Shown one piece after another: positions 1 through 52,662 of a stretch of DNA of 52,662 bases; the stretch's first letter is position 1, and every line of letters starts with the position of its first letter. The notes beneath the pieces were generated by a model, which was not told the DNA's origin, searched no databases, and saw only the letters and a program-made list of their open reading frames with translations. The position numbers and the translations under genes were made by a program. Source of the stretch: Perkinsus chesapeaki ATCC PRA-425. Taxonomy: Eukaryota > Protista > Perkinsozoa. The DNA is taken from assembly GCA_013115145.1 (NCBI GenBank), contig JAAPAO010000207.1, positions 1 through 52,662 on the forward strand, given 5' to 3'.

Positions 1-1136
1 CGTAGATGTGAGTTATATTTGTTTTAGGCAGTTGTTATTTGAAACTTACTTTGAGAGTTTCGCTCGTAAGAGCTGCCCCCAGTGATTGTTTCGTCTCATC
101 GATCCCCTCACTGCGTCTACTCCGTTCTGGTTATCGACTCTACTCGGTTATTAGAACGCAGGCCTCAATGGACAAGTATCTGGTTTATTGCTTTGCGCGT
201 TTGAGTTGGTGACAGTTCTACGGAACAGCAGAGGCCGATGAATGTTGCTCGTTCTTCGTGCATATTGGTGAAGACAAAGCGAGAAGGGGATTGACAAAGA
301 CTTCTTACTTGGCACACTTCTGCAAGGAGAAATGGCTGAGCACGTATGTACAACGGAGCCGGTGGCGCACAATGGGTAACACAACCAGGAGAACTAAGGA
401 AATGCCGATTAATCCTTGAAACCTAAGATCTAGTTCTAGAATTTAAAACGAAGATGAAGCAGTAAAAACCACGAGTGATAACAATGGCAGAAAAGTTTCT
501 GGCAGCATCTTGAGATAGCATGGAAGAATGGACAATATGGAGGTGAAAAATAAAGGAGTTGGGGTGAACAGAGCAATCAAAAAGCGAAAGATGAGAAGCC
601 TAATAAGGACAGCAGGGAGGAATAAAAGCGTGGTATAACTATTAATAGACAGAAGAGTAAAACCAGGTTTCGCTCTAGCTGACGCCGTCAGCCTGACGGG
701 TCTGCAGTCGGCAATTCACAGTGATACAGTCGTGTGGCACAACCTAGAGTATTTACCGTAAAACACGACATTACTTTGATTTATATGAAAAATGGGCCAT
801 TTGAGTGACTCCATGTCTTAATACCATCTCTTTAAGTTTCTAGTCCGAGCCTACTACACATAGCAATGAACCGTTAACCCTGGTATTGAGTTAGACCTGG
901 GTTAAAATGCAGTCTTACCGCATAGCTTTAAACAATAAAAAAGTGAGGGCAGATCAGCAGACGGCCTCACATTTGCTCACCAAGCAGAGTCTGGTGACCA
1001 GACACGCTGGCTCGATAAGTCAAGTAGAAAAAGAATATTTCAACAAATTAGTGTTGAAGACCAGCGATTCGACTTGATATTTTCATTAAAGAGGAGCTCG
1101 GAATCAGGATAGGGGTTTTGAGCCATTCCGGCGACA

Positions 1137-1526
1137 TCAGCACTTGCCTTCCACCAGATCCACCATCTTATCTTGAAAATCCACCCTCATAGTTTTATAG
1201 TTGTCAACGGTGAAAAGTATGCTGAAGTCCTCTTTAGAACGAGCTGGTCTCAGGCCACATTGGTCGTATACATTCGCGATATAACCGGCAAGATCATTCT
1301 TGCTGCTAGATTTGATTACAAATGGCTGTTCGACGTATTTCCTGGAATATGTCAATCCAGGCGAACCGACCTGTCGACCTCTGCAGTGAACGACCAACTC
1401 GACTTTCGTTGAGAGCTTAGCTGAGGCATCAGAACTGATTTGTGAGCACTGCTGCTTCTTATCGGTGTACCCCATATAGGTTCTGGTTTCGCATGTTGCA
1501 GACCACAGTATGGATAGCAGAACCAT
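1137..1526 (-). CDS. Small putative secreted protein (129 aa), unknown function
   Basis: Intronless ORF with a hydrophobic N-terminus (MVLLSILWSAT) and scattered Cys. No family recognised. Confidence 0.5.
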   Translation of the reverse strand: MVLLSILWSATCETRTYMGYTDKKQQCSQISSDASAKLSTKVELVVHCRGRQVGSPGLTYSRKYVEQPFVIKSSSKNDLAGYIANVYDQCGLRPARSKEDFSILFTVDNYKTMRVDFQDKMVDLVEGKC

Positions 1527-2714
1527 GATGGTTCAACCATCACGCCTAGAATCATGTTATTGTTGTTGAACATTATGGTGTAGGCAGGGTCGAACAGGGT
1601 CGATTATCAAATACGGGGCGAAACAACTAAGTAAAGAAGAAGACTACGTAAAACCTAATCCTTCGATCAGTCTCAGCCTCCATAATATGCCATGGACTCC
1701 ATTGGAGTCCATATGCTCGCGTGCTAAAAGCGCATGCGTGCATCGCCAGGGTGGCGCTATGGCCACGGCTTTGTCTTCGCCGACTCTGAGTATTTTCAGA
1801 ATGTGATAGGTTACGAAGTGTAGCATAGGCATCTACTCATGATAATTACGAATGCTGAAGTCTCATTACTGACCGAATAAGAGAAGGAGTCAACAGGAAG
1901 ATTGCATAACTTCGCCGTGTTCAGTAGAAAATTTGACCTACGCCACGGAGTGACTCCTTTGCAGTCTATGGCGCTCACAGTTGTCATAGCTAAGTGATGG
2001 TTTGTCTAGTTGCACGCTTGGTAATCCTTCCTATTTCTGCCGATCTCGATAGTGATGTGCCATATCACCTCGAGCTTGCAGAGATGCATCAGCAGTGTCA
2101 TCCTCACCTCTCCAGTACTCAGTACTGAGTACTGCATGGATGCCACTGTTCTCCTGGAGATTCTCTAGTGGAGGAGTTCAATGGCGCTTGAAGCTAGCGC
2201 CGGGCGCTAACTTAAACTTGATAACTTTATGACTCATAAATTATGAGGATGATTGAATGTCCATCATCCGTGTACTGTCCCATTGATTCTAGGCAACAAT
2301 CGCGGAGCAAGCGAAGTTTGCACTGCAAACGGATCGGCCCCGTTAGTTGCTGTGTGTGGAATCCACCTCGTTTACTTGTACGGTACAAGTTGTACCTTCT
2401 TGCGGGTACCATTGTGTAGGGTTGGGCCTGCTTGAGGTGTGCCCGACTGCAGAACTCGAGGCCATATTACTGATATGATATTAGTCTCAGAAGAATAGAA
2501 AAACGCTGACTCTCACATTTTTCAATGAATCTAGTTACTAGTCCTTCTACGGACTTGACTAATCATAGCGATATACGCAAGAACAATGGCAATGAGCAAG
2601 CGGCGCGTCACATCTGCGCATGCGTGCGGAAAATGTGCGGACTAGGGAACATCCTAAACTCTCACACATTCTAGCTTAAAATTGTAGCTTTCCGTGGTTG
2701 CGTACGGTGCGGCA

Positions 2715-2837
2715 TACGGCGAGTTTATCGAGGTGTTACGGAGTACGGTACGGCGTACGGCGAGTTTATCGAGGTGTTACGGAGTACGGTACGGCGTACG
2801 GCGAGTTTATCTAGGTGTTACGGAGTACGGTACGGAC
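2715..2837. repeat. 41-bp tandem repeat, 3 copies
   Basis: Unit tacggcgagtttatcgaggtgttacggagtacggtacggcg repeated head-to-tail without spacers. Confidence 0.9.
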
Positions 2838-2869
2838 TCCGTACTACGTATTACGGAGATGAGACGTTA

Positions 2870-4990
2870 CAGTTCACCTCTGGTGGCCTATGAACGCCGC
2901 GGCGTTCATTGCCGTAGCGGCAATGCCGTTGATGCCATCAACTACAAGAAGGCATTGCTAAGAAGCGTCAGCAGCCAGCTAAGAGGTCCTCAAGTACGCA
3001 GACTGATAACATTTCGCAGCCTGGTGAATTGCTGGCCATTCTCGAGGAGGCCACTGCGGCTCCGAGCCTGCTTCTGAAGCAGGCTTAGCATGCTCAGGTA
3101 CCCCTAAGGCATTGAAGCAGTGCGTCAATGTCCTCCGCACCGCGGTGTCACCATTGATAGCTATAGCACCGTTGGGTGCTTGGCCGGTATCTCTCCTATA
3201 GTTGACGACTTTGCCATCGAGGAGGCCACTGATGTTAAGATAGATGCTCGCTCTGAGGTTGAGGAGAGTACGTCTGAAGTCTCTGTCTACGATACTGAGC
3301 TCTACCCTCAAGGCCCTCGCGACCTGCTTGTCTCGGTTGAGAAAGGCCCGGCGGTGCTCAAGGACGGTACTACCACTTCTGCCAGCCGGATGACTATGCA
3401 GCTACCCTTCATCTTCCCTCAAAAGGGTCCTCCTTTTCGCCTCGAGCAGCTTATTCGGCGAGACTTCGCCCTTCTCAGCAGGCTACAGCAATCAGGCCAT
3501 CTTAAGCTCTATGATAGCTTGATTGATTCTTTCAAGAAGGCTGGTTATATTCGCCCGGTAGCGGTGTCCGATGTCAAGGCTGATGACAGCGGGTGTACCG
3601 CGATTCATCCATTATTGTTTCGTCCATGGCATGTTCCGTCCAGGATTGTTTCGCCCAGATCGCAGTTTATCCAGGAGCGTTTCGTCCTCTGTGATTGTGC
3701 TCGTTTCGTACACATTTGTTTCGTCCATGTAGGGTTTCGTCCACGATTGTTTCGTTCATGCTTGCTTCATGCAAAGATGTGCTGACAATGCGCATTTCGT
3801 ACATGACTTTCTCGTCCAATAGACATTCCTCCACGCTTGTTACATTCGCAGAACATGCTGGGTCTATTAGAAACCTGGTATGAGATAATAGATAGGATAA
3901 GTAATCTTGAAATAACCCGAATGTTAATTATCCGGTTGAGTGGAATATGCGGAGCGAAGCGCATGATGTTTGGTAGATTTTGATACGTCGCGACGTTTTC
4001 AAACATAACCCGACGAAGAAAGTTGAACTTGAAGGTGCGCGTTAGTCCAGTTGGTTAAACGGGACTACAGGTGCCGTCACGGAATCACATACGTCAAAAA
4101 TTGGCGTGGACGAAACGAGCATGTACGAATCGAAATGTCCATGTACGAAGCGCATATGGATGGAACAGGCTGATTTAGAGCGAAAATGGAAGAAACGGAT
4201 TAATCCAGCCGATGGTCCAACTCGTGCTCGTCTTATCCCCGACCTCCTTGAAGAACGGCGACAATATTTTGAAGCCCTGCTACTGCAGCCCTTTCGCCCG
4301 CTATGCTTCTGGAATACTGCTTATATCTCCACTAGCTTCGCCGAGGCCCCGGAGGATGTAGATACAACTTATGTTGTCCGCTGTAGACAACAACCCGCTT
4401 CCTGGTCCTGATGCTCCCGAACTTCGGGACCCGAAGACTTTTCAAATGATCTTATTGATAAGATCAGGTCCTGCCAAGTGGACGACCCTTTCTGCAAGAA
4501 CATTGTCAAGGCCTTCGAAGGGAACTGTCCGGAGTTCTCTGCTAGCTACCTCAGTAACCTCTACTTGAGGTCCTCAAGAAGTTCTTCCATGTTGGTGACG
4601 ATGGTATCATCTTGCATACTATTGAAGCCCCTGAAGAACGGCCTATATTTGTTCCCTCGGCCCTTGCTGAGGAGGTAGCTGAAGCTGTTCGCGTCTGTGC
4701 TAAGCATCCCGGTCGTGATAGAACCCGTCAGCTTGTTGGTCGCTATTCCTGGTGCAAAGGTCTCTACAAGCTTGTCAACCGTATCGTTTGCTCTTGAGAT
4801 ACGTGCCATCGCGGCAAGTCCTCCAGGTTGCATCGACACTTTCTTGGCCAAGCACGTGTCCGCTCTTCTCTTTCTGGTGAGCTACTTGGTGTTGACTTGC
4901 TCGTTTATGATTCAACTGCTGCTGACAATATTAGCCCTTGGAGTGCCGAAGTTGATACTGCCTTGCAAGCTTCTGGTCTCGGCTCTGAGA
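2870..4990 (+). mobile_element. Degenerate LTR retrotransposon pol remnant (BEL/Pao-like pre-RT segment plus integrase H2C2 zinc-binding segment)
   Basis: 3120-3590 reads RMTMQLPF...LLSRLQQSGHLKLYDSLIDSFKKAGYIRPV, resembling the segment before RT in BEL/Pao pol. ~4450-4815 reads IRSCQVDDPFC...HPGRDRTRQLVGRYSWCKGLYKLVNRIVCS*DTC, an integrase zinc-binding motif with a frameshift and a stop where a Cys is expected. No RT core seen. Confidence 0.7.
3600..4205. mobile_element. Non-autonomous, MITE/foldback-like insertion with inverted subterminal repeats
   Basis: About 10 copies of a GTTTCGTCCA-like motif on the left (3615-3805). Inverted TGGACGAAAC-like copies on the right (4105-4200). Interrupts the retrotransposon coding sequence. 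Exact ends not resolved. Confidence 0.5.
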
Positions 4991-5009
4991 AAAACTCTGA
5001 TGCCTTGCT

Positions 5010-5420
5010 AAGTGTACGACTTGAGAGTGTACGAGTAATCTGTAGCATTCGATGCATGAGTATTGTGTGTATGGGTGTTCGATGTATGAGTATTTAGTGT
5101 ACGAGTTGAAAGTGTACGGCTCTTCAGGGTACGGGCTGTAAGTGTACGAGTATTCGAGACATGAGTCGAAGATTTACGAGTTTTCAGTGTGCGAGACGTG
5201 AACACCCCCACAGTTGGAGATACCCCCGAGTCCGCGGTAGACTCACCCGGTAGTCTACCCAGTAGACTCACGTGGCAGACTTCAGCCCCAGCCAAACGCA
5301 TTGAGCGCCTTGGAGGAGCTGTCTGGTCCTGAGATAGACCACCATTACCAATATTAAGTGGGTGTTGTTGACCATGCATACAATGTGCTCGTTGAATATG
5401 TGGTTGAACCCGGTTCAATG
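5010..5420 (-). mobile_element. Possible 3' end of a second LTR element (pol C-terminus, purine tract, LTR)
   Basis: Minus strand reads PRRSMRLAG, then gtggggg followed by TGTT at ~5204, then degenerate short repeats typical of LTR interiors. Confidence 0.3.
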
Positions 5421-5699
5421 AACCGTAGATAGAGGGTTGGCGTTAGAGTTGGCCATCCCGGTAGAAAATTCGTTAGTTGAACGCAAGGGATCCAAGTTGT
5501 GGATAAAAATAGCAGTATATGTACTCTAACCAATACACCAAAACAACTGACACTCAACGCAACCATTTCCATTATTAACAACAACGATTGGTAAATAACA
5601 AGCGACATGCAACACTACGGCATCGGCAAAGTGCTCATCTTCGAGCCTCCTCCTACTATAGAGGGATGGAGGCCCGACTCGGCTCCTGGTGGGGCCGCT

Positions 5700-8600
5700 A
5701 GGGATCTTGTCCAGGGACCGCTCGCCATTAAATTCGCCGGCGATGCGTTGGCACCTCCTAAAGAAGATTAATAATGCAATACTAGGTCTTCGTGACGAAG
5801 CGGCGAAGCTCGTTCAGCTGTTATTTTGCTCGTTGTTAGTTCGTCATCACACGCGTAGTGCTTTGGAGGTGCGAGCGAATGATCAAATCGCGCGGAAACG
5901 ATTTAGAGAAGTCGTGGGTTCGAATCTCACAGGCCGCATTTTCCGTCAAATAATGTTTTTGGTAGCTTTCAAAAAATTACTAATTTTCTTGGCATCCCCA
6001 GAGGGAGGGGAGTCTTTTCGTCTACAGGTCATCAGCCAGTTCGCTCTGGTTAACGAGAAATAATTCGTGCGCACGCACGCACGGCGAAATGATCCATCTC
6101 CAGATAATAAGCTCCGCTCGCTTCGCTTGCTCCGCAATTAATCTTACCCAACAGATATCATCTTTTACATATCTTTTTCACATTTAAGTTTTCTCTTTTA
6201 TTCCGAAGAAAGACAAATTTTCCCAACTTTTTCGAAATTTTATAAAATTTTCCGAAAAGAAAGCAATTTTCCTCGTTTTCCCCGCAAGACTCACCCATGC
6301 CTTGAATGCGGATTTCCTGATGCCGCAATTGCCTCTCCTGCTCGCTCAAAAGCAGCTGAGCTTCTCGGAGCTCCCCTGAGATGCAAGCGTCAACCTAAGA
6401 TACCTCGAAAATGCTCTTTACGTTGCAACTGCGTATTGTCCTGAGCAAGGTGATTCGTCGATACAACCAGCTCTTGAAGCTTAGAGTGATACCTGATGCA
6501 CACACAATTTCGCGGCGCGTGACTGTCCACAGCTTTCCAGGTGTTCCTACAAACACAGTGCGAGCGAGAGACGTAATAGCGAACGTAATACGATGTTCCT
6601 CTTTTGATAAATAAAGCGCGAATAACTCCAAATGATACCATCTCCCTGGCCGGTGCACGAGAATCCCGGGAGATTTCTCCAAAAAGGCGACAGTGCTTCA
6701 CCCGACAAGCGACTTGAAGATGACATACCTATCGCTCAAGATTCTCACTTGCAATCCTACTTTGATTGGAACAAAACATCCTATACGAACTAATGTAGAT
6801 TTCATCAAATCAGCCGATCGGTAGTCACACGGACGCTGGAGGCTTTCTCGCCTGCCACTCATGATATCTAGTGCGGGTCTATCCGAGAGCGCTTATGAAC
6901 CATATACGCTCTTTGGCGACGAAATAATTTTTGTCAATTTTCGAGGGATTACACAACAGTTGGAGTCGACCAAGTACTCCACAAATGAGCCTTCGGCTCC
7001 AGAAACCTACTGAAGCACGAAAATTATCACCATTTGACCCAGGGGCTTCGGCCACCTTCGAGGCTCGGGGCGTTAGAAGTTTTCTCCACCCGGAGATAAG
7101 CCGGAAATTACTCCATAAGATATGCTACTTGATTATGAAAGATGTAAAATATACGAAACTAGACTTAAGAAAATAAACATGCAAATTACTAAATTTAACA
7201 TCAAATACATTCCTTCCTATAACATCTAGTTCTCCTCTATCAGTCCCCGTTTATCACCATTCTAGCTCCAGCTGCAAATGTCTACAATCTTGCTGAGTGA
7301 GTAGCAACTCCTGATAGACCTCTTGAGAGGCTCCCCCTCCACCAACCGGGGAGCCTGCCATGCCCATACCACCACCAAACATGCCTCCGCCGCACTGCTG
7401 GAGCATCATATCCTGAAAAAAAGACGAAACACTTCAATCACAAATTTCAAGACGTTTCCAAATAGAATGAATTTTTTCATATCGATACACACATACAGCT
7501 CCATCCAGCCTGACAAGATCCTTGTGACCAAAAGTTCGAGCGCTTTCCCCACGACGAGGTATAGTAAGGAATTTGACAGGAAATTTTTGTCAGTCGTGCG
7601 GAGAAGAAGCATTAAGTACGTCGCGCATGCGCAGCGCAAGAGCGAAGTTTCTTCAAATACACACATTTTGAAGACCTTCATTTTTAACACCGTCATTTTC
7701 GGTACCTTTTTCGAGACTCGTATTTCTAATTCGGCGTAGTTTTGAGATCGTCGTTTCTGGGCGCAGCGGTTATTTCTGATTCTGATCAGCTCATTTTTCG
7801 CCCGAAACGCTTGAAATACTCGTCGAACGAGCGAGCAGCTTCCGAAGGTTTGCTCGAATGATGACTATAGGGCGAATTTCGCAAGAGAATGATAGGAAAT
7901 GCTCGAAAATGGTTCGTGAAAGTCAGGTAAACTTTACACGAAATTTGACATGTGCTGTAAAGAAAAAAATAGCACCCAAAATAACAGAGCCCAGATAGCT
8001 CAGTTGGGAGAGCGCCAGACTGAAGATCTGGAGGTCCTCAGTTCGATCCTGGGTCTGGGCATTTTCATTAAATACTCTTCAAACCTCATATCTGCCTTTA
8101 CTACGTGATACTCTACAACGAATTCACGTCTCTCGAGACGCGTCTCGCCACCACTGAACCGCTACGTCGCACTCGACTCGAGTATCCTCTCATTTCTCCC
8201 CAATTTAGAATATCAGATTTTCCTACAACCTATAGCCCAACGCTGGAGGATGCACTTCTCGGGATTCTCATAATCTCCTCCAAAACTGAAACCGGTTATT
8301 TGTTTTTCTATTAACAATCATCCCTGTCATTTATCACTCTATAACTCCTGTCAAATAATTTTCTTGCTCACCTTCTGAACTATATCCGACTTCAACTTCG
8401 CAATCTCCCTCGTGAGTCCTCCGATATCAATATCGCCGCTCTGCAATAGACACCATAAATTCATCGACGAGAGCTATATGTGCTCAGTCTCCAGAGACGA
8501 GAAGTATTCAGGGTTTCACAAGAAGTATCGGAGAATCTTATTATCAATAATATCGATCCAATTAATAATATATTGATAATAATTCATTATCCATCGTCCA

Positions 8601-10760
8601 GTCTTTAGTGGATCGGTCTATCTGGTTTAATGGATCCTGCGACACCTCAAGAAGAGGTTTTGATGTCGTCGGCCCTTGAAAATAATGCAAGTGCTGGATT
8701 AATAGGAAGAAGGTTAGTTGTGGGATGAGCAGTATGATCCATATTAGGTTTTTTGTATGACAGCAATATTCTTAGTATTATGCGGAATACGTCCCCGTCG
8801 AAAAACATTCATGAATGTTAGTTCAGAAATAAATTCGTAAAATACATTTACATTTCATACCAACTTTTCTTCAAAAATACTCGCTGATGCGGCTTTTGCT
8901 AATAATGAATACGAACATGCAAAATTTGATAGAAAATATGTTTCTAATAAAACATCTCTTTTGCGAACATCCAATATTCCTCCTCACCTGGAACCTCGCC
9001 ATCTGTGTGTTTAACTCGGTTATAGTTTGATTCGCTGCACGGATCTCCGCGTCTTTCGCCATCAGTTGCTGCTGCTGCATCATCACATCCATCCCACCGA
9101 CACCTAAACATCACGCTCGTTACCGACTTGAGAAAAAATTCTACCGCGTCGTCGTAGCTACTATACTGGATTTTACCCCAAGTAAAAAAGTCATAATAAT
9201 TTTATAACGGGTAGTATGGATAGTGCAAAGGCTGGCGTATCTCCGAGCTAGACACTTTTAGGGCAGAGGTGTGACGGGGATCAGCAGAGCTAGAAATCTG
9301 CACGCATGCGCTCATGGACAGGAAACAACCAATGGGCATAACTTGTACTACAACAATTTCAGTTATTCATTTAATGTGTCTGGTAAGAAGAAGTTGATAA
9401 TAGTCTGATATATTTCACTAAATATGAAATTCTGGCACGAGCCACTTGAAGGATGCGATGTAAACAGATCGACGGTGTAACACTTGACATTGGTTCATAC
9501 ATCACCATTGCTCCTATCAGTGCACGAGCTGGATTCGTTCGTCGCCGAGAAAAGAAAAAATTCCCCACGGCAGTAAAATGGATATTCCGTGAGTATTGCG
9601 CTGCGCATCAGAAGACCCCAGGTTCGATCCCCGCACCCTGCACCTACCCATCGGATTTGAAGCCAACATGCTCATCCTGGATACCGTCGAAAACGCATCA
9701 GCCGAAGCGCCGGGTGCAGCAGCTCCCGCGCCAAGCGTCATCTGAAAACCCTAATTTCCGACCACCAAAAACCCGGGTTTTCTGTTGCCCACTTTTTGCT
9801 GTTGCACAAACATCATCAACGTCGTATACTGACTCGCCAACTGATCCACAACTTGTTGAATGGACGCCATCTCATCAGCGAGCTCAACGAAATTCGGGGG
9901 ACCGCCTGCGTTGAGAAAATGCAAGATTGCAAGATTTCCGCTTACCCTCGCCCTCTGGGATCTCTCCTGATGCTATCCCAACTGCCTGTATGACATCCTC
10001 TAGGATAGCCGCCATCGATTCACCCTGCTCGGCAGTCAGGCCCATCCGCTGCCCTGAGGGAAAATCTATGCGGTGCGGTCGTTGTGGAATCTTCCGGATG
10101 AGCAAAATCTTCAGGGTGCGCACTTGAGTATATCTTGTCGAGTGTCGGATAGGAAATATCATAGAACAGTCAAAATATATTTTATGAAAAGTAATATTAT
10201 TAATTATATTAATATTAGTTATTCAATAATTACCGCCAGTTGTTGATTAATACAATTTAAAACAAACAAGAAAAAATATTTGACGCATCGAAGAGGAGGG
10301 ATCACTTCTTGATTCTAACAGTAACATTTTCCGCCGGTTTTCCCATTATATTGTGAGGAGGTAGCAAAATGCCATAGTCCATTCCCCATCTCAAAAAAAT
10401 GACACTCCACATGGCAAAATTTTCCCGGAAAATTTTCCCCAAAATTTTCCTCACCTGTAGCCGAGTCCGTCATGACATTCGCCCGCTGAGCAATCCTATT
10501 GCAGATTCTCAACGACGAGTTCGCAACATCAACAACACTGCACGCACTCGTCATCTCGCTCGCAAGACTCTGTAGCTGCTCACAAACCGGCGGCACCAAA
10601 TTAGCTGACAATGAAAAGCGCGCGCCCGAGTGATCGATTTGCTATTAAAGCCGAAGAACGTACCGGAGCCTTCCTTGGGACCGCCGATGGCCGCAGCGAG
10701 GGAATCAAGAATGCACTCAATTGGCTCGGCGATTGACAGCAGCGCTGTCGGGTAGACCTG
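5700..10760 (-). CDS. One or more multi-exon coiled-coil hypothetical genes, boundaries unresolved
   Basis: GT-AG bounded exons give coiled-coil-like peptides: RYHSKLQELVVSTNHLAQDNTQLQR|ELREAQLLLSEQERQLRHQEIRIQGM (6290-6510), GDIDIGGLTREIAKLKSDIVQK (~8375-8440), MDVMMQQQQLMAKDAEIRAANQTITELNTQMARFQ (~8990-9092), VYPTALLSIAEP...GS|ANLVPPVCEQLQSLASEMTS (10455-10760). Confidence 0.45.
7989..8061 (+). tRNA. tRNA-Phe: tRNA-Phe (GAA)
   Basis: Complete 73-nt cloverleaf GCCCAGA-TA-GCTC AGTTGGGA GAGC-G-CCAGA CTGAAGA TCTGG-AGGTC-CTCAG TTCGATC CTGGG-TCTGGGC-A, followed by TTTT (Pol III terminator). Confidence 0.97.
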
Positions 10761-11647
10761 GAAAATAAGGTAGATAATTATAAAATATTAAAAGGAAATA
10801 TTATACTACCTATACAAAGGTAATATATATATTAACTTTATAGTAAAAAAATAAAATAAAAGTAAATCTGATGGTGAATTGTAAATCTAAGAGAATTCGA
10901 CAAGTGAATGAAGAACTAAGAAAGAAGGAATGAAGAATTTCGTCCGGTAGGTAAAGTGGTGTGAAAACATAGGTCTCTGTGATGAACAAAAAATCGGAAT
11001 TTTTACCATCAAGTTGAATTCTTCGTGCCACGGACCTTGGCATGAAACGGTTGATCGATTTAGAAAATATTACTGAGTAAGCTTGAAAAAAATAAAAATA
11101 AAATTAAAACTGACAGACCGGGGGCGTATTTTCAAGCAATTAAAACGGAAGAGTCATCTACAATCTCCGATGTTACTCGGTAGCGAAGAATCTTCGAAGG
11201 AGGAGAAGAAAAATAATGGTGATGCGGAGGAGAGAGGGGATAAACTAAATTATTATACACGAAAAATCCTGAATTCCTCATGAAAACTTTCCAAAATTTC
11301 CAAAAAAACTAAATTTTCAAGAAAGTTTCCTGAATTTTATGAAAATTCTCCAAATTTCCTTTACCATAAGAAAACATCAATGCGTTCCTTCTGGGCATAC
11401 TAACATCATCTGATCATCATTCGCCTTCACCATTTCAATACCAAATTAGTAAGACCCGAGAATTCGGTCTCGGTTTTACTTAAATAGGTCCGGAAACGGT
11501 GTAGTTCGAATGCTTCTCACCCTCTTAGAAAAAATTTTAAAAAATCTTCGTAAATTTTCCAAAAATCTCCCAGACTTTGCGAGAATTTCGTAAATTTTCT
11601 TAAAATTCCCAAAATTCTCCTCTTCCTCTAATTCGGATCCTTCTCAC

Positions 11648-14600
11648 CTTCCCCTTGGTCTTCAATTCAGTTTCCAACATACTAGTCTCATCGCTGGTCC
11701 CTTTCATTATTTTAATACGATATTCCAATTCTTTAACTTGATATTCGAACTCGGCAACAGCGTCAGCACCAGAGCCTCCGCCACCGTGACCTAGCAAAAC
11801 CCACATACATCAATCCCGCACAGGTTCGATCCCGGCGGCGACCTACTTCCGGCGAGACCGTTCATTAAGGTTATGTCGAGCATGCTGGACTTGAATTGGG
11901 ACAAGTCTTCTTCAACAGATTCTTTCATCAAGAAGGTCTTTACTCCCCTGAAGGAAAAATTTCATTTTTAGGAAAAATCCCCGAAAGCTTTACGGGAAAA
12001 ATTCCAGGAAGCCGCATTTCTTCGGAACATCGACCAGCAAAGGAATGTATGAGAGCGAATCAGAATGTCAAAATCGATCACGTGATCGATCGACCAAACC
12101 TGCCTACCCTTGTCCTGATTCGTTCGCTCCCAACGTTCCTCGTTCTTCAAACTCATACAGACCGGATCCTTCATATCTATCAATTCGTAATCGAAAGGTC
12201 CCCGGTTCGATCCCCGCGGCCTACTCTTTATCAATTTCCACTTTAGTTGTTTCAGTGCAGTGAACATGGTTACCGACACCCGTGATGGCCATGTGTTTGG
12301 CGAGGTCGACGGTTTCGCCGAAGAACGAGTAACAGGGCATCGTACGACCACCACCAACAATAAGACCACCGTAAGAGAGCCTGAAATTGACATTGCTAAA
12401 TTCTGCGAGCTTATCGATTCTTCCTGGAGCAATCCTCGTTAAGGAATTTCGCGTTCGCTCTCTTATCCCAAAAATCCCAGATTTTTCCCTTTTTCACGGA
12501 AATTTTCCGAGATTTTCTATTTTTTCACAAGAAGGCCAGATTTTTCTCTTTTTCACGGAAATTTTCCGAAATTTTCTTTTTTTCCACAAGAATGCCAGGA
12601 TTTTCCCTTCCCTCCTCTGAAAGGAAAAGAGTCCGATTCTGCCCAATCCTTACCCAGTTGCGACGCCAATCAAAAATTCAACACTCTTGCCGACAACGTT
12701 AATATTCGACTGAGCCAGCCCCGAGAGAACGTCCTTCGCATAGGAGAGAATCTTCTCAACATGGTCCTCTTGTCGATCATGTCCACATACAACCAGTACA
12801 CCAGCACCGTCCATATCGACCTGAAATGATAATCGATCACGTGATCGATTTGATTTCCCACCTTAAAGATGTCATGCGCCTTAAGAAATAAATCGAACGC
12901 AGTTGTCATTTTATTCAGCAGGACGCACAATTGCGAAATCGGCACGATTTGCTGAATGATATCAAACTCCTTCATCATCCCGTACAAGAATGTCACGCTT
13001 TCGAACTTGTTGGCAACCAAACTGCCCTCGTCTGAAAGAAAAATACTTACAAATTAATTACATTAAAATGCCCTCGCCGCGGATCGAACCCGCGACCTCC
13101 TACTTTGCCTGATGCTCGCTAGAACGTTTTGCGGAAGAGTTCTTTGCATCATCTCGTTGGTCACTTTCTTCTCAAAATTTATATCTTCCATCAACTTCCT
13201 CACCACCAACGCGTGAATCTAAACGCATCCGTCAGGAATCGAACCCACGCCCTCCCGATTGAAAGGCAAACACTATCCCCACCTTAGTTGCCAGTTCTTC
13301 CTTCTCCGCAGGTCGCTGGATAATGTCGTTCGCTAATCGCTTAACCGCCTCTAATCGACCAGCCGGCGTCAGCTCATGTGTTATCATAATCTGAAATGCA
13401 CCCTCCCGGGATCGAACCAGGGACTTTTCGCTTACCACAGGGAGCGACGGGTGAAACTCTCGTCGGATTATATCGAGGACTTCATATCCTGTCATCCCTC
13501 CAACCGACTGTGTTGTCATGCTCGCCGATATCATCAGCATGTCCGGCAACGCGTGGCTCTCCAAGTTCTCGATGCAGTCATAACCGTCCAGACTCCTTTT
13601 GTACTCGAAGCCCGCCTCCTCTGACATGGATGCCTCAATTCGGAGTTGCCTCTTCAATACCAAATCCAACGCATTCGAACTTATTTCTTTCACCGAATTA
13701 ATACTTCCAATCGCTAACCACCATCAGGGCGCTCAAGTACAGCGCCGAAGCGGTCATCGACGGAAACGGTCGATCGATTTCTAACACCCGGCCAGCTTAA
13801 TAGGCACCCGCTTCACGGAAGAAGTTTAGTTCCATGAGAACGATTATAAAATATATCCGTATCACTTCGCTTCCATGCAAGTACGAGCCCGTGCTCTCTT
13901 AGATATGCTGCAACGAACAATCTCGGGAAGAGTCAATCCGATTGACCAGCCATCGCCAGAAAAATGCCGACGGGTTCTCGGCGAGGCCAACCAGGCCAAT
14001 CCCGAAATGAAACTTACTGTCCAGAATACTCTCCAGCGCCTCGTGGTTCTTAACCTCGTCATCACAGTAAAGCACTCTAATCGTGCCAGATTCGGCCAGC
14101 CTCCTCAAAGCTTCCTCCTGGATGGTAACTTCACCTTCATCATCATCAGCATCGCCCTCACTAGCAACTGAGTCAACAACATGTCCGTCTTTCATGCGAG
14201 CGACCCAGGTTCAATCCCCGGTCTCACCATCTGTTTTTCCTTCATCGTCCCCTTCTGCTGCCGCTGTCAGTAATGCCTTGCTTGCTGTGGAGTGCCGCTT
14301 GGACATGCGCGAATCTGAGCAATCCCGTATCGATCACGTGATCGATTTAGACCTCGCAACATCTTCACCCAAAAAAACTCTATCGAGAACGCCAATATTT
14401 TCGAAATTTTCTTGCGACTGTCTCCATGGCCCCGCAGGCTCAACGGCACCACGCGGAATTACGTGGCGCGCGGTTTACACAACAAATGCACTAGATTTAT
14501 CTTCATCGTAGTTTTGGCAACATCGATGTCAAACTGACGGGAGCGTAGTTAGCAACAGCAACTCGTTTTCCGGCAGCCACACAAAATTGCCAAAGGAAAA

Positions 14601-17600
14601 TGCTCAGTTCGGATTTTTCACAATCCAACCCACCCGAAAGCATCTAGCGCATCGATCACAGCATATGCCACTCACTCCGGACATTTGCATTTTCGCAAAC
14701 TTACTCTCCATCTGCGCCGTCTGGAATGCCGAACCAAAGCTCGCATGCTTGTTGCCCGCATCCTGGGCCCCTCCAGCCTCCTTCACTTCGTCTGCGATAC
14801 GTTGAGGAAGTCGAACGTAGAACTGCGAACCTGAAGATAGAATCTCCGAAGGGGATCCGACCACGTAAGGTGAGAAAATATTTAAGGGAAAATCAGAATT
14901 ATTTACAGAAAAAATCAGAATTATTTACAGAAAAAGTCAGAATTATTTACGGAAAAAGTCAGAATTATTTACGGAAAAAGTCAGAATTATTTACGGAAAA
15001 AGTCAGAATTATTTACGGAAAAAATTTCAGACTTTTTTGCAAGAGTAGCAAAGTGTGAGATTTCTGAGGGTCTGACACAAAATCTTCACAGTGCATAAAA
15101 GTATCTTTCGAAAATCTCCACAGTGCACAAAAGTATCTTTCGAAAATCTTCACAGTGCACAAAGGTATCTTTCGGAAATCTTCACAGTGCGCAAAGGTAT
15201 CTTTCGGAAATCCTCACAATGCGCAAAAGTATCCTACCTTTTCCAAGCTCGGATTCGACCCATATCTTCCCGCCATGCAGCTCAGTTACTTTCGTACAGA
15301 TAGCCAATCCCAAACCCTAAAGACAAAAAATCTCCCGGGTGCGCAAAGATATTTTTCCTCGATTGTAAGCTTCAAAATATCGTCTTTATACAAGGCAAGC
15401 GAATCCTACTAACCCTTCCCTAGTAGGAAATCTTTGTAAGGGAATCCCCACCAAAACTGCTTCACTGACTTCCCATCATTCGACTCCGATGTAAAAAGCG
15501 CGCGCCCGATTGATCGATTTCTTACCAAACCGCCGCCTTTCCCTTCCTCCTCCTGACCAAAAGCTTCGAAAATTTTCTTCAAGTTTTCCTTTTTGATTCC
15601 TTGTCCAGAATCCGACACGCAAAGAAGAATCGTGCCAGCCTCGGCTTCGAACTTGGAGCCAATTCGAACGAATCCTGATTAATTTAAAAATGCCGCCGCT
15701 GGGATTCGAACCTGCGACCTACCGGATGGCGTGAATTTGAGGGCGTTGTTGACCAGATTAAATACGACTTGAGAGAGCCGCTCTTTATCACCTTCGATGG
15801 TCTGAGTGGACCGCACTGTGAAGAATCTTTGGGAGTATCCTAGCTTACCGGCAGGTCCGAATCACATTCGATTTGAAGCTCGACTGATTCTTTCTTGATC
15901 TTCTTCCCGTTCTTGTCAACCGCCATGTTCATCAACTCCCAGACTTCCTCGCAGATTTCATTGCAATTAACGGTCTTCGTCAAATTCAATTGCATCTTGC
16001 CATCTCGGAGGGCGCTCACATCCATAATCATATTCACCAGTCCGACTAGTCTAACCTGTAGAGCGCTCGAGTTCACTGCGGGACACCCAGGTTCGAATCT
16101 TACTCCGCAGGAATTAATCATTTTTAGATGTTTTGTCCTCCCTTTGTTTTGCTCGGTCTTGATCAACGCGTCCGACAAACCGATGATTCCATTAAGAGGA
16201 GTACCTTAACAAATAGAAATATGTGTATCTTTTCCCCTCCAAAATGCACGCTTCAACCTACGAAGCTCATGAGCCACTCCGGCTAAGAAGTCCTGCTGCT
16301 GCCTTTCCGCCATCTCTTGTTTCGTGAGATCTTTAATATGCGCCATTAAATAATAGTCCTGCGTGCCCGATTGCTCCGAGAGGTGATTAATGACGATTTC
16401 AACCTGTTAAACAACAGCGTATCTTTGCACGCGCGCACAAGTAACGCACGCGTAAGAATTTCGGCACGAAGCTCAGCCAGGTACGCACGCTCCTATCCGA
16501 ACGTATTGAACATCCGATAAAGCGTTATCTTCGTTTTTAAACTAAATGATAGTTGAGCGTTCTTGATGCCTCATACGGCGCAACATTTTCATGAAGAATG
16601 GCGGAGAGTATATCATCTTTAACCAGAATCATTGTGGCGTTAGTTGATCTATCTCCTACACCATTTCAAGAAATCAACGCGTGTCTCGTCGTTTACTTCT
16701 ACACTTGTCTTTTACTGACTTCATCAAGTCCACTAGGGCCGTGGTGGAGCTATGGAGTCGCCTGGCCGCCGTACTCCGGCCGCGAGCGGGAGAGAGAAAG
16801 GAAATTTCACAATGTACCGATTTGTTTTCAGCTTCCAATAATCAGGTCACGAAATCGTGAAGCACTGTACGAGCTGTGTAACTCATCCTAAGTTGTCCCT
16901 ATCGCCCCCTCTTCCGCAAAGTCATGCTAAATAGTCAGAGATAGACTCCCTATGTCACCCTCCGCGTGTGCTCTCAACTCTATCTGTTTGCTCATACCAC
17001 TTAGCCGGCAATTCGCGTTTAATAAGAAATACACTTCCTATGTCGTAGGACGTAACGATCTTGTCAGTCTTACCGATATGACGCTGCCGTCTTTCTTTTT
17101 AAGTTGCCCTTTGATTGGCTTCACAATCTTGCACACCGTAAAGGAGTTCTTCCTCCTCATCCCCTAAAGCTCAGAATTTCGTAAAACGGCAAAGTCAAGC
17201 TCCGACCTGAGATCGATTTGTATCTGTTTTCGATACGAATGAGTCAACGTGGCTCTGATGGTTTCCGGCGAACTCCTCTGGCATGAGCACCTTGCAAACG
17301 GCAGATTTAGTCAGACAACAGGAGGCTTCTTACCGATACGTTTTGGCCGATCAGTTCGGTCGCGATGTGGCCTGTTAAAATCTCTAAAGCTGCATTAGTG
17401 TGGATCTACAAAGACAATACAGCAAACCTCTACCGGTTAATTTAGCCCAAAGGTATTGCGCTCGACTAAAGAGCGAACAACCCATGGTTCGATTCTCAGA
17501 GCCTCGACCTTCATTTGAGAAATGTCCCATTTTCATCAAATCAATCCAGAATCGATTCCACCATCTTATTTCCCGTTTAGAAAGGAAGTGTGAGACTCTA

Positions 17601-17891
17601 CAAGTCTCAAACGACACGATAGTCTCCACTTGCCAAGTCCGTCCTCCCCATTCTGCCGTGCCGCACAAGTACTCCGCGAGTAGTTGGTCACCGCATCTTA
17701 TCGGCGCGTCGTTCACCCTTTAATTTCCGTCCCCCACACCTTACAATGTTCCCTTTTTTATCGGCCAGCACCATCATGTCAGTAAGATTCTCCATAAGCC
17801 CGCGGACACCATCCCAGAAGGGTCCGCTTGCCCCAGACATGGTTGGACAAATCTGTCGCGGTTTGGTGGAAACTTGCGCACTTCCAGACAA
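11648..17891 (-). CDS. Multi-exon hybrid histidine kinase: PAS/PAC - HisKA - HATPase - receiver - degenerate class III nucleotide cyclase - coiled tail (both ends uncertain)
   Basis: Hand-spliced exons give [18 protein letters not shown]...ELIGQNVS|VLMPEEF...KKDGSVIS|VEIVI (PAS), [10 protein letters not shown]|TPLNGIIG (H box), [30 protein letters not shown]...[14 protein letters not shown]|SQFYVRLP (HATPase), RVLYCDD...[10 protein letters not shown]...PDMLMIS...LPV|IMIT (receiver), KFESVTFLY...DIFK|[13 protein letters not shown]...[20 protein letters not shown] (cyclase fold). Confidence 0.85.
11791..11846 (-). other. 56-nt GT-AG intron containing an antisense tRNA 3' fragment
   Basis: Intron begins gtaggtcgccgccgggatcgaacctgtg. 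Plus strand reads caggttcgatcccggcggcgacc. Splicing restores the frame (LAGS|HGGGG). Confidence 0.75.
12177..12224 (-). other. 48-nt GT-AG intron equal to an antisense tRNA(Thr-CGT-like) 3' half
   Basis: Plus strand ttcgtaatcgaaaggtccccggttcgatccccgcgg. Splicing gives VEIDKE|[13 protein letters not shown], and the unspliced frame has a stop. Confidence 0.8.
12821..12861 (-). other. 41-nt intron built around the 20-bp perfect palindrome AATCGATCACGTGATCGATT
   Basis: Palindrome at 12831-12850. Splicing gives DIFK|VDMDG in the cyclase domain. The same 18-bp core occurs at 12073-12090 and 14329-14346. Confidence 0.8.
13032..13103 (-). other. 72-nt GT-AG intron with a sense tRNA 3' half followed by TTTT
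   Basis: gtaggaggtcgcgggttcgatccgcggcgagggcatttt... Splicing gives SIRQN|EGSLVANKF. Confidence 0.8.
13219..13282 (-). other. 64-nt GT-AG intron resembling a sense tRNA-Glu from D-loop to acceptor strand
   Basis: gtggggatagtgtttgcctttcaatcgggagggcgtgggttcgattcctgacggatgcgtttag. Splicing gives ELATK|IHALVVRKL. Confidence 0.8.
13391..13435 (-). other. 45-nt GT-AG intron equal to a sense tRNA 3' half starting in the anticodon loop
   Basis: gtaagcgaaaagtc-cctgg-ttcgatc-ccggg-agggtgc-a-tttcag. T-arm fully paired. Splicing gives the receiver motif PSLPV|IMIT. Confidence 0.85.
14168..14227 (-). other. 60-nt GT-AG intron containing an antisense tRNA-Glu-like 3' half
   Basis: Plus strand ctttcatgcgagcgacccaggttcaatccccggtctcacca. 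The unspliced frame has a stop, and splicing gives GKTD|VASEGD. Confidence 0.8.
14888..15017. repeat. Intronic 22-bp minisatellite, about 6 copies
   Basis: Unit gaaaaagtcagaattatttacg. Confidence 0.9.
15079..15234. repeat. Intronic 32-bp minisatellite, about 5 copies
   Basis: Unit aaaatcttcacagtgcacaaaagtatctttcg. The last copy runs into the splice donor (atcctac). Confidence 0.9.
15675..15722 (-). other. 48-nt GT-AG intron equal to a sense tRNA 3' half plus T-tract
   Basis: gtaggtcgcaggttcgaatcccagcggcggcatttttaaattaatcag. Splicing gives ALKFTPSG|FVRIG, and the unspliced frame has a stop. Confidence 0.85.
16056..16103 (-). other. 48-nt GT-AG intron equal to an antisense tRNA fragment (D-loop 3' side to T-loop)
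   Basis: Plus strand gtagagcgctcgagttcactgcgggacacccaggttcgaatct. Splicing gives the HisKA helix MINSCG|[12 protein letters not shown]. Confidence 0.85.
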
Positions 17892-18754
17892 AATCGCACG
17901 CCAAATATCGATTAGATGGGCGCACGCTTTTTACAGCGCATCTTGTGGAATGCGACATCAATGGAAGTTGGCGAGATTACTGGAACTGAGCGGACTCGAT
18001 TATCTGAGCACTTCTTTATTCCTCGTTTATTAACAGTGCCCGAATTTCTGTATTCGAATTGTGCAACGTCTCTCCTTCGGCGAAAGCTCGTTGCGGTTTG
18101 CCTTCTCTTCACTGCTATGCGACCGTAGAGTTTCTCCGCCTATCCATACACTGTTGGTGACTGCCGCAACATTATGAAAATGTTTGCCTAGTTCATCTTT
18201 CCATGACCAACCACCCTGCACCGCCATCATCCGCAAGCAGCAGAAGTTCAGCAGCCCATCCAGGGCTCTCGGCAATCGACCCTTTGGTGCTTCTCGGTGC
18301 ACAACTACTCAGCTCGGTTAGTGTGAAGGTGCGTTACGATTTCCCTTTCGCTGCCCTCATGCTCTTTTCAGAGTGTCCCTCCCCGTAGTGCGGAAGTCAC
18401 TCCCCCGTCTAAGCCAGAGCTTGCTCCCTACATGGTGACAACTGCTCCCATCTCGCCACCTGCAAATATCAGCGACCAGCCAATTCCTATCGGCAACGTC
18501 CGCGGTGGCGAAGGAGTCAAGATTTGCCACAGTGCAAGTCTGATCCCTCTGTCCTCGCTGCCACCACATTCGGCGAGATGCCTGCGATGTCACGGTCCAT
18601 GGGAGCTTCGGCAGCAGAAGACTGGTTTTATGAAGAGATTCATGCTACCTGTAAATAGTTACGCAATTGTTTTTAATCATTATCATTCCGGTCAGGTTCT
18701 CCGATGTTCATTTGACAAGACCCGCAATCACGATTTGTGGCTGTATGAGGGCCA

Positions 18755-19891
18755 GTGGGTTTCCCGATGGCAGAAGCGACGGAAGCTGGGCACGAAGGAG
18801 AGGAAAGTCGTAGAGGAAGCGGTAGGCACTTTAACGTGTCAACTGCCTACGGTATCACTTTTCTCTGCCAGATTGCCAACGGTGAGATTCCGCCGCCGAT
18901 AGCGAGGCCATCGAGGCCTATTTCGACTGCTGCGACACCTCCGATCGCCAACGACAACGCGGAAGAAGGCATGGGCAAGCTCCTCACGGTGAGACCAAAG
19001 CAGAAGTTTGCCAATCGATTGTGCCTCTTGCTCGCCGAGAAGACGTCTCGCTGCACCGGGTAAGAATCTCGGACGCCCACGGTTTTATTTTTTATTGATA
19101 CCTTGGCAGGTGCGAGATGTGGCTATCCGGCGTGAAGGTGGAGCCAGACGCGAACGGCTATGTGTTACATCGGGGCAAGACCTGGTGTCATTTGGTGGAC
19201 AAGACAAGGAAGATCGGAGATACTCTTCGGAAGTATCGCTGTTCCGGTAGGGCTTCAGATGATGCCGGCTTGCAGCTGATCATGTATCTCCAGAAACGGG
19301 CGAGAGGCTCACCGTGGCGCGCAACCCATGCGGGACTTGTCTGTGGGCGGGAATGTCGTCGGCACCGGAGAAGTACAGCACTGTGCCGTTGCGAGAGATC
19401 AGACCAGTCCCGCCGATAGAAGGGCCGAAGGAAGATGCCTCAGAGGCGTCTGATAAGGAGGCGACCGGTGAAGGAGTCATCGATCGGCATTACGCTCCGT
19501 TCGCGATGTTCGAAGAGAAGAGAGCGCCTCGCGATGACCAGAGGACCAAGAGGAGCGCCAGTTGTGAAGCTCCACGTGGAAGTGAGTCTTAAGGTTTGGC
19601 TTCAAGTTGGTAGAATCTTTGGCAGATGGAGTTAAGATTCGGCGCGCTGACGAAGAAGGCTTCTCTCTCGACGCTGACAACGACGACCATGCGACCACTG
19701 CCCAAAGTTTCAAGTGGCTGCCGTCTCTCGATCGTGAAGTGAGCAGAGATGATGCAGCGGATCGATGGGATCATTTCGCGAATTTCAGTCGCGGAGTCCT
19801 TCCGAAGGCTCCCGCCGATATGACTCGCTTCTGCCGCAAGGTCTTGCCTCTCTCGGCGATGAGAGTCCTGGCAGTTGCATTTTTAGAGTAG
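18755..19891 (+). CDS. Multi-exon hypothetical protein, 5' end unresolved
   Basis: GC-rich segments bounded by GTAAG/GTAGG/GTGAG donors and ttggcag acceptors, ending RVLAVAFLE*. No family recognised. Confidence 0.35.
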
Positions 19892-20608
19892 GAAAAATGA
19901 GTGTTCGATTTTCAGCTCCCCGGTTGCCATCAGATTGATACTCCTGGCGGGTGCAGCACCCCGTCGTTCGCCACGGATATGTCGCCATTGACGCAGTCGG
20001 CGACAACCAAGGATCCTGTTAGTAAGCTCTTTGCGCGACAGTTCTGTCATAGTAAAATATAATATATATTTTAATGAGATAAACGATGATATAATAAATA
20101 CATTATCTTCTCATTCAATATGTGTATGCTATTGTAAATTTATATATTATTCATGTGTTACTTTAGCTTAAATTATTATATATATACCATATAGTATTAA
20201 TATCATAAAGTGTGATCAACAAAATAATCGTAGTGAACCACTGACTTGGTGACTGAGCATCCGCCGCTGCTGTCTCCATGTTGTCTTGTGGCTGCTGTTC
20301 AACCTGACAATTGTTTCGCGTTTAGGAGCTCTGGAAGATCTAATGCTACATGAGGATCGTTGAATGTATAATAAGTACATCCTATAATGGATTCTTCATG
20401 CACTACCGAGATTACCTGTCGGTAAATCTCCGTGTAATCGTGTTCTGACGTTGTTAGGCGAAGGCGAAGTTGTGTTGAAGTGAGTAAATAATTGCGATTA
20501 TAATTATTAAAATAATAACTATTTGGTCTGAGTACGGAGCTACAATTTCATTTTGGCAATCAACAAATTTAATAATTATTCGCGGAAGTTTGATAGTGTC
20601 GCGCGCCA

Positions 20609-20671
20609 GAATATCTGCGCGCTACACAAGTTTGACACAAATGTCAAACTTGTGTAGCGCGCAAGATATTC
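20609..20671. repeat. Near-perfect inverted repeat (~29-bp stem, 4-nt loop)
   Basis: gaatatctgcgcgctacacaagtttgaca-caaa-tgtcaaacttgtgtagcgcgcaagatattc. Confidence 0.9.
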
Positions 20672-21009
20672 TGTGCCACACATTCCCGGATATCACCTTC
20701 AAGTCTGATCTTTTCGACGCGTTTTACAAGCCAGTGGGGGGAAATGCACTCAAGAACCTTGGAGGTGTGGCTGGCCTCACAAGGATACTGTGGGACTCGC
20801 TTAGCCATAGCCACTAAAAGCCCCAGAGGCTGGGCTCATAAGGCAAACGTCTAAATGACGTTTGCCAAGTTTGATATCATACTGAAGCTCTACATCTACA
20901 CCAGAGAAAATTGCAAGTAGATTTGTGAGGTCAAAAATACCACATGAAAGATTGGCAGATGAACTTGACAGTGACTCCTAAGATAGGAGAACCGTTCTCC
21001 TATCTGTCA

Positions 21010-21072
21010 GGGCCATTCTGTTGTCTTGCTTATGGTTCTCGGAGAACAATAAGCAAGACAACCGAATGGCCC
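21010..21072. repeat. Near-perfect 63-bp palindrome (31-bp arms, 2 mismatches)
   Basis: gggccattctgttgtcttgcttatggttctc-g-gagaacaataagcaagacaaccgaatggccc. Confidence 0.9.
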
Positions 21073-22162
21073 ATACCGATCATCGCATACGGAATGGCTG
21101 CTACCGACTAAGTAAAGAAAACACAATTCTTCTCTCAAACTGATAACCGGGTGAGCAGGGGTGGCAGGCAACTTGCGTTCCGAACCTGAATCAAACCAGT
21201 CTGGTATAATTCAGAATCGAGGCTTGTGGGACATTAACGGAAGCTCGTTAAGAGAAATGTGAAAGGCAGCTAGTTGCCCGGCGCCCGGAAGTTTATGCCT
21301 TCTCAGGTTGAGGGGTGGGTGTCATATTCTTGTGCATTTGGTCATTGACCCGGCTTTGCTGCTGAGTTTTGGCCATTCGGTGTACTATACAATAACGAGC
21401 ACTGTCCTTGATATCTCGCACTGTAAAGATTCTATATACTTGCTCGCCTCGGCGAAACCGTGAGATGCATGGACTGACGAACCAATTAACTACTAGATTC
21501 ATCATTACCCTTTACCCTTCAATATTGCGTTTATATCATGACCGATGATCTGCACAGCACATCGAGGAATTCACATTTCGGACCGCATTATCACATGATG
21601 TGGACGATGGTTGTGGTTAATTAAAGTTTTACCATCGGAACGAAGTGTGCTACTTATCCCGAGTGACTTCTGTTGACCAAACGAGAAATGCCCAAAAATG
21701 ATACAACAAAAAGCAAGCACGGGCGGGCGCATGAATGGTTCAATACTGATTGTTAGGACCCAACCCTGCTGGTGAGGTTTAGGCGGTGAATGGTATGGAT
21801 CACAGAATAGGCCGACTTTGAGTAACACGACATGGAGGCGGTAAGCCGAAGGCTTTGCTTATCAAGCATCCCACGTAAACGTGTCGATCCAATGATCGAT
21901 AACTACTACAAAAGCTGTATATCAGCGATCGAGTGCGCCATGAGCAATGTAGTGCACTCGTGAATGCGACACGATGACTAAGGATGATAAGGCGAATCGA
22001 AGAAGTACATGTCTACTCGAAGTCTACCGTAGCTTCTCTACGGCAGCTGTAGGCACACTGAATAAGTACAAAAAGCGAAACCAGAATGACAAGCCTTCTT
22101 TAAAGACACTTGGTAACTGCTCGTAATCCTCCATGGTGAAAACGAAGGTTATTCTTGGGCAA

Positions 22163-23491
22163 CTACTGTATAAAGCCAATCTCCCTTAAGTAGCCCTGGA
22201 TGGTTGCTAGAACATCGAGGGCGCCGCTACCATGACGAATCTGATTGCCGTTCCTACTAAGCGGCCTGGCATAGCGCATCAGGAGTGGTTTGATCATATC
22301 ACCATCAACACCCATACCCACGAGGATACCTACAGCAGCAGTAACCAGAGGAGCTGCGTAAGATGTACCGGAACGACGTTCATTTCGGCCAACATAGACA
22401 TCCTCGCCGAAGGCAGCGATATCGACGCTGTCGCCATGATTGCTGAGATCAGCAAGCGTATAATCATCGTCATTGCTCAATGCTCCGACACATATTCCAT
22501 ATTGCATCCCATGAGCACAGGGCATTGTGTCCTTCGCATCAACACCATCATTGCCAGCTGCGGAAATAATGAAGATCCCTTTTTCCTTTACAGCCTTCAA
22601 TGCTTCGTTAAGGACGGGAATCACCTCACCGCCAGTGGGAATTCGTATAGGCATCAGTACAATCTCTGCATCGATATCTATGGCTTTTTGTAAGGCTTTC
22701 AAAACATCACCACCATAAAGGATCTCGAAACTGATAAGTCTCGAATTCCTAGAGGCTCCAACCATTCCATACGAGTTGTTGCCCTCAGCTGCCAGAACAC
22801 GAGCAACCCGTGTAGCGTGGCGATTTCGTATCATTAGCGCCTCAGTGTCGTTGGCGAAGTTCCATGCACCATTTCGTTTTCTTCCGGGTTCGTAGTAGAT
22901 TTGCCTCACCGGCGCGAGGTCTCTATCCGAGAAATCGATACCGCTATCAATAACAACCACCCGAACATCAAGGACGTAGTATTTCTCCAGTAGCCTCCAT
23001 ACTTCGCCCATACGCATACGCTTTAGATGGTTTTGATGTTTAGTATCCGGATCGTTAACATGGAGCTCTGGATCTAGCTCCTTCAGCTCTCGAAGCCTGC
23101 GAGCGGGGCCGTCATTGATGGCTTGTATGGGGGAATCGCTATTGCATTTAACTTGGAGACCAGGGAGAACAGTTACAGCGTGGCCGACATATGCACACAG
23201 CTCACCAGACGACACGCTTGCCGAAGATGTGTGGACGATCTCGAATGAGATTGAGGGCAAGTTGTCAACGGTAGCCATCTTCAAGAAGTCCAGAATTCTC
23301 GGACTCGTTGAGAAGCTAATTTCGCTTTGAAGTAGCCGAGGAAGATCACGAACGCTGATCACCGATTCACCATATTTTATGGAGAGCAAGGTCTTACGGT
23401 CGCCGATTTGCTGAGCGTTTCCGAAGCTGAAGTAGGTTAGCAGTAGAAATCTGAGCATAAGAAAAGAAATGATAACGCTTTCAAAATGCAT
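22163..23491 (-). CDS. Secreted subtilisin-like serine protease (family S8), intronless
   Basis: Catalytic motifs VVVIDSGID, RHATRVA, AAGND and GTSYAAP, with a signal-like N-terminus. Start may be 23491 or 23458. Confidence 0.92.
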   Translation of the reverse strand: MHFESVIISFLMLRFLLLTYFSFGNAQQIGDRKTLLSIKYGESVISVRDLPRLLQSEISFSTSPRILDFLKMATVDNLPSISFEIVHTSSASVSSGELCAYVGHAVTVLPGLQVKCNSDSPIQAINDGPARRLRELKELDPELHVNDPDTKHQNHLKRMRMGEVWRLLEKYYVLDVRVVVIDSGIDFSDRDLAPVRQIYYEPGRKRNGAWNFANDTEALMIRNRHATRVARVLAAEGNNSYGMVGASRNSRLISFEILYGGDVLKALQKAIDIDAEIVLMPIRIPTGGEVIPVLNEALKAVKEKGIFIISAAGNDGVDAKDTMPCAHGMQYGICVGALSNDDDYTLADLSNHGDSVDIAAFGEDVYVGRNERRSGTSYAAPLVTAAVGILVGMGVDGDMIKPLLMRYARPLSRNGNQIRHGSGALDVLATIQGYLREIGFIQ

Positions 23492-24676
23492 TGCCCACAG
23501 TCCGCTCCAGTAGCGGGGAAGGGTCTGAATCAGGAACAACTGAACTACTCAAGAAGCTCAGGTGGAGCGTCACTCCCGCTAAGCGTTTCCGGCGTAGCTG
23601 TGAAGATGCACTCTAATGAATAATTAGTAATGATACAAACTCGGGTAACTTGGATGTGAATCATCTGGGAGATACCGAGTGAAAGAGAGCAATGCGCATG
23701 AAGCACTATATCGGTAGCATTTCAAAATGTGTGCATCACGAGATGATATGTAGACTCTTCTACGGCAGAAGCTCTGCCGGATTCAGAGGTCGAGCTTTGG
23801 CTAAATTAACCAGGCTAATACTTTTCGTAATGCGAAGTTGCCCTCTATCGGTCCATATCTCTGTGGACCAGCTCCGGATCTTGTTCTCGGTCCAGAAGGA
23901 CGAAGGCAAGGCCAGAGAGAGTGAACGGAGGCTTTTCTTCCCCTAGCCTATTCTCTCAAAGGGAATTAATGCAACGGAAGTACAATAGGAGGGTATACAG
24001 TGTACACTGTACACCAAGTTGGTGTCACCAACTCGTCCAGGAGTAAACTGAGGTGAACTCGTGCGCCGGAGATTCCTAGCTTTTTGAGCCACTCCAATCC
24101 TTTCGGGCTTGTGGACGATGAAATGAGTGCATCAATTAGGTTTTTAGTATAAGCTGAGAATGAGGCTGATTCTCCAGGTATAGCTAATTCACTTACCTAT
24201 ACATATAATATAATGTACAGTGAATAGTCGTATGGCCGTTATTATGTACACTGACGCAGAAGAGCGAATGGTGCGCCAACCGACAACTTGCGGCCTTGCT
24301 GTAGTCAGCTTCATCACGACGGTGGAGTAAAGAGAGTGGGTTCGCATAGATATATGCCATTGAGAGTACGCCGCGGCTCGGCCAACGATGCATCGCCTGT
24401 GACGCCGCTCGCAGCAGCCCCAGGCTTGTTCCACAGTACCCAATGCGATGAGACCAACATACTCACAACTTTTCATGGCGACCCTCCATCAGAAGACCTC
24501 ACCTTTCACTTATTATTACACAATGCCGAAACCTGTTGCTTGTTTGCCCCCTAGAGGGTCCGACGCGTGCAAGGATTCTGGAACCGGTGGCTACCGTAGC
24601 TACCGTAGCCAGGCTGCGCTGCATTGGCTGTGTGTTGAGTGCAGTGCCTCACGCTACTGTTGACAACTTAGGCCAT

Positions 24677-25762
24677 ATGGCAAGCCTACTACTATATACT
24701 GGCTTGTGCGCTGTCATGCAGCCAGCACTTGCCGAGTTAGTAAAGCTCGATATCTACCGTGAGCTTATGGGCGAAAAGAAAGATCTATCTGTTGCACTAG
24801 CTAAAGTGAAGATTGACGATGAGGAACTTCACCTACTGGTTGATACAGGGAGCCAATACACCTTCGGTGTGTGGAAAACATGGTATGAGGAGAAGGTCCC
24901 AGGCGGCTGTGATAAGCTTATTTACAAGTGCTATGAGTGCAAGCCTCCACCGTGCACTAAAGGCCCTACCAAAACCATTGAATTCGCAGATGGCACCGAG
25001 GCGGATATATTCCAGCAATCGGGCAGTCTGGATCTTAACCAGTTGGGTTCAAAGCTCATCAGTTTCGGTTTGGTATCCCGTTACACCTCGCCCTATTCGA
25101 TACATGCTGGGCTTGGTCTCGGCCCGGCCACTGCCTCCATCAAGCCTTATACGCCAATACTTAAGCAGCTGGAGGGCGTGCTCCCGAGCACTGCTTTCTC
25201 CCTCTATTTGAGGCCCGGGGACAAACCATCTGGTCAGCTGATTCTGGGGGGCCAAGACCCGAGTCTCTATCAAGGCCCTATAGTTAACTTTAATTTCGAC
25301 GAGTTTTATGGAATCCAGCTCTCAGGCTTCCGTGTAGGCGATGACTCTTACTCGGTCGACCCGGCAAGTGGTGATATTGAGATTGACACTGGTGCTTCTG
25401 ACTTCCTCGTCCCCTGGTGGGCCCTCCAGAAGATCGTAGAATACCTCAAAACCAGAGGTACTAAGCAAGTCGAGATCAACAAGATTGACGATGTCTATGA
25501 GGTTGCCTGTGACGACGTGAAATATCTACCACCTTTGACAATCTTTCTCAAGGATTCCATAGGGAAGGACACCCCATTAACCCTCTCCCCCGAGGTGTAT
25601 GTCCTCCCACCTGCCGAGCCTGGTAAGGCCTCCTGCTTGTTGATTATCACGGACAGTAGCAGTGGTGATTGGGTCTTGGGATGCAACGTGCTCGTCGGAA
25701 GATACTTCTATTTCAATTATGACCAGAAGGTGATGGGATTTGCCAGCTTGAAGGAAGGCTAA
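24677..25762 (+). CDS. Secreted pepsin-like aspartic protease (family A1), intronless
   Basis: Two catalytic motifs LLVDTGS and IEIDTGA, plus LILGG and WVLG motifs. Signal peptide MASLLLYTGLCAVMQPALA at the first ATG. Confidence 0.92.
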   Translation: MASLLLYTGLCAVMQPALAELVKLDIYRELMGEKKDLSVALAKVKIDDEELHLLVDTGSQYTFGVWKTWYEEKVPGGCDKLIYKCYECKPPPCTKGPTKTIEFADGTEADIFQQSGSLDLNQLGSKLISFGLVSRYTSPYSIHAGLGLGPATASIKPYTPILKQLEGVLPSTAFSLYLRPGDKPSGQLILGGQDPSLYQGPIVNFNFDEFYGIQLSGFRVGDDSYSVDPASGDIEIDTGASDFLVPWWALQKIVEYLKTRGTKQVEINKIDDVYEVACDDVKYLPPLTIFLKDSIGKDTPLTLSPEVYVLPPAEPGKASCLLIITDSSSGDWVLGCNVLVGRYFYFNYDQKVMGFASLKEG

Positions 25763-26342
25763 TAGTACTTGAGCGCAATCGCTTATTGAAAGTTCACTTC
25801 AGAGTTCTTTAGAATCTCGAGTTAAGATGTTACCCAAAATAGGTTTATTCTTCTCATTGGACCTATCTGTAGTGGGGTGGCTTCGATGTCCACCAACATT
25901 AATTGGCTTATTCGTTCTCAATCTCCCTGTGTTGAGTTGTGACATGACATGTGGGTCTCCGATACGCTCGTAGGTGGTGCAAAAACCACTCAAATCGAAT
26001 GACCTCCGCGATCGCAGAGGGCAAGAGCGGAATGGCCTCCCAAGCTGGAAGACGTGCTTTGATTTTTACAATGTGTTGCTCCTCCGATTAGGAAACTTTC
26101 AATCCGTCATCGCTCTTTAGCGGAATCACTGGCTGGAATTCTGATATGCACTTCACAGTTGGAGTTTGCCAAGAGCTTGTCTTGGTAGTTGTGCACAGGC
26201 CCTTGGATGCGTGAGTGAATTCTGCTAGGAGTAGGATCTCTTGAGACTAGTCACATTCCTCCAAGTGAACCATACAATGACAATAACCGTATAGGTTTTA
26301 AGCTCTTGTTCGAAAGTTGCACATAGAGGGGATAGTCTGACT

Positions 26343-26406
26343 AAGCCTTCTTCGGCTGGACTATAAACTCACACAAGCCTTCTTCGGCTGGACTATAAAC
26401 TCACAC
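26343..26406. repeat. 32-bp direct tandem duplication
   Basis: aagccttcttcggctggactataaactcacac x2. Confidence 0.9.
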
Positions 26407-26482
26407 ACACCATGAGCTGTACAGCTATAATGGGTTCCGCAACTACTCGTACAAAACAGGATTAACAAGAATGATAAAAATA

Positions 26483-27739
26483 TTATTTTACATCTTCATT
26501 TTTCATTTGCAGATCATCATGCTTTTCTATCAACACTCTTCGACCGCCCTCAGAGGCACTGCCGTTCTCGTTCGCAATGGCGCCGACCTGGACTCCTTTA
26601 ATCGCTGTCACCACCGCCTCCGGATTTTTTTCGATTTTTGCATCAGAATCGAAACTTGTTGCCAGCCCCTCGTTCTTGACAATGTAAGGAATGGATTCTA
26701 CGTTATCCAACGCCAGATGGTAAATCCTGGACGAATACGCCCAAAGCTCGCTCAGCTCCGCGTCCCTCCCGATAAAGAGGACCGCCGTCAAGATATGAAC
26801 CAACATTACACCAGCTGAAACTTTGATTCTTCGCTTGGATCTAGAGCTCTTTACCAGCAGATGCAGGTCCTCACACACACCGTGCAAAGATGCCATTGCA
26901 TTACAGAACGGCCCCATAAGCTTTCTAAGCAACAGGAGGGTGATGGGCCCCAAAGAGTGACGATCGTATACGGACTTGAAGAGGAGGAAGAGACCAAGGG
27001 TAATAGCATTTGTTATTATTGTTGAGAGAGAGCTAGCTGGCACCGACGCGAAGAATCCTGTTAAAAACACCGGTGCCGGGAATCGAACCAGGGCGCCTGC
27101 AGCTGCACATACCATGCCAAGAAGCAACAACACCGGTGGTGGGGCGGCAACGTCGACGAACGGATCGATGCTCGTAACTGTTCGCGGTCTGGATGGGTCG
27201 ACCACGCCAACCAGGATGGACCAGAGAAAACAGATGGCGAGAAGTAGAAGGCATGATTTCACATTGCAACCCTTCTTCTCATAAAACGGACGAAAAATGT
27301 ACCATCGATCCTCGGCACTTGACGGTTTCAAAAACATAATCATGATCACCCCGATAGAATATATGCCACCAAGATAGACCGGCGCCCATCGGCCATCAGC
27401 GACCAAACCATCTAGTAGTGTGACGTACTGAGACAGGCAGGCTACAACAGCTAAGCAGGCGGCGCCTCGGACGGGAAGTTCCGTGACCGGGGACGCTGCA
27501 GCTCTGGCGATGAGCGTTGGGGTGGAATCGTCATCGGATAGATCAACCGGGGAAGTAGAAGCCCAAAGGAAGACGCTGGAAAGATTCAACAGGACGAGCA
27601 CCTGCGACAACCAAGTCGCTTGCCACGCGCTCACCATGAGACTCACCCAGAACCACGCCGTTGGCGAACTGGCTGCACTCGGACCGATGAAACAGGCAGT
27701 GACTGCCTCAGTGCACATAGCATGGAGCGCTGCTGGCAA
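26483..27739 (-). CDS. Multi-pass membrane hypothetical protein, 5' exons probably upstream
   Basis: 418-codon open frame with several hydrophobic stretches and no ATG at its start. May contain an intron at 27058-27117. Confidence 0.55.
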   Translation of the reverse strand: MPAALHAMCTEAVTACFIGPSAASSPTAWFWVSLMVSAWQATWLSQVLVLLNLSSVFLWASTSPVDLSDDDSTPTLIARAAASPVTELPVRGAACLAVVACLSQYVTLLDGLVADGRWAPVYLGGIYSIGVIMIMFLKPSSAEDRWYIFRPFYEKKGCNVKSCLLLLAICFLWSILVGVVDPSRPRTVTSIDPFVDVAAPPPVLLLLGMVCAAAGALVRFPAPVFLTGFFASVPASSLSTIITNAITLGLFLLFKSVYDRHSLGPITLLLLRKLMGPFCNAMASLHGVCEDLHLLVKSSRSKRRIKVSAGVMLVHILTAVLFIGRDAELSELWAYSSRIYHLALDNVESIPYIVKNEGLATSFDSDAKIEKNPEAVVTAIKGVQVGAIANENGSASEGGRRVLIEKHDDLQMKNEDVK

Positions 27740-30355
27740 CCAGCTAGGGGCAGATGATAACTCCAGTGCTGAAAAAATAATTCATATCATACTTGCTACT
27801 TCACGAGGGGGCCGAGGGGGAGTGGGAATTCAATTCGTCCAGGAGATCGGCCAGCCTCGATGATCTATGCCGCTGCAGATTAATATGTAAAGACAATATA
27901 CGCCCTATGTTGTGTGATCGGAATTGATTCCGCTATTAATAAGATTGCCATCCTTATTTGTCGAGTTGTTTCCCGTATCTGGACGCTGCCTCGATCAGAA
28001 AAGGTGCTTCCCACGATTGGGAAACCAGAAACCGAAGCGCGGACGAGGAATCCTGATCCTCCTCCGCTGCTGAAAGCCGTGGTGCCATAAATGACGTTGC
28101 ACAATGCAGCTCGCTCCACCATTATGAAGAACAGCAAACGAGTTATATCTCAAGATTACAGGACACGTTAAGAAAGTATGCAGACACTTCAGGACTTACC
28201 TATTCTAGGTTGCCCGATCGCCCAGGTCTTCTTCTCCGAGCCCGGTGACCTGTCACCACCATCACCCGTGCTCGAGTAGCCAGTCGATGTCGAGGACGAC
28301 TCAACCCAGGCTGCGTGGCTCGCCAATGGGGATGCCTCCCCTACCTTCCCAGGTGCTCTTTTGTGCGAGGAAGATATTTTTCAAACGAATCTTTAATAAG
28401 ATCCAGGTTAATTATTCACTCGGATCACCAAATTTCCCCTCCAAAATAATTTTTTCTCAAACAATCACCCACCAAGCATGCAACGCTCCGAACCACTGTG
28501 CTTTGGTGGTGTTTTTTTCAACGACGCCTCCAAATGAGCAGCGGCCCTCCATTTACAAACGCAACGGCGCTCCCCGACCAAACGATAGAAATACTGTATT
28601 GAGATACCCAAGCCTCACAATAGGATACCTTACGTGCAAAATACTCATTAACAAGAATTCATCTTTAATCTACTAGACCATCATTTAGCTGGCTGACGGA
28701 CCGCTATGATCAACCGGAGCATCAATGACGACGTCCAAGAATATTTGCTCATCGCCGTGACCCTCCACATGTGCTTCTTCAACAGCTGCGTCAGCCATTT
28801 CAACTTCATCGTCGCACGAATTGACCGTCTCTCCGACTACTGGCGCCGAAGGAGGGGGAGAAGAAGGAGCTGGCGTTGGATCTGAGCGAAGACACCGTGA
28901 TTCCGGGAAGTCCTGGTGTTACAAGTTCGTGCACGATTTCCCCCATTTTTTCCAAATTTCCCCAAATTTTCCCTAATTTTTCCAAATTTTTCCTAATTTT
29001 TAATAATTTTTAATAATTTTTCCTCAATTTTTCCTCAACTTATGCAAGCCCGTAAAGTCCTTCAAATGTGACGAGATCCTCAAAGTTTCACTCGACGCCA
29101 ATTTCCCGGTACATTTTTTCGGTACACTTCGATGCAACATTTCTATTGAAGCTTCGTCACCCGTTTGGTCTTTGGAATTTCCCCCACTTAAAAGCCTGAC
29201 ATTTCCCAATACCATTGCCTGTCAGCAAATCCCTCCATCGGAAATCTTGCTCACCTGCTTGATCCACGGACGATACCACCTCTCCCTGCGCCTCAACATT
29301 CGCACTGGTTGAAGGCTGCTGCATTTCACCTTCTTCAACAGCAATCGACGTCTCTACCACAGCTGTAGTGGAGCCTAATTGGAAGCGAAGTCACTGCCAG
29401 TAAGCATTTCACCCAAGGCCATTGGAATTTATAGAAGTTTAAAGTCCTCATTCGAATGGTGGTCCATTTGATGCGGCTAGTTCAAGTGTTGTGACTCACT
29501 CGTACGTGGGAGCAAACTCGAAGACCTCCTCTTGCTGTTCCTGGAAACGCGTATCAAAAATTAGTATTTTTTTCCGAGTTTCTGAAATAGACTATTACTG
29601 GTAGGTAATAAACCCACAGTTGGATGCTCGCCAGGTGTCATCCGGAGCCCAAAACACTTTCAGCAGCAGTGGTGTAGCTGGCGAGGGGGCGGTAGCCCTC
29701 CCTGCAGCGGTGCTCGCCCCCACGCTGGCAAGTATGGGTGCTGTGGGGTATGGGTTTTGGGGACAGTAATTGACCCTTAGCGGTGTGGGTCCGCCCCCAC
29801 CTTGCCCTCCCCCACTGTCAAGTATTCAGCAGTGTCAGATCCACACACTGTGAAAACCCGGAGTTAAAAATATCGAAATAATTATGTACAGTAACAATAG
29901 TATAAGTAATAATTTCGCGCATCTGCAGAAGAAGAGGCCGTTGTTCTTCCCGGGCAGTTGATCGACACAATCTGTCCCCCTCAGTTGCAGCGGCAAAATA
30001 TCAATTGACTTCGGGATCGCCTGGAGCTAGGTGTCCATTATCGCTCGACAAGATTTTAAAGCAATCAAGGTTGGCATATAGATTCCAATACTTCCCATGA
30101 AACCGTAAGATTCCTACTAGTAGCTTTCCCAGATTCTTCAGAGTGCGCAGCCGCCTCAACTTGACCTACAAGATACCAATCTGCCCCACTACACCCTATC
30201 CACCTACCTTCCTTCGACGCTCCCTCCAGATTTTGATTCTCCGAATCCTTGTTCGTCGACCTGTTGCTCCTCGGCACAATCAAATAAGCTTGCTTCTGCC
30301 GACACTGCCTACACGTAAAAAGCGCTCGCCATCTTGATCGATTCATAAATGATTA

Positions 30356-31775
30356 TTACTCTAACTCAGCAGGCTCCACACCTGTGAGGTTGGCCAGTGG
30401 CTCCCAGGTGTTATCAGCGGGTGGATAGTCCTTCCACTTCACCAGAAATTCTTCTCCTGAAAAGTTGATTTTTTGGCTAAGTTGCAAAACGTTTAAAATA
30501 CAGGCATAAGTTAGTACTCTCAATCGATAAACCTTGGATGCCATGTCCAGAAGGAGAACACTCGACGCTTTATTCGGGTCGAGGGACATATTTTATAACC
30601 ATTATTACTATAACTTTTATGCGGGCTTAATCTTATATATTATTGTTCATAACCTCATAAAATGATTCCGTCACCAGGGACACCTTACGCTTTCCCAGCA
30701 ACACAGTCCCGCGAGGCTTGTCTGGGGGCCCAACGCGGCCGACCTTGCCAAGACCGAACAACAACACTACTTCGGACGTGGTATTATCAAGAAGCAGACC
30801 CTTCAACAAAGAGACTGGATCTTCATTACGAAGACAACGATATAAACCAAATATATTATGATAGAAAAATATAATTAAACATATTAACTGGGATTCGAAC
30901 CTTCAACCCTGATTGCGCACAAAACGAGCGCAAATCTTCAACGTGCCATAATTTCTGCCGCGGTCATCACGGACGGTAAGCTATACAGTTCCGAGCTCCT
31001 TAAACGCCGGATAGTTCAAATCCATCGTGAATGTGCCGTGTCTTAAATCCCATTCCAGCCCCGTCTCCGATCACCTATATGATGTATAGAAATATTGATA
31101 TTAGGATTTACTAATAAGAAATATAAGAATGGCAAATTAACATGTCGTTGAGTATTGTACAGGCACGAAGCAGCAGTAAGTCCGATATATTAAAACCAGA
31201 ATCTATCTCAAAATGAAAGCAAATAATTAAACCGATATTAATAATAATTGTAATCCAACCCTTCAACAGTTTACAGCTATCGTTTACCACGTGAAGCAGT
31301 GTACTTTAATAACAAATCATTCCCCAAAATAATAAGTCCCTTAGCCCGCCCAAGCTACTACTTTTTCCGACCATCCTGACATCCAGCAGGCACTCCACCT
31401 CGTATTCCTGATCCTCATCTTCCTCCTCATCTCCATCCAGATCTTGAGCCTCGGCCCGCCGAGCTGCATTATTACGATAAATATAGTTCTTACGGTAATT
31501 TCTGAGCAGAAAAAATTCCCATTGAAAATTTCAATTTTTTACTTCAATTTTGAGATCGCGGTTTGATTTCCAGTTACGTTCTCCAGACGGATCCACCAGT
31601 TCTCCAAAGGCCCAGCACTCCCGATTTTGCCGGTAATCAAATACTGCTCCTCCTTCTGCTCAACACGATAATCGCTGACACTGTGAACGCTCTTCACGCC
31701 GATTTCCTTCGACAACACCGGGAAGTTCGCTTTCGCTTCGCTCGGAGTCGGCGATTCTACCGACTGAAAAGACAA
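30356..31775 (-). CDS. Chromodomain-containing protein (partial model; the gene likely extends from ~28.7 to ~32.2 kb)
   Basis: EYEVECLLDVRMVGK|REEFLVKWKDYPPADNTWEPLANL is joined across a 905-nt intron (30457-31361). A second degenerate chromo-like exon lies at 31540-31770. Confidence 0.75.
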
Positions 31776-33070
31776 AGATTTTTTAATGCCATTAACGTCT
31801 CCTTACTATCGTAGAGTTCGACTACCCCCAGGTTTTCAGACACTTTTTGCGCCACATCTTGAACGTTACTTATATGACCATTTCCGCAAGTGTCTACTAT
31901 TGAGAAATTTTCAAACAGAGACTATCAACAGACTCTTCAAAACCGATACGAACAACAAACGTTTGCCCTTAAGCCTCCCGAGGGAATAGTACATCTCCAT
32001 TTCTTTCAGGGGCCTCCACGGCGACCTTCTTCTGTGGTCGAGTGTCAATAGAAGTTGACACACGACGCTTCTTCGGCGAGGCCGTCGTATTTCTACCTGA
32101 GCAGGTTCCATAAAATTCCTCATTTTTTCGATTTTTTACCTGTTTGGGAATTGCCCTCCTTGGCGGCCTTGGCACGGTGTGATGCACACATTCCTAGGAA
32201 CCATTTCGAAGCTTCAATATACGCCTGAGCAGTTGAAGAAATATTCACGCGCCACGAAATGGGTGTGGGATAATAGAACCGAACTTATATATTTTCAGGT
32301 GGTCGGCTATTCTTAACTTCGCAGAAATGAAATTTTCGGCATCTAACAGACTTTAAGCGTTACTGGAAGAACCACACTGAACATTAAGAGCCTTATTAAT
32401 ATTATAGGAAGCCACTGAAAAGTTGGCTGGTCAGTTACCTGAAAATTATTATTACTAAATTGATAGTCTTGGGCATTTGTTAATTAATAAATAGATTAAT
32501 AATATTACCAGTGCGTCACTGTTACCTGTTCAAAGGGATAGTTCGGGACTTTGACTCCACTTAATATTGTATCATTTGTATTATCACGTTTGGTCGGAGA
32601 GGCGACCTTGTTCGGGAGAGGAAATATGTTTATAGTATTTCCATATTTGGCCATCCATTGGTTAGCTTCAAAGTCGAAGCTGACTCCAACTAAGGCCTAA
32701 AATATCTTTTTTCAAGCTTAATGCGGGCTTCAAGTTAGGATACTATCTTACCTTGGAAATATTGTCGATTCTATCCCTCGATAACGACATACCCAATAAA
32801 TAGGACGATTCGTATGAACGTACGCAAGTTCACGATAATTTTGTGGCGCGTGACTCTGGACAGCTCTCATTCCTCACTCCCATCTAAGCTCGATCCCTTG
32901 TTGAGGAGTCTTTGTTTTATCTTCAAAATGAATTGTAGAAATGACCGAAGGAACGTTCCGAGACATTAGACGTAAAGTAAATTCTTAAGATTAGTGAGTG
33001 CTATTCACTACTAGTACAGGACTTTGGAAGCTATTTTGCGGCAGTTAGTATATCATTTATGGTATAAATC

Positions 33071-33784
33071 ATGGATCATTCTTTCCCCACTCAACAGTCC
33101 TTCAGCGACTCCGAGACCTCCACAGTCGAATCAAACACCGAGGTTGAAACTCGGGTCTCGCAAAAAGAGTCGCCGCCAGACTCTGCCATTCTCTATCACA
33201 ACGCTGGTACTTTAAGAAGATGCTTCACCAAGATTCCTGCGCTCCTCATTACACTTTTCCTGGAGCTAATTCCAGCTTTGGTCTACTCGAGCGGTTACTC
33301 TCTACTGGAGCCTTATATTGGTCGAGAGAAGTCTAACCTGTTCATTGCTCTGAACGCTCTGGTCGCCGCGGTGGCCGGCAATTTTGCGCTTCAAAACAGC
33401 AGCAACATGTCCAGGGCTATCTCCATGAAGATCATCACAAAACATAAATGGGCCTCCCACGCCTGGAAGGAGTTCTTGGTTGGCTGCGCGCTCTCTATCG
33501 AGCTTGGTGTCCTATTCTTTATCATCACCGGCTTCATTCTCTGTCCTATTCTTTTCCACGGCCAAGTTGATCCAACATTCGGTGGAGTGCTGGGTCTGGT
33601 ATTTCTGGTCTCTACCACTATAGGGTCATTTTCGGGCCTAATCACGCCCCCTGTACTTTATTTCGGCCTTGGCCTCGATCCCTCCGCATGTGCCGGTCCG
33701 GGAGAAACTTGCTTCCAAGATGTGGTTGGCTCGGTTGTTATGGTCTACTTGGCGCAAGGAGTCTTCTCGTTGAGTAAGCGATAA
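33071..33784 (+). CDS. MgtE/SLC41-like divalent cation transporter membrane domain, intronless
   Basis: AVAGNFALQNSSNMSRAI and GLDPSACAGPGETCFQDVVG match MgtE membrane-domain motifs, with five hydrophobic segments. Confidence 0.8.
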   Translation: MDHSFPTQQSFSDSETSTVESNTEVETRVSQKESPPDSAILYHNAGTLRRCFTKIPALLITLFLELIPALVYSSGYSLLEPYIGREKSNLFIALNALVAAVAGNFALQNSSNMSRAISMKIITKHKWASHAWKEFLVGCALSIELGVLFFIITGFILCPILFHGQVDPTFGGVLGLVFLVSTTIGSFSGLITPPVLYFGLGLDPSACAGPGETCFQDVVGSVVMVYLAQGVFSLSKR

Positions 33785-33970
33785 GTGATGACGTTTACTG
33801 GTTGAATAGAACGCTTCTGAAAGGCTGTAGAATAACCTTCATTATATTGTTGTTTCATGTCACCCTTGCCGTGTTGCGCACTACGAGTATCTAAGGTTGA
33901 GGCGTGCAAGATACAAAATAGGTCAGATTGAGCGTATGGTTGCGTCATCTTCCACTGCCCTGTCAATGAC

Positions 33971-35617
33971 ATGGCCCGGTATGCTCCCTTCTCTATCAAT
34001 CTCAACAATAACCACTATCAACCCCCGAAGTATCTTCTCCCTATTCGTGGTATCTCGAGACGGTTCCTTACTTTACGACTATGATTCTGGCTCAGCTGAA
34101 AAGCCTTTGTCCGCGAACGACAAGATACGGTGGAGCAGCACATTTCACACTCTCTCAGCAATTGCGGCCAGTCTATCACCGGTAAGATGCACCCTTCGAG
34201 GCGTCCGTTGCACTTGCTTAATTAAGACCACCGTACTTTTGTCTACGCCTATTTGATGAATAGTAACTTCACTTTCGCTGGCCCCTTCAAATAGGCTTTG
34301 AAAAGGTGTCCGTTCTTCCAGTTATTTAAAATATGAATTTTGTTTTACACAGTGGAAAATGAAAAGTTTACGAACTGTACTGTTATGCATGGTGCTGCAA
34401 AAAAAGGGCCGGAAAATCGTATGGCGTAAAAACTCTTGAACGAGCGGCAAAATCTCAAAGGTAAAAGAACGTTATCCGTAACGCCGTATAAATTAATTTG
34501 AGATTTGAATTGGCTGGGCAAAGATATGACCACTTAGAAAAATAAGCTACCGTATTTGTATCGTCGCTAAACAAGGAGCGGCTTGAGCGATACTTCATAT
34601 CTTTATGTTATTTACTGAATACTGGCAAGCAAGGATCTGAGCATTGTTACGTACTTCATTTGCGTATAATATTGCTTATATTCATAGGCAAGTATAGACG
34701 CTCCTCTTGAGCGGAGAAGTCCGACCTGCCTTGGTTTTTTGAAGAAATCTGTCCGTTCTGATGGCAGGGACTGTTTTTTGCAGCACTATTTATATCCAAT
34801 TATAATTCTAGACAGCCGTAGACTTTCCTCTAGAGAGGCTCTACCCCTTGTACTGAACTTATCTTTTTCAGACTACTTCGACTTCCGGCCATGGCTCGGC
34901 AGGAAGCTCTAGATTGGAGTATCTAAACCCTCGAGGGATCAGAACGATACGGGGAGATGCGTACAGTGTGCACTGTATGACTGTCATTTCCGGTGAGGGA
35001 AGTTTGCGGGAAATTATACTATATTCTGCATCTCCGTTCATCGACTAATGTAGCTGTCTATCGGACTTGAGTTATCGTACACATCTCATCTAACAGTGTA
35101 GATGATTGATGAGACAGACCTCTCCAACCTAGCTGATATCAGTTCGACTATTTTGGAGCAACGTCCTCGATATCGACCGGTTCCATGATAGAACTAAAGT
35201 CGAAATGATAAAGATATAACTCACACAAAACCATTAAGAATTGTTATCCAACATTTCTGAGAATCATTCTTAATAATTGTACGTATTAAACTGAGCACGG
35301 TTAAGTCGAAGCCGGGTGCCCACCAGCGTAGCCGGTTCTATCGTTCATTTTTTAGGTACGAAAATCTTTGCGGTTTGCGCGCCAACGTTCCCGGAAAGTG
35401 TTGCACAGGAGATACTAGCTCAGATGTAACGGCTAAAAGATATTTTCGAGCTCAGATTGCTGTCCTCAGTTTCATTTTTTTCTGCGATTATGTTATGAAG
35501 AATCCTTTCTATGAGTTGGGGATGCCGGCGAGATGCAAGCAATTCGATCGACGAGTGCAACAACTCTTATCCGGGTGCGTGATCTGCTTTTCAGCAATCT
35601 CAGAATCACCGCTTTAG
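33971..35617 (+). CDS. TRAPPC4: TRAPP complex subunit, sybindin family (Trs23/TRAPPC4), multi-exon
   Basis: MAR|IFSLFVVSRDGSLLY...LSANDKIRWSSTFHTLSAIAASLSP, GTKIFAV, and C-terminal DYVMKNPFYELGMPARCKQFD. Confidence 0.8.
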
Positions 35618-37323
35618 GTACAAATAATTTACACTTTGTCGAGAAATATTTTCCCATTGATCCGAGTTGCGTCGAAAAAATATAAATTAATTCATTCATT
35701 CGGTGGCACAGTTTTTCGGGAAGAGTAGTGCAACTGTATTATGTGTCGCGATGGTGGCACGCAGGTGGGATTCTCCGGTCTGATAAAAATAAATCAATTT
35801 CATTGTATAATACTTATTTCCAAATAAATATGATATATAACATATTTATGATATTATAATTTTTATAATAACCTTTTTAAATAATAAAGCCCCTCGCGGA
35901 TGAGGACGAACCCGTCCCGCTATTGGTGGCATTCACGCCTACTATTGCTTTCCGGCTCCTTACCAGGCCCGTCTGGTTCGACCCCGCTCCTCCGCTTGGC
36001 TCTAGAGACGTATCTATATTCGCTTTGGTAACTCATCCCCGAGATGCTTGTAGCTAAACGCCCACCGTTACCGCTGGGAGTGCGGTCGATGTTTCTTGCT
36101 GATCCTGAAGAATGTGTATCACAGTTAGTCTCGATAACTGATGAACGACACGGGATTGTCTTGGACTCGCATAGGAACATCGGAGCCCAGGAGGGATGCG
36201 CTTTTGCTTTAGGAACATATTTCCTATTACCATCTGAATAGCAACTCGGCATTGGGAACATTTTTGACCCTCCAGGAGCACATTTCGGTGAGGCTAGATG
36301 ACATCCTGGGGATTTCGGTTGAACCACCACCACCTTCTCATCGATGCTGATGAGACTATATCTCTCTCGCTTTGTGCCAGATTGTCTCTGCCTACTGCTT
36401 GCACTCCATACTACAAGTTGGATGTGACGTTCCATTGGTCACGTCCGGGCAGACACTCCTTCCTACGGCATAATTGTATTAGACAGTAACTATTGGCTTG
36501 TACCATCATCGAATATGTTGTGTTGAGTTGATATTGTGATAATGCGTATGACCTAAGTCACCAAACTTCTTTATGATCAACGAAGATGATCTGATGATGA
36601 ACTTTCCCACGTATCCAGTTCCACCAGAGCATCACGATCGGGTATCAGGGATCACGTTTTCGCGAAATTTGGTGAAGTTACTACTGCATCAAATCAGCAG
36701 TCTGATATTATTTAAAATGTTCTTCACCTCCTCTCCTACCTTTGTGCGGCCGATGTTCCTGCCGTATTTCTCCAAGAAAACCGGGTAAGCTTCGTAACGT
36801 GCTTTTCACAACCCGCTCGCTCTGTGTAAATGGCTTTCGGTCGGACTGGTCGAATTCGTCTGTTCCTGGGACCTGCGGAGACCTGTAGCAACACAAGTTC
36901 CTGTCGCGGCCGTCCAGGCTGATGTCGGATTTGATGGTCGTTCTGAAAGCTCTGAAGATTTCATCTGTTATCCGAAGCAATTTCTGACACTCCATCACTT
37001 TTCTCAACAATGCTATGACGGAGCGTTGAGGAGGCGTATCGACTGCTAAGCTCAGAGAGCGGCAAACATGAAGTTTCGGAAAGTGCGAGTTTCCCAACTC
37101 GCTGCACGCTTGCCCAGACATCGACCGGTATGACGAACCAAAGAGCTCCAATTAACCGTCTGACTTGCTGAGCTGGAGCTAAGCGCTGTATTGCTCACTG
37201 GTTCATCATCATTCTCACCAGCCGGGTTCGGATAGACTTCTGTTGGCTCTTTTAAAATGGAGTCTGACTTTCTAATAATAGAGTGCTTCGCAACTCCGCG
37301 TGAGTTTCAGGCATATCTTCCCG

Positions 37324-38157
37324 ATGATAAGGTGGTCTTTCGACGTTGAAAAATGAGTTTCTGTAGAATTTCCTGGCGCGTGACGGATCTTATACATCCT
37401 CAGAGCGCCTCGCCTGCGACTCCAACTGATGGGAAAGAAAGGTCGAAGATTCTACAGAATGGTGGCATGCAACCAGAAAGATCCTCGGAACGGCAAACAC
37501 ATGGAGGTGGGGGTATCTTCGCACCGCAAAGAAAATCGCGTTGCTCTTTATTACAGAGCGATCGCATATTTGTATTATTAATATATTTCGCCGATCAAGA
37601 AGATTCTTTCTGGAATTTCCCCACATTTGCGCACCTCACGATTGCCGCCTTGCTTGGCTTAATAATGAACCCCATCGAGTCCGGGTTTTCCCTGCTGCTG
37701 GTTTTGCAAGAACCTACCGGAAATTTTGTACGGAACCTCTTAAAACTGAGTGGTGCCAAATTTTACCATTTTCTTCCGTTCGTTTGCATGTCCCTTGTTT
37801 GCTTCGACTGCAGTTGCTGATCAGGTTCTGGGAAGTTTCGCTCCCAAAGTGAAGTCCGGTGTGAAGGAGATTCGTCTGCGTTTTTCCCGATCGAAATTTT
37901 GGCTTGGCGTCGGAGCTACGATGAGTCCTCAAGTTGAGTAAGCATACGAAGCTGCGGGAAATTTTTATGGCTCCAAAATTTTCCTCGATGAAACCGTTTT
38001 TTTGTCAGGCACATCCTTGCCCTGTCGAATTTGATACCGCCTCCTCCGCCCGCGTACGGGAGACGGACCAAAGGTAACGGCGATGAGAGAGTCGTAATTG
38101 AATCTAGACAAGGAGGTCATCTCGTGTTCATCGGGAATCGTAGAAAAGTGCTCCTAG
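37324..38157 (+). CDS. MRPS16: Mitochondrial-type ribosomal protein S16, multi-exon (ends uncertain)
   Basis: Spliced APRLRLQLMGKKGRRFYRMVACNQKDPRNGKHME|VLGSFAPKVKSGVKEIRLRFSRSKFWLGVGATMSPQVE|HILALSNLIPPPPP matches the S16 pattern. Confidence 0.82.
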
Positions 38158-41100
38158 CGCGGAGATATAATTGCAATTTGTTACTAGATTGAAAAGAACC
38201 ATCAGAACTGGTTGACAGAGGGAGACAATGTGCTTCTCTGTGGGCCAACTCTACCGGAGTTAGGTCAAACTTCCTCCGTTCTACTCGACAAAACATTCGC
38301 GCGGGAAGCGCAAAGGATTCTACCCTTCCACGGGGAGGGTTCCGAGCTCCATCTCCGCACTCATTCCTGCACGGCCCCGGACTCGCTCATGACTGTGCCC
38401 ACATCTATCACCGTTCAAGTCTGTCTTATATAGAGTACGTCGTATCAACTTTGTAAGTTCGTGCGGCATACTCCGACCGAGGCATTTTCGGCGCGGATCT
38501 TGGCCCATGTTTACCACACCCGAAGGATGTCGCAGTGTGAACTACCGCATGAAATCACTCGCCCTCGTTCGGCGAGTTCTCCGTCTCTCGGAAATGCGCC
38601 GATTCATCGATTATGTCCAAATATGTCGCCGTTCATTACAGTTGTGGCGAGCACTCGCTCGTCGATTTTTTAGATTATGTCATGACAATAACATTCGTTT
38701 GCTCCGCATCATATCTATATAGATATGATCGAAATAATTGGACATGTTGAAGGAAAGCAGCTTTTTCTCTTCTACCAAAAAACTTCGAATGCGGCCACTC
38801 TCCAAAAACAATTTGGAAAATCTCCTCGAACAATTTACCGTCGGACTCAATAGGAGATATAATTTATGTCACTTTGTGTTCTCCGTACTCCAGGCCACTA
38901 CGAGTTGCTTAGCCAAGTTCTGGAGGAGCGGCAAAAAGCTCATCAGGCAGCCATTGAGGTAGGACGACCTCTCAGTTTCGCTGGCTCCTCTCGAGGGCTC
39001 CCGACCGCCTGGTGGGATATTGCCGATCTCTTCAGGTATTCAACAAGTTGGGACGACAACAGAAAGTTGTATTTACTTAGCAGCCACATGAGTCCATTGC
39101 GCACGTTTCCGAGCGAGCATTTTGCCTCTGAGTTGTAACCTTGTTTCGTGACTGAGTGAATCTTCTCCGTGAACATCCGCTGGGTTCGTGGTCAACGATT
39201 AACTCCTTCGAACGTGGATGCGGTCGCCTACGCAAGTTGGCGAGGAAGCAATATTGGTCTATCTTTTTGCCTTTCGAAACTCAACGGAGGGAAGGCTGCG
39301 GATGTCTAATCGGTTCTGTGATGGCATCGCACGAGTCAGCTCTTTTCGACACGGGATTACCTTTGATATATGATTCAGCGATTATAGATATACTGCCTGA
39401 CAAAAACACTCTCTTGCGAAATCTTAATTCTTGTTGTGGAAATAATCCCCGAGTGACGAAGTTCGGCATGACCTACTTTCCATCATGGAAAATAATATTT
39501 CATAAATCGATCAACCGTTTCATGTACGGCCTCCAGGATGTCGGAGCGTGGAAAAACTTGCCCGTCGACAGCAATATTTTCTACTCTTTATCGACGTAAC
39601 ATACGACGTATGGTGCGTTATTTGGCACATTTTCATCTTCAAGTGTCAACAGAATCTTCAATTACATTTCGGCAGATGTTCGCATTTGTGATCTCACTCG
39701 TCAGCATTCGCTCTGTTGAGGCCGTCAGCGCTCAATGCCTTTCCGCTTGGACCGCAATGGTAGGGTAACTGCCCCGCACGAGTAGACTCTTTTCCAGACC
39801 AAATCGTACGAGTTTGATTTCTGGTACCAACGTGAAAGACAACTCTGTTATACGAAGTTGCAGAACTCAGTCGCCAGTTGTTGTGGTGAGGTGAGGATGC
39901 TGTGCGATAAGAGACCATCGCATATTTTCCGATTTAAAGCTTGGATGGAAGCTTCCTCTGTCAAACGCTTGACTCGAAGCTTTCTCTCTCAAACTGTCCC
40001 ACATACCGGACTGAACTCGGCCGGTTGCGAAGAACCTGAGCGCTAAGAGTTGCAAATTCGCTCCTCGCGGCGACGTCAAGGGGATTGTAGGGAAATATCA
40101 GATTTAATATTATACTGTTTCTGCGACCGAACTGTATAATTGCCGACATGTATGGTGGGTTTTATGCGCATATTCATAGACACAGCGCAGCGCACATGAA
40201 GATATGCGTTTGAAAGTCCCCTCGTCAAGCGCAGACCGAAGATAGCTACAGTTCTATAACACGTAGCGGTCACGAGAGGCGCGAGAGCCCTTCGCTTCGG
40301 CTATCGCTGGTAGAAACGAATATAAAAACCTTTTGGGAAGCAACGGTCCATGGCCACCAACTGTTCTAGGAAAAGGTGCCCAACTCGATACTTTTTAGAC
40401 TTCCTACCCAGGTTGTCATCTAGCCTCACGGGAAGGCATTTCTGAGAAACTTGTCCCTAATGAAAGCGAATATGTTCCCAGTGTGGAGGAAACAACAGAC
40501 GAATTTCACCTGGGAAGATCTAGGGTGTCCTTGTGACCTGCGAAATCGGAAGGCCCTTCCGTCTCTCCCAGGTGGACTATAGCGATCATCGTTTCGAGGA
40601 CTGCGATTCGAGCTGCAAGATTGACTGCCGATATGGTGGTCGCTGGGACCAAGCCTGTTCCAAAAATTTCGGTGAGGCGTTTCTGTCTTAGAAATTGACG
40701 ATTTTTGTAGGTCGGATGTGCTCGCTTACGTCTGTGCCGTCGGTGTACAATCCTATTGAGATCGTTTCGAGCATGTGCCTGCCGAAAGAGTGTGACAACA
40801 GTGGTGATCGGTCGAGAATTATCAGAGACGTTATGCATGGTGACATGCGAAGATATCAAAGTGTGAGTGCTTTCCCATTCGGTGTGGGATAATGTGGTAT
40901 CTTAGCTCCACGCATACATCTGGCCTTGTGAGAATGTGTTATTCGAGGCCAGAAAAGTGTTACTTGGGCAGTGCTACGATGGAAGGCGTTTCAGGGAATA
41001 TGCTCCCATCGCGAGGAATGACTTCTCGGTCGTTGTCTCATTGCCGTTATCAAAGTTGACAGCTCGTCGCTCATCGGTCTTCTGTAACCGTTTTTATACT

Positions 41101-41881
41101 TGGATAGCGTTCTGCTGCACCTTTTTGAACTGTCAAATCTGATGCTAACTTCTCTCTATCGCTCTTCAGGTCACTTGCCCCTCCGATACTCTCAGTAAAG
41201 TCTTCACAGCTTTGCTGATAATAATTTCGACAGCTCTAGTCGGTCTAGCAACCTAGTAAGAATCCTTTCTCGATGCTAGTTACCGTATCTTTCCAGTTTG
41301 GTACTAGTACCACCAACGAGAACCGCTGCCCTGCTGGCATCGGCAAGCTCCCTGAAGGGCAGCACGAGAAAGACCCTCAACAGGCTTTTCGGCAGCGTGA
41401 GAAAATAAGTAAAGAACATGTGCAGCGATTGTTGATCAACAGAAGATGTGTTTTGTGTTTCACTGGAAGTTCGGGCGAGAAAGAGATAAAAAATGCTCTC
41501 TGCCAAACGAAACACTAACACGTCTCGAGTCAGAACTTTGAGCAAGATATGGGCAATTATAAGAAGGCGGTTTACTGCCAACGAGTTGCGTCCGTGATGC
41601 CAATAAAACTTGTGTGATACGCTCTCTCTTTTGAACGTCGAAGGGAACCTTACGGCACCGTGTGATCCCTCCGAGGGATGGCAGGACAACTCAGAGTAAA
41701 GTGCGTTTGGCACGCCGTGAAGGCTGATGTTTTGATCGATTGACAAACTGAAACCCAATACTGATATATAAAAGATGATTCAGCTATCTCTGGCTGCCAA
41801 AGGTTACAGTCTTAAACGAGCTGCGATAAAAACTTCTCTCAAAACTACTAGTAAATAGTTAAGAGTTGAGAAGGGAAAATT

Positions 41882-42829
41882 TTACTTGAAGAAACAAGCG
41901 CATCTCGTCGTCGTCCCTGTCGCGTGGCCACCAACACATTTACCGAATACGCGGCTGTTGGGGTACCTCTCGCAGACACTTCCCTCATACAAAGAAGCGC
42001 AGAACATATCACCTCCACCACATTCGACATGAGGTTTAGTTGGCTCAGCAGTAGTAGGTACTGGAGTCGTAGTGTTGTAAGGACTCGGAGTGGTTGTTAC
42101 CGGCTCGGTCGGGCAGGGGGTTGTTGTAGGGCAAGGCGGTTGAGTGGGACAAGGTGTAGTCGTGGGACACGGTGGGTAAGTGCTTGAAGTGGTAGTCGTA
42201 GTTGTATTGGTAGTTGCCGTTGTAGTCGTAGGACAAGGCGGTTCAGTAGTTGTGGTGGTTTTAGGCTGAGGTGGGCAAGGTGTAGTTGTAGGGCACGGTG
42301 GGTAAGTGCTTGAAGTGGTAGTCGTGGTAGTTGTGGTAGTTGTGGTAGTCGTGGTAGTCGTGGTAGTTGTGGTAGTCGTGGTAGTCGTGGTAGTCGTGGT
42401 AGTTGTGGTAGTCGTCGTTTTCGTTGTTGTGGTAGTTTTAGGCTGAGTTGGACAAGGTGTAGTTGTGGGGCACGGCGGGTTAGTGCTCGAAGGGGTAGTC
42501 GTAGTTGTGGTCGTGGTTGCCTTTGTAGTAGTTGTAGTCGTAGGGCAAGGTGGTTGAGTTGTAGTCGTCGTGGTCTGGGGCTCGCAACTCGGAGTGGTTG
42601 TCGTCGGCCCGGCGCAATCACATCGGATGACTCTGGTATCCTTAGAATCCAGAAGTTTGCAAACTCGTCCCGCGGGGTCAAACTGGTAGCCCTTGCAGTA
42701 GGAACCGTAACCTATTTTCTCCACACAGAGCGCATCGCCGCAGAGGGGCTCGTTGGGAATGACACCAGCGGTAACAAAAGTGTTGGACACAGCAACAAAA
42801 GCGGTAACAGCGACGGCCTTATAGAGCAT
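41882..42829 (-). CDS. Secreted Thr/Pro-rich mucin-like protein with terminal 6-Cys domains, copy A (315 aa)
   Basis: Signal peptide MLYKAVAVTAFVAV, repeats TTTTSSTYPPCPTTTPCP, Cys-rich N- and C-termini. Confidence 0.9.
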   Translation of the reverse strand: MLYKAVAVTAFVAVSNTFVTAGVIPNEPLCGDALCVEKIGYGSYCKGYQFDPAGRVCKLLDSKDTRVIRCDCAGPTTTTPSCEPQTTTTTTQPPCPTTTTTTKATTTTTTTTPSSTNPPCPTTTPCPTQPKTTTTTKTTTTTTTTTTTTTTTTTTTTTTTTTTTTTTTTTTTSSTYPPCPTTTPCPPQPKTTTTTEPPCPTTTTATTNTTTTTTSSTYPPCPTTTPCPTQPPCPTTTPCPTEPVTTTPSPYNTTTPVPTTAEPTKPHVECGGGDMFCASLYEGSVCERYPNSRVFGKCVGGHATGTTTRCACFFK

Positions 42830-43969
42830 TGGGACGACTCTACTAGTAGAAGAGATAAAACGAGACGCTTGGGAGGGGGGGGGTGAGGGCGAATGAGACG
42901 CGACGCGAACTTGGGAGTTCTGCAAGGAGACGTTATGCAAGGCGACATACGAACATATCAAAGTATAAGTGTTTTCCCACTCTGTGTGGGATAATTTGGT
43001 ATCTTAGCTCTACGCATACATATAGCTCCTTGAGAATGTGTTGTTCGAGGCCAGAAAAGTGTTACTTGGGCGGTGCTGTGATGGGAGGCGTTTCAGGGAA
43101 TATGTCCCTTCGGTATTTTTCTGGTTGCCGCTCCTACAGGCTGACGCTTATCGGTGACTGTTTTCTATACAAACTTCGATATCGTCCTGCTGCACCTCTT
43201 TGAAGAGGCAAGTCGCATGTTAACTTTCTTTCATCACTGCTCAGGTCATTCGCCCCTCCGATACTCTCAGAAAGGTCTTCACAGTTCTGCTGATAATAAT
43301 TTCGACAGCTCTAGTCGGTCTAGCGACCAAGTAAGAATCCTTTCTCGATGCTAGTTACCGTATCTTTCCAGTTTGGTACTAGTACCACCAACGAGGACCA
43401 CTGCCCTGCTGGCATCGACAAGCTCCCTGAAGGGCAGCACGAGAAAGACCATCAACAGGCTTTTCGGCAGCGTGAGAAAATAAGTAAAAAACATGTGCAG
43501 CGATTGTTGATCAACAGAAGATGTGTTTTGTGTTTTATTGGGAGTTCTGGCGGGAACGAAAAGATATTGGGCAAGCAAACACGAGCAAGTCCCAAAGCAG
43601 AACTTTCGGCAAGATTCGGCGCAATTCTGGTCCAGTACTCCTGGAGGAGTCCTTTTACTGCTAATGGGTTGTGTCCGTAATGACAATAATACTTCTCGAC
43701 TTGTGGTCCCTCTGGAACGTCGAAGGCAACCGTATGATCACTTCAATGGATGCTAGGGCAAATCAGCCTTGGCACGACACGAGCGTTTGGCATGCCGCGA
43801 GGGCTAATGCTAATGCTGTGGTCTTTTGACAAACTGAAACTCAATACTAATGATATGAAGGATGATTGAGCTACCTCTGGCTGTTAAAGATTACAGTCTT
43901 GAAGAAGCTGCGGTAAAAACTTCTCTCAAAACTACTAGTAGATCGTTAAGAGTTGAGAAGGTGAAAATC

Positions 43970-45289
43970 TTAATTCCAGAAACAAGCGCATCTCGTTGTC
44001 TTCCCTGTCGCGTGGCCACCAACACATTTACCGAATACGTGGCTGTTGGGGTACCTCTCGCAGACACTTCCCTCATACAAAGAAGCGCAGAACATATCAC
44101 CTCCACCACATTCGACATGAGGTTTAGTTGGCTCAGCAGTAGTAGGTACTGGAGTCGTAGTGTTGTAAGGACTCGCAGTGGTTGTTACCGGCTCGGTCGG
44201 GCAGGGGGTAGTTGTAGGGCACGGCGGTTGAGTGGGACAAGGTGTAGTCGTAGGGCACGGTGGGTAAGTGCTTGAAGTGGTAGTCGTGGTAGTCGTAGTT
44301 GTGGTAGTCGTAGTTGTCGTAGCTGTGGTAGTTGTCGTTTTCGTAGTTGTGGTGGTTTTAGGCTGAGGTGGGCAAGGTGTAGTTGTAGGGCACGGTGGGT
44401 AAGTGCTTGAAGTGGTAGTTGTCGTAGTTGTGGTAGTTGTCGTTTTCGTAGTTGTGGTGGTTTTAGGCTGAGGTGGGCAAGGTGTAGTTGTAGGGCACGG
44501 TGGGTAAGTGCTTGAAGTGGTAGTTGTGGTAGTCGTAGTTGTGGTAGTTGTCGTAGTTGTGGTAGTTGTCGTTTTCGTAGTTGTGGTGGTTTTTGGCTGA
44601 GGTGGGCAAGGTGTAGTTGTAGGGCACGGTGGGTAAGTGCTTGAAGTGGTAGTTGTGGTAGTCGTACTTGTGGTAGTTTTGGTAGTCGTAGTTGTCGTAG
44701 TTGTCGTAGTTGTGGTAGTTGTCGTTTTCGTAGTTGTGGTGGTTTTAGGCTGAGTTGGACAAGGTGTAGTTGTGGGGCACGGCGGGTTTGTGCTTGAAGG
44801 GGTAGTCGTAGTTGTGGTCGTGGTTGCCTTTTTAGTTGTAGTCGTAGGGCAAGGTGGTTGAGTTGTCGTAGTAGTCTTCGGCATTGTCGGGCACGGCGTT
44901 GTCGTAGGGCGAGGAGGTTGAGTCGTCGTAGTAGTCTTCGGCATTGTCGGGCACGGCGTTGTCGTAGGGCAAGGTGGTTGAGTTGTAGTCGTAGTGGTCT
45001 GGGGCTCGCAACTCGGAGTTGTAGTCGTAGCGGTCTGGGGCTCGCAACTCGGAGTGGTTGTCGTCGGCCCGGCGCAATCACATCGAATGACTCTGGTATC
45101 CTTAGGATCCAGAAGTTTGCAAACTCGTCCCGCGGGGTCAGGCTGATAGGACTTGCAGTAGGAACCGTAACCTATTTTCTCCACACAGAGCGCATCGCCG
45201 CAGAGGGGCTCGCTGGCAACAACACCAGCGGTAACAAAAGTGTTGCACACAGCAACGAAAGCGGTAATAGCGACGGCCTTATAGAGCAT
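43970..45289 (-). CDS. Secreted Thr/Pro-rich mucin-like protein, copy B (439 aa)
   Basis: Paralogue of copy A with more internal repeat units. Confidence 0.9.
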   Translation of the reverse strand: MLYKAVAITAFVAVCNTFVTAGVVASEPLCGDALCVEKIGYGSYCKSYQPDPAGRVCKLLDPKDTRVIRCDCAGPTTTTPSCEPQTATTTTPSCEPQTTTTTTQPPCPTTTPCPTMPKTTTTTQPPRPTTTPCPTMPKTTTTTQPPCPTTTTKKATTTTTTTTPSSTNPPCPTTTPCPTQPKTTTTTKTTTTTTTTTTTTTTTKTTTSTTTTTTTSSTYPPCPTTTPCPPQPKTTTTTKTTTTTTTTTTTTTTTTTTTSSTYPPCPTTTPCPPQPKTTTTTKTTTTTTTTTTTSSTYPPCPTTTPCPPQPKTTTTTKTTTTTATTTTTTTTTTTTTTTSSTYPPCPTTTPCPTQPPCPTTTPCPTEPVTTTASPYNTTTPVPTTAEPTKPHVECGGGDMFCASLYEGSVCERYPNSHVFGKCVGGHATGKTTRCACFWN

Positions 45290-46851
45290 TGGGACGACTC
45301 TACTAGTAGAAGAGATAAAACAAGCCGCCTGGGGGGTGAGGGCGACTGAGACGCGACGCGAACTTGGGGGTGACGCGGGCGAGCTCCGCCATCATCCCAA
45401 TTGCGTTGAGGGGAAACACGCCGAAGCGATATAGGTAATGACCGTATGCTCACCTTCTGAGAGTTCGTACCGCTTATAATTGAAAACCCTTAGAGACCAA
45501 GACGAGTTTCGGTGACTTTTACCGCTTATCACAGCATTCGCGATCGATTAATCGCGCGGCCCCCTTAGAATTCTAGCGCAATTTAGCGCCACGCCGCTGT
45601 GCGCTATAAGCGCAGCCGTAAGAACCGCCTCAAGCAGCTAGTACAGTGCTTACAATGAACAATAGCCTCGATTATACAACAAGCTCAGTCTTCGAACCTG
45701 GAATTTTCGATACGGGGTTCTGGTAACGGGGATCTCCCTGAACTCCAAACCTAGTTTGATGGAGCCAAACTGCTCCGTTAGCGGCAGCGGACTGTGAGGC
45801 TTGCGGAATGAAGGTTAGGGCATCAAAAAGTCTTGCTGACTCCGAGGAGTGGAGCCTTATCTAGTGTATCAGTGCTCCAAAACTCAATAGTTAGATTAAT
45901 GTCGATGACCTTCTTGTGGCGTCGCACCTCAAGAACCACTGCGCCGTGTAGTTGCACAGGGGCTCTCGGTTTGAGTGAATCCTGCTAGGTTGAGGAGTGG
46001 TATCTCGCGACACTAATTATATTCCTTTGTGGTAAAGCTGATTGCCATATGGTGGCAATCACAGTATAGGTATTAATTTAATACTGTTAAACCCTCTCGG
46101 GAGCCGCGGGAGTTCCTCGGAAACCTAACACTGGCCAAAGTAAGCACTACTGGGGGGCCCCCACTGGGGGTTGTTGTTGCGAAGCCTTGCTTTATCGGAC
46201 TGGTGGCATCGATCCGGCGCTCTTGGCAACTTAACGGACAACCTTAACTACACGAGGATCGTAGTCAGGAATTCATCTGGCATCGCGGAATGTGTTACTC
46301 TGGCATCGAGAATGGCTTATAGGGCGGAGTACAATTGATAGAGAGTACTTCTTTAGAGCAAAACGACACACCAAATATAATCCTTCTGGTAACATCTGAT
46401 GGACTAGTCGACAAGTAAGTTGAACCAATCGTGGAGAGTCTGATATACCAGTTCTATGTTACGCTAGAAATGTCATTTAGGATAGTATTCGCCTGCTCAA
46501 TCGATTTAGACAGAGTGCAATGGCACATCGCAGTGCCCTCATTCAGTCTCGCCATCGGAGAGGCGTGCTTGCAGCCTGCGAAACTAGTCTCGTGCGATAT
46601 CCCAACCTGGGCGCCTCCAAGGTGAGCCTCACCCTCTGCAAGGTGCGAATCGCAACCTCACCCGGTGAGGTATATGGCTTCGTTGGGTTGTTCAGAACTT
46701 GCTCTTCGTAATTATTGAACGCTGCTTGTATCCCACGCGCAGGTGATCCGAATTATCGCTGCGTAACGATTTCATTTCTACTAAAACAAAACAGATAGAG
46801 GTAAAAGCACGTATGAACATTGAGCATGAGTCATTGCAGTTAAAAGATATT

Positions 46852-47748
46852 CTAGTTCTTAGCTCGGTTGTCCAGTCTCTCCTGAATTGCTTTCCATGCC
46901 ACCGAGAAAAACATGCCTTGCAGCCCATTGGTGATTATCCTCGTTTTCAGCCCTCGTCCGAATAGACCGGACACGCCATCTTTGGCAATGATCATCTTGT
47001 ATGCATCGCGGTATGTTATCGGTTCGACGGAAGTTTGCTTGGTGGTTTTCAAAACTCTCAACGAGTTGGAGATGCAGTCTGACACGAACGACGAACAAAA
47101 TCCAACAAACGCATTGCGGACATATTTGCCTGCCGGCACACCGTCGAAGTGCGGGAGATTTTGGGACAGATAATTGTGTGTTACGAACCAAGGATAGTGG
47201 CCTACCCATGTGGCGCTCATCGCACCTAGGGAACCGTGCCAGAGTTTGGAGACACCGTGTTGCTTAACTTTATCAATAAGGACCTTCATGCCAGCCTGTC
47301 CCTCGACTTGCTTTGTAGTTTTCCATGCATCGATAGGCATCAGAGCTACTCTGAAGCAAGCAGCGCCAGATGAAGCCACAGCAGTTTTAACGCCCACGGG
47401 AAGATCTTTGGTAGCTAGGTTGCTGTCTAATAGGGCCAGCACGCCCACGTTCGCAGCGGTGTCACCGAATCTACTCAACGGGGCTTGCATGAGAGCCGGA
47501 ATTAGACCTCTGTAAAATCTAGGGATACCGCCTTCACCATAAAGCTTCTTGAAAACCTCGAGGAGGCCACCACCATAGCGGTATTGATAGTTCATCGTGG
47601 TTCTCATCCACATCAGAGCGAACACGTTGACAACTTGCGCGGAGGCCCCTGCGATCCCACCGCGAAAGGCGGCCCCGCTAGCCTTGGCGAGAACTTTCGC
47701 TGGTGTTAGAGGTGCACAATCGCCCTCAGGAGTTGTTGGAACTGTCAT
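46852..47748 (-). CDS. Mitochondrial carrier family (SLC25-like) protein, intronless
   Basis: 298 aa, three-repeat layout, PIDAWKT signature, GIPRFYRG and GLFGRG matrix-helix motifs. Confidence 0.88.
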   Translation of the reverse strand: MTVPTTPEGDCAPLTPAKVLAKASGAAFRGGIAGASAQVVNVFALMWMRTTMNYQYRYGGGLLEVFKKLYGEGGIPRFYRGLIPALMQAPLSRFGDTAANVGVLALLDSNLATKDLPVGVKTAVASSGAACFRVALMPIDAWKTTKQVEGQAGMKVLIDKVKQHGVSKLWHGSLGAMSATWVGHYPWFVTHNYLSQNLPHFDGVPAGKYVRNAFVGFCSSFVSDCISNSLRVLKTTKQTSVEPITYRDAYKMIIAKDGVSGLFGRGLKTRIITNGLQGMFFSVAWKAIQERLDNRAKN

Positions 47749-48269
47749 GTGAACCCACGATACGAGACGGATGAGAACTGGAAAAATACGGAGAAATGGA
47801 ACGACCGGGGATCGAACCGGCGACTTCGGAGACGAATCTGACCGCGGAGGTTAACACACACAAATCCGACAGCGGATAGTGACGGGCTTTCGAGCCTATT
47901 TACATGGACAGTTCTCTTACTCCGACTGCCATTCCACGTAAAGTAGGAATCCGCAATTACATTACGAAAGTTTCTGCACGCGTGCACACGTGCAGAACTC
48001 CCTGTACAGTTGCTCACGGAAGGTCACCTCGTTCTCGTGCTTATTCACACGGAGTAGATACCTCAATGAGGCTTCAGCAGGGTGTTTGAGATGCATGGTT
48101 CTGTGATGGAATTTTATTAACGGGCTCAGTTACGAGATAGATCCCTCGGTGAACTCACTCCACTGGGTGGTGAGCTTTGGTAGGCTATGCTTAATCCGTA
48201 GGAGCTATTGAGTTTCTCGCTGTGACTCAATAGCCTTACGTCGGCAACGGAGCTCAGATGCATGAAGCA

Positions 48270-48500
48270 TGTGCAACGTCTATTTCGACATAAACTACAG
48301 CGAATACTCTGTGCAACGTCTATTTCGACATAAACTACAGCGAATACTCTGTGCAACGTCTATTTCGACATAAACTACAGCGNNNNNNNNNNNNNNNNNN
48401 NNNNNNNNNNNNNNNNNNNNNNNNNNNNNNNNNNNNNNNNNNNNNNNNNNNNNNNNNNNNNNNNNNNNNNNNNNNNNNNNNNAATACTCTGTGCAACGTC
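48270..48500. repeat. 40-bp minisatellite spanning a 100-N assembly gap (48383-48482)
   Basis: Unit tgtgcaacgtctatttcgacataaactacagcgaatactc on both sides of the gap, with no spacers. Confidence 0.9.
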
Positions 48501-49213
48501 TCCTAGTCGACTGATAAGTAAAAAACCGAGTGTTTAAAACTCGTGTCCGATACCATCCAGGTGATCCGATGGACTGAGTCCGTGGAAATGGAAGCCGCAT
48601 GTGAGCGCCGCTCACTCCTGTTGATCACATTGTGTTGATGAAGTGGGCTCTGATTCGGTCAACTGCACTTCATACGTGATTGCTGAAACGGCACAGCCTA
48701 TTCGTCATGCAAAGAAGCGGCCACTCGTACTACAACTGGCCGCTTTTTTGTCACTATTCAGGTTCACCGTAATGGTGAGCGCACCTACAACTGTTTTAGA
48801 GACATTTGCTCCATTCAAACCAGTTAATCGGAGGCCTACTCAATGAAACCTCCAGATATGAGTACACATCATACCTTTAATACGTACATTTGTAAATTAC
48901 AATTTGTAATTGCTGTAGAGATAGTTAATCCATCACCTGGCGCTCTTCTAAGAAAAACCGGGAGGAGACCGAAACTAAAGCATACATATCAGACTGGTAT
49001 TACCAGTCTTGAATTCTCAAAGTGACCAACCAGTTTCTCATCTGGATGTTCCATTCCTTAATAATCACTGAGTGTTAAGTGCTGGACTCCCTTATTCTGG
49101 AGCTCCGTGTTGCTCGTCGCACCGCGAATGATCGCAGGAACGTGATATTTTACTGACAGTAGACTATTGTATAGTATACTATAAAAGGTATATTAATATA
49201 TACAGTACCCGGG

Positions 49214-50102
49214 TTAGATGGCGGTTGCTGTATCAACTTCGAACACCGTGGCCATGTCAAGCATAGCTATAGTGATCGTCATAGTAAAAATCAAACGTCC
49301 CGTAAAGTGCCCCGTGAACTCAGAGTTAAAGACATTGTCTTCAAGACAATGATCGCTCGGAAATACGAGTCTAGGCATGCGAGCATAAGTTGCATAATCC
49401 ATCTCAAAGCTTTCGATTTGAATGCGCAGCTGTCTTCGTACTCTTCCTGGTTCGAGGTTCGGAACCCTAAATAGACCGGATAGTCGAAATCTCCGATTCG
49501 GAGATACCGCAATGGCATCTGTAAGAGTCGTGCCTTGATTCGAAATGACCTCTGAATCTAACAGGCATACTAACAGCATGTATAGTATCCTATTCCCGTC
49601 TACACTAGCTGGTCGAGGTCGCATAGAAGTACCGGCAATACGGTATTATCATTAGCATTAATTTGATATTAACACGATCTCTGCAGGCAAGATGAGAGAG
49701 TGATGGTGACGCTGCTTCACCATGATGGTGACGCAGCGTCACCAGCGTTGTCGACGGTGATGGTCCGTTATCTTTAAAGTAGCTGTCAGATGTCCTGCAT
49801 GATGAATATATTGGAAGAGTGGTAGATGGAGAATCAGTATTTGCTGCAAACTGATAGTGTATGTTCGGTATGCTATGTAGTATTCGTCTTGATACTGAGA
49901 CACCTGGCGAAATACCGAAAGATGGGACACGGAGCTCTGGGACTGCATAGAAATACAAATCTTTGCCATCTCTAGTTCGGAGTCCAAGATAGTGAAACTG
50001 AGGCATATGATATAAATAAGCTTCGATATATTTGATGATATGAATATATCTTTGTTTCTCTACTATGATTCCTGGTGTATACCGAGTCGGTATCACCGAC
50101 AC
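49214..50102 (-). CDS. Hypothetical protein(s), structure unresolved
   Basis: Two adjacent open frames of 165 and 136 codons. No family recognised. Confidence 0.25.
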
Positions 50103-50369
50103 AGTGGGCTACCTCGCGGCTCCATGGGCCACGTTGTCTACCTTGTGGAGCCTTCTTAGGCGTCACCATGTCGTTTCTTGTCCGCAACGTTACGATGCCA
50201 ACGTAACGCGTTTCGCAAGATAATCATTCCGGGTCTAGGACAACAGAGACCTCCCTAGAAGTGGTTTGATAGGTGAACATTTGTTATGTTGTTTCTCTCA
50301 CTAACGATTAGTATTATCCCACTGATAACGGGTTCCCCTGGTAATCGGCTTCTGTGGTCTCCTAATAAA

Positions 50370-51318
50370 CAACCTGATCCTTTACTAAATGAATTACCTA
50401 TGTTAATGTAAGTAATAATATATGTAATACCAGTTTGTACGAAATTCTGCTTTAGGTCGCATGACTCTGGTAGCGGTTATTTGCGCGATAATTCATTCAC
50501 ATCAAGGTTAGGTAAAACACAAACAGGAAATGCTACACAGCAGCTCAACTGTGGTGTAAGAGCATTTGATCTTCGACCATATTGTTCCACTGATGGTAAC
50601 GTTTATATGCATCACGGTATCCTTGTTATAACGGATAAACTTGAAGACTTCCTTAACGAGGTTATCATATGGGCTAATGATCATCCTGATGAGTTAGTAG
50701 TAATATCGAATAGCCATTATGGTCCTAATAATACTTGTAAACAAGCTGTGTGGGACTTAATGGCTAATCTTAATCTTATGCAATCTATTGGTGGCCCAAG
50801 TGGTTCCTGTAGTAAGCTGGACGGCCTTAGACTGAGTGAAGCTAAGGAGATGGCAAAGTTGGGAGGAGGTAAGCTTCAATGTGTGTCTTGCATTCATAAT
50901 GATACGTGCAGGTGGTCATATTTTTGTAGTCGAAGGTGAAGGTACATGCGTTGAGGCAAACTGGGTACAATCCTTAACATGTTACCGTGATGATGGCGAT
51001 TGTCGTATTGGCTCTAAGAATAGCAAAGCTATCAATGAAGAATTGTTCAATTATGTTAACTCAACCTCATATCGCAAGCCGAGATCTGATAGACTTTTCA
51101 CTATTCAAGCACATTGGCAATACAATCAAAATGCCATTGTTAAGATGATCCTCGCTGGCTCAAGTGTTCTAGAAGATTCGCTACGTAGCGAAGTTAATAA
51201 GAATGTTTTAAGTCTTGTCCCGCAATTGAAAGATACTAATTTTTTTCAAGTTGATAATGCCTGTTACTACGGGGTGAATCTACAGAACGCTCTAGAAAAA
51301 AAGCGCGCGTCTGCTTAG
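50370..51318 (+). CDS. PI-PLC X-domain-like phosphodiesterase, multi-exon (5' end unresolved)
   Basis: LNELPMLM|SHDSG...QQLNCGVRAFDLRP...YMHHG...WANDHPDELVVI. Intron ~50870-50912 joins the two listed ORFs. Confidence 0.8.
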
Positions 51319-51981
51319 GTTCGTAACTGTATCGACGGTATATCTGATCATGTTTTACCTCTTCTGTAATCTGCATTGGTCAGGGCTTCTAGAGCTTCAT
51401 TTTTCTACAGTAGTGACCTTGAGTTTTTGTCAAAATTAGTTTCCAGTATCGGATGGCCCGTTGTAGTCGTTTGATAGCCATTATGAACCCGGTACGCTCA
51501 CCACGTAGAGTGACGGTACAGCTTGAAATTTAAGCCTTAAATGCATTTTTATTTCCGCGGCGGAAATTCAGTTTTCCCTTCGAAGACCAATTATTTGGAA
51601 TGTATTTGCCCCAACTTGGGCACCCCAAACAAGCCCAACTTTGAATACATGCTGTTCCCCAGCCTATGATGATAAGCAGCTTGGGTTCATAGTATGTACT
51701 AAATACTCGATGATGCTCTGCGAGGCCTTCACGCCGGGGGACCCGGCCCGTCGGCGTCGGTCGACGCAACGTGATAAACCCGGAGGCAAGCCGCAGTGCC
51801 GCTCAGCCGTTTCGCGGGCGCACGCGTGCCGCACGCCGGTACCGCGCAGTTTGGTCCGCGCGCGCCCGGGCTCTCCAGGGACACTGTCCCTTGTGTCCGA
51901 CCAGGCGTAAGCTGCGCAGCTCAGCTGGGCCGCCCCCGCTGTATAACCATTGTTCTTATCTTACGATTACTCGTATACCTC

Positions 51982-52662
51982 ATGCCATCCCAGCGTCGTG
52001 TTTCATCTAGTAGTGGGTCTGGAAAGGGAGGGGACCAACATGGTGCACCGTCCGGGAAGGAAGAGACCCAAACTCCCCTTCAGCCCACTTTCTCGGCCTT
52101 TCTGCGTGAAGCAGCGTTGTCTTCGACTCCACTAGAGCCTACTGGTGGTGGTCAAGAATGGTTAGATGTCAGTGAATTACAATCACTCTCTCCCATGAAA
52201 GTGGTAGAAAGTACTAGCGGTATAGCAGTGAATGCTGCCGCACTTGAACAATTATCGTTCACTTCCCGCGATGGGAAAGCTATTGGCTTCTCGTTGAAAG
52301 GGTTTAGCGAGAGCTGGGGTGTTTTTCCTCACCCTGACTCTTACTATGACCCGTTGCTTCTGCCACTCTCTGGTATTTACAATAAGAACAAATACTATGA
52401 CTATGAGAAACTAGACCGTGCTCTCTCTTTATCTTTGAGTAAGAACACCGGCGATACTTCTGTGCTAAAGGTCTATGCATATGCGGCCTTCTTACCCCGC
52501 CCAGTAGCATCATATCTTAAGCGTCAACTTCTAGCTAATATATCTGAAGATGGGAAGATTAAGAATACGTCAGATCTACTTGCGTGGAGATCAATACAGG
52601 CTTACCAATCTAAGCTTGACGATCCAGAAGTTGGAGGAAATATTAAGTCGGACTATATTCGT
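51982..52662 (+). CDS. Partial intronless ORF running off the window, possibly a retroelement gag/ORF1
   Basis: Open from ATG 51982 (MPSQRRVSSSSGSGKGG...) to the last base, 227 codons. Preceded by a very GC-rich leader (51720-51940). No diagnostic motif seen. Confidence 0.45.
   Translation, partial: MPSQRRVSSSSGSGKGGDQHGAPSGKEETQTPLQPTFSAFLREAALSSTPLEPTGGGQEWLDVSELQSLSPMKVVESTSGIAVNAAALEQLSFTSRDGKAIGFSLKGFSESWGVFPHPDSYYDPLLLPLSGIYNKNKYYDYEKLDRALSLSLSKNTGDTSVLKVYAYAAFLPRPVASYLKRQLLANISEDGKIKNTSDLLAWRSIQAYQSKLDDPEVGGNIKSDYIR

What the first reader, a model, noticed from the sequence alone, without database searches (positions are those of the whole stretch)
11791..16103. Spliceosomal introns made of tRNA fragments: eight in one gene
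Eight short GT-AG introns of the kinase gene (11791-11846, 12177-12224, 13032-13103, 13219-13282, 13391-13435, 14168-14227, 15675-15722, 16056-16103; 45-72 nt) consist largely or entirely of tRNA 3'-half sequence. Each has the T-loop, several also carry an anticodon-like loop, variable loop or acceptor strand, and some sense copies end in a T-run. Four are sense and four antisense. Each differs from the others and they resemble different isotypes (Glu-, Thr-like and others; inferred). Removing them restores conserved HisKA, HATPase, receiver and cyclase sequence. A single amplifying SINE or Introner family would give near-identical copies, often with TSDs, and that is not seen. The pattern suggests intron creation by capture of diverse tRNA fragments, for example cDNA or RNA-templated break repair, or selection for intronic Pol III elements. 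I do not know of this being described, but could not search.
Basis: partly seen in the sequence, partly recalled or inferred. Interest (0 to 1): 0.92.

Follow-up and report, generated by a model that had tools for sequence, protein, structure and literature searches.

The report
Old tRNA-gene pieces serving as introns
Eight very short introns of one signalling gene in the clam and oyster parasite Perkinsus chesapeaki are worn-down pieces of tRNA genes, and their polymerase-III promoter core has stayed almost unchanged between species while neutral DNA was scrambled, so they are probably still in use.

Summary
The window is Perkinsus chesapeaki contig JAAPAO010000207.1. All eight intervals are exactly introns of the GenBank gene model on the minus strand (5618-17840, 32 introns, PAS-HisKA-HATPase-REC-cyclase).

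Removing them gives a protein collinear with intronless homologues from metagenomes. Each carries a tRNA T-loop/B-box; four are sense and four antisense.

The four sense copies also have an ARGTC or AGGGC variable loop. Their T-run starts 8 nt after the T-stem, as in the real tRNA-Phe gene in this window. The modules differ from one another (34% identity outside the B-box).

The new result is that they are old and constrained. P. olseni has homologous tRNA-like introns at the same positions. Four-fold sites are near saturation (36% identical, 26% expected at random) and most other introns cannot be aligned. The B-box is 92% identical, falling to neutral levels in the acceptor arm.

Recent capture is therefore not supported. 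Selection on an intronic polymerase-III element, most likely a TFIIIC-binding B-box, is the best reading. Creation of the introns by tRNA-gene fragments remains plausible but unproven.

Two caveats apply: no RNA-seq was available, and Rfam's tRNA model does not score these pieces.

The scan noted the same thing on other contigs of this genome (28 first-reader notes, none followed up). I found no paper describing it.

The parts
5618..17840 (-). PAS-HisKA-HATPase-REC-cyclase gene (P0150, FOL47_003452; 1289 aa, 32 introns)
   Evidence: Exact spliced mapping of P0150 onto the window. Pfam domains.
16056..16103 (-). Intron 6 (48 nt, in HisKA). Antisense tRNA-like module; the 5' splice site GTAAGA lies in the T-loop/T-stem.
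   Evidence: The orthologues in P. olseni and L012 are homologous, and L012 keeps a longer T-arm. Conservation z 7.9.
15675..15722 (-). Intron 8 (48 nt, in HATPase_c). Sense module: GT+AGGTC variable loop, T-arm, acceptor, A73, TTTTT.
   Evidence: z 10.8. Paired changes in the T-stem among lineages.
14168..14227 (-). Intron 12 (60 nt, in the linker). Antisense module with T-arm, variable loop and an anticodon-arm-like part.
   Evidence: z 12.9.
13391..13435 (-). Intron 14 (45 nt, in REC). Sense module; the donor GTAA falls in an anticodon-loop-like heptamer; T-stem pairs 5/5; TTT at +8.
   Evidence: z 10.1.
13219..13282 (-). Intron 15 (64 nt, at the REC end). Sense module from a D-loop-like GG to the T-run; CTTTCAA loop (Glu-like).
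   Evidence: P. olseni keeps a perfect anticodon stem but has lost the T-loop. z 5.6.
13032..13103 (-). Intron 16 (72 nt, before the cyclase). Sense module AGGTC + T-arm + GCGAGGGCA + TTTT, then an AT-rich tail.
   Evidence: z 12.2.
12177..12224 (-). Intron 19 (48 nt, in the cyclase). Antisense module with a TTCGTAA loop (Thr-like), AGGTC and a T-loop.
   Evidence: The most conserved pair, z 20.5.
11791..11846 (-). Intron 21 (56 nt, after the cyclase). Antisense module whose acceptor end abuts the donor GTAGGT.
   Evidence: z 14.7 against P. olseni intron 20.
9601..9647 (-). First 47 nt of intron 27 (9104-9647). Antisense module, orthologous to the whole 52-nt intron 26 of P. olseni.
   Evidence: z 8.9.
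17465..17510 (-). Antisense T-loop module inside the long intron 1 (17406-17744). Not detectably conserved in P. olseni.
   Evidence: (z -0.5).
5893..5945 (+). tRNA-3'-end-like module (AAGTC, T-stem 5/5, AGGCCGCA, TTTT) inside intron 32 (5758-6294), antisense to the gene.
7989..8061 (+). Intact tRNA-Phe(GAA) gene nested antisense in intron 29 (7413-8371).
   Evidence: ARAGORN and Rfam, 67 bits. The same gene sits in the orthologous P. olseni intron.
16205..16261 (-). Intron 5 (57 nt). Starts GTAGGTTGAAGCGTGCATTTT, a possible acceptor + T-run remnant without a T-loop (uncertain).
   Evidence: Not conserved in P. olseni.

Best explanation
The eight intervals are genuine spliceosomal introns whose bodies are degenerate pieces of tRNA genes. 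The pieces come from several different tRNAs. Four lie in the sense and four in the antisense orientation.

The sense copies run from the anticodon or variable region through the T-arm, acceptor strand and discriminator into the polymerase-III terminator T-run. That T-run now doubles as the polypyrimidine tract before the AG. In the antisense copies the tRNA 3' end abuts or overlaps the GT donor.

These introns predate the split of P. chesapeaki and P. olseni (shown). Since then the B-box/T-loop (positions 52-62) and its 5' flank have been kept by purifying selection in both orientations, while the acceptor arm and the rest drifted at about the neutral rate (shown).

Inferred, about 45%: the conserved core works at the DNA level as a binding site for the polymerase-III factor TFIIIC. 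This would be an intragenic array like 'extra TFIIIC' (ETC) sites, parked in introns where it does not disturb coding.

Inferred, about 50%: the pieces arrived as tRNA-gene copies or 5'-truncated copies that included the terminator, and they themselves supplied the splice signals, so they created these introns. The alternative is that they landed in older introns.
For: Introns are real:
- The coordinates are identical to the GenBank model.
- The spliced product is collinear with the intronless homologues P0003, P0004 and P0006.
- P. olseni has the same intron positions and phases.

tRNA-gene origin:
- The T-loop motif is enriched.
- ARGTC sits at positions 44-48, and the T-run starts at +8 exactly as in the window's true tRNA-Phe gene: 9 observed against 0.44 expected.
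- An intact tRNA-Phe gene sits in intron 29 in both species.

Diversity:
- Identity among modules outside the B-box is 0.34.

Age and constraint:
- Four-fold sites are 0.357 identical against 0.263 expected at random (n=426).
- 9 of 10 module-bearing intron pairs are locally conserved (z 5.6-20.5), against 3 of 15 other pairs. My hypergeometric calculation from these counts gives p of about 9e-4.
- Identity by tRNA position: <=31, 0.38; 44-48, 0.78; 49-51, 0.81; B-box, 0.92 (n=96); 63-65, 0.58; acceptor, 0.43.
- Conservation is equal in sense and antisense copies.
- Imperfect T-stems are themselves conserved in introns 19 and 21. This argues for reading of the sequence rather than of a hairpin, and against repair from functional tRNA genes.

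Clustering:
- A module HMM finds 16 hits in the window and 16 in the P. olseni locus. It finds 0-4 in each of three other Perkinsus loci and 0 in 43 kb of intronless relatives.

ETC sites are B-box sites bound by TFIIIC without Pol III, with insulator roles (PMC12409998).
Against: - There is no RNA evidence for splicing and no protein-binding data. TFIIIC binding is inferred from the shape and orientation-independence of the conservation alone.
- The constraint rests on one gene and three lineages.
- Intron 8 shows paired T-stem changes (49:65 G-C to C-G; 50:64 T-A to C-G) between P. olseni and L012. Intron 14 keeps its stem in all copies. Both would fit an RNA hairpin.
- In P. olseni the B-box is damaged in two introns (GGTTCTACCCC and GGATCGATCC).
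- Three introns without tRNA likeness are also conserved.
- Modules at 35975 and 47808 are barely conserved (z about 3) and the one in intron 1 is not (z -0.5).
- One tRNA-like stretch (27040-27095) is coding.
- The Rfam tRNA model does not score the introns.
- No target-site duplications or other insertion scars are visible, so the origin cannot be read from the sequence.
Confidence: 0.5

Rival explanations
1. The conserved core acts at the RNA level. The T-arm hairpin or T-loop sequence in the pre-mRNA or the excised intron would be read by a splicing factor, a tRNA-modifying or processing enzyme (Pus4/TruB-type, RNase Z), or yield a small RNA.
For: T-stem pairing is kept, with paired changes, in intron 8 and is kept in intron 14. 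The T-run and the position next to the 5' splice site are conserved.
Against: Sense and antisense copies give different RNAs yet are equally conserved. The outer 3' T-stem (0.58) is much less conserved than the outer 5' stem (0.81), and the acceptor arm is neutral. Introns 19 and 21 conserve T-stems that pair at only 2-3 of 5 positions.
Confidence: 0.2
2. Ancient capture of diverse tRNA fragments created the introns. The pieces have no present function, and the similarity between species is kept by ectopic gene conversion with the large tRNA gene family, which shares the B-box.
For: P. marinus has hundreds of copies of some tRNA genes (PMC3706591). The conservation peak coincides with the part common to all tRNAs. 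The T-arm of L012 intron 8 looks like that of a different tRNA.
Against: The B-box is only 11 nt, too short for efficient conversion (general knowledge). Module-specific flanks (positions 39-51) are also conserved at 0.6-0.8. Defective T-stems are retained in both species rather than being repaired.
Confidence: 0.12
3. The modules are Pol III promoter and terminator remnants that still drive transcription of short intronic RNAs: the B-box recruits TFIIIC, TFIIIB and Pol III, and the T-run terminates.
For: The B-box and the T-run at the tRNA-gene spacing are both conserved in the sense copies. A working tRNA gene sits in another intron of the same gene.
Against: No A-box or 5' half is present in most copies. 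Antisense copies have lost the terminator to the splice donor. The acceptor strand is not conserved.
Confidence: 0.1
4. Decayed copies of one tRNA-derived SINE or introner family that spread into this gene.
For: Some pairs are alike outside the B-box: introns 16 and 8 (0.66), and introns 19 and 14 (0.59). Intron 19 and P. olseni intron 26 share AAAGGTCCCCGGTTCGATCCCCGCG, including the same imperfect T-stem. The same gene holds other intron repeat families.
Against: Mean identity outside the B-box is 0.34 at positions that are 0.6-0.8 conserved between species, so the differences are old. There is no A-box, body, tail, TIR or TSD. The sense copies end like tRNA genes, not like SINEs.
Confidence: 0.06
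5. Chance resemblance of GC-rich short introns to the T-loop.
For: Rfam's tRNA model and ARAGORN do not call them.
Against: Three independent tRNA features occur at the correct spacing, far above shuffles, and the modules are conserved across species.
Confidence: 0.01

Closest known systems
Extra-TFIIIC (ETC) sites of yeasts, worms and mammals
   Same: B-box-only DNA elements without a full tRNA gene, conserved between species in otherwise diverged DNA, independent of orientation and often clustered (PMC12409998). Here the conservation profile peaks on the B-box.
   Different: The Perkinsus elements lie inside short spliceosomal introns, fill most of the intron and still carry recognisable tRNA flanks and terminators. 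TFIIIC occupancy is untested.
Introners / transposon-derived introns (Micromonas, Aureococcus, fungi, Amoebophrya)
   Same: Short inserted sequences that make up whole introns, work in both orientations and carry or co-opt splice sites (PMC7789003; review PMC11282704).
   Different: Introners are many near-identical copies with TIRs or TSDs. These modules are mutually dissimilar (0.34), tRNA-gene-like, old and constrained, and show no TSDs.
tRNA-derived SINEs and tRNA pseudogenes in introns
   Same: tRNA-related sequence with a B-box inside Pol II genes.
   Different: SINEs keep both A- and B-boxes plus a body and a LINE-type or A-rich tail. Here only the 3' part of a tRNA gene is present, ending in N73 plus a T-run. 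The element is co-extensive with the intron.
tRNA genes nested in introns of protein-coding genes
   Same: Intron 29 of this very gene holds an intact tRNA-Phe gene, conserved in P. olseni.
   Different: The eight introns hold only fragments that no tRNA finder accepts.
Intron gain by repair of double-strand breaks with captured DNA (proposed for Daphnia; from my own knowledge)
   Same: Would give unrelated inserts of varied origin in both orientations.
   Different: No short direct repeats are visible at the junctions. The events are too old to test, and that model does not predict later constraint.

Membership tests
Spliceosomal (U2-type GT-AG) intron | GT..AG borders, and removal restores the reading frame and conserved protein | tested here: met
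   The spliced product is collinear with the intronless homologues.
Spliceosomal (U2-type GT-AG) intron | Junctions seen in RNA | not testable with these tools
   Only two tiny runs were listed for the species. Nothing from them lay on the gene or on 44500-50000.
Spliceosomal (U2-type GT-AG) intron | Position and phase conserved in related species | tested here: met
   Same positions and phases in two P. olseni haplotypes. Two of the introns are also present in L012.
tRNA gene or tRNA pseudogene | Full cloverleaf recognised by tRNA finders | tested here: not met
   ARAGORN finds only tRNA-Phe. The Rfam tRNA model gives no hit at E<=10, even in 416 nt.
tRNA gene or tRNA pseudogene | T-arm with a GTTCRANNC loop, a variable loop 5' of it, and a 7-nt acceptor strand + N73 + T-run 3' of it | tested here: met
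   The four sense copies and the module in intron 32 have all of these features at tRNA-gene spacing. Antisense copies have the T-loop and mostly the variable loop.
tRNA gene or tRNA pseudogene | A-box / D-arm and 5' acceptor strand | tested here: not met
   Absent, apart from faint D-arm-like remnants in 13219-13282 and 16056-16103.
Introner / introner-like element | Many near-identical copies | tested here: not met
   Mean identity outside the B-box is 0.34 among 15 modules. Only about 180 kb of Perkinsus DNA was available.
Introner / introner-like element | Terminal inverted repeats or target-site duplications that supply splice sites | tested here: not met
   No consistent repeats at the eight junctions. 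One 8-nt repeat at 12177-12224 is absent in P. olseni.
tRNA-derived SINE | A- and B-box head, family-specific body, and an A-rich or LINE-like tail | tested here: not met
   Only the B-box part is present, and the copies end in a T-run directly after N73.
ETC (extra TFIIIC) site | B-box motif without a functional Pol III gene | tested here: met
ETC (extra TFIIIC) site | B-box conserved between species above its surroundings | tested here: met
   0.92 in the B-box, against 0.38-0.43 at the edges and 0.36 at four-fold sites.
ETC (extra TFIIIC) site | TFIIIC bound, with TFIIIB and Pol III absent | not testable with these tools
   Needs ChIP or CUT&RUN in Perkinsus.

The most novel reading that the evidence does not exclude
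In Perkinsus, fragments of tRNA genes both create spliceosomal introns, by supplying the donor, the pyrimidine tract and the acceptor, and are then kept by selection as intragenic TFIIIC (B-box) sites. One event would give the host an intron and a polymerase-III-factor landing pad. Arrays of such sites would mark particular Pol II genes such as this histidine-kinase/cyclase.
Probability: 0.3. Interest if true: 0.88.

Novelty: new variant of a known kind. Interest (0 to 1): 0.72.

Why it matters
Where new spliceosomal introns come from is a long-standing question. Known sources are mostly transposon families. Here the intron bodies are tRNA-gene fragments of varied origin, and the splice sites fall inside the tRNA-like sequence.

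Independently of origin, an 11-nt Pol III promoter box is held at 92% identity inside introns, across a divergence that has nearly saturated silent sites. This is a clear, testable footprint of function.

It suggests cross-talk between the Pol III machinery and Pol II genes in an alveolate. It also gives concrete sites for TFIIIC ChIP and for intron mutagenesis in the transfectable relative P. marinus.

It also warns annotators that T-loop hits in Perkinsus introns are neither tRNA genes nor noise.

Tried and rejected
- Rfam cmscan on the whole window, on 4.5 kb and on 416 nt: no tRNA hit for any intron, only an 11-nt tmRNA/T-loop match.
- A loose 9-mer scan with one mismatch was uninformative: 284 observed against 309 expected.
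- RNA evidence: only two small runs were listed, and nothing from them lay on either stretch.
- My first model of the intron at about 15816-15865 (GTGATTCGGACC...) was wrong. The homologues and the GenBank model put the intron at 15802-15848, and the T-loop-like GATTCGGACC there is exon.
- The aspartyl-protease neighbour gave no orthologue for synteny.
- No P. marinus orthologue of the kinase was found.
- Isotype assignment against real tRNAs was not possible, because only Phe, Arg and Leu genes were in the DNA held.
- Target-site duplications: none consistent.
- The idea that conservation reflects retained, translated introns was rejected. Intron lengths are not kept as multiples of three between species, and several have in-frame stops.
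- The PBS-like and split-tRNA readings were rejected. The modules are longer than a PBS, and the acceptor strand is not conserved.
- Literature searches for tRNA-like introns in Perkinsus or elsewhere found nothing relevant. The P. olseni/P. chesapeaki genome paper itself did not come up in these searches.

Full report
WHAT THE WINDOW IS

A single-exon carrier protein of the window is encoded on NCBI record GCA_013115145.1:JAAPAO010000207.1, whose length equals the window. A paper lists JAAPAO as Perkinsus chesapeaki (PMC11513098).

The finding lies in a minus-strand gene. I first modelled it by hand. I then recovered the public protein P0150 (FOL47_003452, 1289 aa) and mapped it exactly onto 5618-17840 with 32 GT-AG introns. 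Pfam finds PAS, HisKA, HATPase_c, Response_reg and Guanylate_cyc in the spliced product.

THE OBSERVATION

The eight intervals are GT..AG on the minus strand. They are identical to introns 6, 8, 12, 14, 15, 16, 19 and 21 of that model.

An exon search found homologues P0003, P0004 and P0006. Each is encoded as a single uninterrupted ORF on multi-gene metagenome contigs. The spliced Perkinsus protein aligns to them without indels at the junctions of the claimed introns. The exception is 14168-14227, which lies in a variable linker. So the introns are real by every test short of RNA. No usable RNA run was listed, and the two small ones lay nowhere on the window.

HOW tRNA-LIKE THE INTRONS ARE

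- GGTTCGANYCC with at most one mismatch occurs 18 times in the window against 5.5 expected.
- The exact GGTTCRANNCC occurs 7 times in the gene's introns, 0 times in its exons and 4 times in the other 40 kb.
- When the copies are anchored on the T-loop, the four sense copies and the module in intron 32 show, at tRNA spacing: an ARGTC or AGGGC variable loop, a mostly paired T-stem, seven acceptor bases, a discriminator (usually A) and a T-run starting exactly 8 nt after the T-stem. The genuine tRNA-Phe gene at 7989-8061 looks the same.
- That composite occurs 9 times against 0.44 expected.
- Outside the B-box the modules are only 34% alike. Two pairs are somewhat similar.
- Anticodon-loop-like heptamers suggest Glu(TTC) for 13219-13282 and Thr(NGT) for 12177-12224 and 13391-13435. 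I could not test this against a real tRNA set.
- ARAGORN and the Rfam tRNA model accept none of the introns. They are fragments, not tRNA genes.
- The gene holds more than eight modules. Others sit in introns 1, 27 and 32, and an intact tRNA-Phe gene lies antisense in intron 29.

COMPARISON WITH OTHER PERKINSUS

P0001 and P0136 are P. olseni orthologues on loci L007 and L013. I mapped both proteins exactly onto their DNA. P. olseni has introns at the same codon positions and phases. At the positions of all eight claimed introns, and of intron 27, its introns are homologous tRNA-like sequences. L012, a Logan contig from a third lineage, shows the same for introns 6 and 8. The tRNA-Phe gene sits in the orthologous intron as well. 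These introns therefore predate the deepest split I could sample and are not recent gains.

CONSTRAINT

- Between the two species the protein is 81% identical. Four-fold degenerate sites are 35.7% identical, with 26.3% expected from composition (n=426).
- Elsewhere in the syntenic regions only exons align.
- Local alignment against 300 shuffles gives z = 5.6-20.5 for 9 of the 10 P. chesapeaki module-bearing introns. It gives z < 1 for 12 of 15 other intron pairs. My hypergeometric calculation from these counts gives p of about 9e-4.
- Binned by tRNA position, with splice-site bases excluded, identity is: 0.38 upstream of position 32; 0.60 in the anticodon loop; 0.61 in the 3' anticodon stem; 0.78 in the variable loop; 0.81 at 49-51; 0.92 in the B-box 52-62 (n=96); 0.58 at 63-65; 0.43 in the acceptor strand; 1.0 in the T-run.
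- The introns were chosen on the P. chesapeaki sequence only, so the P. olseni identity is not built in.
- The profile is a footprint centred on the Pol III B-box, and it is the same for sense and antisense copies.
- Each lineage has decayed different outer parts. P. olseni intron 14 keeps a perfect anticodon stem but has lost the T-loop. P. chesapeaki shows the reverse.
- Imperfect T-stems are themselves conserved in introns 19 and 21. This speaks against hairpin selection and against repair from working tRNA genes.
- Intron 8 shows paired stem changes between lineages, and intron 14 keeps its stem, so an RNA role is not excluded.

DISTRIBUTION

An HMM of the 27-nt core finds 16 hits in the window and 16 in the P. 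olseni locus. It finds 0-4 in each of three other Perkinsus loci (57 kb) and none in 43 kb of the intronless relatives. The kinase locus is a hot spot.

Modules at 35975 and 47808 are at best weakly conserved. One tRNA-like stretch at 27040-27095 is coding in both species. The class is therefore heterogeneous.

INTERPRETATION

Shown:
- The introns are real.
- Their content is derived from tRNA genes.
- The sources are diverse.
- They are old.
- The B-box is under orientation-independent constraint.

Inferred:
- The constrained core is most simply a DNA site for TFIIIC, as at ETC sites. These are B-box sites bound without Pol III and act as insulators or organisers (PMC12409998).
- On origin, several points favour intron creation by tRNA-gene fragments. 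The modules fill the introns. Donors fall inside tRNA-like sequence: GT+AGGTC at positions 42-48 in intron 8, in the T-loop in intron 6, and in a D-loop-like GG in intron 15. The terminator T-run precedes the AG. The nearest outgroup gene has no introns.
- Other points keep the alternative alive, namely that tRNA genes landed in older introns which later shrank. The intact tRNA-Phe sits in a 959-nt intron, and modules occupy only part of the long introns 1, 27 and 32. Intron 27 is 544 nt here but 52 nt in P. olseni.
- No insertion scars remain.

LITERATURE AND EARLIER NOTES

Searches found no description of tRNA-like introns in Perkinsus or elsewhere. Kojima and Jurka report very many tRNA gene copies and tRNA-targeting Dada transposons in P. 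marinus (PMC3706591). Amoebophrya has introners of another kind (PMC7789003).

Earlier first-reader notes of this scan describe similar introns on other contigs of this genome, and one proposed a B-box array for this stretch. None had been followed up. I tested only the notes that concern this window.

VERDICT

I rate it a new variant of known kinds (ETC-like sites; element-derived introns), with interest 0.72.

Noticed in passing
window 7989-8061 (+), inside intron 29 (7413-8371) of the minus-strand kinase gene; L013 16594-16666: An intact tRNA-Phe(GAA) gene is nested antisense in an intron. It sits in the orthologous intron of P. olseni with the same sequence, and a partly alignable T-rich stretch lies next to the gene.
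   Followed up: partly
window 9906-9945 (intron 25): A 40-nt intron without tRNA likeness is strongly conserved with P. olseni (ATCTTGCAATCTTGCATTT, z 13.5). Its function is unknown.
   Followed up: partly
window 27040-27095 (- strand); L013 about 3250-3300: A good tRNA-3'-end look-alike (T-loop, 4/5 stem pairs, T-run at +8) lies in a coding exon of a membrane protein (..VRFPAPVFLT..) and is conserved as protein in P. olseni. It is either an exonised piece or chance.
   Followed up: partly
window 12060-12090, 12835-12855, 14325-14345 (introns 20, 17, 11): The perfect palindrome ATCGATCACGTGATCGAT recurs in introns. GGGCGCGCGCTTTTT and CTTTGCGCACTGTGAAGAT-type repeats recur in introns 9 and 10 and in several P. 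olseni introns. This is a second and a third family of intron motifs.
   Followed up: no
window 14831-15237 and 12381-12653 (introns 10 and 18): These long introns are made largely of tandem repeats of about 30 nt (for example GTAAATAATTCTGACTTTTTCC). They cannot be aligned with P. olseni.
   Followed up: no
L002-L006 (metagenome contigs): Close homologues of the kinase (60-73% identical in the HisKA exon) are single uninterrupted ORFs on gene-dense contigs with eukaryote-type neighbours. They probably come from an intron-poor environmental relative of Perkinsus. No T-loop modules occur in these contigs.
   Followed up: partly
L013 9855-20412: The P. olseni gene model P0136 (1718 aa) fuses the kinase with downstream genes (AAA/RFC4, SERF, zf-met2), so it is probably a mis-merged annotation. 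Its RFC4-part intron 33 is also an antisense tRNA-like module.
   Followed up: no
window 5651-5857 versus 6239-6373: The C-terminal coiled-coil segment of the kinase has a second, degenerate copy with an in-frame stop just downstream.
   Followed up: no
window 41882-45289: Two tandem paralogous genes encode Cys-framed, threonine-rich mucin-like proteins (long poly-T/PCPTTTP repeats). P. olseni has a related gene at L008 about 5930-6890.
   Followed up: no
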